The translations under genes were made by a program, and so were the position numbers. A stretch of 64,000 nucleotides of DNA from Acidobacteriota bacterium (GTDB lineage: Bacteria; Acidobacteriota; Thermoanaerobaculia; Multivoradales; UBA5704): the NCBI GenBank assembly GCA_034666985.1, contig JAXDKS010000063.1, forward strand, positions 105,226 to 169,225. The letters are read 5' to 3'. The number at the start of each line of letters is the position of its first letter. Positions within the stretch are counted from its first letter, which is position 1. Shown in pieces: positions 1-64,000 of this stretch. A model generated the notes under the pieces. That model was given only the letters and a program-made list of their open reading frames with translations, had not been told where the DNA came from and searched no databases.

Positions 1-748
1 CCGGTTCCAGCCCGGCGAGAGCGCCCTGCTCGTCCCCCACACCGACGACGGCCGGGTGCTCTTCGCCGTGCCCTGGAACGACCGGGTGGTGGTGGGGACG
101 ACCGACACGCCGGTGACCGGGCCCGCGCTCGAGCCCCGTCCGCTCCCCCAGGAGATCGAGTTCCTCCTCGGCCACGTCCGGCGCTACCTGATCCACGACC
201 CGGGACCGGACGACGTCCTCTCCTGTTTCGCCGGCCTGCGTCCCCTGGTGCGCCGCCGGCAGGCCGCGAAGACCGCCGCCCTCTCCCGCGATCACACCGT
301 GCTCGTCTCCCCCTCGGGGCTGGTCACCGTCGCCGGCGGCAAGTGGACCACCTACCGCCGCATGGGCGAGAACGCCGTCGACGAGGTGGCCCGGGTCGCC
401 GGCCTCGACGAGCGCCCCTGCCGCACCGCGGAGCTCCCCCTCCACGGCCCGGACGCCCCCGAGCTGGCGCGCCTCGCCGCCGAGCGCCCCGGCTGGGACG
501 AGCCCCTTCACCTCAACCTCCCCTACCGCGTCTGCGACGTGGTCCACGCCGTCCGCCAGGAGATGGCCCGCACAGTGGAGGACGTCCTCGCCCGCCGCAC
601 CCGCGCCCTCCTCCTCGACGCCCGCGCCAGCGAGGAGGTCGCCCCCGCCGTCGCCGCCCTGCTCGCCGCCGAGCTGGGGCGGGACGAATCCTGGCAGCGG
701 GAGCAGGTGGCGGCGTACCGGGAGCTGGCGCGGGGGTATCGGCTGTAG
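1..748 (+). CDS. glpD: FAD-dependent glycerol-3-phosphate dehydrogenase, C-terminal part (5' end lies outside the window)
   Basis: The translation contains the GGKWTTYR motif and the C-terminal helical region typical of GlpD/GlpA-family dehydrogenases. The frame is open to the window edge and ends at TAG 746-748. Confidence 0.8.
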   Translation, partial: RFQPGESALLVPHTDDGRVLFAVPWNDRVVVGTTDTPVTGPALEPRPLPQEIEFLLGHVRRYLIHDPGPDDVLSCFAGLRPLVRRRQAAKTAALSRDHTVLVSPSGLVTVAGGKWTTYRRMGENAVDEVARVAGLDERPCRTAELPLHGPDAPELARLAAERPGWDEPLHLNLPYRVCDVVHAVRQEMARTVEDVLARRTRALLLDARASEEVAPAVAALLAAELGRDESWQREQVAAYRELARGYRL

Positions 749-779
749 TTGACACCGAATCAACGGCAGATGGTAGGAT
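749..779 (+). promoter_or_regulatory. Possible sigma70-like promoter: TTGACA (749-754), 19-nt spacer, TAGGAT (774-779)
   Basis: Seen directly upstream of the small ORF at 818. The 19-nt spacer is longer than optimal, so this is weak. Confidence 0.25.
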
Positions 780-817
780 GTTGTCTGTCAAAACGACGGA
801 CCTGCGAGGTTATTGCC

Positions 818-1105
818 ATGGACCAGGAACTGATCTCCTATTTCGAGGATGTGCGCGGTGAGGTCCGGCTGTTGGCCCGGGGACTCATTGAGCTTTACGA
901 AAAGCTGGAATCCTCCCAACTGGGGACCGCGAATGAGCTTGCAACGCTCCAATCGGCGATGCGCCGGTCGTTCGAGGCCGTGGAGAACCGTCTTCAACTT
1001 GTCGAGAACTGGAAAGACAAGACAACCCGAGATGCTATTGCCCTCATCCGCGATAAGTATAAGAGGCCAGCTCAGCCTCCGCCCGGCGATGAATCGCCGA
1101 GCTAA
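818..1105 (+). CDS. Hypothetical small protein (95 aa)
   Basis: ATG at 818 inside ORF 749..1105. Amino-acid composition is protein-like rather than Arg/Pro-rich high-GC frame artefact. No recognisable domain. Confidence 0.45.
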   Translation: MDQELISYFEDVRGEVRLLARGLIELYEKLESSQLGTANELATLQSAMRRSFEAVENRLQLVENWKDKTTRDAIALIRDKYKRPAQPPPGDESPS

Positions 1106-1286
1106 GAACAGCGCCCCCTGAAGGGGGCTTCAAGCCGGATTCATCCGGCGCCGTTCCTAGCCTGGGCATTCATGCCCGGGCGCCCCGACCGGGCGCGCTC
1201 CTTGCACCTCCCGCAGCCGAGACATGCTCCCCGCCGGAGCAGGACGGGCTACAACGGGTATCTACATCGGGAAAAGGAGGCGCATC

Positions 1287-1529
1287 GTGGCGGACATGGC
1301 GGAGATCCGAGTCGAACGCAAACCGAGCAGTGCAGCGCCCTGGATCGTCGGCATCCTCGTGATGACCCTGGTGATCCTCTGGGGCCTGAAGGAGCTCTCC
1401 GTCCATCGCCGGGCGGCCGCGCCACACCGCGGGACGGCGGCGGTGGACACCTTCCGCGATCCCACTCCGCCCCGCCTGCGCCAGTTCGCCCAGGCGACCG
1501 CCGGGGCCGTGGAGTCGCGGGCGGCCTGA
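1287..1529 (+). CDS. Small single-TM membrane protein, hypothetical
   Basis: RBS AAAAGGAGG at 1272-1280 with GTG at 1287 (an in-frame ATG at 1296 is an alternative start). Hydrophobic segment WIVGILVMTLVILWGL. Confidence 0.4.
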   Translation: MADMAEIRVERKPSSAAPWIVGILVMTLVILWGLKELSVHRRAAAPHRGTAAVDTFRDPTPPRLRQFAQATAGAVESRAA

Positions 1530-1545
1530 TCGGGGGACCCACTCC

Positions 1546-2064
1546 ATGGCGAACGCACCACACCCTCCGGGTCCCCTGCGCCCCGTTTCGAACCGCCTGC
1601 GCGGCTGGACCGTTGTCGGCGCCGACGGCGAGAAAATCGGCACCGTCCACGAGCAGCTCGCCGATCCCGACGGCGCCGCCTGGCTGGACGTGGAGTTGGA
1701 CGGGACGGCCCTGGCCCAGGACCTGGAAGCCGGCGGCCGCGGCCAAGGCTCGCGGATCACCGCCGGCGCCTACCCCGCCGATCCCAACCGGCCGGGCGCC
1801 CGCCCCCTGGCCGACGCCGAGCCCACGGTGGGCGAGTCGAGCCGCACGGCCTTCCTCAACACCGGCTCGCGCCAGCACGCGGAGGAGGCCACCGGCTCCG
1901 TCCCCCGCGACGACGACCGCCAGGGAGGCTCCGGCCGCCTGGAGCACCCCCGCGTCCTGATCCCCCTCGACGCCACCCTTCTCAAAGAGAAGGACGAGCA
2001 GGTGGTCCTCGAGACCCTGCGGGCGGTGGATCTGGCGGCCTTGCCGACGTACGCGCCGGCGTAG
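1546..2064 (+). CDS. PRC-barrel domain protein
   Basis: ATG at 1546. N-terminal LRGWTVVGADGEKIGTVHE resembles PRC-barrel domains, followed by a low-complexity C-terminal tail. Confidence 0.65.
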   Translation: MANAPHPPGPLRPVSNRLRGWTVVGADGEKIGTVHEQLADPDGAAWLDVELDGTALAQDLEAGGRGQGSRITAGAYPADPNRPGARPLADAEPTVGESSRTAFLNTGSRQHAEEATGSVPRDDDRQGGSGRLEHPRVLIPLDATLLKEKDEQVVLETLRAVDLAALPTYAPA

Positions 2065-2078
2065 CCCTCCCCCCCTGT

Positions 2079-2119
2079 CCCCCTCTCCCACCCCTCCTGC
2101 TCCCCACCGGGAGAGGGGG
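2079..2119 (+). terminator. GC-rich hairpin (11-bp stem CCCCCTCTCCC/GGGAGAGGGGG, 19-nt loop) after the PRC-barrel gene; possible terminator with a weak U-tract
   Basis: Perfect inverted repeat read directly from the sequence, lying 15 nt after the stop at 2062-2064. Confidence 0.35.
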
Positions 2120-2306
2120 GCCTGTGGATTTCGCCGTAGCAATATGCTAAAAACTTCGTCAACTTCCGACGTCGATGGCCAGGCACGACGGGGAGGCGTC
2201 TGTCCGAACAGGCGCTTGCCGGCTTGGGAAACCCTCCGGGGGAGGTGTCCCGGGGTGCCTGGACGCGGACCGCCGGTCTCATTCAGACCTCGTGATTGGA
2301 GTGCCC

Positions 2307-2660
2307 GTGGAGCAAGAGCTACCGATCATCCAGATCCGCAACTGCCTGCTGGTGAGCATCCAGACCGAGCTGCACGACCGGTTGGCCCTGGACCTCCAGG
2401 CCTCGCTGATGGAGCGGGTCCGCGTCGTCAACGCCCGCGGCGTCATCCTGGACGTCTCGGCCGTGGAGGTCATCGACAGCTACATCACCCGCATCCTCAA
2501 CGACATCGGCAAGTCGGTGCGCTTCATGGGCGCCGAGTGCTACATCGTCGGCATCCGGCCGGCGGTGGCCATGACCCTGATCGAGATGGGGGTCGAGCTC
2601 GACTCGGTCCACACCGCCCTCAGCCTCGACCTGGCCCTGGAGAGGCTCGAGCTCCTGTGA
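2307..2660 (+). CDS. rsbS: RsbS-like STAS-domain stressosome scaffold / antagonist protein
   Basis: LPIIQIRNCLLVSIQTELHD...VILDVSAVEVIDSYITRIL...GAECYIVGIRPAVAMTLIEMG aligns along its length with B. subtilis RsbS. GTG at 2307 lies 6 nt after GGAG; GTG at 2292 or 2301 are alternative starts. Confidence 0.85.
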   Translation: MEQELPIIQIRNCLLVSIQTELHDRLALDLQASLMERVRVVNARGVILDVSAVEVIDSYITRILNDIGKSVRFMGAECYIVGIRPAVAMTLIEMGVELDSVHTALSLDLALERLELL

Positions 2661-3349
2661 AGACCGTCGAGAAAGAGATCGGGGCGATCCTCGCGGGGAC
2701 GATCTCGTCGATCACCCAGCGGAGCATCTTCAACCGTCTGGGCGGTCTCGCCACGACGCCGATCCACCAGCTCACCGCGGCCGACCGGGCGACCATCCTG
2801 TCCGAGCTCGAGAACTCGGTGCGCCTGTTCGCCCGCAGCAACAGCGCGCAGCTCATCGCCGCCATCGCCAAGGCCCTGAGCGCCGAGGGGGGCGCGCCGG
2901 GTCTGGGGAGCGCGGTGGGCGTCGGCGCCGCGCCCATGCCGGCGCCCAAGAAGCTCCCCATCGAGCAGGAGAAGGACATCGCGACCGCGCGCCTGGAGGC
3001 GTGGAGCGAGGCGGTGCGCATCGGCCTCTCCAAGTTCGCCTCGGTGAAGGTGGCGACGGCGGTCTCCGAGCTCGCCCGCAACATCATCTTCTATGCCGTC
3101 AAGGGCACCGTCGAGCTGCGCTCCCTCAAGGATGAGCGTGGCATCGTCGGACTGCAGATCATCGCCTCCGACAACGGCCCCGGCATCCCTCCGGCCAAGC
3201 TCGAGGAGATCTGGGCCGGCACCTACAAATCGCAGCGCGGCATGGGCAAGGGGCTGGTAGCGGTCAAGAAGCTGGTGGACGAGTTCCAGCTCGACACCCG
3301 GACCGGAGTGGGGACCACCGTGACCTGCATCTTCCGGGGGGAACGTTGA
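2657..3349 (+). CDS. RsbT-like switch serine kinase (GHKL/HATPase_c) with a ~93-aa N-terminal extension
   Basis: The C-terminal 137 aa (ATAVSELARNIIFYAVKGTVELRSL...IIASDNGPGIP...GMGKGLVAVKKL) align with RsbT. The GTG at 2657 overlaps the rsbS stop (GTGA). The upstream 279 nt are open, GC3-rich and protein-like. An internal ATG at 2936 would give a canonical-length RsbT. Confidence 0.8.
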   Translation: MKTVEKEIGAILAGTISSITQRSIFNRLGGLATTPIHQLTAADRATILSELENSVRLFARSNSAQLIAAIAKALSAEGGAPGLGSAVGVGAAPMPAPKKLPIEQEKDIATARLEAWSEAVRIGLSKFASVKVATAVSELARNIIFYAVKGTVELRSLKDERGIVGLQIIASDNGPGIPPAKLEEIWAGTYKSQRGMGKGLVAVKKLVDEFQLDTRTGVGTTVTCIFRGER

Positions 3350-3981
3350 AAACCGGTGGTTTCAGCCGTCCGTACAAGGGGCTGTCGATCTGTGGCGACA
3401 GCTTCGTCATCGAGGAGCGCGACGGGACCCTGCTCGCCGCCGTGGTCGACGGGCTCGGCCATGGCTACGAGTCGTCGGTGGCCGCCGAGCGGGCCTCGGA
3501 AGTCATCCGCGAGCTCGCCGATCAGTCGGTGGACGCCATCCTGCGGCGCTGCCATCAGGAGCTGCGCGTCACCCGCGGCGCCGCCGTCGGCCTGCTCAAA
3601 GTGGCCGCGGGGGGCGAGGGCGAGTTCTGTGGCATCGGCAACATCGAGGTGCAGGCGCTCAACGGCCAGGCGCCCAGCGTCTTCTGCCTCGCCGGCATCG
3701 TGGGGCACAACATGCGCTCCTCCAAGGTGATGAGCGTGACCATGAAGCCGGGCGACATCTACTGTCTGATGAGCGACGGCGTCTCGATCCGGGGCAACCT
3801 GAAGTCGTGCCTGCCAGGACCGCCCGAGACGGTGGCGCGGCGCATCGTCGAGCACTGGGGACGGGACCACGACGACGCCACCGCCGTCGTCGTCGGCTTC
3901 GGCGAGGCGGAGCTGCTCGCCGATCCGTCCAATGGCCGGCCGTGGGTGGCGGCCCCGGTGACCGCGAACCGAGGGAAATGA
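3346..3981 (+). CDS. rsbX: RsbX-like PP2C (PPM/SpoIIE-family) serine phosphatase
   Basis: SICGDSFVIEERDGTLLAAVVDGLGHG matches the RsbX N-terminus, with a PPM-like remainder. The TTG start at 3346 overlaps the upstream stop (TTGA). Confidence 0.8.
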   Translation: MKTGGFSRPYKGLSICGDSFVIEERDGTLLAAVVDGLGHGYESSVAAERASEVIRELADQSVDAILRRCHQELRVTRGAAVGLLKVAAGGEGEFCGIGNIEVQALNGQAPSVFCLAGIVGHNMRSSKVMSVTMKPGDIYCLMSDGVSIRGNLKSCLPGPPETVARRIVEHWGRDHDDATAVVVGFGEAELLADPSNGRPWVAAPVTANRGK

Positions 3982-4028
3982 AGCGAAGTGAAGCAATGAA
4001 GCTTTCTTTCTACTGACTGGAGGGTCTC

Positions 4029-4463
4029 ATGGCGATCGCGGATGAAAGGATCAACACGGCCGACCTGATCTCCGGCAAGCACGTCACCTACTTCGAGGAG
4101 CCGGACATCATCTACATGCGCTTCGGCGGGAGCGCCACCACCGAGGACTCCCTGGAGCTGCTGCGGCGCCAGATTGACATGTCCAAGGGCAAGAGCCTCC
4201 TGTTCTTCCTCATCGACGCCGAGAAGCTCGACAACATCGCTCCCGAAGGGCGCAAGGCCGTGGCCGAGACCCTGAAGGAGATCCCGCTGCGCGGCATGGC
4301 CGTCATCAAGGCGCCGCTCAAGGCCAAGGTGGTCACCAAGCTGGTGATCACCGCGATCAACCTGTTCCGCCGGGACGCGAACCTGAATCCCATCGCGTTC
4401 TTCGACACCGAGGAGGAGGGCCGTCAATGGATCGCCTCCCGGCGCCTGATGTTTGCGAAATGA
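4029..4463 (+). CDS. SpoIIAA-like / STAS-like (DUF3478-type) small protein
   Basis: RBS GGAGGG lies 6 nt before ATG 4029. The architecture ...LLFFLIDAEKLDNIAPEGRKA...GMAVIKAPLKAKVVTK...FFDTEEEGRQWI resembles SpoIIAA-like proteins. This call is from memory of the family and not confirmed. Confidence 0.5.
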   Translation: MAIADERINTADLISGKHVTYFEEPDIIYMRFGGSATTEDSLELLRRQIDMSKGKSLLFFLIDAEKLDNIAPEGRKAVAETLKEIPLRGMAVIKAPLKAKVVTKLVITAINLFRRDANLNPIAFFDTEEEGRQWIASRRLMFAK

Positions 4464-4501
4464 CCGTTTGCGAAATGATGACCTGCGAATAGAGAAAGGG
4501 T

Positions 4502-5221
4502 ATGGCGAGGAAAAAAGGTATGGATCAGACCGAAGTGCCCCACGTCAGTGTCGCCTCCGAGCGTCTGCAGTTGGTGATCGAGGCGCTCTCCTACGCAAGT
4601 GTCGACGAATTCGACTCCTGCCTCGCCCTGCTGCAGCGCTCCACCGAGAGGGACGAATTCTCCGAGTTGGAGACGGCCTTCTCCATCTTCGTCCGCGAGC
4701 TCGGCGAGGCCAAGAACGAGCTCAACCGCGCGCTCACCCAGCAGGAGGCCGCCAACCGCGAGCTGGAGGCCAAGCTCGAGACCATCGAGATGCAGCAGGC
4801 CGCCATCCGCGAGCTCTCCACTCCCATCATCGAAGTCTGGGCCGGCGTCCTCTGCCTGCCCGTGGTGGGCGTCGTGGACAGCCAGCGCAGCGCCGAAATG
4901 ACCGAGACGCTGCTCGAGACCATCGTCGCCAAGCAGGCCCGCATGGCCATCGTGGACATCACCGGCATCGACGTGATGGACACCAAGACCGCGGACCACT
5001 TCATCAAGATGGCCCGCGCCGTCCGCCTGCTGGGCGCCGAGTGCATCGTCAGCGGCATCAACCCGGGGATCGCGCAGACCCTCACCCACATCGGCGTCGA
5101 CCTCACGGGCGTGCGCACCTTGCGCAGTCTGCGCGACGCTCTGCAGCTCTACCTGCGGGAGACCGAGCAACTCGTGGTGCAGCAGAAATCGCACTTCGCC
5201 CGCCGGGAGAGTGAGATCTAA
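4502..5221 (+). CDS. rsbR: RsbR-like stressosome sensor: non-globin N-terminal domain, coiled coil, then STAS domain
   Basis: The C-terminal STPIIEVWAGVLCLPVVGVVDSQRSAEMTETLLETIVAKQARMAIVDITGIDVMDTKTADHFIKMARAVRLLGAECIVSGINPGIAQTL is a canonical RsbR STAS domain. It follows a heptad-rich linker. Confidence 0.8.
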   Translation: MARKKGMDQTEVPHVSVASERLQLVIEALSYASVDEFDSCLALLQRSTERDEFSELETAFSIFVRELGEAKNELNRALTQQEAANRELEAKLETIEMQQAAIRELSTPIIEVWAGVLCLPVVGVVDSQRSAEMTETLLETIVAKQARMAIVDITGIDVMDTKTADHFIKMARAVRLLGAECIVSGINPGIAQTLTHIGVDLTGVRTLRSLRDALQLYLRETEQLVVQQKSHFARRESEI

Positions 5222-5262
5222 CGGGTGCTGCGGGAGCCTTCCGGAACGCAGAGGCCGGCCGG

Positions 5263-5691
5263 TTGAGCAGGAAGGCGTTCCCCATCCGGGGACGTAGCGA
5301 GGTCGTGACGGTGAGCAGTCATGCCGGCCGGATGGCCCGGGAGCTCGGCCTGGACGCCCGCCGCTCCATGGAGCTGGCGATCGTCGTCTCGGAGCTGGCC
5401 TCGAACATCGTCAAGCACGGGATCCGGGGAGAGATCGTGCTGACCTTCGATCCCGATTCGCCCCAGGGCGAGATCACCGTCGAAGCCAACGACGTCGGCC
5501 CCCCGATCCGCGACCTCCAGCTCGCCATGATCGACGGCAACGACGATCAGGGTCCCATCGATCCCGCCCTCATCCTGCGCCGCGGCGGCCTGGGCACCGG
5601 CCTCGGCGCCGTGGCCCGCCTCGCCGACCGCATCGAGTACCGCGAGGTCGAGGGGGGGAAGACGATCACGGCGCGGTTCTACCGGAAGTAG
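5263..5691 (+). CDS. rsbT: RsbT-like switch serine kinase, canonical length (142 aa); second paralog
   Basis: AFPIRGRSEVVTVSSHAGRMARELGLDARRSMELAIVVSELASNIVKHG aligns residue-for-residue with the B. subtilis RsbT N-terminus, followed by a GHKL fold. The start at 5263 is TTG. Confidence 0.8.
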   Translation: MSRKAFPIRGRSEVVTVSSHAGRMARELGLDARRSMELAIVVSELASNIVKHGIRGEIVLTFDPDSPQGEITVEANDVGPPIRDLQLAMIDGNDDQGPIDPALILRRGGLGTGLGAVARLADRIEYREVEGGKTITARFYRK

Positions 5692-5710
5692 GTATACTCG
5701 CCGCACCCCA

Positions 5711-6880
5711 ATGCGAGCGAAACGTCTGGCCATCCTCCTCCTGGTCGCCGTCGCCGGCCTGGCGCTGGCCGAGGGGGCGGTGCGGATCTTCTGGCCGCAG
5801 CCGGCCTTCTATGCTTCCCCCGGGCTGTTCGTCGACGACCCCAAGGTCGGGCACCGCATGCGGCCGGGCCTGCGGGGGGAGGTGGGCAACTGGGCCGAGT
5901 TCACGACCCAGGTGCGGATCAACCGGCTCGGGATCCGCGGTCCCGAGATCGGTCCGCGCCGGCCCGGCGTGCGGCGCGTGCTCGTGCTGGGCGACTCCTT
6001 CACCTTCGGTACCGGAGTCGAGGAGGAGGAGGCCTTCCCCGCGCGGCTCGCGGCCGAGCTCACCCGCGCCGGCATCCCCGCCGAAGGGATCAACGCCGGG
6101 ATGGGCGCCTACGGCGTGCCCGACGAGGTGGCCTGGTTCGAAAATTATGGGCGGCAGCTCCACCCCGACCTGATCCTCCTCGGCATCTTCACCGGCAACG
6201 ACCTGCAGGACGCCGCTCCGGACCATCCGCCGATCTACGTGGTCCACGGCGACATCGTGGACGAGGCCGAGCGGCACCGCTCGTCCACCGGCCACTGGCT
6301 CTTCCAGCACTCCCAGCTCTTCGCCCTGCTCAAGTACTCGCTGCCCAACCCGGTGGACCGCGCCCTGCGCCGGGCGCTCCACCTGCCGGAGCCTGGAGCC
6401 ATCCGTTACCTGCGGGAGGAGATGGCCCTCTACGATCCACGGAGCCGGCCGGCGGCGGAGGCGAGCGGAGGCGCCGCTTCGGAGGCGGCGATCCGCCATC
6501 TCCTCGATCTCACCCGCGCCGACCACACCCGCGTCGCCGCCCTGCTCCTCCCCTCCGCTCTCCAGGCGGACGACCGCGTCTGGAATCGCACGCTGCACCA
6601 GCTTCACCTCGCGCCGACGCAGGTCGACCGCATGCTGCCGAACGAGATCTTCTCGGCGGCGCTCGCGCGCTGCGGCGTGCCGGCCCTCGACCTCACTCCG
6701 GACCTCGCGGCGGCGATCCGCCAGGGCGAGGTGGACTTCTTCCCCAAGGACCAGCACTTCACCGCGGCCGGGCACCGCCGCATCGCCAGGGATGCCGCCG
6801 GGTTCCTGCGCGCCCGGGGGCTCCTGGTTGAACCTGCCGCGGCGCCCCGGATACACTCCGCAGCCGCCGGCGCCCTCTGA
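5711..6880 (+). CDS. SGNH/GDSL-family hydrolase (esterase / O-acetyl-modifying enzyme) with N-terminal signal/TM
   Basis: VLVLGDSFTFG serine block with later GxND and DxxH-like motifs, and an N-terminal hydrophobic segment. ATG at 5711. Confidence 0.7.
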   Translation: MRAKRLAILLLVAVAGLALAEGAVRIFWPQPAFYASPGLFVDDPKVGHRMRPGLRGEVGNWAEFTTQVRINRLGIRGPEIGPRRPGVRRVLVLGDSFTFGTGVEEEEAFPARLAAELTRAGIPAEGINAGMGAYGVPDEVAWFENYGRQLHPDLILLGIFTGNDLQDAAPDHPPIYVVHGDIVDEAERHRSSTGHWLFQHSQLFALLKYSLPNPVDRALRRALHLPEPGAIRYLREEMALYDPRSRPAAEASGGAASEAAIRHLLDLTRADHTRVAALLLPSALQADDRVWNRTLHQLHLAPTQVDRMLPNEIFSAALARCGVPALDLTPDLAAAIRQGEVDFFPKDQHFTAAGHRRIARDAAGFLRARGLLVEPAAAPRIHSAAAGAL

Positions 6881-6901
6881 AGAAGGCTCGCGTTTCTCCT
6901 C

Positions 6902-9457
6902 ATGACCTCCGCACCCCCCAGGACCTCGCGCAAAACGTGGCTGGTGCTCGCCGCCATCCTCCTCGGGATCGCGGCCGCCGGGGCTTGGTGGGCCCGCGGG
7001 CACAAGGACACGGTGCGGGCTGCCCTGCGCGCCGTCGATCCCAGCACCGACGCCCGCCCGGCGACGCCCGCGGGGCCGGAGGTCTCCTCCCCCGAGTACG
7101 CCCGCCTGGGCGACGGCTTCCTGGTCTGGGAATCGAACCGCACGGGACCCTGGCGCATCTGGACGCGCCGGCTCGACGGCTCGGGCCTGCGCCAGTTGTC
7201 GCCCGACGAGAGCGGGCACGAGCACTGCTGCGCCCACATCTCCCCCGACGGCCAGCAAGTGGCCTATTTGAGCCTCAGCAACTTCAAGTACGGCGCCGAC
7301 CCTGAGGAGGGGAAGCTCCACCTGATCAAGCCCGACGGCAAGGGGGACCGCGTCGTGGCCGAGCGGGCGCAGACCTACAGCCGCGGCCACCGCGCCGCCA
7401 TCTGGCACGGCGACCAGCTCCTGCAATTCGTGGACGGCGACGGCAACGCCATCCTCCTCGACTTGGCGAAGGGCAAGACGGAGACGCTGGCCGGCCCCAG
7501 CAGCGAGGGCAAGGGCTGGCTGGTGAACCGCACGCGGACCCACGCCACCACGGGGCTGCCGACGTTCTCGCTGTTCGACGCCGCGCGCCACGCCGTCACC
7601 GAGCGCACCCCCTACGGCGGTTGCGAGCCCTACTTCTCCGACGACGGCCGCTGGGGGATCTGGATGGCGGGAGCCGGCGGACCGCTGCGCGCCTTCGACC
7701 TCGCCACGCGCACCACCCGGACGCTGTTCGAGAAGAACGATCCGCGGCTCGGCGAGCAGGCCTACCTCTACTTCCCCATGCTGTCCAACGGCTCGGCCCT
7801 CGTCGCCTTCGGAGCGTCGGCCAACGAGCACGACCACGAGAAGGGGAACTACGACGTGTTCGTGGCCGAGGTCGATCCCAACACCATGGAGGTCCTCGGC
7901 CAGCCCCTGAAGTACACCTCCGCGCCGACCCCGGACCGCTATCCGGACGTGCACGTGGAACCGCTGCCGCTCGGCCGGATGTTCGGCGAGGCCCCGTTCC
8001 ACGTCCGTCTCCAGGATCCGAAGCTCGGCCCCGGCGCCGTCTGGGACTTCGGCGACGGCACCCCGGCCTCGGCGGCCCGCGGGGAGCACACCTACGAGCG
8101 GCCGGGGAGCTTCTCCATCTCGGCGCGCACCGCCGACGGTAGCCCCCTGCGCGGCCGGGTGACCGTGCTCCCCGCCCAGCCGCCCCACGCCCTGCGGGCC
8201 GAGTTGCGCCAGGGACGCGAGATCTTCGTCTCCTTCGACGAGCCGGTCGCCGCCGCCCCGGGCGGGGTGAAGGCCCGTCTGGCCTCGGGGCGGGCGATCG
8301 CCGGAACCGCCATCGGCGCCGACGGCCGCAGCCTGATCGCCTCCCTCGCCGAGGACCTCACGACCGGGGACCACCTGCACCTCGAAGGGATCGCCGACCG
8401 CGCGCAACGGCCGAACGTCCTCGCGCCGGTCGACCTGGAGATCCCGCCTCCCAGTTGGCCGATGGATCGGAGGAGCCTCATCCTGCTCTGGGAGACGGCC
8501 GACCAGCCCAACCTCGTCCCCGATCCGGCGCAGGCCGCGGACCGCACCTACGCCGTGACGCCCCACGGCCGCGCGCGCCTGAACCACGATCACGCCATGC
8601 TGCTGGTGGGCGATGGTGCCTTCCAGGCTGAGGGGGAGGCGGGCAAGAGCCTCGTCGAGCTGGCCGAGAAGAGCAACGAGATCACGCTGGAGCTGACGCT
8701 CACTCCGGCCGAGGCGACGCCCGCGACCTCGGGAGTCCTCCTCTCCTTCGGCCGCTATAAGGGAGGACCTCTCCTCCAGCTCGAGCAGCAGGGGGACGCC
8801 CTGGTCTGGCGCCTGCTGCACAACAAGTCGCTGGACCCGCCGGCCCGTTTCGGCAAGCTCGTGCCGGGTCAACCCGTGCACGTGGTCGCCGGCTACAGCC
8901 CGGGCCGTCAGGTGGTCTACGTGAACGGCGTCAAGGTGCTGGACGGCGACGCCTGGCAGGGGGATTTCTACTTCTGGAAGCCGGGCGCCCTCTCCATCGG
9001 CGCAGGTCACGAAGGCGAGCGCCCCTGGAAGGGCGTGATCGAGGGGCTCGCCCTCTACGATCGTCTCCTCGGCCCGGACGAGGCCGCGGAGAACGCCCGC
9101 CGCTACGCCACGGAGCGGGCTCGCCGGGCGGCCGTGCCCCAGACTCGCGTGCTCGCCACCCTCCAGCGCTGCTCGCGCATCCCCTCGCTCGACGAGATCG
9201 CCCCCTACCGCCAGGCCCTCGCCGTCTGCGAATACCGGGTGGACCGCGTGCTGGCCGGCACCCTCGCAAGCCCGACCGTCCGCGTCGCCCGCTGGGTGAT
9301 CCTCGACGGGGCGACGCTGAATCCTGCCCAGGGCTCCTCGGTGCCGCTGGCCCTCGAGCCGTTCAGCGCCAACGGGCAGCTCGAGAGCATCTACCTCTCG
9401 AACGACCTCCGCGGCAGCTCCACCTCACCGCTCTTCTACGACCCCACGAGCGGGTGA
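6902..9457 (+). CDS. Large membrane-anchored periplasmic protein: TolB-like beta-propeller (PD40 repeats), PKD domain, LamG/ConA-like domain
   Basis: N-terminal TM, then WESNRTGPWRIWTRRLDGSG / ISPDGQQVAYLS PD40-like repeats. PKD-like VWDFGDGTPASAARGEHTYERPGSFSIS. C-terminal LamG-like block (...YVNGVKVLDGDAWQGDFYFWKPGALSIGAG...LALYDRLL). Confidence 0.65.
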   Translation: MTSAPPRTSRKTWLVLAAILLGIAAAGAWWARGHKDTVRAALRAVDPSTDARPATPAGPEVSSPEYARLGDGFLVWESNRTGPWRIWTRRLDGSGLRQLSPDESGHEHCCAHISPDGQQVAYLSLSNFKYGADPEEGKLHLIKPDGKGDRVVAERAQTYSRGHRAAIWHGDQLLQFVDGDGNAILLDLAKGKTETLAGPSSEGKGWLVNRTRTHATTGLPTFSLFDAARHAVTERTPYGGCEPYFSDDGRWGIWMAGAGGPLRAFDLATRTTRTLFEKNDPRLGEQAYLYFPMLSNGSALVAFGASANEHDHEKGNYDVFVAEVDPNTMEVLGQPLKYTSAPTPDRYPDVHVEPLPLGRMFGEAPFHVRLQDPKLGPGAVWDFGDGTPASAARGEHTYERPGSFSISARTADGSPLRGRVTVLPAQPPHALRAELRQGREIFVSFDEPVAAAPGGVKARLASGRAIAGTAIGADGRSLIASLAEDLTTGDHLHLEGIADRAQRPNVLAPVDLEIPPPSWPMDRRSLILLWETADQPNLVPDPAQAADRTYAVTPHGRARLNHDHAMLLVGDGAFQAEGEAGKSLVELAEKSNEITLELTLTPAEATPATSGVLLSFGRYKGGPLLQLEQQGDALVWRLLHNKSLDPPARFGKLVPGQPVHVVAGYSPGRQVVYVNGVKVLDGDAWQGDFYFWKPGALSIGAGHEGERPWKGVIEGLALYDRLLGPDEAAENARRYATERARRAAVPQTRVLATLQRCSRIPSLDEIAPYRQALAVCEYRVDRVLAGTLASPTVRVARWVILDGATLNPAQGSSVPLALEPFSANGQLESIYLSNDLRGSSTSPLFYDPTSG

Positions 9458-9466
9458 GCCCGGCCC

Positions 9467-10924
9467 GTGGTCTTCAGCTCCCACCTCTTCGTCTACTACT
9501 TCCTGCCGCTCGCCCTGGCCGCCTACTACCTGGCGCCGCGGCGGGGGAAGAACCTTGTCCTCACCCTGTTCAGCTTCGTCTTCTACGGCTGGGCGAACGT
9601 GGCCTTCATCCCGCTGCTGATCACCTCGACGCTCATCGACTACTTCTGCGGCCTGGGCCTGACGGGCGGCTTCCGTCCGCCCTGGCGCGGCGAGCTCCCG
9701 CTGCTGGAGCCGGGCGGGCCGCGCAGCCGATCGCAGAAGGCTATCCTGGCCGTCTCCATCACCGCCAACCTCCTGCTGCTCGGCTTCTTCAAATACTTCA
9801 ACTTTTCGGTGGACAGCTACAACGCCGTGGTCGAGACCTTGGGCTTCACCGGCGCGCGGCTCGATTCGGTGATGCGGGTGGTGCTGCCGCTCGGCATCAG
9901 CTTCTACACCTTCAAGAGCATGAGCTACGCCATCGACGTCTATCGCGGCGAAGCGCGCGCCATGCGCCACCTCGTCGACTTCTTCTGTTTCGAGTCGATG
10001 TTCCCGGACCTCGTGGCGGGACCGATCATCCGCTTTTCGGAGATCGCGGACCAGCTCGTGAACCGCACGATCACCAGCGAGAAATTCGCGCGCGGCGTCG
10101 CCTTCTTCTGCCTTGGGATGGCGAAGAAGGTGCTGCTCGCCAACCCCTGCGGCAGGATCGCCGACACCACCTTCGGCGCCGGCGCCCTCGGCGCGCTCGA
10201 CGCCTGGCAGGGCCTGTTCGCCTATGCCTTCCAGATCTATTTCGACTTCAGCGGCTACTCCGACATGGCGATCGGTCTCGCCCTGATGCTCGGCTTCATG
10301 TTCCCCAAGAACTTCGACTCGCCCTACAAGGCCGTATCGATCACCGACTTCTGGCGCCGCTGGCATCTGTCACTCTCGACCTGGCTGCGCGACTACCTTT
10401 ACATTCCACTGGGCGGCAACCGCAAGGGCGAGGGGCGCACCTATGTCAACCTCTTCCTCGTCATGCTGATCGGCGGCCTCTGGCATGGGGCGGCGTGGAC
10501 GTTCGTGATCTGGGGAGCCATCCACGGCGGCTGGCTGGCACTCGAACGGGCGCTCGGCAAGGACAGTTGGTACCGCCGGCTGCCGCACGTGGGTCGCGTG
10601 GCGCTGACCTTCTTCATCGTCCTCATCGCCTGGGTCTTCTTCCGGGCGCCGGACCTGGGGAGCGCCCTGCACTACCTGGGGAGCCTCGCCGGCCTGGGGG
10701 GGACCATGCCCGGGGCGGCCCTGATCGGTGGGCTGATCCGCCGCCCCTACGACCTGCTCAACCTCGCGCTGGCGGCGGTGATCGTCTGGGGCGCCCCGCA
10801 GACCTGGGACTGGACCCGCAGGCTGACTTGGCCCAAGGGCCTGATCTGTCTCGCCCTGCTCGGCCTGGCGCTGGCCGCCATGGCGACGCAAGGCTACAAC
10901 CCGTTCATCTACTTCATCTTCTGA
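9467..10924 (+). CDS. MBOAT-family membrane-bound O-acyltransferase (AlgI/PatA/DltB-like)
   Basis: Multi-TM protein carrying the conserved MBOAT block WRRWHLSLSTWLRDYLYIPLGGNRKG...GGLWHGAAW with the catalytic His. GTG start at 9467. Confidence 0.9.
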   Translation: MVFSSHLFVYYFLPLALAAYYLAPRRGKNLVLTLFSFVFYGWANVAFIPLLITSTLIDYFCGLGLTGGFRPPWRGELPLLEPGGPRSRSQKAILAVSITANLLLLGFFKYFNFSVDSYNAVVETLGFTGARLDSVMRVVLPLGISFYTFKSMSYAIDVYRGEARAMRHLVDFFCFESMFPDLVAGPIIRFSEIADQLVNRTITSEKFARGVAFFCLGMAKKVLLANPCGRIADTTFGAGALGALDAWQGLFAYAFQIYFDFSGYSDMAIGLALMLGFMFPKNFDSPYKAVSITDFWRRWHLSLSTWLRDYLYIPLGGNRKGEGRTYVNLFLVMLIGGLWHGAAWTFVIWGAIHGGWLALERALGKDSWYRRLPHVGRVALTFFIVLIAWVFFRAPDLGSALHYLGSLAGLGGTMPGAALIGGLIRRPYDLLNLALAAVIVWGAPQTWDWTRRLTWPKGLICLALLGLALAAMATQGYNPFIYFIF

Positions 10925-10933
10925 GGCGGACCT

Positions 10934-12226
10934 GTGAATTCCATCCCCGAGCCTGAACGCGAGCGGATCGCCAAGATCGAGATCGGCCACACCGACGTCT
11001 CGAAGGCGCTGGCGTGGGTTCTCGTCCTCCTCTTCCTGGCGGTGATCGCCACGGTGCCGATCATCGACCTCGTCACGGGGAGGGCCCGGCAGACGGGCGT
11101 CACCCCGGGCTCGCTCGCCGCCGTGGGGCCCGTCATCCGTCAGGACGGCTGGATCGCCGGCGCCTACGCCCTCCTGCGCCAGATGCACCAGCTCGAAGAC
11201 GGCCTCGAACGGAAATCCTGGCTTGGCGCCGCCCTGCTGCCGCGGACGCAGCGCGTGCTGACCGCTTTCGGCGTCGGCAACGAGAAGGTCTACCTCGGGC
11301 GGGACCGCTGGCTCTACTACACGCCGGACGTGCAGTACGTGACCGGCTTCCCCTTCCTGGATCGCAACGTCCTCGAACGCCGGCGGCTCGGCGGCCAGGC
11401 CTGGGAGGAGGCGCCCCACCCCGACCCGCTCCCTGCCCTGGTCGATTTCCAGCGCCAGCTCGCCCGGCGCGGCATCGCCCTGCTCCTGGTGCCCACGCCG
11501 CTCAAGCCGATGATCGATCCCGAGCCGCTCGCGGGCGCCCGCCCCGCGACGCTCCCTCTGGAGAACCCCTCCTGGCCCGACTTCGTCCGCCGGCTCGACG
11601 CCGCCGGCCTCGCGCTCTTCGACCCCGCCCCCCTGCTCGCACAGGAGAAGGCCGCGCACGGCGGCCAGCCGCAATATCTCCGCACAGACACCCACTGGAC
11701 CCCGCAGGCGATGGACTTGGTGGCGACTCGCCTCGCCGAGCGCATCCAGGCCCTCGTTCCTCTCGATCCTCCCACCGGAACCGGCTTCTTCCGTCAGGCG
11801 CAGACCGTCTCGAACACGGGCGACCTCGCGGTCCTCCTCACCCTGCCGCCGGCCCATCCGCTCAAGGAGCCGGAGCGGGTGACGATCCAGCGCGTGGTGA
11901 CGGCCGAAGGCCGCTCCTGGAAGCCCGATCCCCAGGCCGCCGTCCTCCTCCTGGGCGACAGCTTCACCAACATCTACTCGCAGAGCGACCTCGGCTGGGG
12001 CACCGGCGCCGGCCTCGCCGAGCAGCTCGCCTACCATCTCGGCCGCCCGGTCGACCGCATCGCCCTGAACAGCGGCGGCGCCCTCAACACCCGCCAGCGC
12101 CTCGCCCAGGATCTCGCCACCGGCAACGACCGCCTCGCCGGCAAGAAGGTCGTCGTCTACCAGTTCGCCATGCGCGAGCTGGCGATCGGGGATTGGCGGG
12201 TGATCGGGCTGGGGGGCGGGCGGTAA
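10934..12226 (+). CDS. AlgJ/AlgX/PatB-like SGNH-fold O-acetyltransferase partner of the MBOAT
   Basis: N-terminal TM anchor and C-terminal LLLGDSFTNIY...LNSGGALNT block typical of AlgJ-family proteins. The position immediately 3' of the MBOAT gene supports the call. Confidence 0.65.
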   Translation: MNSIPEPERERIAKIEIGHTDVSKALAWVLVLLFLAVIATVPIIDLVTGRARQTGVTPGSLAAVGPVIRQDGWIAGAYALLRQMHQLEDGLERKSWLGAALLPRTQRVLTAFGVGNEKVYLGRDRWLYYTPDVQYVTGFPFLDRNVLERRRLGGQAWEEAPHPDPLPALVDFQRQLARRGIALLLVPTPLKPMIDPEPLAGARPATLPLENPSWPDFVRRLDAAGLALFDPAPLLAQEKAAHGGQPQYLRTDTHWTPQAMDLVATRLAERIQALVPLDPPTGTGFFRQAQTVSNTGDLAVLLTLPPAHPLKEPERVTIQRVVTAEGRSWKPDPQAAVLLLGDSFTNIYSQSDLGWGTGAGLAEQLAYHLGRPVDRIALNSGGALNTRQRLAQDLATGNDRLAGKKVVVYQFAMRELAIGDWRVIGLGGGR

Positions 12227-12277
12227 AGCCCTCTGACAGATTAGAACTAGTCAAGAAAAAACCCGTATATTAGGAGC

Positions 12278-15200
12278 ATGCCTCCCAAACTGCTGTCTGT
12301 CCGAGGTCGTGGCCTCGTCGGGTTTGCGGTTCCCATCCTATCCCTTCTCCTCGCCCGGCCGATGCAGGCCGAGGCTCCAAAGTCGGAGGAGACCCTGCCG
12401 CTTGGAGAGGCCCGCGAGCGTCCGATCACAGTAGGCGAGGCCCACGCCTGGCGGGTCACGGTGGAGCCGGGCACGAACCTCCTGGTGACGGTCGACCAGC
12501 ACAGCATCGACCTGGTACTGGAAGCCCGGGGGGAGGGCCGGGAGCCGATCGCCGTCCATGCGGGTGATCGCTGGGGGCTGGAAGTCCTGCTCCTCGAGAC
12601 CGCGGGCGAGGTTCGGATTGAGGTCCGGCCCCGGCAGAAATCGGCATGGCCAGGGCGCTATACGATCCGAACCGAGGCCTTGTCGACGGGAGAAAGCGCC
12701 AGGCGTGATGCCCTGGCCTTGCTGAGCCGGGCCGGCCAGGAGGCCCTGCCGGACACCCCCGACTCCAACCGGCAAGCCCTGGCCACCTACCGCGAGGCTC
12801 TGGCGGCCTGGCGCTCGCTCGGCGATCGCGCCTGGGAGGCCGAGGCTCTCGCCTGTCTCGCCATCCTGGAGGCGAATTCGGGCGAGCTCCGGCGAGCGGA
12901 TGAGGACTTCCTGGCGGCGCTCGGGCTATGGCGAGAGTTGGGACAGCCTCACCGCGAGGCCGAAGCCTTGAATTGGCTCGGTGGCGTCATCTACCCGAAG
13001 ACTCAGACCATCGAAAGGTCGCGCGAAGCCCTGGAGGGCGCCCGCGCCCTCTGGCACCGCCTCGGGGAGAGCTCCGACGAAGCGGAGACCCGCAGCAGTC
13101 TCTGCTTCCTCGAACAGACCCGCGGGTCGCTGCAGGCGGCGCTCGCCTGCCATGAGGAGGTCCTCGCGATCTTCAGGGCGCTCGGCGACCAGGAAAACGA
13201 GGCCCGGGTCCTCAATAACCTCGGCGGCACCTACAACCTCCTGGGTGAGCCGGACGCCGCGCTCGCTTCCCTCGAGAAGGCCCTGGCCTTGCGGCATGCC
13301 CTCGACGACCGCCAGGACGAGGTGGGGACCCTGATCAACATCGCGGCCCTCCATCGCTCCCTGGGCGAGTGGCAGGAGGCCCTGCGCTTCTACGACCAGG
13401 CCCGGGAGATGCTGAAAACCCTTGGCGACCGCCGCCTGGAAGCCACGATGCTCAACAATATGGGCTTCACCTACCTCAACCTGGGGGAGCCCGAACGGGC
13501 CCTGCCCTACCTGGAGGATGCCCTGGAGCGGCGCCGAGGGGTGGGCGACCGCTCGGGAGAAGTCACCACCCTGAACAATCTCGGCATGGCTTGGCGCAAG
13601 CTCGGCGATCTGAAGAAGGCGCTCGATCAGCACCGCCAGGCCTTAGATCTGGCCGTCGCTCTGAAAGACGTCGGGCAGCAGGCGACCAGCCGGCTGCGTC
13701 TCGCCGAGGCCCATCTGGATGAGGGCGATGCCGCCGCGGCGCTCCACGATCTCGATGCCGCCCTTGCGCTGCTGCGGGAGAAGGGCAACCGCCTCACGGA
13801 GACGGAGGTCCTTCACCAACGGGGGCGGGCGCTGACCCTGGCGGGCCGGGAGCGGGAGGCCCTCCCCGTGCTGCAGGAGGTCCTGGCTCGGCGGCAAGCC
13901 GTGCGCGATCGGGCCGGCGAGGCCGAGACGCTCTATGCGCTGGCCGTGGCGGAGCGGTCTCTGGGCCTCGCCGCGGAGGCGCGCGCCCATGTCGAGGCGG
14001 CCGTCGTCCAGGTGGAGGATCTGCGGCTCGGCATCGCCAGCCCGGACCTGCGGGCCTCTTTCCTGGCCACCCGGCGGCGGGCCTTTTCGCTCCTGATCGA
14101 CCTCCTGATGGACCGGCATGCCGCCGAGCCCGACCGCGGCCACGACCGCGAAGCCTTCTCCATCAGCGAGCGGGCCCGCGCGCGCAGCCTGCTCGACGCC
14201 CTGCGGGGCACGAGCCTGGGCCACCCGGGCAGCGGCGTGCCGGCCGAGCTCCTGAGCCGGCGGCGCATCCTCCTCCGGCGCCAGAGCGACAAGATCGATG
14301 AGCGATGGAAACAGAGCGGCGAAAAAGGGCAGGCCCTGGAGAAGGAGATCGATGCGATCGTCGCCGCGCTTGAGGCGGTGGAAGCGGAGATCCATCGAAA
14401 CGACCAGCACTTTGCCGCCGTGAGCGCGCCGCAACCCGTCGGCCCAGCGGAGATCTCCGGCTGGCTCGAGCCCGGCACGATGCTCCTGGAGTACTCCCTG
14501 GGCGAAGACCGCAGCTTTCTGTGGACGGTCGAGGCCGGCCAGATCCGCTCCTTCGTCCTTCGTGGTCAGAAGGAGATCGAGGACCTGACGCGCCGGGTCT
14601 ACGAGGAGCTGAGCACGGTGGAGTCCGGGAAGGTGCGCCCGGGAGAAGCGGCGGCGGCCCTGAGCCGGATCCTGCTCGGTCCCATCTGGAATGACCGGAG
14701 CGACGCGGCGCGGCTCCGCCGGCTGGTCGTGGTGCCTGACGGAGCGCTCGGCATTCTCCCATTTGCCGCCCTGCCGGTCCCCGATCCCGGCCGGAGCTGG
14801 CAGACTCCGGGGACCCTCCAGCCTCTTCTGGAGCGTCTGGAGGTGGTCTATATCCCCTCGGCCACCACCCTCGCCGTACAGCGGCAACGGCTGGAACGGC
14901 GCACACCGGCTCCCAAACGGGCAGCGGTTCTCGCCGATCCGGTGTTTGCCGCGGACGATCCGCGCCTGGCCCACCGGTCCGCTGCAAGCCCGCCGAAGCT
15001 GGGAAAGAAGGTGGAGACGAAATCTCTTCTCCGCGGTGGCGGAGCGTCCTTCGAGCCCCTGCCTGCGACCCGCCGGGAGGCGGAAGCCGTCGCCGGCCTG
15101 GCCCCCACCGGCGAAGTGTGGCTCAGGCTCGGCCTGGACGCCAGCCGCGAGGCCGTGCTCTCCGGGGCTCTCCGCGACTACCGCATCCTGCACTTCGCGA

Positions 15201-15628
15201 CGCACGCCGTCGCCGACATGCAGAACCCGGAGCTCTCCGGCCTGATGCTTTCGCAGGTGGACGCCGAGGGCCACCCCCAGGAGGGCTTCCTCGGCCTGTC
15301 GGACATCTACGAGCTCGACCTCGACGCCGACCTGGTGGTCCTCTCCGGCTGCCGGACCGCGATGGGCAAGGAGGTCCGTGGCGAGGGACTCATGGGATTG
15401 ACCCGCGGGTTCCAGTACGCTGGCGTGCCGCGGGTGGTGGCAAGCCTGTGGCGGGTGCAGGACCGGGCCACCGCGGAGCTGATGACCCGCTTCTACCGGG
15501 CGATGTGGCGCGACCACCTGGCCCCCGCGGCGGCCCTGCGCGCGGCTCAGAAGTCGCTCCGCCGCGAGCCCCGCTACCGCGATCCCTACTCCTGGGCCGG
15601 CTTCGTCCTCCAGGGCGACTGGCATTGA
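12278..15628 (+). CDS. Secreted TPR-repeat protein with C-terminal CHAT (caspase-like) domain
   Basis: Signal peptide, then more than 10 TPR-like repeats (ALNNLG.., ALxxxxxALxLxRxLGD). C-terminal CHAT block ILHFATHAVAD...LVVLSGCRTAMG carrying the His/Cys dyad. RBS TAGGAG precedes ATG 12278. Confidence 0.85.
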   Translation: MPPKLLSVRGRGLVGFAVPILSLLLARPMQAEAPKSEETLPLGEARERPITVGEAHAWRVTVEPGTNLLVTVDQHSIDLVLEARGEGREPIAVHAGDRWGLEVLLLETAGEVRIEVRPRQKSAWPGRYTIRTEALSTGESARRDALALLSRAGQEALPDTPDSNRQALATYREALAAWRSLGDRAWEAEALACLAILEANSGELRRADEDFLAALGLWRELGQPHREAEALNWLGGVIYPKTQTIERSREALEGARALWHRLGESSDEAETRSSLCFLEQTRGSLQAALACHEEVLAIFRALGDQENEARVLNNLGGTYNLLGEPDAALASLEKALALRHALDDRQDEVGTLINIAALHRSLGEWQEALRFYDQAREMLKTLGDRRLEATMLNNMGFTYLNLGEPERALPYLEDALERRRGVGDRSGEVTTLNNLGMAWRKLGDLKKALDQHRQALDLAVALKDVGQQATSRLRLAEAHLDEGDAAAALHDLDAALALLREKGNRLTETEVLHQRGRALTLAGREREALPVLQEVLARRQAVRDRAGEAETLYALAVAERSLGLAAEARAHVEAAVVQVEDLRLGIASPDLRASFLATRRRAFSLLIDLLMDRHAAEPDRGHDREAFSISERARARSLLDALRGTSLGHPGSGVPAELLSRRRILLRRQSDKIDERWKQSGEKGQALEKEIDAIVAALEAVEAEIHRNDQHFAAVSAPQPVGPAEISGWLEPGTMLLEYSLGEDRSFLWTVEAGQIRSFVLRGQKEIEDLTRRVYEELSTVESGKVRPGEAAAALSRILLGPIWNDRSDAARLRRLVVVPDGALGILPFAALPVPDPGRSWQTPGTLQPLLERLEVVYIPSATTLAVQRQRLERRTPAPKRAAVLADPVFAADDPRLAHRSAASPPKLGKKVETKSLLRGGGASFEPLPATRREAEAVAGLAPTGEVWLRLGLDASREAVLSGALRDYRILHFATHAVADMQNPELSGLMLSQVDAEGHPQEGFLGLSDIYELDLDADLVVLSGCRTAMGKEVRGEGLMGLTRGFQYAGVPRVVASLWRVQDRATAELMTRFYRAMWRDHLAPAAALRAAQKSLRREPRYRDPYSWAGFVLQGDWH

Positions 15629-15647
15629 AAGGACGTTGAAACTTCGG

Positions 15648-15677
15648 GTGAGACAACCGGCAGCCTCGCGACAGTCT
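15648..15677 (+). promoter_or_regulatory. Copy 1 of a bipartite promoter-like motif GTGAGAYA-N12-GCGACAGTCT (putative ECF sigma promoter; likely autoregulatory)
   Basis: Identical architecture and spacing to the sites at 17771-17800 and 20909-20938. Lies 53 nt upstream of the ATG of the first gene of the sigma operon. Confidence 0.55.
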
Positions 15678-15729
15678 TAGGGATGAACTGACATGGGCTC
15701 TCGAAGAGCCCGTTTGAAAGGAGTCCGAA

Positions 15730-16170
15730 ATGGCCAGATCCATAGTGACAGATGCCCCGAGAGTCATCCTTCAAAACCCGCCTTGGATGAGCCGGCCTTG
15801 GCGCATTCGATCCTCCTCCGATCCCCTCCTGGGAGTGGCGCCGCACCCGGACATTCTGCTGTTCACCACGGCAGGAAAGATCACAGTCCTGAAGAACGGC
15901 GACACGCAGACGCAGAAGGACTGGGCCAAGTCGTGCCAGCTCACGGCCGGCGGGGGGCTCTCAGGTCTCACGTCGGACAACAAGCCCTTCCTCATCCAGT
16001 ATAACTCCAGCACCAAGCATCTGACCTGTCATATCCCCCCCCTGGAGGTAGGAACCTCAGCCAAAATGCCCGGCCCGGGCGCTACCTGGGTCGCGGAGGA
16101 AGGGGGTTCCGGCGGCCCGGGTTCCGGCGGCCCGCCGCTGCCCAAAAATCCTGGCCCGTCCCGAGACTGA
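15730..16170 (+). CDS. Hypothetical small protein, probably first gene of the ECF sigma operon
   Basis: RBS AAAGGAG lies 8 nt before ATG 15730, and the promoter-like motif sits just upstream. No recognisable domain; Gly/Pro-rich tail. Confidence 0.5.
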   Translation: MARSIVTDAPRVILQNPPWMSRPWRIRSSSDPLLGVAPHPDILLFTTAGKITVLKNGDTQTQKDWAKSCQLTAGGGLSGLTSDNKPFLIQYNSSTKHLTCHIPPLEVGTSAKMPGPGATWVAEEGGSGGPGSGGPPLPKNPGPSRD

Positions 16171-16309
16171 GCCGTCTCAGGAGACGCCCTCCGTGCGCGC
16201 CACGTTGGCATCCAGCCCCGATCCCCGAGATATGATGTTCGTCGTTCTCGGAAGATCTGGAGCATGGCCGGCCGGGCCGGTTCGCCCGGGTGGAGGCACG
16301 CTGGGCGTC

Positions 16310-16912
16310 ATGAGCACCGATGTGGGACCAGAGCCGGACGAGGCGGCGGTCGCTGCCGACCTCGTCCGGCGGATCGCGGCGGGAGATGCGACCGCCGAAG
16401 GGCAGCTCGTCGAACGCTACCGTCGGGGCCTCCTCTATCTGCTGCGCCGCCTCGGGGCCCTGCCGGACCTCGCCGACGACCTCCAGCAGGAGACCTTCCG
16501 GATCGTGATCGAACGGCTGCGCCAGGAGGGTCTCGCGGACCCGGCCGGCCTCGCGCCCTTCCTCCGCGGCACGGCCCGCAACCTTCTCATCGCCGAAAGG
16601 CGCAAGGCGGCGCGCCGGCGGACCTGGGGCGACACGGGCGAGCTGGCCGAGGCCGTGGCGCCCGCGCCGAGCCAGCTCCAGTCCGTGCTGCTGGACGAGG
16701 AGGCCGAGATCGTGCGAAAACTGATCGGCGAGCTCCCCACCGACCGCGACCGGCAGCTCCTGCTACGCTTCTACGTCGGCGAGGAGGACAAGGAGAGCAT
16801 CTGCACTGATCTCGGGCTCGACAGTCTTCACTTCAACCGCGTCCTCTTCCGGGCCCGCCAGCGCTTCAAAGAGCTCCTGGAACGCTTCGAGAAACGGCAG
16901 GCCCGGGCCTAG
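16310..16912 (+). CDS. ECF (group 4) sigma-70 family sigma factor
   Basis: Region 2 (LVERYRRGLLYLLRR...DLQQETFRIVIERL) and region 4 HTH (ELPTDRDRQLLLRFYVGEEDKESICTDLGLDSLHFNRVLFRARQRFKELL). ATG at 16310; GTG 16193 would add an atypical 39-aa extension. Confidence 0.85.
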   Translation: MSTDVGPEPDEAAVAADLVRRIAAGDATAEGQLVERYRRGLLYLLRRLGALPDLADDLQQETFRIVIERLRQEGLADPAGLAPFLRGTARNLLIAERRKAARRRTWGDTGELAEAVAPAPSQLQSVLLDEEAEIVRKLIGELPTDRDRQLLLRFYVGEEDKESICTDLGLDSLHFNRVLFRARQRFKELLERFEKRQARA

Positions 16913-16937
16913 TGAAGGCCCGAAGGAAGGACAACGG

Positions 16938-17774
16938 ATGGATCACGACTACATCGAAGAGCACCAGATCGCCGACCGCTACGTGATGGGGACCCTCCCG
17001 GCGGACGAGGTGGAGCGATTCGAAGACCACTATCTCTCCTGCCCCGAGTGCCTGGATCACCTGGAGCTCGCCGAGCCCGTCCAGCGGGGCTTCAAACGGA
17101 TGGCAGGACAGGACGCCGCGAAGCTCTCCGCCACGCGGCAGCTCGCCTTCCTGGCCTGGCTCACCCGCCTCGGCCGCTCGCGCCAGATCGGATTCCTCCT
17201 CGCGGCCCTGCTCGTCATCGCGGTCCTGCCGGCCGGCCTGGCCCTACGGGGGACCGCCGAGCGCGGGCGGGAGCTGGCGCAGACCCGCTCGGCCCTGGAG
17301 CAGGAGCGGCATCGCGCGGCTACGGGTGCGCGGAGCGCTGCGGAGGTCGAGAAATTGCGCTCGGAGCTGAGCACCGAGCGAGATGCCAGGACGCACGCCG
17401 TCGAGCAACTCGCCCAGGCCCGCCAGCCCCAGGCCAACACCCCGATCCTCTTCTTCGACGCGGAGCGCGGCGGCGGCCCGCCGGAAGCCGAGCCGACGCA
17501 GCAACTGCACCTGCCGGCGAAGGCGGGCTGGATCGTCCTCGCCCCGGTGATGGACCCTCCCTTCTCCCCCTCCTATCAGGCGATCCTGCGGGATGCCCGC
17601 GGCCGAGAGCTGTGGCGCGTCAAGGACCTCCACCCGAACGAGCGCGACACCTTGAGCCTCAGCCTCCCCGCCAGCCTCCTGCCGCCCGGCGACTACTCCC
17701 TCTCGATCGAGGGCCTCACGCCCGGCAAAAAGCCCGCCGCCGCCGGCCGTTTCACCTTCCGCGTCCTCGCGTGA
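16938..17774 (+). CDS. ZAS-type anti-sigma factor (HxxxCxxC zinc motif), single TM, extracytoplasmic coiled-coil domain
   Basis: FEDHYLSCPECLDHLE zinc-binding anti-sigma motif and TM IGFLLAALLVIAVLPAGLAL. Sits immediately downstream of the ECF sigma, with RBS GAAGGAAGG. Confidence 0.8.
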   Translation: MDHDYIEEHQIADRYVMGTLPADEVERFEDHYLSCPECLDHLELAEPVQRGFKRMAGQDAAKLSATRQLAFLAWLTRLGRSRQIGFLLAALLVIAVLPAGLALRGTAERGRELAQTRSALEQERHRAATGARSAAEVEKLRSELSTERDARTHAVEQLAQARQPQANTPILFFDAERGGGPPEAEPTQQLHLPAKAGWIVLAPVMDPPFSPSYQAILRDARGRELWRVKDLHPNERDTLSLSLPASLLPPGDYSLSIEGLTPGKKPAAAGRFTFRVLA

Positions 17775-17800
17775 GATAGCGCGCCGGCCGGCGACAGTCT
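17771..17800 (+). promoter_or_regulatory. Copy 2 of the GTGAGATA-N12-GCGACAGTCT promoter-like motif, 41 nt upstream of the M36 protease ATG
   Basis: Near-identical to copy 3 over about 40 nt, including the leader (GATCGAACG / GATCAAGCG and TCGAAAGGAG RBS context). Confidence 0.6.
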
Positions 17801-17840
17801 CCGATCGAACGCTCTGATGAGCGATCGAAAGGAGAGAAAA

Positions 17841-20810
17841 ATGAGAACGAAAGCCCTTTGGCTCGCCGTCCTCGCTGCCCTCGGCGGGCTTCCGCTCGCA
17901 GCGCAGTTGGAAGGCAATCGCCCCTATGATGCGCGCATCGCGCAGAACGCCAACCTGAAGAACGTCACCCCGGCGCTGATGGCTCAGGTGGCCGCGCTAC
18001 GCAGTGCCAGGCCCGATCTGCTCGTCGAGTACGACGATGCGGCCGGTACGACGCGCTCCCTTTACAACCCAGGCGGAAACCTGAGCGATGCCAAGGCCTC
18101 GAACCTCGGGATCGACCCGCTCCTCATCGCCCAGCGGTGGGCCGAGGCGCACAAGGCCGCCCTCGGGCTGACCAGCGCCGATCTCGCCCAGGCCGCCGTC
18201 AACGACAGGGTCAGCTCCCCCCTCGGTGGCACGACGCACCTCTACCTGCGCCAGACCTTCAAGGGGCTGACGGTCTACAGTGCCCTGCTCCAGCTCAACC
18301 TCGACCGCCAGGGCCGGGTGATGAGCGTCAACAACAGCTTCCAGGCCGGTCTCGCGACTTCGATCAACACCCTGACCCCGGGCATCGACGCGGCCAAGGC
18401 CGTGGCCAGCGCCGCCAGGCACCTGAAGCTCGATGCGGCGCCCCGGCAGCTCGGCTCTCCTTCCGGCGTCGACCAGCGAACGGGAGTGGACAACGCCGGG
18501 CTCTCGCGCCAGCCGATCGCGGCGCACCTGATGCTGCTCCCCATCCGGCGCGGCGAGACCCATCTGGTGTGGAATTTCCTTATCTACACCCTGGACAGCC
18601 AGCACGTCTACGACCTGACGGTCGACGCCGTCACCGGGCAGGTCTGGACCCGCTTCGACCTGGTGGCGAGCGATACCTACAAGGTCTATCCCAAGCCGGT
18701 CGAAAGCCCGAACCACACCGCTCCTCTGCCTCCTGCCGACGGCCGCGGAGTGTTGACCAACCCGGCCTTCAATCCCGGCTCCCCCTTCGGCTGGCACGAC
18801 ACCAACGGCGTCACCGGCGCCGAATTCACGACTCTGCGCGGCAACAACGTCCACGCCTACGACGACATCGACGCCAACGACCTGCCGCCGGGCAGCGAGC
18901 CCAACTGCGGCATTACCTTGAATTGCAGCTCCCCGATCAACCTGGCTGGCGCGCCTAGCACCTATACCCCGGCGGCGGTCGCCAATCTCTTCTACTGGAA
19001 CAACGTCGTGCACGACGTGCAGTTCCAGTATGGCTTCAACTCGCCGTCCGGCAACTTCCAGACCAATATCTACGGCGCCGGCGGCCTCGGCAATGACGAG
19101 GTGCAGGCCGAGGCGCAGGACGGCGGCGGCATGAACAACGCCAACTTCTTCACCCCGGTCGACGGCCAGCGGCCGCGCATGCAAATGTACCTGTGGAGCA
19201 CGGCCACGCCACAGAAGGACGGCGATCTCGACAGCGGCGTCATCGTCCACGAATACGGCCACGGGATCTCCAACCGCCTGGTCGGCGGACCGAGCAACGT
19301 CACCTGCCTGGTCAACCCCCAGCAGCCGGGCGAGGGCCTCTCCGACTGGTGGGCGCTCGCCTACACCCACAAGGCCGGCGACCAGGGGACCGACGGGCGC
19401 GGCATCGGCACCTACGTGCTGAACCAGCCGACCACCGGCCCCGGCATCCGCGCCAAGCGTTACAGCACCGACCCGGCGATCAACAACTGGACCTACGCCA
19501 GCATCAACGGCATGGCCATCCCGCATGGGGTGGGCTCGGTCTGGGCGGAGGCGGCCTGGAGAGCCTACTGGGCGCTGGTCGACAAGTGGGGCTTCGATCC
19601 CAACCTTTACAATGCCACAGGCGGCAGCGGCAACCAGCGGATGATGCTCTATGTCAACGAGGGGTTGAAGTTCACCGCCTGCAACCCCACCTTCACCCAG
19701 GTGCGGGACGGCATCCTGCAGGCGGCCTCGGTCAACTACGGCGGGGTCGACGTCTGCCCCCTGTGGGTTGCCTTCGCCGCTTTCGGCCTGGGCAGCAACG
19801 CCGTCTCGGGCGGCCCCAACAGCACGACGCCGACCAACGGATTCGCCGTTCCCCCGCAGTGCCGCACCGACGTCTGGATCCAGGACACGCCATCCGATAC
19901 CGGGCTCGAGCCCGATCCCGCCACCGTCGGCCAGCCGATGTGGCAGAGCCAGGACATCTGGGTGAGGAACAGTCTCACCAACGGTCCGCACGAGAACCCG
20001 GAGTACGGCCAAGTCAACTATATCCATGTCCGAGTGAGGAACCGGAGCTCGGTCGCGGCCGCCAACGTGCCGGTCAAGGTCTATTTCGCCAATGCCTCGG
20101 TCGGCCTCTCCTGGCCGGCGAACTGGACGCTGATCAATACCGGCAACGTCGTCAGCCTTGCTCCCGGCGCCAGCACCGAGGTCGTAGTGCCGTGGAGCCC
20201 GCCGGGGCCGCCACCGCCCTCGCACTTCTGCCTGGTGGCGCGGCTGGACACGGCCCAGGACCCCATGACCTTCCCCGAGACCACCAACATCGACCTCAAC
20301 GTGCGCAACAACAACAACATCGCCTGGAGGAACGTCAACGTCGTCGACCTCATCCCCTTCCAGATCGTCAAAGCCACGTTCAACGTCCGCAATCCCGGTC
20401 CGAAGAAGCTTCGTTCGAAGATCATCTTCCGCGAGCAGCGGGGCGGAGAGGGCTTCCTGAAGCGGGGTCGGGTGATGATCGACCTCAGCAAGCTCGCCGC
20501 GCGCTGGCAGGAGGGCAGGCGAGAGGGCAAGGGCTTCAGGACGATCGACGGCCATACGATCGAGGTCGAAAACGGCGGCTATATCATCGTCACCCTGAAC
20601 GGGCGCGAGGAGTTCGACCTCGGCCTGACTTTCGAGGACACCGCCCGGCGAGCTTCGACCAAACCGACCACGGACCGGCAGGCGGCCAGGCCGGCCGTCA
20701 ACCGGTACGGTTTCGAAATCGTGCAGGAGGATGCCGACCATGGGAAGGAGCTGGGAGGCATCGCCTACCAGATCGTAGCCCCGGTGCCGGTAGGGGCGCC
20801 GCCGCAGTGA
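17841..20810 (+). CDS. Secreted M36 (fungalysin-like) zinc metalloprotease with propeptide and C-terminal extra domains
   Basis: Signal peptide MRTKALWLAVLAALGGLPLAAQ, HEYGHGISNRL (HExxH) and downstream EGLSDWWA Glu block, with fungalysin-like N-terminal propeptide features. RBS AGGAGA precedes ATG 17841. Confidence 0.85.
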   Translation: MRTKALWLAVLAALGGLPLAAQLEGNRPYDARIAQNANLKNVTPALMAQVAALRSARPDLLVEYDDAAGTTRSLYNPGGNLSDAKASNLGIDPLLIAQRWAEAHKAALGLTSADLAQAAVNDRVSSPLGGTTHLYLRQTFKGLTVYSALLQLNLDRQGRVMSVNNSFQAGLATSINTLTPGIDAAKAVASAARHLKLDAAPRQLGSPSGVDQRTGVDNAGLSRQPIAAHLMLLPIRRGETHLVWNFLIYTLDSQHVYDLTVDAVTGQVWTRFDLVASDTYKVYPKPVESPNHTAPLPPADGRGVLTNPAFNPGSPFGWHDTNGVTGAEFTTLRGNNVHAYDDIDANDLPPGSEPNCGITLNCSSPINLAGAPSTYTPAAVANLFYWNNVVHDVQFQYGFNSPSGNFQTNIYGAGGLGNDEVQAEAQDGGGMNNANFFTPVDGQRPRMQMYLWSTATPQKDGDLDSGVIVHEYGHGISNRLVGGPSNVTCLVNPQQPGEGLSDWWALAYTHKAGDQGTDGRGIGTYVLNQPTTGPGIRAKRYSTDPAINNWTYASINGMAIPHGVGSVWAEAAWRAYWALVDKWGFDPNLYNATGGSGNQRMMLYVNEGLKFTACNPTFTQVRDGILQAASVNYGGVDVCPLWVAFAAFGLGSNAVSGGPNSTTPTNGFAVPPQCRTDVWIQDTPSDTGLEPDPATVGQPMWQSQDIWVRNSLTNGPHENPEYGQVNYIHVRVRNRSSVAAANVPVKVYFANASVGLSWPANWTLINTGNVVSLAPGASTEVVVPWSPPGPPPPSHFCLVARLDTAQDPMTFPETTNIDLNVRNNNNIAWRNVNVVDLIPFQIVKATFNVRNPGPKKLRSKIIFREQRGGEGFLKRGRVMIDLSKLAARWQEGRREGKGFRTIDGHTIEVENGGYIIVTLNGREEFDLGLTFEDTARRASTKPTTDRQAARPAVNRYGFEIVQEDADHGKELGGIAYQIVAPVPVGAPPQ

Positions 20811-20835
20811 ATTGATCCCGGCTGCACCGTGTTCT

Positions 20836-20861
20836 GCCCCCGGGCCGTCCGGCCCGGGGGC
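20836..20861 (+). terminator. GC-rich hairpin (11-bp stem GCCCCCGGGCC/GGCCCGGGGGC, loop GTCC) after the M36 gene; possible terminator lacking a U-tract
   Basis: Perfect inverted repeat 26 nt after the stop at 20808-20810. Confidence 0.35.
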
Positions 20862-20908
20862 CCTTCCCGCCTGACGCTCTAAAAAACCTTTCGCACTTCT
20901 CGCTTGAC

Positions 20909-20938
20909 GTGAGATAACGGCCCGCCTCGCGACAGTCT
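20909..20938 (+). promoter_or_regulatory. Copy 3 of the GTGAGATA-N12-GCGACAGTCT promoter-like motif, 49 nt upstream of the VWA protein ATG
   Basis: See copies 1 and 2. Followed by the shared leader and RBS context TCGAAAGGAGA. Confidence 0.6.
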
Positions 20939-20986
20939 CAGATCAAGCGTGGATCATTGGGATCACCCGCTCGAAAGGAGACTGTC

Positions 20987-22231
20987 ATGAAAATAAAAGA
21001 CGCCAATTCAAGGCCCTCCCGCCTGAATTGCAGCAACGTGACCGCCTATCTCAACGAGTATCTCGGCGGCAAGTGCAAGTCGAAAAAGAATCACCTCAAG
21101 CCTTGCCATGACGAAACCCCGCACGGGTGTAGCTGCGGCGGCTCATCCCATGCCACCGGCAACAAGGTCGACCTCATCATCCTCATCGACGGCAGCAGCT
21201 CGATGACGACCGCGGCGAACCTCGTCAACAGCGCCGCCATCAGCGCCCTCAAGATCGCCCATGAGAAGTGCCCGTCGGATCTGCGGGTCGACTGGTTCAC
21301 CGTGGACAACGACAACCCCGGTACGACTGCCAGCGGATCGGGAGGATGGCCGGGCACCAACTTCACCCGGACCCATGAGCAGTACCTGAACAGCATCGGA
21401 GTCGCCGGACCCTATTTTCACAACAACGCCCAGACTCCCGGAGGCTCTCCCAACAACGAGCAGGGAGCGGACGCTGTCGCCGACCTGTCAAAATTCTACG
21501 ACTGGCGGCCAGGCGCCTGCCGGGCGATCTTCTACATCAGCGATACCACCCTGGACGCCGGCGGGAGCCAGGATCCGGACGATACCGCGGCGACCACGAA
21601 CGCCATCTCCCAGGCCCTCGCCAATCAGGTAGCGGTATTCACCCATTTCGTCATCCCCCACGTCACCTCCTCCGTGCCGGCCACCCAGGCTGACTACCAG
21701 GCCCTGTGCAGCCAGACGGGCGGCACGTTCTATGAGGGAGCGGTCAGTCAGGAAAAGTATGTCGAGATCCTCACGGACGTGGTCTGCCACGCGTGCGGGG
21801 GCTGCAAGGAGATCAAGGCTCCGGACATCGGGCCCTGCGTCTCGATCTCATGGGGCGACAGCGAGTGCGACTGCATCGAGACCGACGACGTCGAGATCCT
21901 CTGCATCACGCTGTGCAACTGCTACTCCAACGTCACCTTCGAGAACGTCGTGGTCGGCACGATCGTGGTGACGGACGGCGCGGGCAATGTCGTCCCGACC
22001 CTGCCGGACGGCACTCCCTCCATCCAGGCCATCCCCATCGGTCCCATCTGCTTCGGCAGCATCGGGCCCTGCAAGGATGGCAACGCGGCTTGCGTGTCGC
22101 GGGAGTTTGCCCTGCGGCTGCGCGGGGCCAAGGGCGGCACGTATCAGGTCCACGTCCGGCCGATCTGCTACAGCGTCACCTTCCACTACCAGAAGGAAGA
22201 ATGCTTCCTGATCCCTGTCTGCCAGGATTGA
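20987..22231 (+). CDS. VWA (von Willebrand factor A, MIDAS DxSxS) domain protein with Cys-rich C-terminal domain
   Basis: VDLIILIDGSSSM MIDAS motif. C-terminal region has more than 20 Cys in CxxC/CxC arrangements (HACGGCKEIK..., CDCIETDD..ILCITLCNCY). RBS AAAGGAGA. No obvious signal peptide. Local GC is lower than the surroundings. Confidence 0.7.
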   Translation: MKIKDANSRPSRLNCSNVTAYLNEYLGGKCKSKKNHLKPCHDETPHGCSCGGSSHATGNKVDLIILIDGSSSMTTAANLVNSAAISALKIAHEKCPSDLRVDWFTVDNDNPGTTASGSGGWPGTNFTRTHEQYLNSIGVAGPYFHNNAQTPGGSPNNEQGADAVADLSKFYDWRPGACRAIFYISDTTLDAGGSQDPDDTAATTNAISQALANQVAVFTHFVIPHVTSSVPATQADYQALCSQTGGTFYEGAVSQEKYVEILTDVVCHACGGCKEIKAPDIGPCVSISWGDSECDCIETDDVEILCITLCNCYSNVTFENVVVGTIVVTDGAGNVVPTLPDGTPSIQAIPIGPICFGSIGPCKDGNAACVSREFALRLRGAKGGTYQVHVRPICYSVTFHYQKEECFLIPVCQD

Positions 22232-22297
22232 CCATCCTGCCGAGCTCCGGGCGGGGGAGCCCCTGCCCGGGCGATCCTGCTTCTCTCACCGCCGGCC

Positions 22298-22939
22298 TCA
22301 CGGCAGCAGCCCCCGCCGCGCCGCGTAGCGGACCAGCTCGGCGGTGTTGTGGACGCCCAGCTTCTCCATCAGCCGGCAGCGGTGGTTGTCGGCGGTCTTG
22401 ACGCTGATCCCCAGGCCGCGGGCGATCTCCTTGGTGGTGCGGCCGTCGACCACGAGATGGAAGACCTCGCGCTCGCGGGGGGAGAGGCCGCCGTAGGGAT
22501 CGTCCACCGGCGCCGGCTGGCGGTACTGCTCGGCGAGCACCCGCGCCGCCTGCGGACCGAAGTAGCCCTGGCCGGCGTGGAGGGCGCGCACGGCGGCGAG
22601 CAACTCGGCCACGGCGCTGTCCTTCACCAGGTAGCCGGAGGCGCCGGCACGCACCACGGGCAGGACGTACTCTTCCTCTTCATGCACCGTCAGGGCGAGC
22701 ACGCGGATCTGCGGCATCTCCTCGTGGATGCGGCGCACCGCCTCCAGGCCCGAGAGGCGCGGCATGGTGAGGTCGACGACCGCCACCTCCGGCCGCGTGG
22801 CGCGCGCCTTCTCCACCGCCTCCAGGCCGTCCGCCGCCTCGGCCACCACCTCGCACTCGCCGCTCTCGACGAGCAGGCTCACCAGACCCTGGCGCACGAG
22901 GGTGTGGTCGTCCGCGACCAGGACCCGCACCCGGGCCAT
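22298..22939 (-). CDS. NarL/FixJ (LuxR-type) response regulator
   Basis: REC domain (VLVADDHTLVRQG...VVDLTMPRLSG) plus LuxR HTH (LSPREREVFHLVVDGRTTKEIARGLGISVKTADNHRCRLMEKLG). The ATG shares one nt with the stop of the upstream HK gene. Confidence 0.9.
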   Translation of the reverse strand: MARVRVLVADDHTLVRQGLVSLLVESGECEVVAEAADGLEAVEKARATRPEVAVVDLTMPRLSGLEAVRRIHEEMPQIRVLALTVHEEEEYVLPVVRAGASGYLVKDSAVAELLAAVRALHAGQGYFGPQAARVLAEQYRQPAPVDDPYGGLSPREREVFHLVVDGRTTKEIARGLGISVKTADNHRCRLMEKLGVHNTAELVRYAARRGLLP

Positions 22940-23682
22940 CACGTCACCTCCGTCAGGGGCACCACGGCCGAGATCCGGGTCCCCTGGCCGGGCGCAGAGG
23001 ACAGCTCCAGGCGGCCGCCGAAGAGCTCCAGCCGGTCGTGCATGCCGCGCAGGCCGGAGCCCGCCGCTCCGCCCCCGAGGATGGACTTGGGATCGAAACC
23101 CCTCCCGGCGTCGGCCACCCGCAACTCGAGAAGCTCCCCGGCCCGCCGCACGGCGACCTGGGCGCGGTCCACGCCCGCGTGCCGGAGGACGTTGGTCAAG
23201 GCCTCCTGGATCAGGCGGAAGACCAGCGTCTCGACGTCCGAGTCGAGGCGCTCGTCGAGACCGTCGAGAGCGAGCTCGACCTTGAGGCCCGTGCGCTGCT
23301 CCAGCGTGCGGGCGAACCAGGTGAGCGCGGGGGCGAGGCCGAGGTCGTCGAGCACCGGCGGGCGCAGCAGGCGCGACATCTCACGGGTCTCGTTGAGGGC
23401 GAGGCGCGCCATGTCGACCGAATCGCCGAGGCGGGCCGCCAGCTCGGGGGATACCGCGCCGTCAAGCTTCTCCCGCAGGCGCTCCAACTGATGGGTGAGG
23501 GCGGTCAGGGTCTGACCGAGACCGTCGTGCAGCTCGCGCGCCAGGCGCCGCTGCTCCTCTTCCTGCACCTTCCACACCGCCTTGGCGAGGCCGCGGAACC
23601 GGCGCTCCCCTTCGATCAGCCGCGCGAACAGCCGCTCGTTGGCGCGCGTGATGTCGCGCACGCGGTCGACGATGTCGTGCAT
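22939..23682 (-). CDS. Cytoplasmic NarX/DegS-type sensor histidine kinase (HisKA_3 + HATPase_c), no TM or sensor domain
   Basis: H-box LARELHDGLGQTLTAL, then N/G boxes (...RVADAGRGF...GSGLRGMHDRLELFGGRLEL). Start placed at ATG 23682..23680, because the longer ORF start at 23763 would overlap the upstream kinase by 68 nt. Confidence 0.75.
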   Translation of the reverse strand: MHDIVDRVRDITRANERLFARLIEGERRFRGLAKAVWKVQEEEQRRLARELHDGLGQTLTALTHQLERLREKLDGAVSPELAARLGDSVDMARLALNETREMSRLLRPPVLDDLGLAPALTWFARTLEQRTGLKVELALDGLDERLDSDVETLVFRLIQEALTNVLRHAGVDRAQVAVRRAGELLELRVADAGRGFDPKSILGGGAAGSGLRGMHDRLELFGGRLELSSAPGQGTRISAVVPLTEVT

Positions 23683-23695
23683 CGGATCGGCGGGC

Positions 23696-26600
23696 TCAAC
23701 CGTTCGGCTTGAGCGGTCCAACCCGGACTCCCGGTCCACCGGCTCCGTCCTGCTTCGTTCCATCCTGGGCCTCCACCCTGCGATCGAAAAACTGCCGCGG
23801 CTCGGGAGCGAGGTCCCGGCTCACCCTGGCGATCTCCTCGCCGGCGCGGCGACGTTCGGCTTCGGCCTCGGCGCTCCGGCCGTCGCGTTCCAAAGCACGT
23901 GCCAGCAGCCGGTGCAGCCGGTAGGAGCCGGCGTAGCCGCCGCAGGCCGTTGCAAGCTGAAGGCCGGCCCGGGCCGCCGCCTGCGCCCGCCCCGGCTCGC
24001 CGGCGGCGAGCGCCGCCCGGGCCACGGCCTCGGCGGCGCGCAGCCGCAGCCGGGCGTTACCCAGCGCCTCGGCCTCGGCGCGCAAGCGCTCCAGCTCGGC
24101 GAGCCCGGCCCTGGACCGGCCCGGAACGTCGGCGGCCGACAGCCGGGTGGCCAGGATCTCGACCACGCCATGGCTCTCTTTGGCCTCGGCGACCGCCCGG
24201 CGCAGGGCCTCCCCGGCAGCGGCGCGATCCCTCGGACCATCGTGCGCCAGGAGATGCTCGCCGCGCAGCCGGTCGAGCTCGGCCTGCTGCTCCCGGTTCT
24301 TGCCCTCGGCCAGCAGCTCCCCGGCGGCCCGCAGGCGCTCGCCGGCGGCCTCGATCATCCCCAGCTCGAGCTCGGCCTCGGCCGCGGCCAGGGTGAACTC
24401 GGCGAGACCCCGTCGGTCGCCGAGCTCACGCAGGACCTTCAGGGCTTCATCGTAGGAGGCGAGAGCGGCGCCCGGGCGTCCCTGGTACTGGGCGAGGCGC
24501 CCGAGGTTGCCGAGCGAGACCGCGATCGTCTCTTTCTTGCCGAGCTCCCGGCTCGCGCCGAGGGCGGTGAGGAAGGACTTGACCGCCTCATTCCACTCCC
24601 CGCGCGCCAGCTCGAGCTGGCCGAGGTTCTGCGTCGCCAGAATGACGCCGCTCGGATTGCCGCTCTGCTTGGCCAGGTCGAGACCCTGGCGCCAGTAGAC
24701 CAGGGCGTCGTCGTAGCGCCCCAGCAGGTAGCAGGCGAAGCCCACGTTGCTGAAGCTCTGGGCCAGGGCGAGGTCATTGCCGAGGTCGCGGCGTACGCGC
24801 AGCGCCTGCCGGTAGCCCTCCAGGGCCTCCTCGTAGCTGCCCCGCTGCTCGGCGAGCACCCCGAAGTTGTCGTAGAGGTCGGCGATGCCCGGCGCGTCGC
24901 CCAGCCGCTGCAGGAGAGCCAGGGCCTCCGTGAGCTGCGACCGGGCCGCCGCGTACTGGCCGCGCATCGTATGGATGGTCGCCAGGTTGCGCAGGGTCGT
25001 CGCATAGCCGCGCTTGTCGCCGATCCGCTTCCGGATGGCCGCTGCCTGCTCGTAGGTCTCGACCGCTCGATCCATCTCCCCGAGGTTGCGGTAGGCCACC
25101 CCGAAGGCGTTCAGCACCTCGGCCCGGCTCTGCTCGCTGCCGAGCTCGTTCTGCACCACCAGCGCCCGTACCAGGTACTCGTCCACGGCGTGCCGGGCGT
25201 CGCCAGCCACGATCGAATACCTGCCGAGGAGGAACCAGGCGCGCGGGTGATGCGGCGCGAGGCGCACCGCCTCCCGCAGGGCGGCGATCGCACGGTCGAG
25301 GCTCCCCTGCTCGCCGTAGGCCTCCGCCAGCTCGATCCGCGCCTCGACGTCGTCCGGGTAGCGCGCGAGCAGCCGGGAGAGGATCTCCTGCGCCCGCTCC
25401 GGACGGCCCAGGAGCCGCGCCTCGACGGCCCGCGCCTCGTAGGCCGCGCGGCTCTCTCCTGCCCCCAGGATCTCGACCGCCCGTTGCGCCGCCTCGCGCG
25501 CCGGCTCCCCCTGGCCGAGCGCCTGGCGCGCCCGGGCGAGCTGCACCCAGGCAGCGCTGTAGCGCGGATCGGCCGTCACCGCCCGCTCCAGGGAGGGCAC
25601 CGCCGCCAGGGCGTCCCCGCGCCGCAGGCTCTCCACCCCCTTGGAGTACTCCGCCAGGGCCGCCGGCGAACGGCTCGCCACCGGCTCTACCGCCACGGCC
25701 GCGGGTACCGCGAGCTCCCGGCGCAGGACCCCGCCGAGTTGCTCGACGAGGCGGAAGGCCTCCCCTTCCGCGGCCTCGGCGTGAAGCGCTGCCGCCGGCA
25801 GGCCGGGGGGGTCCGTCGCCAGCAGCGAGAGATCGATCCGCAATTGGCCGCCCACGGCGCGGACCCGGCCGCCGACCAGATGGTCGGCGTCGAGCAGCCC
25901 CGCCAAGCGCCGCGCCTCGGTCTCGGGCAGCGGTCCGCGCGGCAGCTTCAGATCCTCCAGGGTGCGGAAGACCCGCTGGCTGTCGAGCACCCGCAGCTCC
26001 GGGCTCTCGGCCAGGGAGGCGGCGAGCATCTCCGGCATCCCGATAGCCACCCAGGCCAGGTCCGGCCGGCCCGTGTCGTCGGCCAGGGGGAGGAGCGCCA
26101 CGGCATGCCGAGGCCCCGCGGCGACCGTCTTCCTGGCAGCGGCCGGCTGCCGTGCCTGCGGGACGCGCCCGCGGCCAACCTCGCGGACGGCCCAGCCGAG
26201 GACGAGCAAGACGAGGAGACAGCCCACCCCCACCGCGATCTGCCACCGCTGAATCGCGGGGGCCGCGCGGTGCTGGTCGTCGAGCTCCTGGACGACCTCG
26301 CCCGCGCTCTGCGGTCGCCGCGCCGGGTCGCGCGCCAGCAGCCGCTGCACGAGGGCCCGCAGGGGGGCCGGCACCGCGGCTGGCCAGCGCAGATTGCGCG
26401 GCGACCCGGTCAACCGCTGGGCCAGCATCTCGGCCTCGGTGGCGGCCGAGAACGGCAGCTCGCCGGTCAGCATCTCGTAGAGGAGGAGCCCCAGGGTATA
26501 GAGATCGGACCGGCCGTCGACCGCGTCCCCTCGCGCCTGCTCCGGCGAGAGATAGCCGAGGGTGCCGAGCACGGTGCCGGGGACGGTCAGGCCCGAGCCC

Positions 26601-27157
26601 GTGAGCGAGCGGGCGATCCCGAAGTCGGTGATGGCGACGCGCAGGGAGCCTCCGCTCTCGTCGACCAGGACGTTGCCGGGCTTCAGGTCGCGATGGATCA
26701 CCCCCGCGCCGTGGGCCGCCTCCAGCGCGAGGGCGAGCTGACGGGCGATCGCCACCGCCCGCTCCGGGGCCAGCCGCGTCTCCTCGGCGAGCAGGTCCCC
26801 CAGCGACCGGCCAGGGACGAAGTCCATGGTGAGGAAGGCGAGATCGCCGTCGCTGCCGATGTCGTGGATGCGGACGACGTTGGGGTGGCTCACCTGCCGC
26901 GCCAGCACCAGCTCCTGCTTGAAGCGCTCCAGCCACCGCCCATCCCCCGCCAGGTCGGGCCGCAGGACCTTGACCGCGACGGGCAGCCCGAGCTGCTCGT
27001 CCTGCGCCCGGTAGACCATCCCCATGCCGCCGACGCCCACCAGCTCCAGGATGCGGTAGCGCCCGCCGAGCAGGGAGCCCACCGCCAGCCGCTGGACAGC
27101 TCCCTCGGCGGTGCGGGTCGGGAGGTCCGACCGCCGCGCCGGGAGCTCGCCGCTCAC
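23696..27157 (-). CDS. Hanks-type Ser/Thr protein kinase, single TM, long extracytoplasmic TPR-repeat region (1153 aa)
   Basis: YRILELVGVGGMGMVYRA...VIHRDLKPGNVLV...DFGIAR...GTLGYLSPE catalytic core, TM WQIAVGVGCLLVLLVLGWAV, then more than 12 TPR-like repeats. The GTG start at 27157..27155 overlaps the stop of the FHA-GAF gene (GTGA). Confidence 0.85.
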   Translation of the reverse strand: MSGELPARRSDLPTRTAEGAVQRLAVGSLLGGRYRILELVGVGGMGMVYRAQDEQLGLPVAVKVLRPDLAGDGRWLERFKQELVLARQVSHPNVVRIHDIGSDGDLAFLTMDFVPGRSLGDLLAEETRLAPERAVAIARQLALALEAAHGAGVIHRDLKPGNVLVDESGGSLRVAITDFGIARSLTGSGLTVPGTVLGTLGYLSPEQARGDAVDGRSDLYTLGLLLYEMLTGELPFSAATEAEMLAQRLTGSPRNLRWPAAVPAPLRALVQRLLARDPARRPQSAGEVVQELDDQHRAAPAIQRWQIAVGVGCLLVLLVLGWAVREVGRGRVPQARQPAAARKTVAAGPRHAVALLPLADDTGRPDLAWVAIGMPEMLAASLAESPELRVLDSQRVFRTLEDLKLPRGPLPETEARRLAGLLDADHLVGGRVRAVGGQLRIDLSLLATDPPGLPAAALHAEAAEGEAFRLVEQLGGVLRRELAVPAAVAVEPVASRSPAALAEYSKGVESLRRGDALAAVPSLERAVTADPRYSAAWVQLARARQALGQGEPAREAAQRAVEILGAGESRAAYEARAVEARLLGRPERAQEILSRLLARYPDDVEARIELAEAYGEQGSLDRAIAALREAVRLAPHHPRAWFLLGRYSIVAGDARHAVDEYLVRALVVQNELGSEQSRAEVLNAFGVAYRNLGEMDRAVETYEQAAAIRKRIGDKRGYATTLRNLATIHTMRGQYAAARSQLTEALALLQRLGDAPGIADLYDNFGVLAEQRGSYEEALEGYRQALRVRRDLGNDLALAQSFSNVGFACYLLGRYDDALVYWRQGLDLAKQSGNPSGVILATQNLGQLELARGEWNEAVKSFLTALGASRELGKKETIAVSLGNLGRLAQYQGRPGAALASYDEALKVLRELGDRRGLAEFTLAAAEAELELGMIEAAGERLRAAGELLAEGKNREQQAELDRLRGEHLLAHDGPRDRAAAGEALRRAVAEAKESHGVVEILATRLSAADVPGRSRAGLAELERLRAEAEALGNARLRLRAAEAVARAALAAGEPGRAQAAARAGLQLATACGGYAGSYRLHRLLARALERDGRSAEAEAERRRAGEEIARVSRDLAPEPRQFFDRRVEAQDGTKQDGAGGPGVRVGPLKPNG

Positions 27158-28188
27158 GAGGGGACCCCGAGCGGCGCGTGGGCCGCCAGGAGACCGTGCC
27201 AGGTGTCGGGCCGGTTCCGCACCGCGGCGGCCGCCGGCGGGCCGGAACGGGCGCCATGGAACGAGCGATCCAGCACTGCCGTGATCTGTCCGGCGAGCCG
27301 GGACCGCAGCGCCGCGCTCCCCTCCTCGCCGGCCCCGTGCGCGATCCGCTCGGCCAGCCCGCGCAGCTCGCCGTCGAGCCGCGCCACGGCGATGGCGAGC
27401 CCCGCCTGCACGGCCATCGCCTCCAGGATCTCCAGGTCGAGCTCGGTGAACGCCGCCCCCGGCCGGCGGCTGTCGGCGTACATCACGCCGAGCCGCTGGT
27501 CGAGCGCCTGGAGGGGCACGCAGAGGAGGGCCCGGATGCCGCCCGAGATGATGCTCGCCCGCGCCGCCAGCTCGGCGTCCGCCCGCGCGTCCGTGCTGAC
27601 CACCGGCCGGCCGCTCGCCAGGGCCCGCTCGACCGCGCCCACGCTGCCGCCGAACTCCGCCGCCCTCAGGTCGTCCCAGGAGAGCCCCGAGCGCGCCGCC
27701 ACCTCCAGCTCGCCGTCCTCGCCGGCGAGGAGGAGGAAGCCCCGCTCCGCCCCGGTCAGGGCCAGCATCGAGGCGACCACCCGCGACAGCAGCTCGCCCA
27801 GGCCCAACCCGGGATTCAGCTCGCGCCGGACCTCCAGCGCCGTGGTCAGGCGCCGCAGCCGCGCCTCGTGGAAGACCTCGACCGGCCCCTCGGCAGCCTC
27901 GAAACGGGCGAGCAGGCCCCCGAAGCTGATCCAGCTCTCCGCCGCGAGCGGCGCCGCCCTCTCCACCGGCCTGCCGTCGACCAGGGTGCCGTTCTTGCTG
28001 CCGAGGTCGGCCACCGTCCAGCCGGACGGCGGTCCGGGCGCGAGCACGGCGTGCCGCCGGGAGACGCGGTCGTCCTCGATCACCACACCGCACTCCAGGC
28101 CGCGCCCCACGACCGTCTCGCGCCCCTCCGGCAGGATCAGCTCCCGGGCCGGAGCGGCGGGGAAAAGGATCGTCAGGCGCGCCGGCAT
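27154..28188 (-). CDS. FHA domain + GAF domain signalling protein
   Basis: FHA block VVGRGLECGVVIEDDRVSRRHAVLA...VADLGSKNGTLVDGRPV. GAF-like block LALTGAERGFLLL...IRALLCVPLQALDQRLGVMYADSR. Strong RBS GAGGAGATAA before the ATG at 28188. Confidence 0.85.
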   Translation of the reverse strand: MPARLTILFPAAPARELILPEGRETVVGRGLECGVVIEDDRVSRRHAVLAPGPPSGWTVADLGSKNGTLVDGRPVERAAPLAAESWISFGGLLARFEAAEGPVEVFHEARLRRLTTALEVRRELNPGLGLGELLSRVVASMLALTGAERGFLLLAGEDGELEVAARSGLSWDDLRAAEFGGSVGAVERALASGRPVVSTDARADAELAARASIISGGIRALLCVPLQALDQRLGVMYADSRRPGAAFTELDLEILEAMAVQAGLAIAVARLDGELRGLAERIAHGAGEEGSAALRSRLAGQITAVLDRSFHGARSGPPAAAAVRNRPDTWHGLLAAHAPLGVPS

Positions 28189-28218
28189 TTATCTCCTCTC
28201 TCGGCTCACGGCCCCGCT

Positions 28219-29058
28219 CTACTGGTCCTGCCGCAACCGGAGGCTGAACTGGAGAGTGTTCGCCCCCGCGCGCAGCAGCCCGGCCACGTCGACCCGGTCG
28301 TGCGCCGCGCGCCAGAGGTCCGGAATGTCCGCCCCGCTGTGCTGCTCGACGGTGGCCAGAAAGAGATCCAGATCGTGGATCGCGGCCGCTTCGTCCCCCG
28401 GCAGGGAGTGGGCGCGGGCGGCGGCGAGGTCCGCGGCGAGGTCGGCGCGGACCGCTTCGGGGATCGCGCCGGCGTTGGCCGCGAGGATGTGGTCCAGCCG
28501 GTCGAGCTTGGCCCCGACGGCCTGATCCAGGGAAGTCGAGTCGACGACGATCAGGAACTCGGAGAACCCGCCCTCCGAGCCGATGGCGCGATAGCTCGTG
28601 CCCCACTTGAGGTCCGTGGCCTTCTTGACGCTGCTCGTGATGTCCGCGAAGTACCCGCCCAGCGGCGCGGAGAGGAGGCGCAAGGTGTCCTCCGCATTCG
28701 AGAGACCGGAAGCGCGGATCTCGATGGACGCGATGCCGGTGAAGGCGAGGCCCCCCGCGGGCGTCGGCTCGATCCGCACCAGCACCGGAAAGCCGGAAGG
28801 GATCGAGACGGTAGCCGGCAGGCGGGCGCCGAGGACCGGGTCGGCCGGCGAGACCACCTGCGCCGAGATCCCGAGGTTGACGGGAGTCAGCCCCGTGACG
28901 CTCTCGAAGCTCACGGTGACCTCGCCGGTGATGCCGCCCGGCAGCGCGATCGGCAGGCTCACCGAATTCCCGCTGCCCAGAGGACTGCCGTTTCCCTGAC
29001 CCGCGGCCGGTACGGCCACAGCCAGGATGAAGAGGAACCCGATCAAAATCTTGTTCAT
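28219..29058 (-). CDS. Secreted hypothetical protein (signal peptide MNKILIGFLFILAVAVPAAGQ)
   Basis: ATG at 29058..29056 inside ORF 28219..29325. Same strand as, and 30 nt upstream of, the FHA-GAF gene. Confidence 0.55.
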   Translation of the reverse strand: MNKILIGFLFILAVAVPAAGQGNGSPLGSGNSVSLPIALPGGITGEVTVSFESVTGLTPVNLGISAQVVSPADPVLGARLPATVSIPSGFPVLVRIEPTPAGGLAFTGIASIEIRASGLSNAEDTLRLLSAPLGGYFADITSSVKKATDLKWGTSYRAIGSEGGFSEFLIVVDSTSLDQAVGAKLDRLDHILAANAGAIPEAVRADLAADLAAARAHSLPGDEAAAIHDLDLFLATVEQHSGADIPDLWRAAHDRVDVAGLLRAGANTLQFSLRLRQDQ

Positions 29059-29312
29059 ACTCTCATCCCCCTGATAGATAGGTGGCGGAATCCCTCGCGA
29101 GAGAGACGTCAAAGCTTTCACGATTCCTCTTGAATGAAATTCAGCCTGCAAAAACTGCAAAAGTCGTCCGGATTTTACGACCACTATACACCTGTCAGGC
29201 TCCGCCTGAGGGAAAACCCCCAGCCCGGGTGAGGGCATTCCCCGGTTCCGCCAAAGTTGCCCGCCCCGCATAGTTGCGAAGACAGGAACAGCTACCACCC
29301 AAAGGAGGGGAC

Positions 29313-31874
29313 ATGAATGCATCACCCATCCAGCGCTTCCGCGCTTCAGCCCTGCGGGCCTTCGCCCCGGCGCTGTGCGTGGCCGCGTTGCTGCTCACGA
29401 GCCTCGCTACCGTCAGCCCCGCGTCCGCGGCGACGCTGGGACCCTCTCTCACCGCCAAGCTGAACGGCCTCCCGGGCACGGCCAGCGTGGGCACGGTGAT
29501 CGTGGCGTTCAACACCAGCACCGGCCTCAACCCTTCGCACCTGACGACCCTGACCCTGGCCGGCATCACCCGTGGCGTCACGCTCCAGAACCTCGGCATG
29601 GTGGCCGCGCCGGCGACCGCGGGCCAGGTCCGCGCCCTGGCCTCCAACCCCGCCGTGCGCTCGATCTGGCTCAACGACCGGCTGCAGTACCTGAACGATC
29701 AGACCCGCACGCTCACCGGCGTCGACCACATGCGCACCGATCCGGACTTCGCCCGGCTCAACCAGGGGCTGCCCGTCTCGGGCAAGGGCAACTTCTCGCT
29801 CGTCATCAACGACTCCGGGGTCGACGGCACCCATCCCGACCTGCACTTCCCGGAGCACCTCATCCAGAACGTGCAGTCGTTCGTCGACACCAACACGCTG
29901 ACCGGCTTCCTCCCCCCCGTGTTCGTCGAGAACGTGCCGGACACCGACCTCAACGTCGGGCATGGCACCCATTGCGCGGGCATCGCGGCCGGGACCGGCG
30001 CCGCCTCCGGCGGCCAGTACGCCGGCGTCGCTCCGGGAGCGAACCTGGTCGGCTTCGGCTCCGGCGCCGTGCTCTTCATCCTCAACGGCCTCGGCGGCTT
30101 CGAGTACTCGCTCGCCAACCAGTTCCGCTACAACGTCCGCATCATCTCGAACTCGTGGGGCGGGACGGGCGCGTACGATCCGAACGATCCCATCGCGATC
30201 GCCAGCAAGCTGGCCCACGACCGCGGGATCGTCGTCGTGTTCGCGGCCGGCAACTCCGGTCCGGGCAAGGACACCATGAGCTCCGAGCCGAAGTCTCCCT
30301 ACGTGATCGCCGTGGCCGCCGGGACCAAGGAAGGCGGCCTCGCGGGCTTCTCGTCGCGCGGCGTGCCGAAGTCCCAGCGTCAGGCCGGCGACTTCAACGC
30401 GCCGGCGATCACCGCTCCGGGCACGGGCCGCGAATTCGACTCGAACAGCGGCCGGTTCACCTCCGACGTGGTGTCCACCCGCTCCAAGACCAACGTCTTC
30501 GCCAACGGCACGACCGCCGACGCCGAGCTCCCGGTCTCCGCCCTTCCCTACTACACCGAGATCAGCGGCACCTCGATGGCGGCGCCCTTCATCGCCGGCA
30601 CCGTGGCCCTGATGCTGAGCGTCGACCCGACGCTGTCGCCCGACGAGGTGAAGTCGATCCTCACCCAGACGGCCACGCAGATGCCCGGCTTCTCCGAGTT
30701 CGAGGTCGGCGCCGGCTACGTCAACGTCTACGCGGCCGTCGACAAGGTCTTCCACCGCAGCAAGGCCTACGGCACCTACGGCGGACCGCTCGACCAGCAG
30801 CACTTCAATCTGAGCATCACCACCACCACCGCTTCGCAGACGCCCTTCCACGTCGACTACAACCCGGTGGCGACGCCGGGGCCGGGCGGCGCCAACTCGA
30901 AGCCTTTCCAGGTGCAGGCCGGCATCTCGGTGCTGGACGTCTTCGCCAACGTCGACAATGCGGTGACGACCGGCGATGGCAACACCGTGGCCCTGCTGCT
31001 GACCGATCCCAACGGCAAGACCTACTCCAGCGGCGTGCTGATCCCCATCCTCGACGCTCCCAACCGCGAGGTGGTGGTCAACAATCCGGTCCCCGGCAAT
31101 TGGCTGCTCGAGGTCCGGGGCGTGCGCGGCCTGGCAGCCCTGCCCGAAGTCTCCCTGCCCACCTCGGGCGCGGCGCTGCCCGGTCCCGTGGACGGTACGA
31201 TCACCCAGCAGGTCCACAACCTGCCCGCGATCGCGGACGTCCAGAGCGACCCGTCGCGGACCGAGATCGAATTCGTGCTGAAGAACCGGATGATGGACGT
31301 GCTGAGCGATGGCCTGTTCCATCCATCCTCGACGGTGACGCGCGGCAGCTTCGCCCAGACCCTGGTCTCCAACACCGCGCTGCGCCAGTCGTTGGCCGAC
31401 TCTCCGCTGTACACCGACGTGACCGGTCCGCTGGCCGCCATCGCCGAGGCCGTGACGGCCGACGGCTCCACCCTGCGCGACTACGACTTCACTCCCGGCG
31501 GCATGATCGCCGCTCACTCGCCGAGCTTCTCTCCCGGCGGCGCGGTCACCCGCACCGACCTCGCGGTCGCCCTCGTCAAGGCCCTGGGGCTCGACGCGGC
31601 GGCGCAGGCCAAAGCGGGCTCGGACGTCACCGCCACCTTCAACGGCACGACCGTGGTGGTGAGCGACAATTCATCGATCCCGTCGGCCCTGCGCGGCTAC
31701 GTGCAGATCGCGCTCGACAAGGGCATCCTGAACGCCCTCTTCAGCTTCCAGCAGGGTCCCAACGACTTCGAGCCGCAACTGGTGGCCAGGGTCAAGCCGA
31801 CCAGCGCGGTGACGCGGTCCTTCCTGGCCTTCGCCCTCGACCACTACCGGCAGGCCTTCGCCGCCGGCAACTAG
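29313..31874 (+). CDS. Secreted subtilisin-like S8 serine peptidase with C-terminal SLH-like cell-surface anchoring repeats
   Basis: D/H/S triad blocks (VINDSGVDGTHPDL; HGTHCAGIAAG; GTSMAAPFIAGTVALM). Signal peptide. Three C-terminal repeats with SLH-like ...TRxxFAxxLV signatures. RBS AAAGGAGGGG precedes ATG 29313. Confidence 0.85.
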   Translation: MNASPIQRFRASALRAFAPALCVAALLLTSLATVSPASAATLGPSLTAKLNGLPGTASVGTVIVAFNTSTGLNPSHLTTLTLAGITRGVTLQNLGMVAAPATAGQVRALASNPAVRSIWLNDRLQYLNDQTRTLTGVDHMRTDPDFARLNQGLPVSGKGNFSLVINDSGVDGTHPDLHFPEHLIQNVQSFVDTNTLTGFLPPVFVENVPDTDLNVGHGTHCAGIAAGTGAASGGQYAGVAPGANLVGFGSGAVLFILNGLGGFEYSLANQFRYNVRIISNSWGGTGAYDPNDPIAIASKLAHDRGIVVVFAAGNSGPGKDTMSSEPKSPYVIAVAAGTKEGGLAGFSSRGVPKSQRQAGDFNAPAITAPGTGREFDSNSGRFTSDVVSTRSKTNVFANGTTADAELPVSALPYYTEISGTSMAAPFIAGTVALMLSVDPTLSPDEVKSILTQTATQMPGFSEFEVGAGYVNVYAAVDKVFHRSKAYGTYGGPLDQQHFNLSITTTTASQTPFHVDYNPVATPGPGGANSKPFQVQAGISVLDVFANVDNAVTTGDGNTVALLLTDPNGKTYSSGVLIPILDAPNREVVVNNPVPGNWLLEVRGVRGLAALPEVSLPTSGAALPGPVDGTITQQVHNLPAIADVQSDPSRTEIEFVLKNRMMDVLSDGLFHPSSTVTRGSFAQTLVSNTALRQSLADSPLYTDVTGPLAAIAEAVTADGSTLRDYDFTPGGMIAAHSPSFSPGGAVTRTDLAVALVKALGLDAAAQAKAGSDVTATFNGTTVVVSDNSSIPSALRGYVQIALDKGILNALFSFQQGPNDFEPQLVARVKPTSAVTRSFLAFALDHYRQAFAAGN

Positions 31875-31907
31875 AACCCGCCAGACCCGCCTCTCGCTCC
31901 TCGCATG

Positions 31908-31943
31908 GGGGTGGGGACCAGGTCCCCGCCCCTATTTTTTATT
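31908..31943 (+). terminator. Rho-independent terminator of the S8 peptidase gene
   Basis: 10-bp stem GGGGTGGGGA/TCCCCGCCCC (one G-U wobble), loop CCAGG, then TATTTTTTATT. Lies 34 nt after the stop. Confidence 0.8.
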
Positions 31944-31998
31944 ACAGCTCGACAGCACTCACCGCCAGGGAGCCCATTCAAAGACCTCCCCGGGAGGC

Positions 31999-32463
31999 TT
32001 AACGAGGCAGATACTCGCGCATCTGGTCGTACAGCGGCGTGAGCGTGGCGATCTCGCACCCCCCTTCCGGGAAGGTGAAAGTCGTCTCAAAGTCTTCATA
32101 GCTGCGCGCTCGCCAGAGACGGCCCTCGGGGTCGATGACGAGGGAATGGCCGACACCGCCGCGGAAAATGCGCGAACCCTCGGTTCCGGTGTAGACCGTG
32201 CAGGTCCACGGGCGTTCCTCAGGATGCGCAGCCATGTAGCTCTCGATCTCTCCGACGTATCCCTCGAAGAGTCGAGCGCGGTGCCTGGCTGGAGCTCTGA
32301 GAGTTGCGGAGATCGCGTACCCCAACAGCTCGTCGGCTGGCGAGGAGAGGACGCCCGAGTGGAGATTGGAGATCTGAGTCATTTGCCTCTGAGCGGCAAT
32401 CCGCTCCATCGCCGCATCCATCTCTTCGGACGTCGGAATCCTGGGTATCTTCGGCGAGCCCAT
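31999..32463 (-). CDS. Hypothetical protein (154 aa), lower-GC accessory region
   Basis: ATG at 32463..32461 (index 39 of ORF 31999..32580). Protein-like composition, no recognised domain. Confidence 0.4.
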   Translation of the reverse strand: MGSPKIPRIPTSEEMDAAMERIAAQRQMTQISNLHSGVLSSPADELLGYAISATLRAPARHRARLFEGYVGEIESYMAAHPEERPWTCTVYTGTEGSRIFRGGVGHSLVIDPEGRLWRARSYEDFETTFTFPEGGCEIATLTPLYDQMREYLPR

Positions 32464-32533
32464 CAGAGCTGCTCTGATTCTATCCCAGGCGTGCTTCAGA
32501 CGGTGCGAGCTACGACGCCTACGACTGGTTCGT

Positions 32534-33220
32534 ATGCGGCGGCACAACCTCATTCTCAACGCTGTTTCCGTGCTTTCCAACCATCTTCATATTCTCGCCG
32601 TCCCCGAAAGCGCGCGCCAGCTCGCCGACTTCATGCGCGATTTCAAGTCCAAGCTCGCGCGGGAGGTCAACCGCCTCACCGGCTGGAGCGGACCGGTCTT
32701 CGAGCGCCGCTACGAGATGACGGTCGTCACCCAAGAAGACCGCCCCCAGATCGAGCGACTCTCGTATGTGCTCGCGCAGTCCGTTAAAGAAGATTTGGTC
32801 GAAGAGGTCCGTGAGTGGCCCGGCGTGCACTCCGCGGCGGCGCTGATCGACGGTACGCCGCTCGCGGGGCACTGGTTCGATCGCACGCGGGAGTACGCCG
32901 CCTATCGCGAACGCATCAAGGGGCTGGTCGAGGGCATCGAGAGCGATGCCGCCCTCTTGAGGAGCCTCAATGGTACCTCCGTCCTGGGAGTGGAAGCGAT
33001 CCTGGCGAAAGATCCGCAACATCGTCCTGAGTCGATCGCCCGCTCGCCGGCGCCGTTGGTCCACGCGGCCACCAAAGCCGCCCGCAAGGCGTTCTACGAC
33101 GCCTACGCCTGGTTCGTCGCCGCCTTCCGGCAAGCCGCCGAGAAACTGCGGCAGGGCGACCGCAATGCGGTCTTCCCGGCCGGCAGCTTCCCGCCCGCCC
33201 TGCCGTTCGTGGCGGGATAA
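32534..33220 (+). mobile_element. IS200/IS605-family Y1 (RAYT-like) transposase gene, N-terminally truncated or frame-disrupted (probable remnant)
   Basis: RHNLILNAVSVLSNHLHILAVPESARQLADFMRDFKSKLAREVNRLTGWSGPVFERRYEMTVV matches the HxH...Y core of REP-associated tyrosine transposases. The expected N-terminal HVxxRG block is missing from this frame; a possible remnant (HRRIHLFGRRNP) lies in another frame about 150 nt upstream. Confidence 0.6.
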
Positions 33221-33450
33221 CCCTCTCGCCTGCGCTCTTTGCCAGCCGCACAGCCCGCCGGAGGGCCATCCTTCCGAGCTTCTGAAGCTCGCAGGGGGAA
33301 GGTGTGTTCAGACCGGCCGGTACGACTCCCGAATAGACGTTTCAGACCCACTTCTGGTCGCTTACGAGCGGCTCAGAGGGGGCGACGCCAGCCGATCGAC
33401 GTGCTGATCTCAAGAATGCCCTGGCACGTTACCTACCTACCTGGGGCACG

Positions 33451-33870
33451 TTACCTGGGTGGCCGCAGGAAGAAGCCGCACGCCAGGGCCCCGATCAGGG
33501 CGGCGATCATCATGGACGCCGCGTGCCAGGAGGCCGGGCCGCCGCCGAAAAGCTTGTAATAGATCGTCGAGAGCGCCAGGAACACCGGCCGGTAATAGCT
33601 GCTGATGACGGTGTCTCCCCCCTTGCGCAGCGCCCCGACGTCGGTCGTGAAGCCGTGGGGGATGCTCCCGAGGTCCGAGAGCGATGGGCTGTTCTGGAAG
33701 AGCACGAAGTCGTCCAGCAGGAAGCCGTAGCCCGTGGTGGGCCAGTAGAGGAGGAACGGCACGACCGCGGCCAGCAGAAGGAACCACAGCCGGCGGGGAT
33801 CGGCGGGCGCCGGTCTCTTCGCCGCCGGGCGGGCCGCCTCCGCTTTTTTCCGTTGCGCCTTCCTGGACAT
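33451..33870 (-). CDS. Hypothetical polytopic membrane protein fragment
   Basis: TM segments and a YYRPV/LDDFVLF region reminiscent of N-termini of membrane-anchored TPR/glycosyltransferase-like proteins. Short, so possibly truncated. No SD sequence. Confidence 0.4.
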   Translation of the reverse strand: MSRKAQRKKAEAARPAAKRPAPADPRRLWFLLLAAVVPFLLYWPTTGYGFLLDDFVLFQNSPSLSDLGSIPHGFTTDVGALRKGGDTVISSYYRPVFLALSTIYYKLFGGGPASWHAASMMIAALIGALACGFFLRPPR

Positions 33871-33900
33871 GATGGGGGGAGAGACTACGTGAAGTGGGCG

Positions 33901-33948
33901 AGCCCGCGCAACGCGAAAGGCCGGCGCGGCCTCCGGAGAGGCCGCGCC
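33901..33948. repeat. 48-bp palindrome-containing repeat, copy A, immediately 3' of the lipase gene
   Basis: AGCCCGCGCAACGCGAAAGGCCGGCGCGGCCTCCGGAGAGGCCGCGCC, with an internal 11-bp perfect inverted repeat GGCGCGGCCTC/GAGGCCGCGCC. 45/48 identical to copy B at 35123-35169. Confidence 0.8.
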
Positions 33949-33957
33949 CTACGGCTG

Positions 33958-35052
33958 CTATCCCATGGCGGCGGCGGGCATCGGAAGGTGACCCGTCCCC
34001 GAGGGAGCATACGGATTGGGGATGTTGAAGAGCGGCTTCCCCGCGGCGTCGTGCAGCGTCAGCAAGGCCTCGACCCCCAGGAGCAGGACGTAGGCGAAGA
34101 TGTGCTGGTAGAAGGCCTCGGTCTCGAAATCCTGCGTCGTGCCGCCGGAGCCCCGGACGGTCGAGCCGGTGAGGTCGTTCGCGGTTCCGATCCGGGTGTA
34201 GTTGTCGTCCCAGGCGAATCCCTGCGCCGCGGCCACGGCTTTCTTGATCTCCGGGCTGGCCGTGATGTTGGGAGCATACAGATCAGGAATGCTGGCGAGC
34301 GTCTTCTCTCCCCAGGCCAGAGGGACGACGTCCAGGCTGTTCGCCAGGTCCGCGTTCCACACCTGCCACTGTTGCGGGCCCGCGACCGGCTGGGGGAAGG
34401 TCTGCGAGAAGAACGCCGCGAACGTGCTGTTGCCAGCGGTCGGTCCGGCTGTCGGATAGACGTACACGGCCTGCCAGGCGCTGGGATTGAGACCCTGCTG
34501 CGCCAGCGCCAGCGCCAGCGTGGGAGCGAGGGCGCCTCCGAGGCTGTGCCCGGTGAAGATCAGCGTGGAGCTCGACGCGGCCTCGACGTTCCGCAGGTAG
34601 GCTAGGAGCGTCTGCCCCCCGCTCTCCAGGGAGAGGAGAGCGTTCACCCCGTCCCGGGTACCGGGGGCGATCAGGGTCCCGATAGGCGCGTTGCCCCCGT
34701 AAGGCCAGGCGAGGGGATGCTGGATGGCGAGATCCTCGATGATGTCGTAGCTCGATGTGGGATTCGTCCCGGCGATGGCGATCACGTAGACGCCGTTGAC
34801 CTTGTCACGGACGAGATAGATGGCGTTGTCCGCGGCGCTCGACCCCGAGCTCTGGAAGATCGCCGGTCCCCAGGCGAGCTCCCAGGAGTCGCCGATCAGT
34901 TGCTGGAGGCCCGGATTGCGCAGCCGGCTCCAGATCGATGCCGCCAGATACTCGGCCAGCTCGAGCGTGTTTCCACTCAAGCTGTCGTCCGCGCTGGACA
35001 TCAATGTAATGGTGAACGCCTGCTGCCACAGATCGAAAGTACCCTGAGCCAT
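33958..35052 (-). CDS. Class-3 lipase family alpha/beta hydrolase
   Basis: GHSLGGALA nucleophile elbow in a lipase_3-like context (YVIAIAGTNP...IFTGHSLGGALAPTLAL). Strong RBS GAGGAGAAGAAA precedes ATG 35052. Confidence 0.8.
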   Translation of the reverse strand: MAQGTFDLWQQAFTITLMSSADDSLSGNTLELAEYLAASIWSRLRNPGLQQLIGDSWELAWGPAIFQSSGSSAADNAIYLVRDKVNGVYVIAIAGTNPTSSYDIIEDLAIQHPLAWPYGGNAPIGTLIAPGTRDGVNALLSLESGGQTLLAYLRNVEAASSSTLIFTGHSLGGALAPTLALALAQQGLNPSAWQAVYVYPTAGPTAGNSTFAAFFSQTFPQPVAGPQQWQVWNADLANSLDVVPLAWGEKTLASIPDLYAPNITASPEIKKAVAAAQGFAWDDNYTRIGTANDLTGSTVRGSGGTTQDFETEAFYQHIFAYVLLLGVEALLTLHDAAGKPLFNIPNPYAPSGTGHLPMPAAAMG

Positions 35053-35122
35053 TTTCTTCTCCTCTCGCGTCCTGCCGAGGCAGGAAAGAATTCTGGTTTG
35101 CGCCGCGCCGTGGTTCCCGGCA

Positions 35123-35169
35123 GCCCGCGCGACGCGAAAGCCGGCGCGGCCTCCGGCGAGGCCGCGCCG
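35123..35169. repeat. Palindrome-containing repeat, copy B, immediately 5' of the lipase gene (same orientation as copy A)
   Basis: AGCCCGCGCGACGCGAAAGCCGGCGCGGCCTCCGGCGAGGCCGCGCC. Confidence 0.8.
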
Positions 35170-35232
35170 CGGTTACGGTGTCCTGTGCTCAGTTGGCGAC
35201 AGTGGACGACCTCAGCGCTAACACCTCCTGCC

Positions 35233-35595
35233 TTAATCTTCTATGGAGGTACTGCAAGAGGAAGACTTTGGCATCATCTGGCTAAACTTCATGCCTGCCT
35301 GGTTCACGACCAACTGTACTATGCCACCTTCATCTTCAGGCTCAACACCACAGTTGTGTGTCGCTGTATACTGGGTACCACTCGCGTCAGTGAACTCGAT
35401 ACTCCAGCTATCCGTGTTGCTTGTGCTAGTGGTAAACACCGACGACACGTTAGATGAGTCCCCACTCTCCGGCAGAGAAAAACCTACCGTTGTGTTTCCG
35501 TACTCCGCTGTCCTGTGTTGAGCCTGACCCTCGATCTTGGAATTCCACTGGCTCGTTACTCTAAATCGTGCTTGGTATGGCTCGGCGTTCGTCAT
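35233..35595 (-). CDS. Hypothetical small protein (120 aa), Ser/Thr-rich
   Basis: Strong RBS AAAAGGAGAAGAT precedes the ATG at 35595..35593. Lower-GC region. A sigma-54-like promoter lies upstream on the same strand. Confidence 0.5.
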   Translation of the reverse strand: MTNAEPYQARFRVTSQWNSKIEGQAQHRTAEYGNTTVGFSLPESGDSSNVSSVFTTSTSNTDSWSIEFTDASGTQYTATHNCGVEPEDEGGIVQLVVNQAGMKFSQMMPKSSSCSTSIED

Positions 35596-35706
35596 ATCTT
35601 CTCCTTTTAGAGCTTCGTTAGAGGCCATCTCATAAATCGGGAACGAGGAAAGTGCTTCTGTTTTCGGTTTTCGATCGATCGAATTTCCGCAAGCGGTCTG
35701 GGATAG

Positions 35707-35723
35707 AGCAGGATCGGTGCCAA
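35707..35723 (-). promoter_or_regulatory. Putative sigma-54 (-24/-12) promoter on the minus strand: TGGCACC-GATC-CTGCT
   Basis: Perfect TGGCAC -24 element and a TGC -12 core at the correct 12-nt GG-to-GC spacing. About 110 nt upstream of the 35595 gene, and immediately downstream of the sigma-54 activator gene. Confidence 0.5.
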
Positions 35724-35826
35724 GGGTTCTGCAGCCCGTGGCGGCGCTCCGGACGCGCAAAAAGGTTTTCTTTTCCGTATCCTACCGTTCACACCCGGTG
35801 TGGACGATCGGATACAGGCCCCGGGG

Positions 35827-37761
<1,935 letters not shown>

Positions 37762-37822
37762 CGGTTTCCTTCCGAAGACGGGTCAGAAGACGGGGTCAGT
37801 GTATCCGAATCCTCCGGCTCCC

Positions 37823-37838
37823 TGGCATCGAATATGCT
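37823..37838 (+). promoter_or_regulatory. Putative sigma-54 (-24/-12) promoter: TGGCAT-CGAAT-ATGCT, divergent from the bEBP gene
   Basis: GG and GC dinucleotides at the canonical 12-nt spacing. Lies 80 nt upstream of the ATG at 37918. Confidence 0.55.
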
Positions 37839-37917
37839 CTAGGGGTCTCCGACAGAAAAAACGTTTCGACGGAACGCGGACAGGACGATCCACGGACCTC
37901 CGCGAAAGGAGGAGATC

Positions 37918-38646
37918 ATGCCGGTGCGACAGATCGTGAATGTCAAGTATGACGGAGCCCACCTGACGCTCGATCCGCCCAGCGTGCAGCTCGGACCGGG
38001 GGACTGGGTGGAATGGAGATTCTCGAACGTGCCCGCGGACTGCATCCCATCCATCCAGTTTGAAAAGGACGTTCTCGGGCCCTTCCAGTGCCTGCAGTCG
38101 ATTTCGAACACCACCGTGCAGGGCAAGGGCAACGTCGGCGCGCAGGAGGACGCGCTCTATGCCTATACCGCCCGGCTGCTGGATCTGGTGGGCGTGCGGG
38201 CGAGCTCCGGGGATTCCGCCGGTACCGTCGTGAGCCTGGAGCAGATGCCGAACACGTCGCCGGAGGTCGTGGTCGTCTTCGAGGCGGGTCAGTTGACCGT
38301 GCGGCCCGAGGCGCTCGACCTCTATCCGGGGGATACGGCGACCTGGAACGTATTCGGCCTTCCGCCGGGCCACTCCGTCACCATCCAGTTCGATCCTCTG
38401 GTGATCGGCCAGGATAACCAGGCGGCGATGTTCGAGTCGTTCCTCACCTGCCGGCCGGTGGCGGGGGAGGACCCGCGCATAGTGCAGGTCTGCGGCGTCC
38501 ATTTCAACGATCTCAAGGAGCTGGGTCAGTATTCCTACCGCGTCGCGGTGCGGGATCCGTCCGGCCTTGTCGTGGCGTCGCACGATCCGACGATCGACAA
38601 CCTCGGGCAGCCGGGCCCGCCGGATCCGGACGGTGGAGAGAGCTAG
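37918..38646 (+). CDS. Hypothetical protein with two tandem ~100-aa domains (cupredoxin/Ig-like fold guess)
   Basis: RBS AAAGGAGGAG precedes ATG 37918. An internal repeat is visible (LTLDPPSVQLGPGDWVEWRFSNVP vs LTVRPEALDLYPGDTATWNVFGLP). Confidence 0.55.
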   Translation: MPVRQIVNVKYDGAHLTLDPPSVQLGPGDWVEWRFSNVPADCIPSIQFEKDVLGPFQCLQSISNTTVQGKGNVGAQEDALYAYTARLLDLVGVRASSGDSAGTVVSLEQMPNTSPEVVVVFEAGQLTVRPEALDLYPGDTATWNVFGLPPGHSVTIQFDPLVIGQDNQAAMFESFLTCRPVAGEDPRIVQVCGVHFNDLKELGQYSYRVAVRDPSGLVVASHDPTIDNLGQPGPPDPDGGES

Positions 38647-41291
38647 CGACGCAACATCGCCCGCAGCTCCGGGTCCGTGCCCAGGGGGCCGAAGACGGGG
38701 AGAGTGAACCAGCGCGGCTGGACCCCTTTCTCCAGGGCGAGCCGGGCGTTGACCAGGGCGGAGGCGCGGTCGCCGGCCAGGGCATAGACCAGGGAGGCCT
38801 CATAGAGCGTCTCCGGATCGTCGCCGCTCGCCCGCAGGGTGCCCTGGGTCAGCTCGACCGCCTCCCGCACGCGGCCGAGGTGGACGAGGCACTGCGCGCG
38901 GATCATGCGCTCGGCGGCGGAGAGGCCGCCGGCGCGCTCGGTGGCGGCGAGGCGGTCCAGGGTCTGGGCGTAGTGGCTCCGGGCCTCCTCCCCGCGGCCG
39001 AGGGCCAGCTCGGCGTCCGCCAGGTTGAGGAGCACGGAGACGTGCCCCGGCGCGAGCTCCAGGGCGCGGCGGTACGCCTCAACCGCCGCCTCCGGCCGGC
39101 CGAGCAGCAGGCGGGCGAGCCCGAGATTGGTGTAGTACGAGCGCTGAGGCTGGCGGCGGAGCAGGTCGAGATAGATCCGCTCGGCCCGCGTGGGATCCCC
39201 CTCCAGCAGCTCCAGGTTGCCCAGCTTGTCCAGCCCCCAGATGTTGTCCGGGCCGCGCGCCAGGAGCTCCTCGAGGTGGCGGCGCGCGTCGGCGGTCCGC
39301 CCGGCCTTCATCTCCAGGTCGGCCAGCCGGAAGAGGCTCGACCAATCGGGGGCGTGCTCGACGGCGGTCTTGAGCTCCGCGATCGCCTGCCGGAGGTTTC
39401 CCTGGCTCTCGGCGAGCTTGCCGGCGAGCACGTGGAGCTGGGGATCGCCCGGGGTGGTCGCGGTCAGCGCCGCGAGGGCCCGGCGCGCCTCCTCCGTCCG
39501 GTGCCCCGGCAGGGCGGCGAAGAAGAGGGCCACCAGGGGCCGGGGATCGCCGGGAGCGATCTCACGGGCGGCGCGGGCGGCGGCGAGGGCGCGCTCCAGA
39601 TGGCGGGGATCGTGCGTCGAGGTGAAGAGGCTGGCGGCGACGTGAGAGGTCAGGAGGTGCCCTTCCAGAAAGCGCGGCGAGCTGCGGACGACTTTCTCCA
39701 GCCGGTCGAGCTCGGGCCCCAGGGGGACGCTGCCGCCCTCGAACCGCTCCTTGATCCGCAGGAGCTCGGCGTAGTCGCGGTCGTCCACCTCCAGGGCCGG
39801 CGTGCCGGGGCGGAGGCGCCGCTCGGGCCAGGCGCGCCGGATCTGGACGGCCACCGCGTCGGCCAGCAGCCGGAGGTCCCGGTCCTGCGCGCCGACCGGC
39901 ACGGGGAAGCTGCCCGCCCAGAGCACTCGCCCATCTCGCCCCTGAACGCGCCGTAGCGAGATCTGAGCGCCCCCCGGTCCCCGCGGCTCCATCGTGAGGG
40001 TGAGCACCTCGCCGGCCGCGGCAGTGCGGGCCGCCTCCGCGGGCGAGGTGGCCGGGCCGCTCTGCGCGGGGTCGAGAGGGGAGATGCCGTCGAGCGAGGC
40101 GAGCGCCGAGAGCGCCGCTTCGAGCGCGCCCGCGGACGCCAAGCGGAAATCCTCTCGGGCGCCGGCGGGGACCTTCGGGATCAGGACGGCCACCCGCAGC
40201 GGCGGCGGAGCCTCCTGGCGGACGAGCCGACCGGCGCCGAGGCCGAGGACGATCAGCAGGGCCGCCGCCGCCAGGGCGAGCGCAACCGTACCGGAAAACC
40301 GCCGGAGCTTCGGCGGAGCGTACGACTCACCGGACCCAGCCGGAGGGGGGGCGAACAGGGCGGGGCCGGCCCAGGTGGGCCCCTCGCCGGCCGGCGGTCC
40401 CTCGGGAAGGTCGCTGGGAGAAAGGGCCGCCAGCTCGCGCGCCACCTCGCCGGCGCTCGCCGGCCGTTCCTCGGGCCGCTTGGCCAGCAGCCGGTCCACC
40501 AGGTCTGAGAGCGCCCCAGGGATCTCCGGCCGGCTCTCGCGGACGGGCGGCGGCCGGTGCCCGGCCACGCGCTGCAGGGTCTCCAGGAGATCGCTGCCGC
40601 GGAAGGGGGAGCGGCCGGTCAGCAGCTCATAGAGCAGCACGCCGAGCGAGAAGAGATCGGAGCGGGCGTCGACCTCGCCGCCGCGGGCCTGCTCGGGCGA
40701 CATGGCGTGGAAGGTGCCGAGCACCGCGCCCTCCACGGTGAGCGCCTCCCCCTCTCCCCGGGGAGCGGCGGCCTTGGCAATGCCGAAGTCGAGGATCTTG
40801 GCATGACCGTCCGGGGTGACCATGACGTTCTCGGCCTTGAGATCGCGATGGACGAGCCCGCCGGCGTGGGCCGCCGCGAGCCCCTCGGCGATCTCGCGCC
40901 CCAGCCGCGCGGCGAAGGCGGGCGGGGGGAGCCCCTCCCGCAGCAGCTCGCGCAAGGTGCGCCCCTCGATGTATTCGAAGACGAGGGCATCGCCCGCGGC
41001 GTCCTCCACCAGATCGTAGATCCGCACCACGGCGGGGTGGCTCAACCGCGCCGCCGCTGAGGCCTCGCGGCGGAACCGCTCCCGCTCCTCGGCGGTGGGC
41101 GCCTCGCGCCGGATGCGCTTGAGGGCCACGCGCCGGCCGAGGCGCTCGTCCCAGGCGAGGAACACCTCCCCCATGCCGCCCTGGCCGAGCCGGCGCGCCA
41201 AGCGGTAGGGACCGATGCGGATCGGCTCCGAAGGGGGGTCCGTCGTGGGTCCGGGCTCCGTCATAGGGAGAGATTCCAGGGAGCGGCTCAT
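38643..41291 (-). CDS. Hanks-type Ser/Thr protein kinase with TM and C-terminal TPR-repeat domain
   Basis: YRLARRLGQGGMGEVFLA...VALKRI...LVHRDLKAENVMV...DFGIAK...GTFHAMSPE core. TM TVALALAAAALLIVLGL, then TPR-like repeats. ATG at 41291. Confidence 0.9.
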   Translation of the reverse strand: MSRSLESLPMTEPGPTTDPPSEPIRIGPYRLARRLGQGGMGEVFLAWDERLGRRVALKRIRREAPTAEERERFRREASAAARLSHPAVVRIYDLVEDAAGDALVFEYIEGRTLRELLREGLPPPAFAARLGREIAEGLAAAHAGGLVHRDLKAENVMVTPDGHAKILDFGIAKAAAPRGEGEALTVEGAVLGTFHAMSPEQARGGEVDARSDLFSLGVLLYELLTGRSPFRGSDLLETLQRVAGHRPPPVRESRPEIPGALSDLVDRLLAKRPEERPASAGEVARELAALSPSDLPEGPPAGEGPTWAGPALFAPPPAGSGESYAPPKLRRFSGTVALALAAAALLIVLGLGAGRLVRQEAPPPLRVAVLIPKVPAGAREDFRLASAGALEAALSALASLDGISPLDPAQSGPATSPAEAARTAAAGEVLTLTMEPRGPGGAQISLRRVQGRDGRVLWAGSFPVPVGAQDRDLRLLADAVAVQIRRAWPERRLRPGTPALEVDDRDYAELLRIKERFEGGSVPLGPELDRLEKVVRSSPRFLEGHLLTSHVAASLFTSTHDPRHLERALAAARAAREIAPGDPRPLVALFFAALPGHRTEEARRALAALTATTPGDPQLHVLAGKLAESQGNLRQAIAELKTAVEHAPDWSSLFRLADLEMKAGRTADARRHLEELLARGPDNIWGLDKLGNLELLEGDPTRAERIYLDLLRRQPQRSYYTNLGLARLLLGRPEAAVEAYRRALELAPGHVSVLLNLADAELALGRGEEARSHYAQTLDRLAATERAGGLSAAERMIRAQCLVHLGRVREAVELTQGTLRASGDDPETLYEASLVYALAGDRASALVNARLALEKGVQPRWFTLPVFGPLGTDPELRAMLRR

Positions 41292-41496
41292 TGTAGCTGG
41301 AGAGGAACGCCGTTGATAGGATAGGACGCATTCTCCCCAGCGGAGGGGAGTTCACCGCGGACTTCCCGGCGAGGGTCGAAGCTCCCCAGGTTCACCCACC
41401 AGAACTGGCCGAGCGCCTCCCGCGCCTGCCGCCAAGGAAGCCCTGGCACCTATCCTGGCAGACCACCCATGGTGGATCCTCTGGGGGCCGATGGTA

Positions 41497-41733
41497 TTAC
41501 GGCCAGATTAAGTTTCGGACTGTTACGAGAGCGACGACCAGAGTAAGTGTACCGATCAGAAACATAGTCAATTTCTGAGCAGGAGTTGGATATCTCGTTG
41601 GATAATGGCCCAAGGTCACAACCGCCACTATATATCTACCAATGAAGGAGCCGATGTAGAAAAGTACAAGCCAGAGAAGCTGGAAGATAAACGCGAGAAG
41701 TCCGCCAGGTGCGCTGCCCATAGAGTCCTCCAC
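41497..41733 (-). CDS. Small two-TM membrane protein, hypothetical
   Basis: Two clear hydrophobic helices. Lower-GC island. The start is ambiguous (GTG 41733 or ATG 41721). Confidence 0.35.
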   Translation of the reverse strand: MEDSMGSAPGGLLAFIFQLLWLVLFYIGSFIGRYIVAVVTLGHYPTRYPTPAQKLTMFLIGTLTLVVALVTVRNLIWP

Positions 41734-41854
41734 AGCTTATGGGGAACCATTGTTACCACCCTTGATCCAACATATGGCGGCAAACGCTCAGAAGGTGAGC
41801 GAGCGGGAACCGCGCTTTTTGCGGTTACCGTCCGCTCGACCGTGGAGTTGGGCG

Positions 41855-42469
41855 TCACTGCTTCGACCTCGGGAGGTGAAGCCTCGCCCAGTCTGGCTCA
41901 AATGCCTTGGGCTTCGGTAGAGCATAGACTTCGTCAAGAGAGAGGCCGCGAATGTGTTCCTCGACTAGAGCACGTTGCTGTTCGATAAGAACATCTATTG
42001 CTGCGACGACGGTCCGACAGAGTTCTCTCACTCGCGGCGCGTCCTCGCTTCCGAGGACCATCGAGCGCGCCTGAAGGGTCCCGACGCCCCTGAGCGCTGG
42101 GGCGTCAGGAGGCTCGCGGACGTGAATCGTCACGTGGTTCTCCTCAAGTGCGTTGACCGAATGGGCTACATGCTTATTGCGAACAACGAGAAGGTACGCG
42201 TGCAGTGAACGGAGGTCATCTGAAAGGCCAGCCAAAACTTCATCGCTCAGACGGGCTCGCACACCCGTCGTGAAACAACGAGCGTAGCGGACTGCGATGG
42301 CGGTACTGAGGGCGTCCAACATCACGAGGCTTGTGGGCGATGCAATTTCGACCTCAGCCAGCCGGTCGCAGAAGCCGCTTGCCGCCTCAAGGTCATCCCG
42401 GGCCCCGGTCAGATCGGCGAGCTTTGCCGCTTCATCTGAAGATATGAGTCTGGGTCCCCACGTTGCCAT
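41855..42469 (-). CDS. Hypothetical protein (204 aa), lower-GC island
   Basis: RBS AGGAAA precedes ATG 42469. Protein-like composition, no recognised domain. Confidence 0.5.
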   Translation of the reverse strand: MATWGPRLISSDEAAKLADLTGARDDLEAASGFCDRLAEVEIASPTSLVMLDALSTAIAVRYARCFTTGVRARLSDEVLAGLSDDLRSLHAYLLVVRNKHVAHSVNALEENHVTIHVREPPDAPALRGVGTLQARSMVLGSEDAPRVRELCRTVVAAIDVLIEQQRALVEEHIRGLSLDEVYALPKPKAFEPDWARLHLPRSKQ

Positions 42470-42974
42470 CGTATTTTCCTATTGAGTGACGCCCAACCTA
42501 TGATTCGCCGGCTAAGCATCCAGCCCCTTCGGCTGCCATCTCGTCACTTCCCTTCGTCCAGAAGCGTTGTGTGCCGGCTGTGCTCATCGAGCTAATCTCC
42601 TTGAATTCTTGAGGTTAGACTCAACGTACACCACTTCAGAATGCTCGTCAAGGCAATGCGCTGTGTCGTATAAGCGTCCCAAGAGCCGACTCTTGGTCGG
42701 GTTGCTCAGCCGACAACTTGAGGACTGCCACTCTGAGACGTAAGTGGCGCCAACGATTGGAGATCCTCGGATAACGGCTAGAGCTCTCTTGTCGTATAAG
42801 CGCACCGCAAGAGGGGTGCTGGGGGGCTTAGCCGACAGAGGATCAGTCGCTATGCACTCTCTTCGAGGAAGCCCCTTTAGGCGTAAGGCTCTGAATCCAG
42901 AGAATTTATTCTGAAATCTCAGGTGGCTTATACGACAGCGGCCCTGCCGTATAAGCTCCTCAGAGCGGGCTTTG

Positions 42975-43690
42975 CCGTGAGTCCCGCGACTGCGCCCTGA
43001 GTCATCTGACTTCGGCTTGAGGAAGTTGACGCCGGCCTGAGGAATCTGCCGTCGTCTTGGGGAATCTGCCGTCGCCTTGGAGAAGCCGACATCGGGCTGA
43101 GTCCTCTGCCTTCGTTCTGGGGAATCTGACGCCGGTCTGAGGGATTTGATGCCGGCCTGAGGAAGATGACGCCGCTCTGAGTCCCGAGACTTTGCCGTGA
43201 ATCCCGCGACCACGCCTTGAGTCCTCTGACTTCGCCCTGAGGAAGACGACAACGGTCTGAGGAATCTGCCATCATCTTGGGGGAGTCTGACTTCGTCCTG
43301 AGGAATCCGACAGCCGGCTGAGTCCTTTGACTCCGTTCTGAGGAATCTGACGACGGCCTGAGGAACCTGCCTCCGTCTTGAGGAATCTGACCTCGCCTTG
43401 GGGAAGCCGGCATCGTGCTGAGTCTTCTGCCTTCGTTCTGAGGAATCTGACGCCGCTTTGGAGAAGATGACGGCGCCCTGAGTCCCCCAGACTCTGCCGT
43501 GAGTCCCGCGACTTTGGGCTGAAGAAGATGACGACGGCCTGAGGAAGCCTGCCGCCGTCTGGGGAGTCCGGCCTCGCCCTGGGGAAGCCGGCGCCGTGCT
43601 GAGTCCTTTGACTTCGTGCTGAGGAATCTGACGCCGGTCTGGAGAAGATGACGGCGTCCTGAGTGCCGCGACTTCGGGCTGGGGAAGCTT
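42975..43690. repeat. Tandem array of about 36 degenerate 20-bp direct repeats (consensus approximately CTGAGGAATCTGACGCCGGC) with a 5-unit (100-bp) higher-order periodicity
   Basis: CTGAG/TTGGG recurs at a strict 20-nt phase for more than 30 units. A CTGAGTCC... variant recurs about every fifth unit. All three minus-strand frames are open across it, while the plus strand carries 1-2 TGA per unit. Confidence 0.85.
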
Positions 43691-43734
43691 GCTGCGCGCT
43701 GGATACGACGGATTTGGCGCGGGAGGCCGGGAGC

Positions 43735-43777
43735 CGATATAGAATGAAAAGGGGGAGCGTGCCGCACACGCTCCCCC
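43735..43777 (-). terminator. Rho-independent terminator of the 43788..44171 gene (minus strand)
   Basis: 11-bp perfect stem GGGGGAGCGTG/CACGCTCCCCC, loop UGCGG, followed on the minus strand by TTTTCATTCT. Lies 10 nt after the stop. Confidence 0.75.
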
Positions 43778-43787
43778 GGAAGAGGTA

Positions 43788-44171
43788 CTACGAGTTGGTG
43801 CTGTGAGGAGCCGCCGGCGGGGCCGGCGGCTCCGGCTTCTCCTGCTTCACCTTCTTTCCGCGGAACGGCTGCATACCAAACTCCGCGAGCTTCTCCGAGC
43901 GGAGGCCGTAGTTCTCCGTGAGGAGCCTGCTGATCCCGGTCGCCAACCGCTGACCCTCGTTGACCAGCGTCTTGAGACGCTTCGAGGCGTCCTGCTTGCT
44001 GGCCACGAAGGCCGCCTGCTGTTTGGCGACCTCCTGCGCGTCACCCACCACCTTGTCGAGCCGGAGGCGGGGTCCCTCCAGGTGCGCGAGCTCCGGGGCG
44101 TTCGCGGCCAAGGCCGCCGTGAATCGCGCCAGGCTGCCCAGCTTTCCTGCGTTCATCGTCTCTCTTGCCAT
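43788..44171 (-). CDS. Hypothetical protein (127 aa)
   Basis: Strong RBS AAGGAGA lies 8 nt before the ATG at 44171, and a clean terminator follows. No recognised domain. Confidence 0.6.
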   Translation of the reverse strand: MARETMNAGKLGSLARFTAALAANAPELAHLEGPRLRLDKVVGDAQEVAKQQAAFVASKQDASKRLKTLVNEGQRLATGISRLLTENYGLRSEKLAEFGMQPFRGKKVKQEKPEPPAPPAAPHSTNS

Positions 44172-44456
44172 GGGACTTCTCCTTTCTTGAATGGACCCGC
44201 TCGAACCTGGGCCGCCTGAGCCTCCACGACGACCGCGGAGGTGTCCTTCAGGTACGTTCCCAGTTCAGCGAGACCATGCGCATGATGGACCAACGATTCT
44301 CAATAGTCAACTGTTGGTGGAAATGTTTCTAGCAGATTGCTTCTCCAGAGTCACTGTTGCTATGGTGCTGAGAGACGGCGTCTCTCCTCGACCGCACCCG
44401 AGTTTCGTCACGAGGGATTTTTGCTCCCAGACCGGTGTTCTGCTAGGATCTCTGAC

Positions 44457-45296
44457 ATGGATGACTCCCGTCCCTCCTACGACCTCAAAGCCCCCGGCGC
44501 CTCGGGCCAGTCCCTGCGCTTGCCGGGCCAGCGCTCCTTCCCTCCTCTCGACGAGCACCTGGTCGAGCCCGAGGTGACACGCGACGAGATCATTGGCGGC
44601 CGGCGGGTGGTCGCCATGCCGGCCAAGGAGCCCCATGCCACCCGGCAATTCACGCTCGACTACGTCTTGGCGCCTCATATCGCCCCCGGATACGTCGGGG
44701 CGGCGGACCTGCTGACCCGCGTCGATGTCGATTCGGATTTCGCCAGCGACGCCTGCGTGTACAAGGACGAGGTCGATCCGCAGACCGGCACCCGCTACCT
44801 GGAGGAGATCGTCTTCGAGGTGGTCTCGGAGCAGAACGAGCGGGACGTTACGGAGAAGGCCCTGAGGATGCACCGGCGGGGAGTGCGGCGGATCTTTGCG
44901 ATTTTCGTCAAGGGCGAGCGGCGGGTCTGCGAGTGGTGTGCTGACACTCGGAGCTGGCGTCTCCTGGATCCCTCCTCTTACGTCGAAGACCCCTGCCTCG
45001 AGGTGCCGCTGCGGGTCGCTGCTCTGCTCGACGCGGCGGCGGCGAACCAGGCCGTGGTCGAGGCGCTGGCCGCCCAGGGCGATCCGACGATCCGGAGACG
45101 GGAAGACGCGGCGAGGAGCGAGGGGGAAGCCAGGGGCAGGTCGAAGACCATTCTTCAAGTCCTAGAGGCTCGCGGCATCGCCGTCAGCCCGTCTCAGCGG
45201 GAGGAGATCCTGCGCTGTGACGACCTCGACCGGTTGGACCGCTGGGCGCACCGGGCCGCCCTGGCTCCCTCGGCGGCCGAAGTCCTCACGGAGTAA
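44457..45296 (+). CDS. Uma2/DUF820-like PD-(D/E)xK nuclease-fold protein with a C-terminal DUF4351-like tail
   Basis: The core EPEVTRDEIIGG...EEIVFEVVSEQNERDVTEKALRMHRRGVRRIFAIF resembles the Uma2 family. The C-terminal ...SKTILQVLEARGIAVSPSQREEILRCDDLDRLDRWAHRAALAPSAAEVL matches the DUF4351 tail seen on Rpn/YhgA- and Uma2-type proteins. Confidence 0.65.
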   Translation: MDDSRPSYDLKAPGASGQSLRLPGQRSFPPLDEHLVEPEVTRDEIIGGRRVVAMPAKEPHATRQFTLDYVLAPHIAPGYVGAADLLTRVDVDSDFASDACVYKDEVDPQTGTRYLEEIVFEVVSEQNERDVTEKALRMHRRGVRRIFAIFVKGERRVCEWCADTRSWRLLDPSSYVEDPCLEVPLRVAALLDAAAANQAVVEALAAQGDPTIRRREDAARSEGEARGRSKTILQVLEARGIAVSPSQREEILRCDDLDRLDRWAHRAALAPSAAEVLTE

Positions 45297-45323
45297 CGGT
45301 TCGTCGTACCCGGTCGTACCCGA

Positions 45324-46064
45324 TTACTGGTTGCCGCCGGCCGGGATCGCGTCTCCGGCGGAGGTGGCCACGACTTCCTCGACCTTCTCGTCCTTGCAGC
45401 CGTAGACCCAGACGGGCGTGCCCTTGGGCACCATGTAGGGCAGGCGGGCGGAGGCGAACATGGGGATGCGGATGCAGCCGTGGCTGGCGGGGTAGGCCGG
45501 CACGTCCTGGCTGCCGTGGATGGCGATGCCGCCCACGATGTAGAGGGGGTTGTGCATCTGCCCCAGGGGGCTCGTCTTCCAGCCGGAGCCTTTGGAGAAG
45601 ACCTCCAGGTGGCCGCAGGGGGTGACGGCGTGGGTCTCGGGATAGCCATTCTCGTGGAAGCGCTTGCCGCTGCCGGAGGAGATGGGGAGGATGTTGCCCA
45701 CCTTGCCGTCCGCGTCGACGAGGAAGAGCACCTGGCGGGCGATGTCCACCTCGATATGGGCGCCGGTCGCCTGGCGCGGACGCGGCGGCGCGGCCATCGA
45801 CAGGGCGTTGTACTCCGCCCGCGTGAGCTGGCCCGTGGCCTTGGCGCGCTGGACCTTCTGGAAGGCGATCAGGGCGTGGCGGCTCGCGCCGTCCCAGACG
45901 CCGTCGATCGGGCCGGTCCAGTAACCGAGATCGGCGAGGCGCTGCTCGGCCTGGCGGATCTCGGTCTTGGAGAGCGCAACGGTCTTCGCGGCAGTGGCTT
46001 GGAGAGGAAGCGCGGCGAGGACGAACAGCGAGACGAGGACGCAAACACGGCGATACGGCGACAT
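45324..46064 (-). CDS. L,D-transpeptidase (YkuD fold) with N-terminal peptidoglycan-binding domain, secreted
   Basis: Signal peptide. PG_binding_1-like LADLGYWTGPIDGVWDGASRHALIAFQ. Catalytic HGCIRI motif (SHGCIRIP). Confidence 0.85.
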   Translation of the reverse strand: MSPYRRVCVLVSLFVLAALPLQATAAKTVALSKTEIRQAEQRLADLGYWTGPIDGVWDGASRHALIAFQKVQRAKATGQLTRAEYNALSMAAPPRPRQATGAHIEVDIARQVLFLVDADGKVGNILPISSGSGKRFHENGYPETHAVTPCGHLEVFSKGSGWKTSPLGQMHNPLYIVGGIAIHGSQDVPAYPASHGCIRIPMFASARLPYMVPKGTPVWVYGCKDEKVEEVVATSAGDAIPAGGNQ

Positions 46065-46135
46065 CGGAACCCCCTTCCACCCTGGACGACATCCCTATAT
46101 ACGGACTGCGACGGGTGGCGGTCTACTCCAGACCC

Positions 46136-47287
46136 TTACGAAGGCTCTAGCAAAAGCAGCGCCAACAAGGCCGCCCTTTCGGGCATGCGGTCCACGAGCA
46201 CGTGCTCGTGGAGGGCGTGGGCGCCGTCGCCCACGGCTCCGAGGCCGTCGAGGGTGGGGACGAAGCGGCTGGTGAGGCTGCCGTCGGAGGCGCCCCCGGC
46301 GGTGCCTTCCGCGAGGGGGATGCCCAATTCCGCCGCCCGCCGTTGGGCCGCCTCCCAGAGGACGCGGTTGCCGGGCGTGGCTTCGAGGGGGGGGCGGTCA
46401 ATCCCCCCCTGGACTTCGAGGGTGGTGCCCGGCGTGAGGGCCACGAGGTCTCGGATGGTCTTCTCCAGGCGCAAGGCGTCTTCCCAGGCGAGGACGCGCA
46501 CGTCCAGCTCGGCCCGGGCCTCGGGGGCGATGACGTTGGCCCGCAGGCCGCCGGCGACCACGCCGACGTTGACGGTGATCCCCCGCTCGGGGTCCGCCAG
46601 CTCGTAGAGCCGCTGGATCACGCGCGCCAGCTCCAGGATGGCGCTCGCCCCCTTCTCCGGGTCGAGCCCGGAGTGGGCGGCGCGGCCCCGGATCCGGAGG
46701 GTGAAGCGCAGCGATCCCTTGCGCCGGGTCTTGAGCTTCCCCTCCGGCCCCAGCGAGGGCTCCAGCACGAAGACCCGCCGCATCCGCCGCGCCGCCCTCT
46801 CGAGGCGGGGGATGGCTTCGAGGCTGCCGATCTCCTCGTCGGAGTCGATGAAGAAGGCGGGCGTGACCTCGGGGACGAGCCCCAGGTCGCGCAGGGCCCG
46901 CAGGGCGAAGATCCCCTGCACCAGCCCGGCCTTCATGTCGTAGACGCCGGGGCCGGTGAGGCGGCCGTCCTGAATCCCGACCGGCATGGTCTCGACGGTG
47001 CCCCGCGCCCACACGGTGTCGCAGTGGCCGAGGAGGAGCTGGGCCGGAGCGCCTCGCCTGCGTTCGCGGGGCACGGCCCAGAGCTGGCCGCCGGTGCGTT
47101 GCCCCGGCAGACGGCGAACGCGCAGGCCCGCCGCTTCCAACTCGGCGGCGAGGAGGGCGAAGACGGGCTCCTGCGATGCCGCGTCGAGCGACGGGGATTC
47201 GAGGCGGGCGAGGTCCAGGAGGAGGGCGGCCATCTCCTCCGTCCGCCCTCGGAGGTGGGCGAGGATCTGCTGGGCTCTGTTGGACAT
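46136..47287 (-). CDS. M20-family metallopeptidase (carboxypeptidase G2 / glutamate carboxypeptidase-like)
   Basis: LLLGHCDTVW, DMKAGL and GRAAHSG blocks typical of the M20 family. ATG at 47287..47285 (MSNRAQQ...). Confidence 0.85.
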   Translation of the reverse strand: MSNRAQQILAHLRGRTEEMAALLLDLARLESPSLDAASQEPVFALLAAELEAAGLRVRRLPGQRTGGQLWAVPRERRRGAPAQLLLGHCDTVWARGTVETMPVGIQDGRLTGPGVYDMKAGLVQGIFALRALRDLGLVPEVTPAFFIDSDEEIGSLEAIPRLERAARRMRRVFVLEPSLGPEGKLKTRRKGSLRFTLRIRGRAAHSGLDPEKGASAILELARVIQRLYELADPERGITVNVGVVAGGLRANVIAPEARAELDVRVLAWEDALRLEKTIRDLVALTPGTTLEVQGGIDRPPLEATPGNRVLWEAAQRRAAELGIPLAEGTAGGASDGSLTSRFVPTLDGLGAVGDGAHALHEHVLVDRMPERAALLALLLLEPS

Positions 47288-47292
47288 GCGGG

Positions 47293-49728
47293 CTAATCGT
47301 AGCGGATCGCGATCAGGGGATCGGTCTTCGTGGCCCGCCTCGCGGGGATCCAGCAGGCCACGAAGGCGACGGCGGCCAGCACCAGGGGGACGAGGACGAA
47401 GGTCAGGGGATCGCGCGGCTGGATCCCCGACAGGAAGTCCACTAGGAGCCGCGACACGAAGAAGGCGCCCAAGAGGCCTGCCGCGAGCCCGAGGAGGAGC
47501 TGCCCCATGCCGCGGCCCAGGATCAGGCGCAGCACGCTCCCCCGCTGGGCACCGAGGGCCATGCGGATGCCGATCTCCTGGGTCCGCTGCTGCACCGAGG
47601 CGGCGAGGACGCCGTAGAGCCCCAAGGCGGCGAGCACCAGGGCGGCGACGCCGAAGACGGCGAAGAGCGAGGCGAAGAGGTCGGGGAAGAACCGGTTGTG
47701 CTCGAGCTCCTCGTCCAGCGAGCGGATACGGTAGACGGGGAGGTCGGGGTCGAGGGCCGCGACCTGCCGGCGCACGGCGGCGGTGAGGGTCAGCGGGTCG
47801 GCCGTGCGGGTCCGCGCCAGCAGCGTGACGGTGTCGGGGCAGCGCTGGGCCATGGGGAGGTAGACGCCCTCCCGCCAGCCTTGGACGTCGTCCAGGCCGC
47901 CCATGTGCAGATCGGGCACGACGCCGACGACGGTGCGCCACGGCATCGAATGCTCGCCGGCTTCGTCGTCGAAGCGGACGCGCTGGCCCAGCGGGTCCTT
48001 CCCCGGCCAGGCCTCGGCGGCGAAGGCGCGATTGACGATCACCACCGGCAGCGACGACGCCGTGTCCAGGCTGCCGAAGGTCCGGCCCGCGAGGGGGCGC
48101 ACCCCGAGGACCTCGAAGTAGGAAGGGGAGACCATGGCCACGTGGGCCGCGGGCAGGTCCCGCTCGGAGGGGTAGGTGCGGCCTTCGGGATGGTAATTGG
48201 AGATGGCGGAGAAGCTGCCCGGCAGGTGGGTGGTCGCCGCCACCCCGGAGACGTCCGGCTGCGATTCCAGCCGGCGCAGGACGTCTTCGAAGAAGTGCAG
48301 GCGGTCCGCCTCCTCGGGATGGGCGGCCGGCGAGAGGGAGACGCGGCCGGTGAACAGCCGGGCGGTCTCGAAGCCGAGGTCCAGGGTCTTCAGGCGCACG
48401 ACGCTCCTCACCATGAGGCCGGTGCCCACCAGCAGCAGGCAGGCGACGGCGACCTCGACCACCACGATCCAGCGGCTGAACCGCCCCAGCCGCAGGCTGG
48501 AGGAGCCCCGCCCCTCGTCCTTGAGCACCTCGCCCAGGTCCGCCCGCGACGCCTGGACCGCGGGCGTGAGGCCGGAGAGCAGGCCCGCCGTCACGGTGGC
48601 GCAGAGGGTGAACAGCAGGGCCGCGGGATCGACGGCGATCTTCATCCAGAACGGCGGGTTGCTGCCGGCGATGGCGAGGTTGAACAGCTTGACCCCGAGG
48701 GCTGCGAGGAGCACGCCGAGCACGGCGCCGAGAGCCGCGAGGAGCAGGCTCTCGAGGAGGACGTGCCCCACCAGCCGCCGGCGGCCAGCCCCGAGCGCGG
48801 CGCGGATGGCGATCTCCCGCGTGCGCTTCGCGGCCCGGGCCAGGGTGAGGCTGGCGACGTTGGCGCAGGCGATGAGCAGGACGAAGACGCAGGCCCCCAG
48901 CATCACCCACAGGAGTTGGGCGATCGCGGGGCTCAGGGCAGCCTCCAGCCAGGGCCGGACGAGGGCGGTCCGCCCCTTGTTCGTCTGCGGATGCTCGGCG
49001 GCGAGCGCTTGGGCGATTCCCTCGATCTCGGCCCGCGCCGACTCCAGGGTGACGCCATCCCGCAGCCGTCCCAGGACCTGCAGACCCTGCCCGTCGCCGC
49101 GCGCGGTGCGCAGGGGATCGAGCCGCATCGGCACCCAGACCTCGGAGCTCAAGGGAAAGCCGAAGCCGGGGGGCAGGACGCCGACGATCGTCCCGGCCTC
49201 GCCGTTGATCCGCACCGGCTTGCCCACCACGCCGGGGTCGGCGTGGTAGCGGCGCCGCCAGACGCCGTCGGAGAGGAGGAGGACCGGCGGCGCGCCGGGG
49301 GCATCCTCCCCTTGAGCGAAGGCGCGCCCGAGGGCGGGGCGGACGCGCAGCACGCTGAACAGGTCGGCGGTCGAGAAGAGGCCGTCGAAGCGCTCGGGCG
49401 CGGCGCCGTCGCCACTTAAATTGACGGTGCCGTCGTAGTAGGCGGCGAGGCCCTGGAATGACCGCGACCGCTGGCGCTCGCGGAAGTCGTGGAAGTCGTG
49501 GAGGAAGACCTCGAGGACCGGCTCGTCGCGGCCGGGGTTGGCGCTCGCGACATGGAGCAGGCGGTCCGGCCCGGGCACGGGCAGGCCGCGCAGCAGGGCG
49601 CCGTAGACGATGCTGAACATGGCCGTCGCGAGGCCGATGCCGACGCCGAGCGCCAGCACCGCCGTCGCCGTGTGGCCGGGATTGCGGAACAGTTGCCGGA
49701 GGCTGAAGCGAAGGTCCTGGGGCGTCAC
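47293..49728 (-). CDS. ADOP-type duplicated permease (MacB-like, two FtsX domains with a periplasmic domain), orphan ABC permease
   Basis: The N-terminus TPQDLRFSLRQLFRNPGHTATAVLALGVGIGLATAMFSIVYGALLRGLPVPGPDRLL matches the conserved ADOP start. FtsX-like 4-TM blocks occur twice. The GTG start at 49728 is preceded by GGGGGAG. No ATPase gene is adjacent. Confidence 0.85.
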   Translation of the reverse strand: MTPQDLRFSLRQLFRNPGHTATAVLALGVGIGLATAMFSIVYGALLRGLPVPGPDRLLHVASANPGRDEPVLEVFLHDFHDFRERQRSRSFQGLAAYYDGTVNLSGDGAAPERFDGLFSTADLFSVLRVRPALGRAFAQGEDAPGAPPVLLLSDGVWRRRYHADPGVVGKPVRINGEAGTIVGVLPPGFGFPLSSEVWVPMRLDPLRTARGDGQGLQVLGRLRDGVTLESARAEIEGIAQALAAEHPQTNKGRTALVRPWLEAALSPAIAQLLWVMLGACVFVLLIACANVASLTLARAAKRTREIAIRAALGAGRRRLVGHVLLESLLLAALGAVLGVLLAALGVKLFNLAIAGSNPPFWMKIAVDPAALLFTLCATVTAGLLSGLTPAVQASRADLGEVLKDEGRGSSSLRLGRFSRWIVVVEVAVACLLLVGTGLMVRSVVRLKTLDLGFETARLFTGRVSLSPAAHPEEADRLHFFEDVLRRLESQPDVSGVAATTHLPGSFSAISNYHPEGRTYPSERDLPAAHVAMVSPSYFEVLGVRPLAGRTFGSLDTASSLPVVIVNRAFAAEAWPGKDPLGQRVRFDDEAGEHSMPWRTVVGVVPDLHMGGLDDVQGWREGVYLPMAQRCPDTVTLLARTRTADPLTLTAAVRRQVAALDPDLPVYRIRSLDEELEHNRFFPDLFASLFAVFGVAALVLAALGLYGVLAASVQQRTQEIGIRMALGAQRGSVLRLILGRGMGQLLLGLAAGLLGAFFVSRLLVDFLSGIQPRDPLTFVLVPLVLAAVAFVACWIPARRATKTDPLIAIRYD

Positions 49729-49736
49729 CGTCCCGG

Positions 49737-50621
49737 CTACTCCCCCGACGCCGCCTGCCGGCCGGCGTCCTCGTCGTCGAGCCCGCGCCAGGTCTCCTCG
49801 TTGTCGTCGAAGATGGGCAGCGACGGCATGCGGCCGCGGGCGGCGTTGACGTGCCAGCCCCAGAGCAGGGCCCACTTGAGGTAGGTGCCGTAGGACTGGA
49901 GCAGGCAGAAGACCAGGCCGTGCATGCCGTCGAGGATGCCGAGCTGGAAGACGTAGGTGCGGAAGAAGCGCCAGATGGAGCGGCCGAAGACCTGCAGGAA
50001 TCCGGACTTCCTGCGCTCCTTCCATTTCTGCGCCGCACCCCAGAAGCTGTACTTCTCGATCCGCCGGATGTACTCGTCCAGCGTGTCCGCCATGTAGTGC
50101 TCCATGAAATTGTGCAGCACCGGCGCGGGCCCGCGGGTGGCCATGTCGGCGTGCACCCGGCGGTTGGGGTAGCGGGCCGAGCCGTTCTTCACCAGCCGCA
50201 CCACACGGTCGTGCTGCCAGCCGGAGAAGCGGATCACCCGGTCGAGGAAGTAGACCCGCCGCTTGATGGTGTAGGCCTCCTGCTCGGGCCCCGCGGCCAG
50301 CAGCTCCTCGATCTCCCGCTGCAGCGCGGGGGTGCAGCGCTCGTCGGCGTCGAAGATGAGGATCCAGTCGTTGGTCACCTGGTCCATGGCCCAGTTCTTC
50401 TGCGAGGCGGAGCCGAAGTAGGTGCGCTGGAAGAAGCGCACCTTGTCGTAGCCGCGGCAGATCTCGGCCGTGCGGTCGGTCGAGAAGGAGTCGACGACCA
50501 GGATCTCGTCGCACCACAGCAGCGACTCGATGCAGGCGGCGATGTTCACCTCCTCGTTGAAGGTGGTGACGATCGCCGAAACGGCGGGGCGGGGAGAGCG
50601 GGTCGTGGCGCGCGCGGACAT
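49737..50621 (-). CDS. Family-2 glycosyltransferase (LPS-core-type, WaaE/KdtX-like)
   Basis: SAIVTTFNEE...CIESLLWCDEILVVDSFSTDRTAEIC...FDADER GT2 motifs. ATG at 50621..50619. Confidence 0.8.
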   Translation of the reverse strand: MSARATTRSPRPAVSAIVTTFNEEVNIAACIESLLWCDEILVVDSFSTDRTAEICRGYDKVRFFQRTYFGSASQKNWAMDQVTNDWILIFDADERCTPALQREIEELLAAGPEQEAYTIKRRVYFLDRVIRFSGWQHDRVVRLVKNGSARYPNRRVHADMATRGPAPVLHNFMEHYMADTLDEYIRRIEKYSFWGAAQKWKERRKSGFLQVFGRSIWRFFRTYVFQLGILDGMHGLVFCLLQSYGTYLKWALLWGWHVNAARGRMPSLPIFDDNEETWRGLDDEDAGRQAASGE

Positions 50622-50764
50622 GCAGGGATCTCCTCGGAATCCTTCCTCAGAACGGCGATCAAGATTATCAGAACCCTCCCACCCAAGGCCCTCATCACCC
50701 CGGCCCTCTTCTCCCGTCCCTCCCAACCCCCCTCACCGGGAGAAGAAGGAGAAAGGCAAGATCC

Positions 50765-50822
50765 CCGTAGGGTGCGCTGTGCGCACCATGATCGGTGATG
50801 GTGCGCCGAGCGCACCCTACGG
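50765..50822. promoter_or_regulatory. 58-bp nested perfect palindrome (outer 13-bp arms CCGTAGGGTGCGC/GCGCACCCTACGG; inner 9-bp arms GCGCACCAT/ATGGTGCGC; 8-nt centre) in a divergent intergenic region
   Basis: Read directly from the sequence. Lies between the GT2/ADOP minus-strand unit (start 50621) and the C25-like gene (start 50962). Operator-like or structured RNA, function unknown. Confidence 0.55.
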
Positions 50823-50961
50823 CAAGACTGTCCGCAGGCATTCCCCTCTCCCGGGGTGAGGGTCTTGGGTGGGGGCGCTCTTCGGAGGGCCAGTCTGCTA
50901 TGATTCCTTCTTACCATGTCCAGATCAGCTCCCGGAGGGAAGGGGGGCAGGGGGTCCGGTG

Positions 50962-53900
50962 ATGAAGGCTCGTGGCAGCGATTCGGCCCGCTATTCCCGC
51001 CTTGGGATTGCATTCTCTTTCACCCTCCTCTGCCTTTTGCCGGCGCTACCGGCGCGGGCGGTCGTCACCGGTCAGTGCGTCCAGGCGCGGGGAGGCAACA
51101 GTTGCACCGCCAACGACGTGACCTTCGTGCTGGTCGGCCTGGGAGGACAGACGGACGGTTGCGTCGGTCCGACGGACACCGTGACGCTCAATCTCGGCGC
51201 CAAGGTCTCCAACACGACCGCTCAGACGCGCTACGACATCGGGATGTACATCTACGATTTCCTCGGCACCGAGCCGGCCGGCAACCCTGCCGCCAGCGCG
51301 GGATATGCCTACAACGGCTCGGACTGCGCGCGCGAAACCTTGAAGCCCGTCGGCACCTTTTCGCCAGCGGAGACCTGCACCACGAGCCCCGCCCTCGACC
51401 TGGTCACCGGCAACGGCCCGTTCCTGAACGCGGACGACAACGCCGACCGGTGCGGCGACTTGAACAAGAGCACGACCTGTGGCGACTCGTTCATGGTCTT
51501 CCCGGAGCCGATCACGGTGAAGTGCAGCGACGGCCTGGGGGGGGCGGCAGCCGACGGTTTCGTCGACATCCCCACCTGCGCCACCTGGGGCAACTCCGCA
51601 GACGAGGTCCCTGGGGGCAAGGCCAACTGCGGGGCCACGAACGCGACGCATCCGGAGACCGACGTCCTGCCGGGCACTGGCTCGAAATGCAACTGCGCCA
51701 ACGTCAACTCGAACATCCCGCGGCCCAGCCTGTCGCTGTCGTGCAGTTGCTCGCCCACCGTGGTACGCACGGGCGCGACGAACGGCGCCTCGACCGCCTG
51801 CACGGTGACGTTCACCAATAACGTCACCTGTGTTCCTGACGGCACCACGGCCGAGCGCTTCCGCTGCGGCGCGGCGAGCTTCATGCAATTCGATACGGTG
51901 GCCGGCACGCCGAACGGCTCCTTCATCTTCGGCCAGACGCAGGGCAACGCGCCCACGGAGACGACGGGCGGCAGCGTGGACATTTCGACCGCGGGGACCG
52001 TCCGCTGGACGCCGCGCGACACGGTGGCGACCGGCGGCGGCACGACGCTGGGGGTCATCGGCCACAACGAGACCGGCACGCTCTCCTTCCAGTATTTCGT
52101 CAACCCTGCGGTGCCCAACAACACCACGATCAACTTCGTGACCACGGCCTACTGGTCGAACGTGTCCAGCTTCAGCCCGCGGGTCAGCCAGTCGGCGCTG
52201 ACCACGACGTGCAGCATCCGGACGGACGTCAACGCCACCTGGGCCGCGGTGACGAACGTCCGGGCGCGCGAGGAGCAGGGGCGCGTCGTCCTGCTCTGGG
52301 ACACCGCCGCCGAGATCGGCACGGCGGCGTTCGAGCTGGAGCGGCAGGACCCGGCGACCGGCAGATTCGTGCGCGTGACGGACCGCCCGCTGCCGGCGGT
52401 GGCGCAGCTCCCCGGCGGCCACTACCGTTTCGTGGATCCCACGGCGCAGCGGGGGCCGCGCGGCCAGGCGCTGGCCTATCGCATCACCGAGGTCAATCAG
52501 GAGGGGAAGCGGGAGACGTTCGGTCCCTTCCGGGTCCAGGTGGCGGCCGCGGGCAGCCGCGGCGGCGAGGATCAGGGCGGCGGCGTGCGGGCTGGCGATG
52601 TCCGGGGCGGCGACTTCCAGGCCGCGGGCAAGCCGGTCTCGGCGCGGCTCGTGCGGGCTGCGTCCGAGCGGCCGAAGGTGTCCTCAGCCTCAGCCTCCTC
52701 CGCGGCCCCGGCTATGGCACGGCGGGCGAAGGTGTCGGTGGCGAGCGGCGGTCTCCAGCGGGTGCGGCTGGCGGACCTCGCCGGCGCCCTCGGGCTCGGC
52801 ACCAACGAGGCCGCCGGCCAGCTCGGCGCCGGGCGCTTCCGGTTGAGCCACGGCGGGCAGGAGGTGGCCTGGCAGGCGGCGGGCAACGGCGACGGCCTCG
52901 TCTTCTATGGCGAGGCGGTCCACAATGCCTTTACGGATGTGAGCACCTATTGGCTGGAGCCCGGCAGGGGACAGCTCGTGGCCACGGCCACCGGCCCGCC
53001 GGTAGGGAGCCCCGCCGCGGGCTCGTTCACCGACACGCTCCACCTCGAGACCGACGCCATCCCTGCGGTGGCGGCGCCGGTGCCGGTGGACGACTTCTGG
53101 ATCTGGAAGGGCTTCTTCCCCGGCTTCCCCGGCTTCGATCGCGCGACGTTCCCCGTCGCCGTGCCCGCTCCGGCGGGCGGCGGGGGGACTCTCGCGGTCC
53201 ACCTGTACGGCTTCGCCGCCACCCAGCGCGCCGAGCTGCGGCTGAACGGCCGCAATCTGGGCGAGCTCGCCTGGGGAGGAACCGGCCCCGCCACGGTCAC
53301 GGCGGCGGTGCCGGCGGGCGCCCTCGTGGACGGTGGCAACCAGATCGAGATCGTCGCGCTGGAGGGGGAGCTCGGCTTCTGGCTCGACTCCTTCGACCTC
53401 ACCTATCCGCGCACGTACCGGGCGCAGGACGACCGCCTCGCCTTCCGTGCCGCGGCCGGCGCCACGGTGGCGTTGACCGGCTTCCACTCCAGCGACGTGA
53501 CGGTCTACGACGTGGCCGTGCCGCTCGCTCCGCGCCGGCTCGGCGGGCTCAGCGTCCAGCCGCAGGGGGCGGGCTCCTGGGGCGCCGCGTTCGTGGCGCC
53601 GGACGCCGGACCCTTCGTCGCCGCCACCGGGGCGGCGCTCTACCCGGCGGGGGTGCGCGCCAGCGCTCCAGCCGATCTGAGGAATCCGAGCCGCGCCGCC
53701 ACCTATCTGGTGATCAGCCCGCCCGAGCTGCGCGCCGAAGCGCAGCGCTTGGCCGACCTGCGCTCCGCCCAGGGGCTCACCGCCCTGGTGGTGGACGTCG
53801 GCGACGTCATGGACGTCTTCGGCGACGGCCGCTACGATCCGGCGGCGATCCAGAGCTTCCTGGCCTATGCCGCGAAGTCGTGGTCGACGCCGCCGCGCTA

Positions 53901-54738
53901 CGTCGTGCTCGCCGGCAAGGGCACCTACGACTATCGGAACCTCCTGGGGCTCTCCTCGAACCTGGTGCCGCCGCTCCTGGTGGCGACGGACACCGGGCTG
54001 GTGCCGGCCGACTCTCTGTTCACCGACTTCGACGGCGGCGGGGTGCCGGCGGTGGCCATCGGCCGCATCCCCGCGCTCACCGCGGCGGAGATGCGGGCCT
54101 TCGTGGACAAGCTCGCGGCCTACGAGAGCGATGCGGGAGGCGCCTGGACGGGCCAGGTCCTGCTCGCGGCGGACGACGCCGACGGGGGTGGCGACTTCCC
54201 GGCGGCGAGCCAGTCCCTGGCCGGGACGCTCCCCGCGGGGCTCGCCCTCTCTCGCGTCACCGCCGATCCGGCGCAGATCCAGGCCAGCCGGTCGCAGCTC
54301 CAGGCGGCTCTGCGCCAGGGACAGGTGCTGATGAATTACGTCGGCCATGGCGGGCTCGACCGCCTGGGCTCCGAAGGCCTGCTGCTGACGACCGACGTGG
54401 CACAGCTCGGCAACGCGCCCCGCCTGCCCGTGCTGACCGCCCTCACCTGCCTCATCTCGCAGTTCGCCTATCCCACGGTGACCTCGCTGGGTGAGGAGCT
54501 GGTGTTGAGGTCCGACGGCGGGGCCATCGCGGTCTTCGGGCCGACGTGGCTCTCGTACAACACGCCGGCGACCGCCCTCGGCGGGTACCTGCTGCCGCAG
54601 CTCGCGGCGCCCGGCGGCGGCCGGCTCGGCGACCGGCTGCTGAGGGGCCTGAACGCCTACGCCGCCGCAGGCGGCGATCGCAAGATGCTCCGGCTCTATA
54701 CCCTGCTGGGAGATCCGGCGCAGGTGCTCAAGCGCTAG
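50962..54738 (+). CDS. Large secreted protein with Cys-rich N-terminal region and C-terminal peptidase C25 (gingipain-like) domain
   Basis: Signal peptide (LGIAFSFTLLCLLPALPARA). The C-terminal block YLVISPPELRAEAQRLADLR...YVVLAGKGTYDYRN...MNYVGHGG...LTALTCLISQFAY fits the C25 catalytic His/Cys arrangement. Confidence 0.7.
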   Translation: MKARGSDSARYSRLGIAFSFTLLCLLPALPARAVVTGQCVQARGGNSCTANDVTFVLVGLGGQTDGCVGPTDTVTLNLGAKVSNTTAQTRYDIGMYIYDFLGTEPAGNPAASAGYAYNGSDCARETLKPVGTFSPAETCTTSPALDLVTGNGPFLNADDNADRCGDLNKSTTCGDSFMVFPEPITVKCSDGLGGAAADGFVDIPTCATWGNSADEVPGGKANCGATNATHPETDVLPGTGSKCNCANVNSNIPRPSLSLSCSCSPTVVRTGATNGASTACTVTFTNNVTCVPDGTTAERFRCGAASFMQFDTVAGTPNGSFIFGQTQGNAPTETTGGSVDISTAGTVRWTPRDTVATGGGTTLGVIGHNETGTLSFQYFVNPAVPNNTTINFVTTAYWSNVSSFSPRVSQSALTTTCSIRTDVNATWAAVTNVRAREEQGRVVLLWDTAAEIGTAAFELERQDPATGRFVRVTDRPLPAVAQLPGGHYRFVDPTAQRGPRGQALAYRITEVNQEGKRETFGPFRVQVAAAGSRGGEDQGGGVRAGDVRGGDFQAAGKPVSARLVRAASERPKVSSASASSAAPAMARRAKVSVASGGLQRVRLADLAGALGLGTNEAAGQLGAGRFRLSHGGQEVAWQAAGNGDGLVFYGEAVHNAFTDVSTYWLEPGRGQLVATATGPPVGSPAAGSFTDTLHLETDAIPAVAAPVPVDDFWIWKGFFPGFPGFDRATFPVAVPAPAGGGGTLAVHLYGFAATQRAELRLNGRNLGELAWGGTGPATVTAAVPAGALVDGGNQIEIVALEGELGFWLDSFDLTYPRTYRAQDDRLAFRAAAGATVALTGFHSSDVTVYDVAVPLAPRRLGGLSVQPQGAGSWGAAFVAPDAGPFVAATGAALYPAGVRASAPADLRNPSRAATYLVISPPELRAEAQRLADLRSAQGLTALVVDVGDVMDVFGDGRYDPAAIQSFLAYAAKSWSTPPRYVVLAGKGTYDYRNLLGLSSNLVPPLLVATDTGLVPADSLFTDFDGGGVPAVAIGRIPALTAAEMRAFVDKLAAYESDAGGAWTGQVLLAADDADGGGDFPAASQSLAGTLPAGLALSRVTADPAQIQASRSQLQAALRQGQVLMNYVGHGGLDRLGSEGLLLTTDVAQLGNAPRLPVLTALTCLISQFAYPTVTSLGEELVLRSDGGAIAVFGPTWLSYNTPATALGGYLLPQLAAPGGGRLGDRLLRGLNAYAAAGGDRKMLRLYTLLGDPAQVLKR

Positions 54739-54789
54739 CGTGGGTGAGGGGAGGGCCGGGGTGGTGAGGGCCTGCTAGAATCCCTCACC

Positions 54790-55491
54790 GTGCGCTCCTA
54801 CGTCGTCTTCCTGGTGCTGCTGGTGGTCAAGGCGCTCTCGCGTCTCTTCTACCGCATCGACATGCGGTGGATCGGCGACGTGCCGCCCGATCCCTGGAAG
54901 CGCGTCCGCATCGCCGCCATCCTCAATCACACCAGCCTGTGGGAGGCCCTCTTCGCCGGCGGCTGCCCTCCGAGCTTCCTCTGGCGCCTGGCCCGCCATG
55001 GCGTCGTCCCCATCGCCCAGAAGACGGCCAACCGGGCGCTGGTGGGACGGTTCTACGGCCTGGTCGCGGCGCGGGTCATCTCGATCACCCGGGAGCGCGA
55101 CGAGACCTGGAGCCAGGTGCTCAAGGAGATCGATCCCGACGCCATGGTGATCATCCTGCCGGAGGGGAGGATGAAGCGGGCCACGGGCCTCGACTCCGAG
55201 GGCAAGCCGATGACGGTGCGCGGCGGCGTCGCCGACATCCTGGAGACCGTGGACGACGGACGGCTGCTCATCGCCTACAGCGGCGGCCTCCACCACGTGC
55301 ACACCCCGGGCGACCGCTTCCCCCACCTGTTCAAGACCATCCGCATGCGGATGGAGGTGGTGGAGATCGCCGAGTACCGCGCCGCCCGCCTGGCCGAAGG
55401 GGGCGCCAAGGGCTTCCGCCGCGCGGTGGTCAACGACCTCCAGCAGCGGCGCGACGAGATCTGCCCGCCCCTGGAGGCGGCCGGCTCGTAG
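54790..55491 (+). CDS. Lysophospholipid (1-acyl-glycerol-3-phosphate) acyltransferase family protein, PlsC-like
   Basis: NHTSLWEAL (HxxxxD-type block I) and ILPEGRM (block III) motifs, plus an N-terminal TM. GTG at 54790. Confidence 0.7.
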   Translation: MRSYVVFLVLLVVKALSRLFYRIDMRWIGDVPPDPWKRVRIAAILNHTSLWEALFAGGCPPSFLWRLARHGVVPIAQKTANRALVGRFYGLVAARVISITRERDETWSQVLKEIDPDAMVIILPEGRMKRATGLDSEGKPMTVRGGVADILETVDDGRLLIAYSGGLHHVHTPGDRFPHLFKTIRMRMEVVEIAEYRAARLAEGGAKGFRRAVVNDLQQRRDEICPPLEAAGS

Positions 55492-55510
55492 CGCTATACT
55501 CCGAGACCTG

Positions 55511-55852
55511 ATGTCCGCTCTCAGGATGCATTTCGCCGCCGGCCTGCTGGCACTGATCCTGGCGCTCCTCGCCAGTTCGCCGGGAGCCGGCGCGCGGATC
55601 GCGAAGTCCCACGATCCCGCGCTGGCCGACGACCCTGGCGTCCTCGCGCCCTGCGACGCCGCCGACGTGGACGACGACGACAGCTCTCCCGGCGGCGAGC
55701 CGCCGGAGTCCGGCAACTGGGCCCTCTGCGCCCAGGGCCCGCAGTTGGGGCTCGACCCCAGCGGCCGGGTGGACCTCGCGCGCAGCTATACGGGGCTCTC
55801 CCCCGCCCGCCACCTGCGGCGCGGCGGCAATTCGCCTCCGGGGTGCCCGCCA
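55511..55852 (+). CDS. Hypothetical small secreted Asp/Pro-rich protein
   Basis: Signal-peptide-like N-terminus, then low-complexity sequence. Weak. Confidence 0.25.
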
Positions 55853-56757
55853 TGACGGAGCCTTCGTCCCCCCGGACGCAGACGGCCGAGGCCCACCACC
55901 GGGCGGTCGAGCGCGTCATCCAAGCCCTGAGGCGCAACCCCTCCAGCGACTTCTCCCTCCAGGCCATGGCCAGCCTGGCGCTGATGAGCCGCTTCCACTT
56001 CAACCGCGTCTTCCGCCAGCTCACGGGCGTGCCGCCCGGCTACTTCCACAGCGCCCTGCGGCTGCAGGCGGCCAAGCGGCTGCTGCTCACCACCGACCTC
56101 AGCGTCCTCGACGTCTGCTTCGCGGTGGGCTACCAGAGCCCGGGCACCTTCAACCGCCGCTTCAACGAGATGGTGGGTCTGTCGCCGCAGCGCGTGCGCC
56201 GGCTGGCGCGGACGACGCCCTCGCTGCTGGCGCGGCTGCCGGAGCTGCTGCCCGCTCCGGGCGCGGCGGGGACGTCGGGGATCGCGGGGATCCCGGGATC
56301 GGTGGCCGGGCCGCCGGACTTCGAGGGGCTGGTCTTCGTGGGCCTGTTCTCCCGTCCCATCCCCCAGGGCCGGCCCGCCGGTTTCGCCCTGCTCCCCGGC
56401 CCCGGCCGCTTCCGCATGCCCGCCGTCCCGGACGGCGACTACCACCTGCTCGCGGTGGCGCTGCCGGCCGGCGCCGATATCGCGATCGCCCTGATGGACC
56501 CGGACGCCGGGCTCCGCTCGCGGCCGCAGGAGCGCCGCGTCCCGGTGCGGGGCGGGGCCACGCCGGACCCTTCGCACCTCGTGCTGCGGCCCGCCGAGGA
56601 CTTCGATCCGCCGATCCTGCCCGTCCTCCCCCTGCTCCTTGCCGAACGCCTGGGGAGGACAAAAAAATATGGGGCGGACGCCACGCGCGCCGCCCCACCA
56701 CACCCCGCCACCCCACCCCTTGCTATGCAGGAGCCTGGAAGAATCCGCCAAGCCTGA
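55852..56757 (+). CDS. AraC/XylS-family transcriptional regulator (N-terminal HTH, C-terminal uncharacterised domain)
   Basis: Paired HTH_AraC helices (FSLQAMASLALMSRFHFNRVFRQLTGVPPGYF...LLTTDLSVLDVCFAVGYQSPGTFNRRFNEMVGLSPQRVRR). ATG at 55852. Confidence 0.8.
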   Translation: MTEPSSPRTQTAEAHHRAVERVIQALRRNPSSDFSLQAMASLALMSRFHFNRVFRQLTGVPPGYFHSALRLQAAKRLLLTTDLSVLDVCFAVGYQSPGTFNRRFNEMVGLSPQRVRRLARTTPSLLARLPELLPAPGAAGTSGIAGIPGSVAGPPDFEGLVFVGLFSRPIPQGRPAGFALLPGPGRFRMPAVPDGDYHLLAVALPAGADIAIALMDPDAGLRSRPQERRVPVRGGATPDPSHLVLRPAEDFDPPILPVLPLLLAERLGRTKKYGADATRAAPPHPATPPLAMQEPGRIRQA

Positions 56758-56853
56758 CTGCTTGCGAGCACCGTAAGGGCCGCCGGTGGATCGAGTCAAT
56801 CTCCTGGATTGCGCGATTGCGGCGAGCGGCTCCGGCGCTGGAGCCGTCGTACA

Positions 56854-58002
56854 ATGGCGGCGGGAGGTGCGGTGTTCGGTAAACCCATCGAGCTGTTCAG
56901 GATTTTCGGGTTCGCGATCCGGATCGATCCCTCCTGGCTCATCGTCGCCATCCTGGTGACGTGGACCTTCACGCGGACCTTCCCGGCCTGGGCGCCCGGC
57001 CTCGCGTCGTCCACCTATCTGGTGATGGGGGTGGCCGCAGCGATCGGCTACTTCGTCTCCGTGGTGCTCCACGAGCTCTCCCACGCCCTGGTGGCCAGGA
57101 CGTACGGCATGGAGATGCGGGGCATCACCCTGTTCATCTTCGGCGGCGTGGCCGAGATGCCCGGCGAGCCGACGACGGCCCAGGCCGAATTCGTGGTGGC
57201 CGCGGCCGGGCCGGCGGCGAGCTTCGCCCTCGCCCTGGCCTTCGGCGCGGGCTACCTGGTCGCCACCGTGGCCGGCCTGCCCGCCCCGGTCGCGGCGATC
57301 TGCGGCCTCCTCGGCGTGCTCAACGCCACCCTGGCGCTGTTCAACCTGGCCCCCGCCTTCCCGCTCGACGGCGGCCGCATGCTGCGCGCCGTGCTCTGGG
57401 GATGGAGCGGCAACCTGCGCCGGGCCACCCGCATCGCCTCCGGCATCGGCTCGGGGTTCGGCCTGCTGCTGGTGGGCCTGGGCGTGCTCTCCACCGTGCG
57501 CGGCAACCTCGTCTCGGGATTGTGGTTCTTCCTCCTCGGCCTGTTCGTGCGCAACGCGGCCCAGGCCTCCTACCAGCAGCTCCTGCTGCGCCGGGCCCTG
57601 GAGGGCGAGCCGGTCTCCCGCTTCATGCAGACCGACCCGGTGACCGTGCCGCGGGCCATCTCCGTGCTCGACCTGGTGCAGGGCTACGTCTACAAGCACC
57701 ACTTCAAGATGTTCCCGGTGGTGGACGGCGGCCGGCTCCTGGGCTGCGTCACCACCCGGCAGGTGCGCGAGCTCCCCCGCGACGAGTGGGACCGCCAGAC
57801 AGTCGGCTCGCTGGCCGAGCGCTGCACCCCCGAGAACACGGTCGGGGCGGACACCGACGCCATGCAGGCCCTCGCCATGATGAGCCGCACGGGCGCCTCC
57901 CGCCTGATGGTGGTGGAGGGCGACCGCCTGCTCGGCATCCTCTCGCTCAAGGACCTGCTGCGGTTCTTCTCGCTGAAGATGGAGCTCGAAGAGGTCCGCT
58001 GA
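56854..58002 (+). CDS. M50 (site-2 protease) family membrane metalloprotease with C-terminal CBS pair
   Basis: HELSHAL zinc motif within a multi-TM core, LDG motif (AFPLDGGRML), then two CBS-like repeats (VVDGGRLLGCVTTRQV / VVEGDRLLGILSLKDLL). Confidence 0.85.
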   Translation: MAAGGAVFGKPIELFRIFGFAIRIDPSWLIVAILVTWTFTRTFPAWAPGLASSTYLVMGVAAAIGYFVSVVLHELSHALVARTYGMEMRGITLFIFGGVAEMPGEPTTAQAEFVVAAAGPAASFALALAFGAGYLVATVAGLPAPVAAICGLLGVLNATLALFNLAPAFPLDGGRMLRAVLWGWSGNLRRATRIASGIGSGFGLLLVGLGVLSTVRGNLVSGLWFFLLGLFVRNAAQASYQQLLLRRALEGEPVSRFMQTDPVTVPRAISVLDLVQGYVYKHHFKMFPVVDGGRLLGCVTTRQVRELPRDEWDRQTVGSLAERCTPENTVGADTDAMQALAMMSRTGASRLMVVEGDRLLGILSLKDLLRFFSLKMELEEVR

Positions 58003-58092
58003 GCCCTTTCGAAGCGGCGAAAATATGAGATAGTTATCTCCAGGACGGCTCGTCTAGCCCCGCTCACGGCACCTCAAGATTGAGGAGCATTG

Positions 58093-59142
58093 ATGACGAC
58101 GAACGAGAACCGTACGACCGCTCTCTCCCTGCCTCAGGCACCCCCGCGGCCGCGTTCCCTGCGCGCCGGCCTCCGGCGTGCCCTGTTCGGCATCGATCCG
58201 CGGGAGACGACGTTCGCCCGCCGCGGCTTCCATGCCCCCGGCGATGAAGCGGGACCTGTGCGTGAGCGCCTGGAGCGGGTGGGCGCCACCTTCGTCCGGG
58301 GCTACCACGCCGCCCTGGAGGAGGAGCGGCCGGAGCCCCTGGCGGCGCGGATCGACGCCGAGGTGGAGCGCGAATTCCGCGGCTTCGCCTACGAGGGGGC
58401 GGGCATGGCCCTCGCGCTGCTCGACACGCTGCTGCCAGGCCGGCGAGACCGGCTGGCCCGCTTCCTCGCCGGCCCGGGCGAGCCCCAGACCTACATCATC
58501 TACGTCGGCGCCGGCTGGGTGATGGCCCGGCTGCCGGTCTCCCCCGAGCGCTACCTCTCCCGCCTGGCCGATCCCGTCACCGATCCAATCATGCGCTGGC
58601 TGGCCCTGGACGGCTTCGGCTTCCACGAGGGCTTCTTCCACGCCTCCCGGTCGGTGGCCCGCCAGGAGGTGCCCCGGCGACTTCGCGGCCATCGCGGCTA
58701 CTTCCGGCGGGGGTTCGACCAGGGGCTGGGCCGCAGCCTGTGGTTCGTGGAGGGCGCCGACGTCGGCCGCCTGCCGCGGACGATCGGCGCCTTCCCCGCC
58801 TCCCGCCAGCCGGACCTGTGGAGCGGCCTGGGCCTCGCCTGCGGCTACGCGGGCGGGCGCACCCGCTCCGAGGTCGAGTCCCTGCGGGCCGCGGCCGGCC
58901 CGTTCGCACCGCAGCTCGCCCAGGGGGTGGCCTTCGCCGCCAAGGCGCGGCAACGGGCGGGCAACCCGGCCGCCCACACCGAGCTCGCCTGCCGGGTGAT
59001 CTGCGGCTGCTCCGCCGAGGAGGCCGCGGCGGTGACCGACGAAGCCCTCCACGATCTCCCTTCAGACCGTCCGGACGAGCCCGCCTTCGAGGTCTGGCGC
59101 CGGCGGATCCAGGACCACTTCTCCTCAGGGAGCCCCGCATGA
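58093..59142 (+). CDS. unbL: UnbL-like (DUF1702) enediyne/polyene PKS cassette protein
   Basis: Assigned mainly from conserved position (first gene of the unbL-unbV-unbU-pksE cassette, translationally coupled by an ATGA overlap) and size of about 350 aa. RBS GAGGAG lies 5 nt before ATG 58093. Confidence 0.6.
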   Translation: MTTNENRTTALSLPQAPPRPRSLRAGLRRALFGIDPRETTFARRGFHAPGDEAGPVRERLERVGATFVRGYHAALEEERPEPLAARIDAEVEREFRGFAYEGAGMALALLDTLLPGRRDRLARFLAGPGEPQTYIIYVGAGWVMARLPVSPERYLSRLADPVTDPIMRWLALDGFGFHEGFFHASRSVARQEVPRRLRGHRGYFRRGFDQGLGRSLWFVEGADVGRLPRTIGAFPASRQPDLWSGLGLACGYAGGRTRSEVESLRAAAGPFAPQLAQGVAFAAKARQRAGNPAAHTELACRVICGCSAEEAAAVTDEALHDLPSDRPDEPAFEVWRRRIQDHFSSGSPA

Positions 59143-61139
59143 CCGAGCAGAACGGCCTCTTCCGCCGCAACGCGACCCGGCTCGTGGCCGTGGCGCTGAT
59201 CTTCGCCCTCTACGGGTTCGCGCGCCTGCCGACGCTGCCCGAGCCGCAGCGGCAGGCCCTCGCCTCCCGCTTCTCCTTCACCCGCACGCCGATCGCCACG
59301 CCGGCCGGCGCCAACCTCGACCGCACCGTCCGCCATGTCCACCCGGGCTTCCAGGACATCGCCTCCTGGATCTCCAGCGTCGGAGCCGGCGTGGCGCTCA
59401 ACGACCTCGACGGCGACGGGCTGGCCAACGACCTCTGCTCGGTGGATCCCCGGCTCGATCAGGTCCTGGTCCAGCCGGCGCCGCGCACGGGGGATCGCTA
59501 CCCCCTCTTCGCCCTCGATCCGTCGCCGCTCCCCTATGACGCGCGGACCACGGCGCCCATGGGCTGCCTGCCCGGCGACTGGAACGAGGACGGGCGGATG
59601 GACCTGCTGGTCTACTACTGGGGCCGGCCGCCCATCGCCTTCCTGCGTGTGGCTGACGACGGCCCGCCGTCAGCGGCCTCGTACCGGCCGGTGGCGGTGG
59701 CGCCCGGCGATCAGATCTGGAACACCAACGCCCTGACCAGCGCCGACGTGGACGGCGACGGCCACCTCGACCTGATCGTCGGCAACTACTTCCCGGACGG
59801 CATGCGGGTGCTCGACGCCCAGGCCACCGACCGCGCCCATCTGCACCGCTCCATGTCGCGCTCGGAGAACGGCGGCCAAAACCGGCTGCTGCTCTGGCAG
59901 GCGGGCACCGGCGGTCCTCAGCCCACGGTGCGCTTCGCCGACGTCGCCAACGCCTTCGATCCCCAGACCACCTATTCCTGGACCCTGGCCGTGGGCGCCG
60001 CCGATCTCGACGGCGACCTGCTGCCGGAGATCTACTTCGGCAACGACTTCGGCAACGACCGGCTGCTGCGCAACCTGTCGACGCCCGGCCACCCGCGCTT
60101 CGCCGCGGTCGAGGGGCGGCGGACCTTCACCTCCCCCACCTCCAAGGTGCTGGGGCACGACTCGTTCAAGGGCATGGGCGTCGACTTCGCGGACCTGAAC
60201 GGCGACGGCATCCCGGACCTGTACGTGAGCAACATCGCCCAGAACTACGCCCTGGAGGAGAGCCACTTCGTGTGGGTGAGCACGGGCGACGTGGCACCCC
60301 TGCGCAAGGGGGTGGCCCCCTACACCGACCAGAGCGAGACCCTCGGCCTGTCGCGCAGCGGCTGGGGCTGGGACGCGCGCTTCGCGGACTTCGACAACGA
60401 CGGCGTGCCGGAGGCCACGCAGGCCATCGGCTTCGTGCGCGGCGAGGCCAACCGCTGGCCCGAGCTGCACGAGCTCGCCATGGGCAACGACAACAACATG
60501 GACCACCCTGGCGCCTGGGCTCACATCAAGCCGGGCGACGACCTCTCCGGGCACCTGCACAACCCCTTCTTCGTCCGCGCCCGCGACGGCCGCTACTACG
60601 ACGTGGCCCCCGAGCTGGGGATGGACGACAGCCACGTCAGCCGCGGCATCGCCATCGCCGACGTGGATGGCGACGGCGATCTCGACTACGCCGTGGCCGA
60701 TCAGTGGGAGACCTCCTACTTCTTCCGTAACGACAGCCCGCACCCGGGCGCCTCACTGGAGCTGGTGCCCCGGCTGCCGACGACGTCGGGAGACATCGGG
60801 CGGACGCGTCCGGCGGTCGGCGCCAAGGTGACCGTCACCCTGCCGGACGGCCGGCGACGGGTGGCGCAGGTGGACGGCGGCAGCGGCCACTCGGGCAAGC
60901 GGGCGCCCGAGGTCCACTTCGGCCTCGGCTCGATGAGCCCCGCGACCGTGCTGCGCGTCGACGTGCGCTGGCGCGACGGACAGGGCCGCCCGCAGGCCAC
61001 CACCCTGCGGCTCGCCCCCGGGCGGCACACCGTGGTGCTCGGGGCGGTGACGGCGCCGCCGCCGGTGGTGGCAGGCGTGGCAGGGGACGTCAGGCAGGAC
61101 GTCGTGAAACCGGCAGAGTCCAAGGGAAAGGCGGATTGA
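59139..61139 (+). CDS. unbV: UnbV-like secreted protein (FG-GAP/VCBS repeats + ASPIC-UnbV C-terminal domain)
   Basis: Signal/TM N-terminus, repeated DGDG/FG-GAP-like Ca-binding loops (NDLDGDGLAND, DVDGDGHLDLIVGNYF, DLNGDGIPDLYVSN, DVDGDGDLDYAV), and a C-terminal ASPIC-like block ...VDGGSGHSGKRAPEVHFGLGS... Confidence 0.75.
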   Translation: MTEQNGLFRRNATRLVAVALIFALYGFARLPTLPEPQRQALASRFSFTRTPIATPAGANLDRTVRHVHPGFQDIASWISSVGAGVALNDLDGDGLANDLCSVDPRLDQVLVQPAPRTGDRYPLFALDPSPLPYDARTTAPMGCLPGDWNEDGRMDLLVYYWGRPPIAFLRVADDGPPSAASYRPVAVAPGDQIWNTNALTSADVDGDGHLDLIVGNYFPDGMRVLDAQATDRAHLHRSMSRSENGGQNRLLLWQAGTGGPQPTVRFADVANAFDPQTTYSWTLAVGAADLDGDLLPEIYFGNDFGNDRLLRNLSTPGHPRFAAVEGRRTFTSPTSKVLGHDSFKGMGVDFADLNGDGIPDLYVSNIAQNYALEESHFVWVSTGDVAPLRKGVAPYTDQSETLGLSRSGWGWDARFADFDNDGVPEATQAIGFVRGEANRWPELHELAMGNDNNMDHPGAWAHIKPGDDLSGHLHNPFFVRARDGRYYDVAPELGMDDSHVSRGIAIADVDGDGDLDYAVADQWETSYFFRNDSPHPGASLELVPRLPTTSGDIGRTRPAVGAKVTVTLPDGRRRVAQVDGGSGHSGKRAPEVHFGLGSMSPATVLRVDVRWRDGQGRPQATTLRLAPGRHTVVLGAVTAPPPVVAGVAGDVRQDVVKPAESKGKAD

Positions 61140-61142
61140 GAG

Positions 61143-62048
61143 ATGGCTGAGAAGAAAGACATGCGCCTGGGTGCCCTGCGCCGGTTCGCGACTGCGATCA
61201 CGGTCCTCAACGTCCTGGGCCACACGGTGCTCGGCTTCGAGCAGTCGCTCGCCACGCCGGTGACGGCCGTGCTCGTCGCCTACGCGATGGAGATCCTGCT
61301 CGAGGTCGTCGAGTCGCGGCGGCTCGGCCGCAAGCCGCGCTTCCTGGGCCCCGGCTCCACCTTCGTCGACTTCCTGCTCTCGGCCCACATCACGGGTCTC
61401 GCGGTTGGCATGCTGCTCTACGCCAACGAGCGGCTGCTGCCCGTGGCCTTCGCCGCCGCCGTGGCCATCGGCTCGAAGTACCTGTTCCGGGTGGGCACCA
61501 ACGGCGCCCGCCGGCACTTCTTCAATCCTTCGAACCTGGGGATCACGGCGACCCTCCTCGCCTTCCCCTGGGTGGGCATCGCCCAGCCTTACATGTTCAC
61601 CGAGAACCTCTCCGGCGCCGGCGACTGGGTGCTGCCGATCATCATCGTCTGCTCGGGCTCGTTCCTCAACACCAAGTTCACCCGCCGTATCCCGCTGATC
61701 CTCGCTTGGCTCGGCGGCTTCGTGCTGCAGGCGGCGATCCGCCACTTCGCCTTCGGCAACCTCTTCCTGCCTTCGCTCAACCCGCTGACCGGGATGGCTT
61801 TCCTGCTCTTCACCTTCTACATGGTGACCGACCCGGCGACGACGCCGGTGACGCGGCGCGGGCAGATCGCCTTCGGCCTGTCGATGGCGGCGGCCTACGG
61901 GACGCTGATGGCGTTCCACATCGTCTTCGGCCTCTTCTTCGGCCTCAGCGCGGTGTGCGCCGGCCGCGGCGTCCTCCTCTACCTCAAGGCCCTGGCGGCG
62001 CAGCGGGCCGAGGCGCGGGTCAAGGTGGCCTTCCCGGCGGAGGCATGA
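61143..62048 (+). CDS. unbU: UnbU-like polytopic membrane protein of the enediyne/polyene cassette
   Basis: About 300 aa with about 8 predicted TM helices. Sits between unbV and pksE, with an ATGA overlap with pksE at 62045-62048. Confidence 0.65.
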   Translation: MAEKKDMRLGALRRFATAITVLNVLGHTVLGFEQSLATPVTAVLVAYAMEILLEVVESRRLGRKPRFLGPGSTFVDFLLSAHITGLAVGMLLYANERLLPVAFAAAVAIGSKYLFRVGTNGARRHFFNPSNLGITATLLAFPWVGIAQPYMFTENLSGAGDWVLPIIIVCSGSFLNTKFTRRIPLILAWLGGFVLQAAIRHFAFGNLFLPSLNPLTGMAFLLFTFYMVTDPATTPVTRRGQIAFGLSMAAAYGTLMAFHIVFGLFFGLSAVCAGRGVLLYLKALAAQRAEARVKVAFPAEA

Positions 62049-64000
62049 GCGTGGGCGAGGGCATCGCCATCGTCGGGATGGCATGCCGCTATCCCGACGC
62101 CCGCACGCCTGGCGAGCTGTGGGAGAACGTCCTGGCGCGCCGGCGGGCCTTCCGCCGGCTGCCGCCGGAGCGGCTGCGCCTGGAGGACTACGCCGAGAGC
62201 CGCCCGGGCGATCCGGACAGCCTCTACCTGCGGGAGGCCGCGGTGCTCGAGGGGTGGGAGTTCGACCGCGTGCGCTTCCGCGTCGCCGGTCCGACCTTCC
62301 GTTCCGCCGACCTCGCCCACTGGCTGGCGCTCGACGTCGCCGCCCAGGCCCTGGCCGACGCCGGCTTCCCCGACGCCGAGGGCCTGCCCCGCGACTCGAC
62401 CGGCGTGCTGCTCGGCAACACCCTCACCGGCGAGTTCTCCCGCGCCCAGCTCATGCGCCTGCGCTGGCCCTACGTGCGCCGCACCCTCGCCGCCGCCCTC
62501 GCCGGCGAAGGGTGGGAGGAGGCGCGGACGGCGGACTTCCTCGCCCGCCTGGAGCCGGCCTACAAGGCGCCGTTCGAGGAGCCGATGGAGGAGTCGCTGG
62601 CCGGCGGCCTCGCCAACACCATCGCCGGGCGGATCTGCAATCACTTCGACCTCCACGGCGGCGGCTACATCCTGGACGGCGCCTGCGCCTCCTCGCTGCT
62701 GGCCACGGCCAACGCCTGCTCCGCCCTGACCGCGGGCGACCTCGACGTGGCCCTGGCCGGCGGCGTCGATCTCTCGCTCGACCCCTTCGAGCTGGTGGGC
62801 TTCGCCCGCACCGGCGCCCTCACCCATGACGAGATGCGGATCTTCGACGTGCGCTCGGCCGGCTTCCTCCCCGGCGAGGGGTGCGGCTTCGTGGTGCTGA
62901 TGCGCGAGGGGGACGCGGCCCGCCTCGGCTGCCGCGTCCGCGCCGTCATCCGCGGCTGGGGCATCTCCTCCGACGGCCACGGCGGCATCAGCCGGCCGGA
63001 GGCCGAGGGGCAGAAGATGGCCCTGCGCCGCGCCTACCGGCGGGCCGGCTTCGGCATCGAGACCGTGGCCCTGTTCGAGGGGCACGGCACCGGCACGGCG
63101 GTGGGCGACGCCGCCGAGGTCACCGCGTTGTCCCAGGCTCGGCGCGAGAGCATCCCCGGGGCATCAACCGCGCCTCCGGCCGCCCTGGGCTCGATCAAGG
63201 CCAACATCGGCCACACCAAGGCGGCGGCGGGCATCGCCGGGCTGATCAAGGCGGCGCTCGCCGTCGATCATCAGATCCTGCCGCCCACCACCGGCTGCGA
63301 CGAGCCTCACGCCGAGATCGCGGGGCCGGGCGCCGTCCTGCGCGTGCTCCAGCGTGGCGAGCCCTGGCCCGCCGGCCTGCCGCTGCGCGCCGCCGTCTCC
63401 GCCATGGGCTTCGGCGGCATCAACTCCCATCTCGTGCTGGAGGGGACGGCCGAGTCGCGCCGCAATGTCTTGGGGGGTCTGGGGAGCCGCGAGCGGGAGC
63501 TCGTCGCCTCCTGGCAGGACGCCGAGCTGCTGCTGCTCGCCGGCCCGGATGCCGCCGCTCTCGCCGAGCAGGCCGAGCGCCTGGCGGTGGTGGCCGGCCG
63601 CGCCGCGCGGGCCGAGCTGGCCGATCTCGCGGCCGAGTTGCGCCGCAGGTTGAACGGTGGCGCCGTGCGGGCCGCGGTGGTGGCCGCCAAGCCCGCCGAG
63701 GCCGAGGACGGGCTGCGCCGCCTCGCCGGCTGGCTGCACGACGGCGAGACCTCCCGCCTCGATCCCCGCCACGGCGTCTTCCTCGGGTCCGGCCCCCGCG
63801 GGCGCATCGGCTTCCTCTTCCCCGGCCAGGGCGCGCCCTCCCATCTCGACGGCGGCGCCCTGCGCCGGCGCTTCGAGGAGCTGGAGGCGGTCTACGGCCC
63901 CGCCGGTCTGGACCCGCAGGCGGACCCCGTCGACACGGCCGTGGCCCAGCCCGCCATCCTCAGCCACTCGCTCGCCGGCCTGCGTCTGCTCGACCGCCTG
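62045..64000 (+). CDS. pksE: Iterative type I enediyne-type polyketide synthase (PKSE), N-terminal KS and start of AT domain; 3' end lies outside the window
   Basis: MSVGEGIAIVGMACRYPDARTPGELWENVLARRRAFRRLP is the hallmark PKSE N-terminus. The KS active-site Cys (GYILDGACASSL) and His motifs (EGHGTGTAVGD; IGHTKAAAG) are present. An AT-like GFLFPGQGA motif appears near 63800. Confidence 0.85.
   Translation, partial: MSVGEGIAIVGMACRYPDARTPGELWENVLARRRAFRRLPPERLRLEDYAESRPGDPDSLYLREAAVLEGWEFDRVRFRVAGPTFRSADLAHWLALDVAAQALADAGFPDAEGLPRDSTGVLLGNTLTGEFSRAQLMRLRWPYVRRTLAAALAGEGWEEARTADFLARLEPAYKAPFEEPMEESLAGGLANTIAGRICNHFDLHGGGYILDGACASSLLATANACSALTAGDLDVALAGGVDLSLDPFELVGFARTGALTHDEMRIFDVRSAGFLPGEGCGFVVLMREGDAARLGCRVRAVIRGWGISSDGHGGISRPEAEGQKMALRRAYRRAGFGIETVALFEGHGTGTAVGDAAEVTALSQARRESIPGASTAPPAALGSIKANIGHTKAAAGIAGLIKAALAVDHQILPPTTGCDEPHAEIAGPGAVLRVLQRGEPWPAGLPLRAAVSAMGFGGINSHLVLEGTAESRRNVLGGLGSRERELVASWQDAELLLLAGPDAAALAEQAERLAVVAGRAARAELADLAAELRRRLNGGAVRAAVVAAKPAEAEDGLRRLAGWLHDGETSRLDPRHGVFLGSGPRGRIGFLFPGQGAPSHLDGGALRRRFEELEAVYGPAGLDPQADPVDTAVAQPAILSHSLAGLRLLDRL

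Follow-up and report, generated by a model that had tools for sequence, protein, structure and literature searches.

Six neighboring genes in a 64-kb stretch of DNA from an uncultured member of the Thermoanaerobaculia (Acidobacteriota), referred to here as the window, encode stressosome-type proteins in the order S–T1–X–P4–R–T2, and they raise the question of whether a set with two RsbT-family kinases and an additional STAS-like protein forms one signaling system. We consider it probable, judging from the sequences, that the six genes constitute a single self-contained stressosome-type cassette of a distinct 'T1N-type' subfamily, consisting of a core and an accessory or output layer made up of T1N (the N-terminal domain of T1) with T2, and of P4.

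The six genes and their surroundings

The first-pass annotation placed six co-directional genes at positions 2307–5691, and open reading frames were found there, all on the + strand (Table 1), with GC3 values of 0.88–0.92 that match coding expectation in a genome of ~70% GC. The GTG start codon of S is preceded by GGAG. Both 4-nt overlaps reported by the annotation can be read in the sequence: GTGA at 2657–2660, where the GTG start of T1 lies on the stop codon of S, and TTGA at 3346–3349, where the TTG start of X lies on the stop codon of T1. These overlaps, which have matching 4-nt counterparts in two related contigs, indicate co-translation. Pfam matches agreed with the proposed assignments for S and R (STAS), T1 and T2 (HATPase), and X (SpoIIE/PP2C).

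Table 1. Positions, strands, and domain assignments of the six genes.
Gene	Product	Position	Strand	Length and domain evidence
S	rsbS-like	2307..2660	+	117 aa; single STAS, Pfam E=5.7e-12
T1	RsbT-orthologous GHKL Ser/Thr kinase with N-terminal domain	2657..3349	+	230 aa; HATPase_c/HATPase_c_2, E=5e-11
X	rsbX-like single-domain PP2C phosphatase	3346..3981	+	211 aa; Pfam SpoIIE/PP2C, E=7e-8
P4	divergent STAS/SpoIIAA-like-fold protein	4029..4463	+	144 aa; no Pfam match, fold from AF2/Foldseek
R	rsbR-like	4502..5221	+	239 aa; STAS at residues 110–200, Pfam E=3e-11
T2	second RsbT-family GHKL kinase-like protein	5263..5691	+	142 aa; HATPase_c_2, E=1.6e-13

Family HMMs detected no further STAS, RsbT-like, or RsbX-like genes in the 64-kb window, and Pfam searches of most called window genes (a few at 50.9–64 kb were left out) found no group-3 sigma factor, RsbU, RsbV, or RsbW, in keeping with the reported absence of sigB and rsbUVW from the neighborhood. 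The sole sigma gene found, 10 kb from the cassette, encodes an ECF sigma factor that is paired with a zf-HC2 anti-sigma.

Core proteins S, R, and X

S and R aligned with RsbS and RsbR of Bacillales at 93–100 bits (proteins of sigB operons) and 93–104 bits, respectively. Homologues of S are 117–118 aa long, and the phospho-acceptor Ser58 (motif VIDS) is kept in 84 of 86 of them. Thr161 and Thr206 of R, the equivalents of RsbRA T171 and T205, are kept in all 22 Thermoanaerobaculia homologues and in most others. The NCBIfam model YtvA_fam covers the linker and STAS domain of R with E=2e-22, below that family's cut-off; the N-terminal region is short and helical or coiled-coil, and its 109 residues contain no Pfam match and no recognized sensor domain. 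In phmmer searches, X matched RsbX, the last gene in sigB operons of Bacillales (40–77 bits), and gave no match to RsbU. Its sequence contains the motifs CGDSF, VVDGLGHG, GIGNI, MSDGV, and DHDDAT, of which GIGNI is of the 'GN' type characteristic of RsbX-like group II PP2Cs (PMC4524716). The domain matches and conserved phospho-acceptors thus bear out the earlier description of a stressosome-type RsbR/S/T/X set, and the closer kinship of X to Bacillales RsbX likewise sustains its identification as an rsbX-like PP2C.

Two RsbT-family kinases, one with an additional domain

T1 consists of T1N (residues 1–78, nt 2657–2890), a Gly/Ala/Pro-rich linker, and a kinase domain at residues ~100–230; the Pfam HATPase_c match is limited to residues 107–226, leaving an N-terminal extension of ~100 aa. 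The kinase domain is 41–42% identical to Planococcaceae RsbT, groups with canonical RsbT in an NJ tree, and has intact N, G1 (DNGPGI), and G2 boxes. Profile comparison by hhalign gave E=3e-31 for T1 against RsbT and 1e-4 against RsbW. T1N, which is confined to T1-type kinases, was modeled by AF2 as four helices with a pLDDT of 90 and is confidently predicted to fold as an independent domain. Across 24 diverse members it matched no Pfam family, its best PDB fold counterpart was no better than E=3.5, and hhalign detected no similarity to RsbU_N (probability 0.65%).

T2 is only 27–29% identical to both true RsbT and T1, is 36% identical to T2 of Polyangium, and falls in a clade of its own in the NJ tree. 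The annotation had presented T1 as the extended kinase and T2 as the canonical-length paralog; in terms of relatedness these labels are reversed, with T1 the closer RsbT orthologue and T2 the divergent protein. Both kinases do belong to the RsbT rather than the RsbW family, as the annotation had proposed. For T2, the hhalign E-values were 2e-28 with RsbT and 9e-10 with RsbW, and we rejected its assignment as an RsbW on this basis. The G1 box of T2 is DVGPPI, with Pro in place of the second Gly. This Pro is shared by the orthologues from Thermoanaerobaculia; in Myxococcota the box is variable (DRGPGP, DHAPPF), and most T2 proteins there have DxGPG. T2 of the Thermoanaerobaculia clade may therefore not be an active kinase, although its N box (E44/N48) and G2 box are intact, and their conservation suggests that ATP binding may persist. 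A natural fusion of two RsbT-like domains (protein P0372) shows that paired RsbT-like kinases can work within one polypeptide.

P4 has a STAS-like fold and an invariant proline

The AF2 model of P4 (pLDDT 78) has the topology beta-beta-alpha-beta-alpha-beta-alpha-beta-alpha, and its best PDB matches in Foldseek (E=1–3e-4) were 2q3l, a DUF3478 protein of SpoIIAA-like fold, and SpoIIAA (1tid_B/1thn_B). P4 of the window falls below every Pfam threshold. Among 20 family members, weak profile matches were obtained to DUF7793 (15/20), PF11964 (14/20), and STAS, and jackhmmer searches converged on the STAS domains of RsbS, RsbR, and RsbV. Aligned with RsbS by hhalign (E=9e-4), P4 places Pro72 opposite the phospho-Ser, and this residue is invariant in 20 P4 sequences; P4 therefore cannot be a classical phosphorylatable antagonist. 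Thus, the SpoIIAA-like or STAS-like character given to this protein by the annotation holds for its predicted fold, but not for that classical role.

T2 accompanies T1N across loci

The order S–T1–X–P4–R–T2 recurs, far beyond chance, at 16 of the 19 distinct loci from Thermoanaerobaculia, among which T1 is 59–85% identical and the flanking genes differ. Myxococcota carry the same extras in other orders, namely R-S-T1(ext)-X-T2, X-T1-S-R-T2-P4like, and S-T1-X-T2-R, and DUF7793-type small STAS proteins accompany their modules; loci of Polyangium and its relatives have canonical R-S-T1-X followed by T2. Among loci chosen by their T1-like kinases and examined with 6-kb flanks, T2 was present in 23 of 27 with T1N and in 1 of 55 without it (Fisher p=3e-15, uncorrected for phylogeny, as is the corresponding value of p=1e-7 outside Thermoanaerobaculia, where the counts were 7/8 and 1/55). 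The annotation considered two kinases in one module unusual, which is true of ordinary modules (~3 of 55 sampled) but not of the T1N-bearing subfamily, where two are the rule.

Several features count against a single cassette. Its gene order departs from canonical R-S-T-X, the degenerate G1 box could mean that T2 is inactive, R offers no recognizable sensor domain for an input, and some Thermoanaerobaculia variants (L013, L014) carry S-T1-P4 without T2, which is therefore not obligatory. An unlikely alternative is that two separate partner-switching units lie side by side, with no joint stressosome and no T1N–T2 link: in [S-T1-X], T1 would phosphorylate S and X would reverse this, and in [P4-R-T2], T2 would be a dedicated kinase or partner of R, P4, or both. 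The locus does divide into two tight sub-blocks, with a 47-nt gap between the overlapping S/T1/X genes and P4, and T2 adjoins R at every Thermoanaerobaculia locus as well as at several Myxococcota loci (L040, L058). However, S and R are stressosome-type STAS proteins whose best matches are RsbS and RsbR from genuine sigB operons, where these proteins co-assemble, the six genes travel together while their flanks vary, the Polyangium-type loci place T2 after a canonical module, the presence of T2 tracks T1N rather than R, and [P4-R-T2] would lack a dedicated phosphatase.

Proposed mechanism

In the single-cassette model, the core roles are assigned from homologous systems of Bacillus, Listeria, and Vibrio. 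Through their STAS domains, S and R would form a common scaffold in which the switch kinase T1 is sequestered. Upon a stimulus, T1 would phosphorylate Ser58 of S and Thr161 and Thr206 of R and then be released, and X would strip these phosphates to reset the complex. The accessory layer we infer from co-occurrence only. T1N, tethered to T1 by what would be a flexible linker, appears to be evolutionarily coupled to T2 and is most likely a docking or regulatory domain for T1–T2 communication, acting by heterodimerization or by passing the signal along. In that case the T1N–T2 pair would take the place that the RsbT-to-RsbU_N step has in the sigma-B pathway. P4 would serve as a non-phosphorylatable binding partner or adaptor for one kinase or for the scaffold rather than as a phospho-switch, and the final target would be encoded outside the cassette.

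It is also improbable that T2 is an impaired decoy pseudokinase that vies with T1 for docking sites on S and R and thereby sets a threshold, with P4 a YtvA- or RsbS-like filler subunit tuning stoichiometry and T1N alone providing the output. The substituted, and in Myxococcota variable, G1 box of T2 fits this proposal, as do the missing phospho-site of P4 and its six copies at one locus (L010), reminiscent of the expanded RsbR paralogues of Bacillus. The conserved N and G2 boxes of T2 speak against it, as does the remoteness of P4 from RsbS/RsbR STAS domains (hhalign probability 22%); P4 belongs to a DUF7793/SpoIIAA-like group whose members are not known to be stressosome components. RsbR:RsbS stoichiometry is variable in the Vibrio stressosome (PMC9237108), a further point in favor of the decoy.

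A classical partner-switching output, in which T2 and P4 would act like RsbW (anti-sigma factor) and RsbV (antagonist) on a sigma factor encoded elsewhere in the genome, is very unlikely. A STAS-fold protein and a small GHKL kinase do recall RsbV/RsbW or SpoIIAA/SpoIIAB, and the P4 model matches SpoIIAA as found in the SpoIIAB complex. Against this, the T2 profile is much nearer RsbT than RsbW, P4 has an invariant Pro at the phospho-Ser position and also occurs in cassettes without T2, and the searches, covering most window genes, found no RsbU-type phosphatase or group-3 sigma, only the ECF factor.

Comparison with known systems

An rsbRSTX module without sigB was reportedly described by Pane-Farre, Lewis, and Stulke in 2005, and Moorella thermoacetica MtR/S/T/X is said to serve as an example in Quin et al., 2012. 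PMC9237108, citing Pane-Farre 2005, calls such modules widespread and the usual type outside Bacillales; their downstream partners are diverse and mostly uncharacterized (PMC9237108), and VvRsbRSTX of Vibrio vulnificus exemplifies the 'minimal stressosome' without sigB (PMC9237108; PMC4976288). Thus, the absence of sigB noted by the annotation stands for the window genes searched but is ordinary. The locus resembles this minimal module in its four protein types (an RsbR-like co-antagonist that ends in a STAS domain and has both Thr sites, RsbS with its Ser, an RsbT-family kinase, and a single-domain RsbX-type PP2C), in having no adjoining sigB or rsbUVW, and in its Gram-negative host phylum. 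It differs in placing S-T-X-P4-R-T2 instead of R-S-T-X, in the four-helix T1N without Pfam or PDB counterpart, in including T2 and the non-phosphorylatable DUF7793/SpoIIAA-like P4, in not being followed by a 'downstream module' of the two-component, GGDEF, or PP2C kind, and in an R protein without a globin, PAS, or other recognized sensor domain. T1N on the switch kinase, the T2 clade, and the non-phosphorylatable P4 are conserved and undescribed, and these extras may be the missing output of stressosome systems in bacteria without sigma-B.

The sigma-B operon of Bacillus subtilis and Listeria has the order rsbR-S-T-U-V-W-sigB-rsbX. By direct comparison, S, R, T1, and X are homologous to RsbS, RsbR, RsbT, and RsbX of Planococcaceae/Bacillales, with conserved phospho-acceptors, but RsbU, RsbV, RsbW, and SigB were not found among the window genes searched, T1N is unlike RsbU_N, and T2 is not RsbW. 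P4 shares its predicted beta-alpha STAS fold with SpoIIAA/RsbV and with PF11964 (DUF3478)/DUF7793 proteins, but differs from SpoIIAA/RsbV in its invariant Pro in place of the phosphorylatable Ser. SiaABC(D) of Pseudomonas aeruginosa is a threonine-phosphorylation switch (PMC7647112). P4 has no Pfam match to the SiaC family (DUF1987) and no diguanylate cyclase gene adjoins the cassette, and SiaABC(D) is a functional analogue only, with a non-sigma output under the control of a PP2C, a small GHKL kinase resembling RsbT/RsbW, and a small protein of STAS-like fold.

Six co-directional genes form a conserved cassette

The six open reading frames placed at 2307-5691 by the first-pass annotation were recovered at the same coordinates, all on the + strand, and are called here S (RsbS-like), T1 (a 230-aa extended RsbT-family kinase), X (an RsbX-like PP2C), P4 (a 144-aa divergent STAS-fold protein), R (RsbR-like), and T2 (a 142-aa second RsbT-family kinase). 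The window is ~70% GC, and the GC content at third codon positions of these ORFs (0.88-0.92) matches that of real genes. Start codons were consistent with the lengths and N-termini of homologues. The S/T1 and T1/X junctions read ctGTGAag and cgTTGAaa, so the 4-nt overlaps proposed earlier are real, and the same overlaps occur in two related contigs. The nearest database proteins carry names of Thermoanaerobaculia or Acidobacteriota MAGs, and the JGI label for T1 is 'RsbT'.

Features of the cassette and of the surrounding window
Feature	Position	Strand	Pfam match or remark
Glycerol-3-phosphate dehydrogenase	56-748		DAO_C; upstream of cassette
Small single-TM protein	1296-1529		directly upstream of cassette
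PRC-barrel protein	1546-2064		directly upstream of cassette
S	2307-2660	+	STAS, E=5.7e-12
T1	2657-3349	+	HATPase_c/HATPase_c_2, residues 107-226 only
X	3346-3981	+	SpoIIE/PP2C
P4	4029-4463	+	no match at E<=0.01
R	4502-5221	+	STAS, residues 110-200 only
T2	5263-5691	+	HATPase_c_2
O-acetylation-like cluster	5711-12226		GDSL/AlgX-like hydrolase, PKD-LamG protein, MBOAT, AlgX-like protein; immediately downstream of cassette
Stretch with the next four features	12278-22231		includes an unannotated 424-aa protein after the metallopeptidase
CHAT-TPR protein	12278-15628
ECF sigma	16193-16912
Anti-sigma	16938-17774		zf-HC2
M36 fungalysin-type metallopeptidase	17817-20810		FTP propeptide
Signalling-gene-dense stretch	22298-23820, 27154-28188, 35827-37761, 38643-41291	-	LuxR-type response regulator with HisKA_3 kinase, FHA-GAF protein, FHA-GAF sigma-54 activator, Hanks kinase with TPR repeats
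ORFs open on both strands	23582-28606	both	>1,600 aa each, across the same 5 kb

We scanned one genome per GTDB species with the T1 alignment, which yielded 80 loci, and searched all ORFs of all fetched loci with the six window proteins. The six genes occur in identical order on two long contigs in which T1 is 83-89% identical, and on one of these (L001) different genes flank the cassette on both sides. Of the Thermoanaerobaculia loci, 19 are distinct, with T1 identities of 59-85%, and 16 of these keep the order S-T1-X-P4-R-T2. One Thermoanaerobaculia locus stops after R at the contig end. In locus L010 (DATAHG010000425.1, 1584-10799), two cassettes stand in tandem, of which the second lacks X and T2. 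The small STAS protein is locally expanded here: six P4-like ORFs, along with three R genes, lie in a stretch of 11 kb. Two further loci, L013 (1-2061) and L014 (4030-8273), have a variant order, S-T1-X-R-S-T1-P4', with no T2 within the fetched DNA; P4' is a divergent P4 paralogue that keeps Pro at the phospho-site position. Because the same six-gene order recurs across loci whose flanks differ, the cassette is a conserved, self-contained unit.

Among the flanks, only the upstream side recurs within Thermoanaerobaculia: genes for the glycerol-3-phosphate dehydrogenase, the small TM protein, and the PRC-barrel protein lie upstream in many of these loci, and this trio could be co-regulated with the cassette or simply syntenic. 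The genes immediately downstream look like a polysaccharide O-acetylation cluster (alginate AlgI/AlgJ/AlgX-like); they do not recur in this way, and the cluster is common to one other locus (L003) only. A GDSL-motif protein also adjoins the Polyangium module L022.

The core is a stressosome-type RsbR/S/T/X set

For reference we used Bacillales operons from the same scan with the order rsbR-S-T-U-V-W-sigB-rsbX (Sporosarcina, Planococcus, and Bhargavaea). Compared to their counterparts in these operons, S scored 93-100 bits against RsbS, R scored 93-104 bits against RsbR, the T1 kinase domain scored 85-97 bits against RsbT, and X scored 40-77 bits against the terminal RsbX, with no match to RsbU. 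The phosphorylatable Ser58 of S, equivalent to B. subtilis S59, is kept in 84 of 86 homologues, and R conserves Thr161 and Thr206, the equivalents of T171 and T205; the linker and STAS part of R matches YtvA_fam (E=2e-22). The T1 kinase domain shares 41-42% identity with RsbT from Planococcaceae sigB operons, retains all of the N, G1, and G2 boxes, aligns with RsbT by hhalign at E=3e-31, and falls in the same clade of a neighbor-joining tree as canonical RsbT. X has the 'GN'-type set of PP2C motifs, which is associated with RsbX-like enzymes (PMC4524716). Thus, with four components matching Bacillales counterparts and the phospho-acceptors conserved, the earlier identification of a stressosome-type RsbR/S/T/X set is borne out. 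The gene order in the window, S-T1-X-P4-R-T2, departs from the R-S-T-X of rsbRSTX modules, which related Polyangium loci do show, as R-S-T1-X(-T2). These comparisons give good support to roles in which S and R would form the STAS scaffold, T1 would be the switch kinase, and X would be the reset phosphatase.

Unlike the sigma-B cascade (RsbU-RsbV-RsbW-SigB), the cassette has no such partners inside the window. Pfam scans covering most of the genes called in the window found no RsbU, RsbV, RsbW, or group-3 sigma; the 64-kb window yielded no additional STAS, RsbT/W-like, or PP2C gene; and the RsbU_N domain had no match anywhere in the cassette. The sole sigma gene seen in the Pfam scans encodes an ECF sigma and is followed by the gene for its zf-HC2 anti-sigma; the pair occupies 16.2-17.8 kb, 10 kb from the cassette. 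A hidden RsbW/RsbV-sigma cascade is one of the less likely explanations of how the module signals. The absence of sigB and rsbUVW, which the first-pass annotation had emphasized, therefore holds for the window but is expected rather than remarkable, because modules of the rsbRSTX type lacking sigB are described as broadly conserved beyond Bacillales, where their downstream partners are varied and few have been tested (PMC9237108, citing Pane-Farre et al. 2005).

The switch kinase carries an additional domain

Residues 1-78 of T1 constitute a separate domain, T1N, connected to the kinase by a Gly/Ala/Pro-rich linker and predicted by AlphaFold2 from a 21-sequence alignment to be a four-helix domain (pLDDT 90). 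None of 24 diverse T1N members matched a Pfam family, no PDB fold matched T1N with a value better than E=3.5, and the hhalign probability of T1N against an RsbU_N profile from 17 Bacillales loci was 0.65%, indicating no similarity. Within the fetched loci, the matches of a T1N HMM were confined to the N-terminal ends of T1-type kinases from Thermoanaerobaculia and Myxococcota. A T1 search of 1.84 billion representative proteins returned 3,381 clusters at E<=1e-3, and many of the best 150 are proteins of 210-235 aa whose alignments, at 31-40% identity, span the entire protein; the extension thus characterizes the family and is not a local oddity, and the T1N-type subfamily is sizeable.

Two proteins of the representative library have other architectures. 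In P0367, a Hanks-type Ser/Thr kinase domain is combined with a T1-like kinase, and P0372 (295 aa) has two RsbT-like HATPase domains in tandem; each could be either a true fusion or a gene-calling artefact.

A divergent second kinase and a STAS-fold protein without a phospho-acceptor

T2 shares 27-29% identity with T1 and with real RsbT and 36% with its Polyangium equivalent, and T2 proteins form their own clade in the neighbor-joining tree, whereas T1 groups with canonical RsbT. The description of the module as having two RsbT paralogs is correct in that both kinases belong to the RsbT family, but the roles are reversed, with the long T1 being the orthologue and the short T2 the divergent copy. 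We rejected T2 as an RsbW/SpoIIAB-type anti-sigma kinase, its profile being nearer to RsbT (hhalign E=2e-28, score 165) than to RsbW (E=9e-10, score 63). In T2, the Glu/Asn of the N box is retained, as is the G2 box; in all of Thermoanaerobaculia the G1 box is DVGPPI, which makes the catalytic competence of T2 uncertain.

P4 is highly conserved, with a mean column identity of 76% across its family, and the beta-alpha order of a STAS domain is seen in its AlphaFold2 model (pLDDT 78). The best Foldseek matches were the DUF3478 structure 2q3l and SpoIIAA bound to SpoIIAB, with E=2-6e-4 and TM scores of 0.56-0.68 for SpoIIAA chains, and a jackhmmer search started from P4 converged onto RsbS/R/V. 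Twenty P4 orthologues gave weak matches to PF11964 SpoIIAA-like (14/20, best E=9e-6) and PF25056 DUF7793 (15/20, best E=6e-5); family members also weakly match STAS, and one Myxococcota neighbour protein exceeds the DUF7793 cut-off (28 bits vs 26). By hhalign, the phospho-Ser of RsbS aligns with an invariant Pro72 in P4, and the preceding residue is variable (A/Q/E/S). P4 has the STAS fold in common with SpoIIAA/RsbV antagonists but lacks the phosphorylatable Ser/Thr that they carry where helix 2 begins. The earlier SpoIIAA-like/STAS-like designation is thus apt for the modelled fold but not for the phospho-acceptor, and with Pro72 in the phospho-Ser place of the alignment P4 cannot be a classical phospho-switch antagonist. 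A reading of T2 as a decoy pseudokinase and of P4 as scaffold filler, although P4 lacks the acceptor and T2 has an altered G1 box, is also among the less likely ones.

The extended kinase and the second kinase travel together

Myxococcota loci contain the same parts in other arrangements: R-S-T1(ext)-X-T2 in L022, L026, and L044; X-T1-S-R-T2 in L058 and, followed by a P4 homologue (HMM E=3e-9), in L040; T2-T1-S-R in L055; and S-T1-X-T2-R, adjoining two DUF7793/SpoIIAA-like small proteins, in L050. Among 82 distinct loci, a sample selected on T1, 23 of the 27 carrying T1N also had T2, compared with 1 of the 55 lacking T1N (Fisher p=3e-15, ignoring phylogeny). Outside Thermoanaerobaculia, the corresponding fractions were 7/8 and 1/55 (p=1e-7, again ignoring phylogeny). 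Few of the ordinary modules with a short RsbT have two kinases (L027, L034, L082). The occurrence of the T1N-T2 pattern in two phyla and across rearrangements of gene order argues for a functional link between them; an arrangement of two independent partner-switch units, merely side by side, is less likely.

The RsbR sensor domains of Myxococcota modules with extended RsbT include PAS (L022 and L026), GAF (L058), and a Cys-rich N-terminal region (L044). At its N-terminus, R of Thermoanaerobaculia and of L040, L050, and L055 has no more than a short helical region.

A possible output layer

The kind of system is already known, and the cassette is a conserved variant of it with three undescribed components; we found no description in the literature of paired RsbT paralogues or of an extended RsbT. 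Stressosome signalling without sigma-B is an acknowledged open question, with partners mostly guessed from gene neighbourhood, and the one Vibrio pair put to the test showed no interaction (PMC9237108). We infer that T1N, tethered to T1, may communicate with T2 as a docking or regulatory domain, and that P4 may be a STAS protein that cannot be phosphorylated and that partners a kinase or the scaffold. The cassette does not include the target of the pathway. In a tentative model, to which we give a minority chance of being correct, T1N and T2, perhaps with P4, would be an unrecognised stressosome output device: the docking domain of an RsbT would recruit or release a dedicated second RsbT-like kinase, with P4 as a non-phosphorylatable STAS adaptor, and this kinase-to-kinase relay would replace the RsbT-to-RsbU_N step. 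Such a relay, if true, would be the route by which stressosomes lacking sigma-B in Acidobacteriota and Myxococcota pass on their signals.

A second RsbT-like kinase, an unannotated RsbT-fused domain, and a small STAS protein are candidate partners that travel with the core. They are candidates, open to testing, for the output step that has long been missing in stressosomes without sigma-B. They provide three concrete hypotheses on protein-protein contacts and a new domain family that awaits definition, in a subfamily whose hosts are abundant, poorly studied soil phyla. If the extras were mere threshold tuners, they would represent a modest elaboration of a known system.

Other genes in the window

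The stretch from the CHAT-TPR protein to the unannotated 424-aa protein looks like a separate regulatory unit. Farther downstream, the window is dense in signalling genes on the - strand, and the long ORFs open on both strands there are probably an artefact of high GC content, with the real genes being smaller ones in the same stretch.

Follow-up and report, generated by a model that had tools for sequence, protein, structure and literature searches.

Gene content of the locus

The window analyzed here, a 64-kb stretch of DNA, carries an ECF sigma factor gene in a predicted operon with genes for a small protein and an anti-sigma factor. A gene for a secreted TPR-CHAT protein lies upstream, genes for a secreted M36 metalloprotease and a VWA-like, cysteine-rich protein lie downstream, and a bipartite motif occurs three times among them (Table 1).

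Table 1. Features of the sigma factor locus, in window positions
Feature	Position	Strand	Basis and remarks
Secreted TPR-CHAT (caspase-like) protein, 1,116 aa	12278..15628	+	CHAT, E = 1.4e-72, and TPR_12; directly 5' of promoter copy 1
Predicted promoter copy 1, GTGAGACA-N12-GCGACAGTCT	15648..15677	+	Pattern and matrix; predicted autoregulatory ECF-type promoter of the small-ORF/sigma/anti-sigma operon
Leader of transcript 1 (predicted)	15693..15723	+	Hairpin GGGCUCU-CGA-AGAGCCC (15693-15713), then SD GAAAGGAG (15716-15723)
First operon gene, 146-aa protein	15730..16170	+	Pfam and NCBIfam searches both without match; fast-evolving family
Second conserved noncoding element	16226..16309	+	G-N-TATGAT (TATGAT at 16231-16236), then a conserved leader of ~75-80 nt up to the sigma ATG
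ECF (group 4) sigma factor, 200 aa	16310..16912	+	Sigma70_r2, TIGR02937, homologue alignment
ZAS-type membrane anti-sigma factor, 278 aa	16938..17774	+	zf-HC2, 23.2 bits versus 22.2
Predicted promoter copy 2, GTGAGATA-N12-GCGACAGTCT	17771..17800	+	Pattern and matrix; predicted to drive the M36 gene
Leader of transcript 2 (predicted)	17806..17834	+	Hairpin 17806-17827, then SD GAAAGGAG 17827-17834
Secreted M36 (fungalysin) metalloprotease	17841..20810	+	Peptidase_M36, E = 8.6e-124; FTP propeptide; C-terminal extension
11-bp G+C hairpin	20836..20861	+	Folding; 26 nt 3' of the M36 stop codon, without U tract
Predicted promoter copy 3, GTGAGATA-N12-GCGACAGTCT	20909..20938	+	Pattern and matrix; predicted to drive the VWA/Cys-rich gene
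VWA-like/Cys-rich protein, 414 aa	20987..22231	+	AF2 and Foldseek; monocistronic, convergent genes next

The sigma factor matched Sigma70_r2 (E = 4.8e-7) and TIGR02937 (48.9 bits against a cutoff of 42.9, residues 29 to 189), and its closest relatives in the PDB are ECF sigma factors. Its start was placed at MSTD by alignment with homologues. Because its score against TIGR02989, the best NCBIfam subfamily, was 52.9 bits and thus below the cutoff of 124.55, it was not assigned to that subfamily. The 1,134 homologues came mostly from Thermoanaerobaculia/Acidobacteriota; a literature search found no paper mentioning Thermoanaerobaculia sigma factors. The anti-sigma factor combines an N-terminal H-x3-C-x2-C zinc motif, one hydrophobic span, and an extracytoplasmic domain of ~170 aa. 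As expected for the cognate anti-sigma factor in the ECF family, its gene is adjacent to and co-oriented with that of sigma. Using tblastn, a full-length homologue was found adjoining the sigma gene in 76 of 80 comparison loci (L001 to L080), i.e., metagenome contigs fetched by sigma alignment, in whose selection the motif played no part.

The TPR-CHAT protein has an N-terminal signal-peptide-like segment and the residues His976 (HFATH) and Cys1025 (LSGCRT), a dyad that reads H/C in 43 of 44 orthologues. Its gene was detected in 37 of the 80 loci (tblastn), mostly ending just 5' of the motif and in a few cases lying 3' of sigma. This gene neighborhood marks it as a partner conserved with sigma and anti-sigma. 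The PADLOC defense models returned only a generic TPR match. The 146-aa protein belongs to a family (15 cluster representatives) with the motifs P-x-W-M-x-x-P-W and T-W-V-A-E-E-G-G. Its AF2 model (pLDDT of 70) contains 8 to 9 strands, and its best Foldseek matches were lipocalin-like (E of ~6e-3); an all-beta, lipocalin/FABP-like fold is weakly predicted. Small "W-x-V" proteins of a similar kind come after the motif in many loci.

The block between the first operon gene and the sigma gene is conserved as well. TATGATG was found 5' of sigma in 19 of 32 loci, always on the sense and never on the antisense strand, and in a 25-locus alignment conservation begins abruptly at TATGAT and continues to the sigma ATG. 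The block was considered noncoding because 3-periodicity is absent and stop codons occur in the sigma frame (7 of 25 loci). The RNAalifold values (-11.7 kcal/mol; covariation term, 0.01) were too weak for a convincing structure. We infer that the TATGAT element is a housekeeping-type extended -10 promoter followed by a 5' UTR, which would supply basal expression of sigma and anti-sigma. A two-hexamer scan of positions 15400 to 21100 found no sigma-70-type promoter with both hexamers. The sigR and rpoE genes each have dual promoters, one basal and one autoregulated, and the arrangement here is likely the same.

Downstream, the M36 protein also showed a partial match to NF038113, and a signal peptide (MRTKALWLAVLAALGGLPLAAQ) was recognized by eye. 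The hairpin behind its gene is a possible end of transcript 2. The 414-aa protein had no Pfam match even at E = 10, VWA models included, and none of its 352 homologues, which are spread across phyla, is annotated. Its AF2 model (pLDDT of 82) matched integrin beta I-like and VWF A1 domains in Foldseek (probability of 1.0, E of 3e-9 to 1e-5), so the label "VWA/Cys-rich" was retained. The N-terminal VWA-like domain carries the DxSxS MIDAS motif in the form DGSSS (residues 68 to 72), and the C-terminal domain is a Cys-rich beta domain. The genes that follow, for a LuxR-type response regulator (22298-22942) and a kinase, are on the minus strand; two ORFs considered as downstream genes (22349-23491 and 23582-28525) are probably shadow ORFs.

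The bipartite motif in the window and in related loci

A pattern scan of the 64-kb window detected three exact matches to GTGAGAYA-N12-GCGACAGTCT, all on the plus strand, and no further match with up to three mismatches on either strand. Dinucleotide shuffles contained on average 0.06 matches at the same tolerance, and three matches were reached in 0 of 100 shuffles. The same three sites alone were recovered when the spacer between TGAGA and CGACAGTC was relaxed to 13 to 17. With a weight matrix built solely from related loci of other genomes, the sites scored 33 to 36.5 bits, and no other position in the 64 kb exceeded 12 bits. The distance from the motif end to the ATG is 53, 41, and 49 nt for copies 1, 2, and 3, respectively, and GAAAGGAG precedes all three start codons (at 20973-20980 for copy 3). 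A preliminary description of this DNA had reported three same-strand copies with constant half-site spacing, 41 to 53 nt upstream of start codons and in a shared leader and ribosome-binding-site context. The pattern scan, the shuffles, and the independent matrix reproduced the first of these points, and the sequence itself the other two. The identity common to the copies is limited to ~27 nt plus the SD, and the GTGAGA of copy 2 contains the anti-sigma stop codon TGA (17772-17774).

Between motif and start codon, the leaders vary in predicted structure. For the leader 1 hairpin (folding z-score of -1.8), 87% of cells remain paired in 13 orthologous leaders; covariation is not significant, as shuffles matched the scores in 38 to 122 of 500 trials. 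A hairpin in the sigma operon leader is therefore best described as plausible. Leader 2 folds at -11.5 kcal/mol (z-score of -4.5; 0 of 200 shuffles equally stable), and the mean z-score over 103 leaders was only -1.06. Rfam models matched nothing at the gathering score anywhere in the window, nor at an E value of ≤1 in positions 15500 to 21100; the leaders belong to no known RNA family.

We counted the pattern GTGAGATA-N12-GCGACAG (≤2 mismatches) in 79 nonredundant comparison loci. With a spacer of 12, 64 matches were on the strand of sigma versus 3 on the opposite strand; other spacers gave ≤3 matches each, and a spacer of 12 accounted for 64 of 70 same-strand matches. Scrambled half-sites gave a mean of 0.8 matches in these sigma-anchored loci. 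The matches were concentrated near sigma: 58 lay in the 220 kb surrounding it and 6 in the other 348 kb, and their density was ~15-fold higher within -1.3 to +2.7 kb of the sigma start than beyond. The strand ratio, the fixed 12-nt spacer, and this enrichment run against the strand-neutral dispersed repeat that the preliminary description had named as its counter-explanation. Strand bias (64:3), proximity to genes, and the shortness of the shared sequence likewise set the motif apart from dispersed repeats, MITEs, and REP elements.

Among loci with a sigma ≥66% identical to that of the window and a sufficiently long flank, 23 of 26 have the motif 5' of the sigma operon, 3 lacking an upstream copy at the threshold used. 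A second motif lies directly 3' of the anti-sigma gene in 13 of 23 related loci, the other 10 having no downstream copy at that threshold. In a subgroup with 57 to 65% sigma identity, the motif is found between sigma and anti-sigma in 6 of 7 loci, a wiring unlike that of the window, and it still occurs beside sigma homologues of only ~52% identity. An unbiased count of 7-mers 5' of sigma recovered GGTGAGA, TGAGATA, and GCGACAG (sense strand in 19 of 32 loci, antisense in 0). Information content peaks in the two half-sites, the consensus across relatives being GGTGAGATA / GCGACAG; the flanks are unconserved, and the spacer is fixed in length with only a weak signal in its sequence (R8, C9, and CTC at 17 to 19). 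An SD and a start codon follow 15 to 85 nt 3' of the motif at 39 of 46 sites (median of 54 nt), compared with 17.5% of random positions.

When 185,579 species genomes were scanned with GTGAGATARC-N10-GCGACAG, 94 stretches matched. Among the matches listed, ~45 of 80 were from Thermoanaerobaculia/Acidobacteriota. About half of these adjoin a sigma/anti-sigma/CHAT module and the remainder lie elsewhere in the same genomes, giving 2 to 6 sites per genome; one further listed match, in a Gammaproteobacteria MAG (L140), adjoins a 50%-identical sigma. The motif is conserved beside this sigma in dozens of uncultured soil Acidobacteriota, and the members are all from uncultured MAGs.

The genes downstream of the motif vary: M36 in the window, and NPP1, neprosin, SpvB, and PI-PLC in other loci. 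No M36 gene was found at the sigma locus in any of the 80 loci (tblastn), which marks it as variable cargo and not a conserved regulon member. Judged from relatives, M36 and copy 2 appear to have been inserted before an ancestral promoter. The flanks of copy 3 (TAAAAAACCTTTCG... upstream, GGATCATTGGGATC...TCGAAAGGAG downstream) match those in L116, L095, and L001, which makes them orthologous to the promoter that close relatives carry behind the anti-sigma gene. A VWA/Cys-rich gene lies 3' of the motif in the closest relatives (L001, L023, and L116), among which it is predicted to be a conserved regulon member.

A predicted autoregulated regulon and its alternatives

We consider it probable (~0.8) that the three sites are ECF-type promoters read by RNA polymerase with the adjacent sigma factor. 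The element before the sigma operon has what is expected of an autoregulated promoter: it is bipartite, with fixed spacing, lies 5' of and co-oriented with the operon, and is conserved in orthologues. Very probably, the locus is an autoregulated ECF sigma/ZAS anti-sigma regulon of a known, fairly ordinary type. The commonest ECF consensus is GGAAC (-35) / CGTC (-10), and neither the canonical AAC nor the canonical CGT is present in the consensus found here. Since individual ECF groups are known to depart from the canonical motif, the missing AAC and CGT reduce the resemblance and leave the mechanism intact. The spacer from GTGAGA to CGACAG is 15 nt, inside the range of 14 to 17 bp quoted for ECF promoters (PMC6061681).

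According to this model, sigma would recognize the -35-like GGTGAGATA and, across a fixed-length spacer, the -10-like GCGACAG(T). In the resting state it would be held by the co-transcribed ZAS membrane anti-sigma factor, with basal expression of both probably coming from the separate TATGAT-type promoter at ~16231. Inactivation of the anti-sigma factor, for whose first cleavage the secreted TPR-CHAT protease is the obvious candidate, would free sigma to act on the three promoters. Copy 1 would then amplify its own operon, including the small lipocalin-like protein, and copies 2 and 3 would express the secreted M36 protease and the VWA/Cys-rich protein, respectively. If transcription starts 5 to 9 nt past CAG, the leaders would be ~35 to 45 nt long, and each would contain a hairpin plus GAAAGGAG as a strong ribosome-binding site.

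Parts of this outline were present in the preliminary description, and the computational checks that it had proposed all favored it. It lacked the conserved TPR-CHAT partner, the lipocalin-like character of the first operon product, and the TATGAT element before the sigma gene. Its proposal that copy 1 autoregulates the sigma operon gains support from the upstream motif in most relatives. That of a small regulon agrees with the recurrent post-anti-sigma motif, the additional sites in the same genomes, and the SD and ORF that follow most sites. Pfam (M36) and AF2/Foldseek (VWA) bear out its naming of the genes headed by copies 2 and 3. Its view that the outputs are extracytoplasmic holds for the M36 protease, given the signal peptide seen by eye, and is less clear for the VWA/Cys-rich protein, which has no obvious signal peptide.

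The assignment of the promoters to this sigma rests on proximity and co-conservation because some genomes hold several sigma paralogues of the family; two of them (L023 and L074) share contig Ga0193706_1000006. Such paralogues, together with motif copies distant from any sigma gene, would also fit a promoter read by a different alternative sigma (a family paralogue or an unrelated ECF factor) that has the adjacent sigma gene as a target. This is unlikely, since the motif follows the present sigma family over 52 to 92% identity, even into a MAG labeled as another phylum, and fronts its operon in the great majority of close relatives. Moreover, a single sigma operon is flanked by the only two strict-pattern matches listed (L104 and L093) for OY970330.1, a complete chromosome of 8.78 Mb, and the locus of the 51%-identical paralogue L074 has no motif near sigma, its sole match having 3 mismatches and lying ~8.6 kb downstream.

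Quite unlikely is a site for a conventional transcription factor, activator or repressor, in place of a sigma element. The complementarity (GAG...CTC) between the first half-site and spacer positions 17 to 19, which would favor such a site, is weak, and the LuxR-type regulator encoded just downstream, a possible candidate, is found with its kinase in no related locus; sigma is the sole DNA-binding regulator conserved in the neighborhood. The site is also asymmetric, oriented strictly to the downstream gene, and rigid in its spacer, and only 19 to 74 nt separate it from the start codon, with no conserved -10-like element between.

Because the motif flanks highly variable cargo, it could be a recombination or insertion site that delimits mobile gene cassettes, as the differing cargo 3' of it in close relatives, the seemingly inserted M36 gene and copy 2, and the fall in G+C to 0.63 at 20 to 22 kb would allow, but this is very unlikely: the conserved sigma operon itself is also preceded by the motif, the motif always lies 5' of a co-oriented gene at ribosome-binding-site distance, the copies share only ~27 nt, and the surroundings contain neither inverted repeats nor target duplications nor genes for a recombinase.

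Comparison with known systems

The predicted ECF regulon resembles SigR-RsrA of Streptomyces, SigW-RsiW of Bacillus, and RpoE-RseA of Escherichia coli in that a sigma of two domains shares a transcript with an anti-sigma bearing a zinc motif and a fixed-spacing bipartite promoter precedes its own operon and a handful of targets. It differs from them in its half-sites (GTGAGATA / GCGACAG in place of the usual GGAAC / CGTC), in its small lipocalin-like first gene and secreted TPR-CHAT neighbor, and in its targets, which are variable secreted hydrolases and toxin-like proteins and not genes for envelope repair. With half-sites unlike the common ECF consensus, the sigma/promoter pair is a candidate orthogonal switch for synthetic biology. 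The consensus GGTGAGATA-N12-GCGACAG could be used to predict co-deployed secreted proteases and toxin-like proteins, and the locus would provide a ready-to-test regulon for a family of ECF sigmas that is unstudied and frequent among uncultured Acidobacteriota of soils (>1,000 homologues).

In ECF54, proteases including CHAT proteins occur in the genomic context and proteolytic control has been proposed (PMC8999054). CHAT-domain proteins are likewise conserved beside the present sigma; ECF54 was set aside because it is described as having no anti-sigma factor, whereas a ZAS anti-sigma is found here in 76 of 80 loci. In the type III-E CRISPR craspase, the TPR-CHAT protein Csx29 cleaves Csx30, releasing an ECF sigma (PMC10028731). 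The likeness is one of logic only, a TPR-CHAT protease tied to sigma release: the locus has no CRISPR context, its CHAT protein has a signal peptide, and its anti-sigma is a ZAS membrane protein.

A parallel in domain content is DdvS-DdvA of Myxococcus xanthus, an ECF sigma with a ZAS-TM-TPR-CHAT anti-sigma (PMC11506125, PMC6061681). Each locus combines an ECF sigma with a ZAS domain and a TPR-CHAT module placed in the periplasm, and in each, several sigma-dependent promoters (predicted ones here) serve the sigma gene and neighboring cargo. DdvA-like fused anti-sigmas have been reported only in Myxococcota and one Comamonas, and the active site of DdvA is described as incomplete (PMC11506125, PMC6061681). 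In contrast, the TPR-CHAT module here is a separate 1,116-aa secreted protein with an intact His/Cys dyad (43 of 44 orthologues), the 278-aa anti-sigma is not a fusion and has neither CHAT nor TPR, and the cargo consists of secreted enzymes and not of CBASS/CRISPR systems. PDB sequence searches for kinship with DdvS/DdvA returned generic ECF, TPR, and RsrA matches only.

A tentative reading, which we hold to be possible rather than probable, is that the module (TPR-CHAT protein, promoter, lipocalin-like protein, ECF sigma, and ZAS anti-sigma) embodies the DdvA principle in split form, with a stand-alone, caspase-like periplasmic protease that uses its TPRs to sense an external cue and is the first to cleave the anti-sigma extracytoplasmic domain. 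If so, the freed sigma would activate its own gene along with a partly eukaryote-like arsenal that changes fast (fungalysin, NPP1, neprosin, SpvB, and PI-PLC), and in some genomes the protease gene as well, and the module would be a widespread attack or defense switch in abundant uncultured soil Thermoanaerobaculia. The pairing with a secreted TPR-CHAT protease whose dyad is intact would provide a second, simpler system, besides DdvA of Myxococcus, for testing whether caspase-like proteases gate ECF signaling.

Distribution of the bipartite motif

A scan of the window, which derives from an Acidobacteriota MAG, with GTGAGAYA-N12-GCGACAGTCT recovered three + strand sites, exactly as the preliminary description had reported, and no additional site with up to 3 mismatches on either strand of the whole window (0.06 matches expected by chance from shuffles). 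Relaxing the spacer returned the same three sites only. The second half-site alone, at 1 mismatch, was not enriched in the window (6 observed versus 5.5 expected); thus, the signal resides in the bipartite arrangement. Beyond the approximately 30-nt motif, the three copies have nothing in common except the ATG and, before it, (T)YGAAAGGAG as ribosome-binding context.

Features of the module and its surroundings, with cargo genes preceded by the motif in other loci
Feature	Position or locus	Strand	Support
GDSL-like lipase/AlgX-like, PKD/laminin-G, MBOAT acyltransferase, and AlgX-like SGNH genes	5711-12226		
TPR-CHAT protein	12278-15628	+	CHAT, E = 1.4e-72
Motif copy 1	15648-15677	+	
Unannotated 146-aa ORF	15730-16170	+	
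Conserved noncoding block	16226-16309		
ECF sigma factor	ATG at 16310	+	Sigma70_r2; TIGR02937 above cutoff
ZAS anti-sigma factor	16938-17774	+	zf-HC2 above cutoff; H-x3-C-x2-C
Motif copy 2	17771-17800	+	
M36 fungalysin with FTP propeptide and signal peptide	17841-20810	+	E = 8.6e-124
Motif copy 3	20909-20938	+	
Cys-rich protein, 414 aa	20987-22231	+	DGSSS; VWA-like by model
DUF6689 protein	28219-29325		
Subtilase (Peptidase_S8)	29274-31874		
Cargo elsewhere: SpvB, NPP1 (necrosis-inducing protein), neprosin, PI-PLC-like, Phi_1/ChW, TIR-domain	L085, L100, L036, L021, L139, L109		

Eighty metagenome-contig loci were fetched by alignment of sigma factor homologs (47 to 92% identity), with motif information unused, and these sigma-anchored loci were scanned for the core GTGAGATA-N12-GCGACAG at ≤2 mismatches. 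With a spacer of 12, there were 64 matches on the strand of the sigma gene and 3 on the opposite strand; every other spacer from 8 to 16 gave at most 3 matches, and scrambled half-sites gave a mean of 0.8. The region from -1.3 to +2.7 kb of the sigma start held 58 matches in 220 kb, and the remaining 348 kb of the loci held 6. In prior-free 7-mer counts upstream of the sigma gene, GGTGAGA, TGAGATA, and GCGACAG each occurred in 19 of 32 loci in the sense orientation and in none in the antisense orientation. Information content peaked at G-1, GTGAGATA, and GCGACAG, with minor information at R8, C9, CTC (17-19), and T27; the flanks were uninformative. A weight matrix built from the related loci only scored the three window sites at 33 to 36.5 bits and no other window site above 12 bits.

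Where the sigma factor was at least 66% identical and the flank was sufficient, an upstream copy was present in 23 of 26 loci, either 130 to 230 nt from the sigma gene or 570 to 1,170 nt from it with a small ORF in between; a copy directly 3′ of the anti-sigma gene was found in 13 of 23 loci. In the subgroup with 57 to 65% sigma identity (L046-L055, L058, L061, and L080), the motif instead sat where the sigma gene ends, immediately 5′ of the anti-sigma gene, in 6 of 7 loci, which implies a different feedback wiring where the sigma factor induces its own inhibitor. Weaker versions of the motif remain beside homologs of approximately 52% sigma identity. We consider it unlikely that a different sigma factor reads the motif.

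An exact scan with GTGAGATARC-N10-GCGACAG across one genome per species (185,579 species) matched 94 stretches; approximately 139 would be expected by chance in the whole collection under uniform base composition. Approximately 45 of the 80 matches listed were in Thermoanaerobaculia, Thermoanaerobaculaceae, Holophagales, or Acidobacteriota MAGs, a clade that we take to be a small fraction of the collection, and the matches are therefore strongly concentrated there. About half of the clade matches listed adjoin a sigma/anti-sigma/CHAT module. The others lie elsewhere in the same genomes (e.g., six contigs of SMAG_U1354 and five sites in MFD10043.bin.2.76), and most of these module-distant sites have an SD and an ORF 15 to 77 nt downstream. 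The complete 8.78-Mb chromosome OY970330.1 has only two strict-pattern matches, which flank one sigma operon (adjacent chunks L104 and L093). Matches in unrelated phyla, which we call chance, mostly lack the SD/ORF arrangement. In a MAG labeled Gammaproteobacteria (L140:3566-4267), a 50%-identical sigma gene adjoins a motif on the opposite strand that precedes a gene for a signal-peptide protein, a predicted target. Either the sigma-promoter pair has spread laterally, or the contig was misbinned. A dispersed, strand-neutral repeat without gene association, the alternative named in the preliminary description, is ruled out by the strand bias (64 versus 3) and the gene association; the sites are co-oriented, gene linked, and clade concentrated.

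Promoter-like position and leaders

An SD and a start codon (ORF of at least 50 aa) followed 15 to 85 nt downstream of 39 of 46 sites, compared with 17.5% of random positions, and the median motif-to-start distance was 54 nt. Taking GTGAGA as the -35 core and CGACAG as the -10 core gives a 15-nt spacer, within the 14 to 17 bp quoted for ECF promoters (PMC6061681). No two-hexamer sigma-70 promoter was found in the region (15400-21100). The motif could also be the binding site of a conventional regulator, but its asymmetry, rigid spacing, and start-codon proximity speak against this, as does the lack of a conserved regulator (the LuxR pair downstream is not conserved in relatives), and we give this reading slightly less weight than that of a different sigma factor. 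A cassette recombination site is very improbable.

Spacer, strand, sigma proximity, and SD/ORF position support the ECF sigma regulon originally proposed. The support for an autoregulated ECF sigma/ZAS anti-sigma system, unusual in its promoter consensus, is the most that sequence comparison can give. The sigma family is unstudied and abundant in soil Acidobacteriota. The regulon is ordinary in kind; what is added is a family-wide promoter model, a variable secreted arsenal under predicted motif control, and a recurrent tie to a secreted, dyad-intact TPR-CHAT protease.

In the window, a hairpin lies directly before the SD of the leaders (folding z-scores of -1.8, -4.5, and +0.2). The promoter-leader module is real as an arrangement common to the copies: a short UTR, a hairpin, and GAAAGGAG. 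Over 103 leaders, the mean z-score was -1.06, and covariation in the sigma-operon leader was not significant.

The sigma operon and its TPR-CHAT neighbor

The 146-aa ORF is a member of a rapidly evolving family in which PxWMxxPW and TWVAEEGG are conserved, and the product of the ORF is predicted to be all-beta with weak lipocalin/FABP similarity (model pLDDT of 70, E of ~6e-3). The noncoding block directly 5′ of the sigma ATG (~85 nt) is conserved, with an abrupt onset at G-N-TATGAT (16231-16236) and conservation on to the start codon. Variants retain T-12, A-11, and T-7 even where ATGs are lost. The block contains a palindrome centered on AGATCT, which most relatives have as GGAGATCTCC. A GGCGC-N5-GCGCC hairpin in the block abuts the sigma ATG, which has no SD at the normal distance. 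A coding reading was rejected (no codon periodicity; sigma-frame stops in 7 of 25 loci), and the block gave no convincing RNA structure and no Rfam match. The block is probably an extended -10 promoter of the housekeeping type, followed by a conserved 5′ UTR that may act as a regulatory leader; together with the motif, this promoter would form the usual basal-plus-autoregulated dual-promoter layout.

The TPR-CHAT gene was present in 37 of 80 loci (approximately two-thirds of those with long upstream flanks, by our tally), mostly ending just 5′ of the motif and in a few loci lying downstream of the sigma gene; in L094, L123, and L026, it has its own motif copy. The protein is caspase-like, its N terminus is signal peptide-like, and the His976/Cys1025 dyad is retained in 43 of 44 orthologs. 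The only characterized anti-sigma factor with TPR-CHAT is DdvA of Myxococcus, which carries TPR-CHAT as a fusion and has an incomplete active site (PMC11506125). In contrast, the window protein is separate and keeps the dyad, resembling an unfused version of the Myxococcus anti-sigma factor. The association of a secreted, catalytically intact (by dyad) TPR-CHAT protein with the sigma/anti-sigma pair hints at a DdvA-like mechanism split between separate proteins. Farther 5′, the gene set at the start of the table resembles a set for O-acetylation of an alginate-type polysaccharide and shows no joint conservation with the sigma module.

Predicted regulon content

The Cys-rich protein had no Pfam match even at an E value of 10. 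Its family is well conserved, with 352 unannotated homologs (44 to 93% identity) across phyla, including Psychrobacter and Allosphingosinicella, and the protein has approximately 20 invariant or near-invariant cysteines and no obvious signal peptide. In structure comparison, its AlphaFold model (pLDDT of 82) hit integrin beta I-like and VWF-A1 domains, so the VWA assignment first guessed from DGSSS was right. Since the genes 3′ of it, a LuxR response regulator and a kinase, are convergent, this gene alone lies behind copy 3. Past the M36 stop codon there is an 11-bp G+C hairpin that lacks a U tract. The subtilase and DUF6689 genes 3′ of the module lack the motif (all sites there score at most 12 bits) and are thus not predicted regulon members.

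The M36 gene was found in 0 of the 80 sigma-anchored loci. In the closest relatives, L001 and L023 (92% sigma identity) and L116 (82%), the gene behind the motif is the VWA/Cys-rich gene. The flanks of copy 3 (upstream TAAAAAACCTTTCG...; downstream ...GGATCATTGGGATC...TCGAAAGGAG) match the promoter directly 3′ of the anti-sigma gene in L116, L095, and L001; copy 2 and M36 would thus be a unit of promoter plus cargo that was inserted in front of the ancestral one. G+C content is 0.63 to 0.67 over 18 to 22 kb (M36 and VWA genes) versus approximately 0.69 to 0.72 in the flanks, consistent with acquired cargo.

Besides the cargo in the table, the motif elsewhere precedes genes for an M64-like peptidase (below the Pfam cutoff), a P450, many small signal-peptide proteins, recurrent small "W-x-V" proteins, and an "ANFFEL" family. 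The regulon outputs thus appear to be a variable set, mostly of secreted hydrolases and toxin-like proteins. Several of the cargo families in the table, with M36 fungalysin, are typical of fungi, oomycetes, or plants, which hints at horizontally acquired attack functions. Short ORFs predicted to be driven by a motif copy directly 3′ of the anti-sigma gene, beginning MKIKTQVKAGGISINHNQT... and carrying repeated NHNQTLV units (L141:5616-5779 region, L145:5616-6724, and L156:3150-3326), look like repeat or precursor-like peptides; the called ORF in L145 contains TPR repeats as well.

Follow-up and report, generated by a model that had tools for sequence, protein, structure and literature searches.

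In the Esp system of Myxococcus xanthus, the Hanks kinases PktA5 and PktB8 are thought to feed a histidine kinase (HK) through an FHA domain (Stein et al. 2006, via PMC4320627), and FHA-containing sigma-54 enhancer-binding proteins of Myxococcus are mentioned in the same paper (Jelsbak et al. 2005, PMC549468, via PMC4320627). A Ser/Thr kinase modulates an HK in the pairs PknL-NarS (M. tuberculosis), IreK-CroS (E. faecalis) and YbdM-DegS (B. subtilis), DegS being a soluble HK (PMC12189002). Ser/Thr kinase and His kinase domains are joined in one protein in HstK of cyanobacteria (Phalip et al. 2001, via PMC2176072), and GAF domains are common in this class of cyanobacterial kinases (PMC2176072).

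The locus compared here with these systems lies in a window of 64 kb (the whole stretch of DNA that was analysed) from a Thermoanaerobaculia (Acidobacteriota) MAG, and consists of the following five genes, for which no literature description or curated family name as a cassette was found:
28219..29058, minus strand: DUF6689 gene, first gene of the cassette, 279 aa
27154..28188, minus strand: FHA-GAF gene, 344 aa, cytoplasmic protein
23696..27157, minus strand: Hanks-type Ser/Thr kinase gene, 1153 aa
22939..23682, minus strand: gene of the sensor-less soluble HK, 247 aa
22298..22939, minus strand: gene of the NarL/DevR-type response regulator (RR), 213 aa, REC and GerE HTH

The five ORFs of the original prediction were borne out by gene calls, Pfam matches and codon-position G+C, with GC3 of 0.91-0.96 across the cassette in the predicted frames. 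In the stretches by which the DUF6689 and kinase ORFs extend upstream, GC3 is only about 0.53, and the rival long ORFs 23582..28525 (plus strand) and 23696..28606 (far start) were therefore rejected as high-GC artefacts. Gene content, order and tight junctions were also found as predicted, the sequence reading a GTGA overlap between the FHA-GAF and kinase genes (27157..27154), a 13-nt gap between the kinase and HK genes (23695..23683) and a one-base TGATG overlap of the HK and RR genes at 22939; the DUF6689/FHA-GAF junction is a 30-nt gap with a ribosome-binding site. Among the five proteins, a hydrophobic span was detected only in the kinase and an N-terminal signal-like segment in the DUF6689 protein, and neither was present in the HK, FHA-GAF protein or RR.

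This uncharacterised signalling cassette has the same order in two phyla. The five genes were found in identical order and strand on 18 distinct contigs, carriers including Thermoanaerobaculia, two gammaproteobacterial MAGs and the cultured Pseudoalteromonas gelatinilytica, and the arrangement is for this reason far beyond chance. All five genes share one orientation, are translationally coupled and have been passed on as one block in Acidobacteriota and Gammaproteobacteria: no partial cassette was seen (an internal gene was missing in 0 of the cassette contigs), and the order was retained in loci L001, L003 and L004 with unrelated flanks and between the phyla at 36-60% identity. Among the best 80 species-representative loci of the scan, all FHA-GAF orthologues of at least 38% identity lay within the cassette, and the paralogues of at most 33% identity lay outside it, in loci without cassette neighbours; every DUF6689 gene looked up was inside the cassette. 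The FHA-GAF/kinase overlap of -4 nt was kept in 10 of 17 loci, and an HK/RR overlap of -4 or -1 nt in 11 of 14. No PP2C phosphatase was found in any cassette locus with a listed gene table. That all five genes are strictly inherited together in both Acidobacteriota and Gammaproteobacteria is strong support for one functional unit, and the conserved 4-nt FHA-GAF/kinase and 1- or 4-nt HK/RR overlaps point the same way; a dedicated signalling unit, conserved vertically and horizontally, is the best explanation. Hanks kinases and two-component systems are numerous in Acidobacteriota, and the window holds a second TPR kinase, which would suit the idea that widespread signalling genes came to lie side by side by chance in a genome rich in them; with 18 distinct complete cassettes of identical order in two phyla and paralogue loci without such neighbours, chance adjacency is extremely improbable and is already refuted by the synteny data.

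The HK (HisKA_3 6e-14, HATPase_c 3e-13 in Pfam) has at its N-terminus a conserved helix, NERLFxRLIEGERRFRGLAKAVWKVQEEE, followed by the HisKA_3 DHp domain and HATPase_c; its 15 orthologues examined share the H-box (ELHDGLGQ), the N-box and the G-boxes. The expected absence of an input domain was confirmed, as the best 120 HK homologue clusters (241-316 aa) carry HisKA_3 and HATPase_c only, and no alternative-frame sensor is hidden upstream, where the DNA encodes the kinase C-terminus. The designation 'NarX-type' needs a minor correction: the protein belongs to the HisKA_3 family and aligns over aa 28-242 to the cytoplasmic core of DesK, its nearest solved relative. A longer HK of 274 aa from the in-frame ATG at 23763 was rejected, the extra segment overlapping the 3' end of the kinase gene with a GC3 of 0.78 and the orthologues starting at the position of 23682. 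The RR (Response_reg 8e-27, GerE 2e-18) is the most conserved cassette protein, with 60-96% identity to its orthologues (60% to the Pseudoalteromonas copy) and a recognition helix, ISVKTA[DE]NHR, conserved between the phyla; its best solved relative is DevR (2e-37).

With moderate confidence, the receptor-type Hanks kinase is proposed to replace the missing sensor of this two-component system in a dedicated conserved cassette. On the best reading, the receptor kinase would supply the input of the HK-RR pair, probably via the FHA-GAF adaptor, and the RR would control adjacent secreted-protein genes; the coupling is strongly supported, and the direction and biochemistry of the signal flow are inferred. 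The active sites of the kinase, HK, RR and FHA domain are intact, which speaks for this reading.

In PknL-NarS, IreK-CroS and YbdM-DegS there are precedents for a Hanks kinase that controls a HisKA_3-type or soluble HK. NarS and DegS are members of the HisKA_3/NarL-family kinases. To our knowledge, none of these three pairs is encoded as a single operon or employs an FHA adaptor, and their HKs keep input regions of their own. They also differ from the cassette in that an equivalent conserved phospho-acceptor is not seen in the cassette HK: conserved Ser/Thr outside the canonical motifs were absent from the HK orthologues, the N-terminus and ATP lid included, so direct HK phosphorylation finds no sequence support. 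HstK resembles the cassette in that a Hanks kinase and an HK are hard-wired together, but it is a single cytoplasmic polypeptide without FHA, with a HisKA-type dimerisation domain, whereas the cassette uses three separate proteins, with a receptor kinase in the membrane and an HK of the HisKA_3 family.

Direct phosphorylation of HKs and RRs is the documented mode of Hanks-kinase cross-talk (PMC12189002). PknB phosphorylates DevR, the best solved relative of the RR. The kinase might act directly on the HK, in the manner of the three pairs above, or on the RR, the FHA-GAF protein being merely a kinase substrate, scaffold or Hanks-kinase regulator and not the link to the HK; this is regarded as rather unlikely, since besides the HK result the conserved Ser/Thr of the RR are at family-typical positions only. 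Relay through the FHA-GAF protein and kinase action on the RR are equally plausible routes.

The kinase (Pkinase 2e-48, TPR_12 8e-38, plus many TPR families) comprises a T-x-T motif (PTRTA, aa ~13-17), the kinase domain (aa 34-288) and one TM span (aa ~305-326), followed by an 'AVALLPLADxTG' domain and a TPR stretch of about 650 aa. This ectodomain of ~830 aa is invariably retained in the cassette. The catalytic Lys, HRDLKPxN, DFG and SPE were invariant in 18 kinase orthologues, as were both Thr of the T-x-T motif, of which the Pseudoalteromonas kinase keeps the first and has lost the second; no consistent pT+3 preference was seen in the residues following the motif in the kinase orthologues. 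Several basic residues occur in the TPR region directly after the membrane span, and the outside topology rests on the single span. The DUF6689 protein (PF20396, 1e-56; GC3 0.91) combines a beta-sandwich with a four-helix bundle behind a signal peptide and is secreted or periplasmic, a hydrophobic N-terminus being common to all orthologues; its AF2 model (pLDDT 87, pTM 0.82) matched best in the PDB to accessory domains of the GH92 entry 7nsn (E 2e-4), a weak lead with a low TM-score.

The FHA-GAF protein (FHA 1e-14, GAF 3e-18; AF2 pLDDT 90.9) has its FHA domain (aa 1-98) joined by a helical linker to the GAF domain (aa 130-248), and ends in long helices. The pThr-binding residues G28, R29, S43, H46, S64 and N66 and the GAF-region pocket G181, S182, Y237 and D239 were invariant in 34 family representatives, and the FHA fold fits those of GarA, OdhI and Rv1747 with an rmsd of 1.6-2.9 A (1.6-2.2 A for the GarA/OdhI-type effectors). 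GarA/OdhI and FhaA/FhaB are likewise small FHA proteins that are encoded with Hanks kinases or act with them, and they bind phosphothreonine and pass the signal on by protein contact; GarA and OdhI, however, regulate metabolic enzymes and have an N-terminal phospho-acceptor tail, whereas the window protein is without the tail, has a GAF domain and is tied to a two-component pair. The proposed order Hanks kinase, FHA, histidine kinase is shared with Esp (EspA, an FHA-containing hybrid HK, and EspB), and the window FHA matched the curated EspA model NF052573 weakly (34 bits against a cut-off of 1400). The Esp FHA, however, lies within the HK polypeptide and not on a separate protein, the Esp HK is a hybrid HisKA-type instead of a minimal HisKA_3 core, and the Esp output is proteolytic turnover of MrpC instead of a DNA-binding RR.

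An FHA-GAF paralogue joined to a sigma-54 activator occurs close to a second TPR kinase in this window (35827..37761), as it does in L207. The window paralogue is exactly of the Myxococcus type, in which an FHA(-GAF) input couples Ser/Thr kinase signalling to transcription; there the AAA+ and HTH output is fused to FHA-GAF, whereas in the cassette a separate HK-RR pair carries the output. Of the best 150 representatives, one was an in-frame FHA-GAF::kinase fusion (P0305), the only fusion seen, and none was an FHA-GAF::HK fusion. Both the sigma-54-fused paralogue and P0305 would back FHA-GAF as an input module. The fusion and the conserved 4-nt overlap of the FHA-GAF and kinase genes link the FHA-GAF protein with the kinase and not with the HK, which favours direct action of the kinase, but the constant retention of a stand-alone GAF with an invariant pocket would then be unexplained. 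P0305 could also represent a single frameshift at the 4-nt overlap, and assembly frameshifts of this kind are seen in L017.

If the receptor kinase feeds the HK through the FHA-GAF protein, its ectodomain would detect an extracytoplasmic cue, possibly jointly with the DUF6689 protein, and the kinase would then be autophosphorylated, the invariant N-terminal T-x-T motif included. The FHA domain would dock on the T-x-T phosphothreonine, and the recruited or released FHA-GAF protein, via GAF and the long C-terminal helices, may contact the highly conserved N-terminal helix of the sensor-less HK and thereby shift this enzyme from its kinase to its phosphatase state or back, after which the RR would be phosphorylated by the HK. 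In the chemotaxis pathway (MCP-CheW-CheA-CheY), likewise, a receptor in the membrane is combined with a small adaptor, a soluble sensor-less HK and an RR, but its receptor and adaptor parts are non-homologous and the likeness is a design analogy only.

The N-terminal segment of the HK is signalling-helix-like (S-helix), which we take to be of the kind usually following GAF or PAS, and soluble HKs regulated by partners are known (e.g. NtrB-PII, CheA-CheW). The GAF, with its invariant region, resembles NifA-type regulatory GAFs, and two inputs could thus converge on one output, the GAF sensing a cytoplasmic small molecule for the HK and the Hanks kinase only gating or localising the FHA-GAF protein, or the HK helix sensing a cytoplasmic signal in a DegS-like manner. 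This is considered improbable, as the invariant ~830-aa ectodomain and the secreted partner in the same operon would be left unexplained and no GAF ligand was assigned by the fold search.

On the output side, a 16-bp 7-2-7 palindrome, TGAGGGA-TT-TCCCTCA, accompanies the cassette, usually in tandem copies 22-24 bp apart, and precedes adjacent secreted-protein genes, here the S8 peptidase. The window has two copies in the intergenic stretch from which the S8 peptidase and DUF6689 genes diverge:
29183..29190, minus strand: putative extended -10 of the cassette operon, TGTATAGT, about 118 nt upstream of the DUF6689 start
29207..29222, no strand assigned: putative operator site B, TGAGGGAAAACCCCCA on the plus strand, 14/16 match to the palindrome
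29230..29245, no strand assigned: putative operator site A, TGAGGGCATTCCCCGG on the plus strand, weaker copy, 23 bp centre-to-centre from site B
29269..29274, plus strand: putative S8 promoter -10 element, CATAGT (ACTATG in minus-strand reading), conserved in 5 loci
29313..31874, plus strand: S8 (subtilase) peptidase gene, 853 aa, signal peptide, Peptidase_S8 3e-39, divergent

Site B was the only strong PWM match in the window (24.1 bits) and is aligned and conserved in the window, L001, L003, L004, L005, L006 and L209. The distance from site A to the S8-side -10 element is fixed at 23 nt in the window, L001, L003, L004 and L209. A two-hexamer promoter was not found by the consensus scanner. 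The putative -10 at 29269..29274 would place sites A and B at about -43.5 and -66.5, respectively, from where RR dimers on the palindromes would activate the S8 promoter; the RR may also autoregulate the operon, for which TGTATAGT is the putative extended -10, GTGTATAGT being conserved in the window, L001, L003, L006 and L209 at 8-24 nt from site B. With a PWM derived partly from the instances it scores, matches of at least 19.6 bits were found in 14 cassette loci and none of at least 15 bits in 1.03 Mb of non-cassette loci. In the flanks examined, L003 (aligned, though below the PWM threshold), L009, L012, L013 and L015 had no strong palindrome. The palindrome shares the 7-2-7 geometry of NarL operators, and its GGGA/TCCC core resembles the DosR box GGGAC...GTCCC, but half-site sequence and spacing are unlike those of both DevR (DosR) and NarL operators and RR binding is putative.

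In L004, L005, L006, L019 and L208, it is the cassette that has the palindrome upstream. This fits autoregulation, and hence co-regulation without coupling, in which the HK-RR pair controls only the transcription of the operon and its neighbours and the other three proteins (kinase, FHA-GAF and DUF6689) have targets of their own that are unrelated. Such a scheme is very unlikely: the sensor-less HK would be left without any input, and a five-gene order that persists from one phylum to the other at 36-60% identity, no partial cassette being seen, is unusually strict for mere co-regulation.

The S8 peptidase is probably a regulated target, judging from the palindrome before S8 genes in both phyla. 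The divergent position of the S8 gene had been predicted correctly and its importance understated, as S8 orthologues flank the Pseudoalteromonas cassette with the palindrome ahead: this AT-rich locus has two exact palindrome matches against 0.00 expected from shuffles, both upstream of the flanking S8 genes, and the window S8 protein is 38-39% identical to both products over ~840 aa (full-length). S8 adjacency holds in a subset of loci and is absent in L004 and L007-L019. The divergent S8 genes of L001 and L003 are 69-74% identical to that of the window, and L209 likewise has an S8 gene, of 855 aa, in this position.

The window has a G+C content of about 70% and contains long ORFs in several frames, and genuine genes were told apart from artefact ORFs by the third-position G+C (GC3), since this value differs between them: the five cassette ORFs have a GC3 of 0.91-0.96, but it drops to about 0.53 where the DUF6689 and kinase ORFs extend upstream, and to 0.78 in the short extension of the ORF for the histidine kinase (HK).

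Genes of the cassette in the window and their Pfam matches
29058..28219, minus strand: DUF6689 protein (PF20396; 1e-56, 192.5 bits against a cut-off of 27)
28188..27154, minus strand: FHA and GAF protein (GAF, 3e-18)
27157..23696, minus strand: protein kinase with matches to many TPR families (Pkinase, 2e-48)
23682..22939, minus strand: HK with HisKA_3 and HATPase_c (6e-14 and 3e-13, respectively)
22939..22298, minus strand: response regulator (RR) with receiver and GerE domains (Response_reg, 8e-27; GerE, 2e-18)

The gene set of the original prediction was confirmed at these coordinates by the Pfam domains and GC3 of the five ORFs, and the tight junctions it described were all read in the sequence, as a GTGA at 27157..27154, a 13-nt gap and a TGATG overlap, respectively. 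A consensus promoter and terminator scan yielded no two-hexamer promoter and two weak terminator-like hairpins versus 1.2 expected, which is neither evidence of internal transcription signals nor positive evidence. No RNA family was found by the Rfam scan of 21500-32500. A 424-aa ORF (20957..22231, plus strand) is convergent with the RR gene and gave no match in Pfam. It lies in a stretch of lower G+C (0.63), encodes a Cys- and Lys-rich N-terminus and is not conserved beside the cassette elsewhere.

An Acidobacteriota MAG encodes a protein with 100% identity to the window HK, whose close relatives are annotated as Thermoanaerobaculia, and three contigs with unrelated flanks carry the identical five-gene order. 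The FHA-GAF alignment was scanned against one genome per GTDB species, the best 80 loci were taken and tblastn was then run with the window proteins. Among these 80 loci, and wherever the contig was long enough, all FHA-GAF orthologues with at least 38% identity lay in the order DUF6689, FHA-GAF, kinase-TPR, HK and RR, in records from Thermoanaerobaculia, a Vicinamibacteria fragment, a 'Gammaproteobacteria' MAG and a Lysobacterales MAG. The 60-odd FHA-GAF paralogues with no more than 33% identity (from Bryobacterales, Phycisphaerae, Sumerlaeota, Hyalangium and others) were without the cassette neighbours. With DUF6689 as the starting point, the same cassette was recovered in four further look-ups, one of which was the cultured Pseudoalteromonas gelatinilytica. 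The tally came to 18 distinct complete cassettes and eight contig-truncated ones, with no internal gene loss in either set. Identity to the window was highest for the RR (60-96%), followed by the HK (44-82%) and the kinase domain (50-80%), then by the TPR region (35-76%) and FHA-GAF (38-70%), and finally by DUF6689 (36-53%). The 4-nt overlap of the FHA-GAF and kinase genes and the 1- or 4-nt overlap of the HK and RR genes were kept in most loci. The five genes very probably form one functional unit.

The HK belongs to the HisKA_3 family (NarX/DesK/LiaS-type), with ELHDGLGQ, EALTN, DxGxGF and GxGLxGMxxR kept in 15 orthologues, and it aligns with the DesK cytoplasmic core. It had been proposed to be soluble and to lack an input domain, and this held: there is no membrane span, no further Pfam domain and only a helical stretch of about 40 aa before the DHp domain, and no transmembrane, GAF, PAS or HAMP region of the kind typical of NarX, DesK, LiaS and DevS was found in it. 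The absence of a sensor is a conserved property and not a truncation, because the best 120 HK homologue clusters (71-94% identity) are all short proteins of 241-316 aa with HisKA_3 and HATPase_c only. About 27 residues extend beyond the DesK-aligned core as part of a very conserved N-terminal helix, NERLFxRLIEGERRFRGLAKAVWKVQEEE, which is recognisable in Pseudoalteromonas too. The RR is of the NarL/FixJ family, with DD, D(L/I)xMP, T and K conserved and a GerE HTH after the receiver domain; its recognition helix is almost invariant, and its best solved relatives are DevR, VraR and NarL, with DevR at the top.

This sensor-less HK-RR pair is strictly co-inherited with a receptor kinase, FHA-GAF and a secreted protein, which speaks for the kinase module as the source of its input. 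The main rival, less probable but possible, is that the kinase directly phosphorylates the HK or the RR, a mode documented for PknL-NarS, IreK-CroS and YbdM-DegS (PMC12189002), for which no conserved acceptor residue was seen here. The HK orthologue alignment contained no conserved Ser/Thr outside the canonical motifs, and a phospho-acceptor in the N-terminus or the ATP lid (compare NarS T380 and CroS T346) was accordingly rejected; the DegS N-terminal sensor domain gave no match in the Pfam scan of the HK either.

The kinase is of the Hanks type, with VAVKVL, HRDLKPGN, DFG and SPE invariant in 18 orthologues. About 15 residues ahead of the kinase domain lies an N-terminal T-x-T motif (PTRTA in the window), in which both Thr residues are invariant in the 18 orthologues; the Pseudoalteromonas kinase retains the first Thr only. 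A single hydrophobic span (aa ~305-326), the sole membrane span among the five proteins, is followed by an 'AVALLPLADETGRxDLAW' domain and then by TPR, all conserved in the kinase orthologues. The ectodomain is TPR and not PASTA as in PknB/Stk1/PrkC, and NF033483 matches the kinase domain only (aa 27-298), with 304 bits against a cut-off of 450. No NCBIfam equivalog scored above its own cut-off for any of the six proteins compared, the five of the cassette included. The HK, FHA-GAF and RR are soluble, and the N-terminus of DUF6689 is signal-like; its AF2 model (pLDDT 87) consists of a signal peptide, a beta-sandwich and a four-helix bundle, with a single, weak structural lead to the accessory domains of a GH92 enzyme. 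The cassette is the first functional context for DUF6689; in the incomplete literature collection searched, DUF6689 was unmentioned and the five-gene combination unreported, and an earlier description is possible.

Phosphothreonine binding by the FHA-GAF protein is predicted from its FHA domain, which keeps the binding residues G28, R29, S43, H46, S64, N66 and G67 without exception in 34 representatives; several residues of the GAF region are invariant too. In the AF2 model (pLDDT 90.9), FHA, a helical linker, GAF and two long C-terminal helices follow one another; the FHA part superposes on GarA, OdhI and Rv1747, and the GAF fold was found by Pfam (3e-18), by the model and by structural matches to phytochrome and other GAFs. 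A GarA-like tail switch on the Thr of a C-terminal 'T-W-x-x-L' motif, which first seemed recurrent among distant FHA-GAF representatives, was rejected, because the cassette orthologues keep only the Trp and have the Thr in about one third of cases.

No Rosetta-stone fusion of FHA-GAF with an HK was found among the best 150 FHA-GAF representatives. Thirty-eight of these are long proteins, and all except P0305 (one FHA-GAF family representative) match the query in the GAF region only. P0305, the one long protein checked by Pfam, is an in-frame 1478-aa FHA-GAF::Ser/Thr kinase fusion, which may be a frameshift and is indistinguishable from one; such frameshifts do occur, as locus L017 shows. There (10001-14419) the FHA-GAF gene is broken by a frameshift, tblastn aligns it as two pieces in different frames, and an ORF in an alternative frame continues into the kinase gene; the apparent fusion is an artefact of long-read MAG assembly. 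A second kinase module in the window (35827..41291) parallels the cassette.

Genes of the second kinase module
35827..37761, minus strand: FHA-GAF-sigma54 (AAA+)-HTH_8 enhancer-binding protein with a paralogous FHA-GAF
37918..38646, plus strand: 242-aa protein with no Pfam match
38643..41291, minus strand: 882-aa Hanks kinase with TPR repeats

The same trio is present in locus L207 (1984-7467), 2-8 kb from its cassette. The adjacency, in both the window and L207, of a TPR kinase and a paralogue fused to a sigma54 activator supports FHA-GAF as a kinase-responsive input module, which is also backed by P0305 if that fusion is not a frameshift.

Alignment of the DUF6689 upstream regions revealed GGRAWTNCCCYCA twice, 23 bp apart, at the following positions.

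Candidate operator copies between the divergent S8 peptidase and DUF6689 genes
29207-29222: site B, GGRAWTNCCCYCA
29230-29245: site A, a weaker copy
Same pair also in five homologous loci: L001, L003, L004, L005 and L006

The same element in full, as the perfect 7-2-7 palindrome TGAGGGA-TT-TCCCTCA, was found directly after the RR stop codon and before the next gene in L007, L008, L010, L017 and L018, likewise as tandem arrays spaced by 22-24 bp. The AT-rich Pseudoalteromonas locus has exactly two occurrences of GGGG(A/T)TTTCCCTCA (0.00 expected from shuffles), each upstream of an S8 gene flanking the cassette. With a PWM, matches of at least 19.6 bits were obtained in 14 cassette loci, with a single strong match in the 64-kb window, and the non-cassette loci (1.03 Mb) gave none of at least 15 bits. 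There is some circularity in the PWM, since part of the scored instances went into it, but the matches in L004, L005, L006, L019, L208 and L209 were not used in building it. The palindrome was rejected as an intrinsic terminator, because its loop would be 2 nt, it is not followed by a T-run, and copies precede genes at a great distance from any 3' end.

Towards the S8 gene the window reads site B, 7 nt, site A, 23 nt, CATAGT, about 30 nt, the ribosome-binding site AAGGAGGGG and the ATG at 29313, and the 23-nt distance from site A to CATAGT is identical in the window, L001, L003, L004 and L209. With this spacing, site A and site B would lie near -43.5 and -66.5, as is typical of activators. On the DUF6689 side, an extended -10-like element, TGTATAGT, is conserved at a variable distance. 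The RR probably uses the palindrome as its operator. Unlike the two-site promoter of the window, the arrays after the RR gene (L007 15933-16010, L008 15826-15900, L010 7182-7260 and L017 16470-16550) contain a further, degenerate copy and what appears to be a third one, followed by a conserved CCTCCTG and then by a GATAGC/GTTAGC -10-like element.

The S8 peptidase of the window (29313..31874, plus strand) matches PF00082 (3e-39), with GHGTHCAG and SGTSMAAP visible in the alignments, and has full-length orthologues in both S8 genes of Pseudoalteromonas, with 38-39% identity over about 840 aa. In P. gelatinilytica (L085) the two S8 paralogues (7356-9821 and 16558-19023; 821 aa each, 42% mutually identical) lie one on each side of the cassette and on its strand, with a palindrome before each; the species epithet refers to gelatin degradation. 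A role of the S8 peptidase as a universal sixth cassette gene was rejected: the gene occurs in the window, L001, L003, L209 and, in two copies, Pseudoalteromonas, but the flanks of L004 and L007-L019 lack it. Other genes stand behind the palindrome in three loci, and in L004, L005, L006 and L019 the cassette alone does.

Other genes behind the palindrome
L010: 851-aa BNR-repeat protein
L018: 199-aa protein with a sub-threshold PPC domain match (E 8e-4)
L007: 199-aa protein of unknown function

The window is rich in secreted hydrolases and their likely regulators (12278..22231 and 50869..54738), and the cassette palindrome is at none of the neighbours listed here.

Neighbours in the window
12278..15628: CHAT-TPR protein
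16193..17774: ECF-type sigma factor and zf-HC2 anti-sigma factor
17817..20810: M36 fungalysin metallopeptidase
33958..35052: class-3 lipase
50869..54738: C25 peptidase

From the observed gene content, conservation, motif integrity and cis-element, a chain of seven steps is the most economical account, and we infer all its protein-protein and protein-DNA steps. The ectodomain would sense a cue, perhaps together with DUF6689; the kinase would autophosphorylate on the T-x-T motif; the FHA domain would dock on the kinase phosphothreonine; FHA-GAF would act on the conserved N-terminal helix of the HK; the HK would phosphorylate the RR; the RR would bind the palindromes; and the adjacent secreted-protein gene would then be transcribed. 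We regard the full chain as having about an even chance of being correct. A wider proposal, of a hard-wired hybrid pathway closed into an extracellular-proteolysis feedback loop, is speculative and rather doubtful: the receptor Hanks kinase would be the sensor, its phosphothreonine would be read by a free-standing FHA-GAF that sets HK activity, the RR would switch on the surface or secreted S8 peptidase, and the products or state of proteolysis, possibly reported by DUF6689, would be read by a peptide-binding TPR ectodomain.

Among the closest known systems are the GarA/OdhI-type FHA effectors and the FHA-containing sigma-54 activators. In Myxococcus Esp, FHA is fused to a hybrid HK (PMC4320627), whereas the cassette carries FHA on a separate protein and the window HK has no FHA domain by Pfam. 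The HstK dual kinases are single polypeptides (PMC2176072), whereas here a stop codon and the 13-nt gap separate the genes and the HK homologues listed are all short. The likeness to MCP-CheW-CheA-CheY is in design only. The cassette lacks the defining architecture of each fused family and has the domains of a HisKA_3 HK, a NarL-type RR, a Hanks kinase, FHA and DUF6689; its parts are ordinary, their fixed combination is unusual, and the finding is real.

Cross-talk of Hanks kinases with two-component systems is usually met case by case between separately encoded partners, and it is often unclear whether it is designed or incidental; here the partners are packaged in one predicted operon, and the package is intact from Acidobacteriota to Gammaproteobacteria. 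Since the HK is without its own input, the conversion of phospho-Ser/Thr into a His-Asp phosphorelay can be tested directly here, in a system that is both minimal and dedicated. The analysis extends the cassette across phyla, supplies a candidate operator, a candidate target gene (the secreted subtilase) and a culturable host, P. gelatinilytica, and suggests how poorly studied soil Acidobacteriota may control extracellular protein degradation.

A metagenome-wide scan for the 16-mer TGAGGGWTTTCCCTCA returned at least 120 stretches of very mixed G+C, and the cassette was in none of those listed; the scan is uninformative, because random 16-mers dominate the matches listed. Other LuxR-family regulators may share the operator: in L147, L150, L159, L180, L196 and L087, unrelated metagenome contigs found through the 16-mer only, a gene for a GerE-type HTH that shares 43-54% identity with the C-terminal domain of the window RR stands no more than about 2 kb from the motif, and in L147 the motif (892) directly follows the gene (HTH 709-885).
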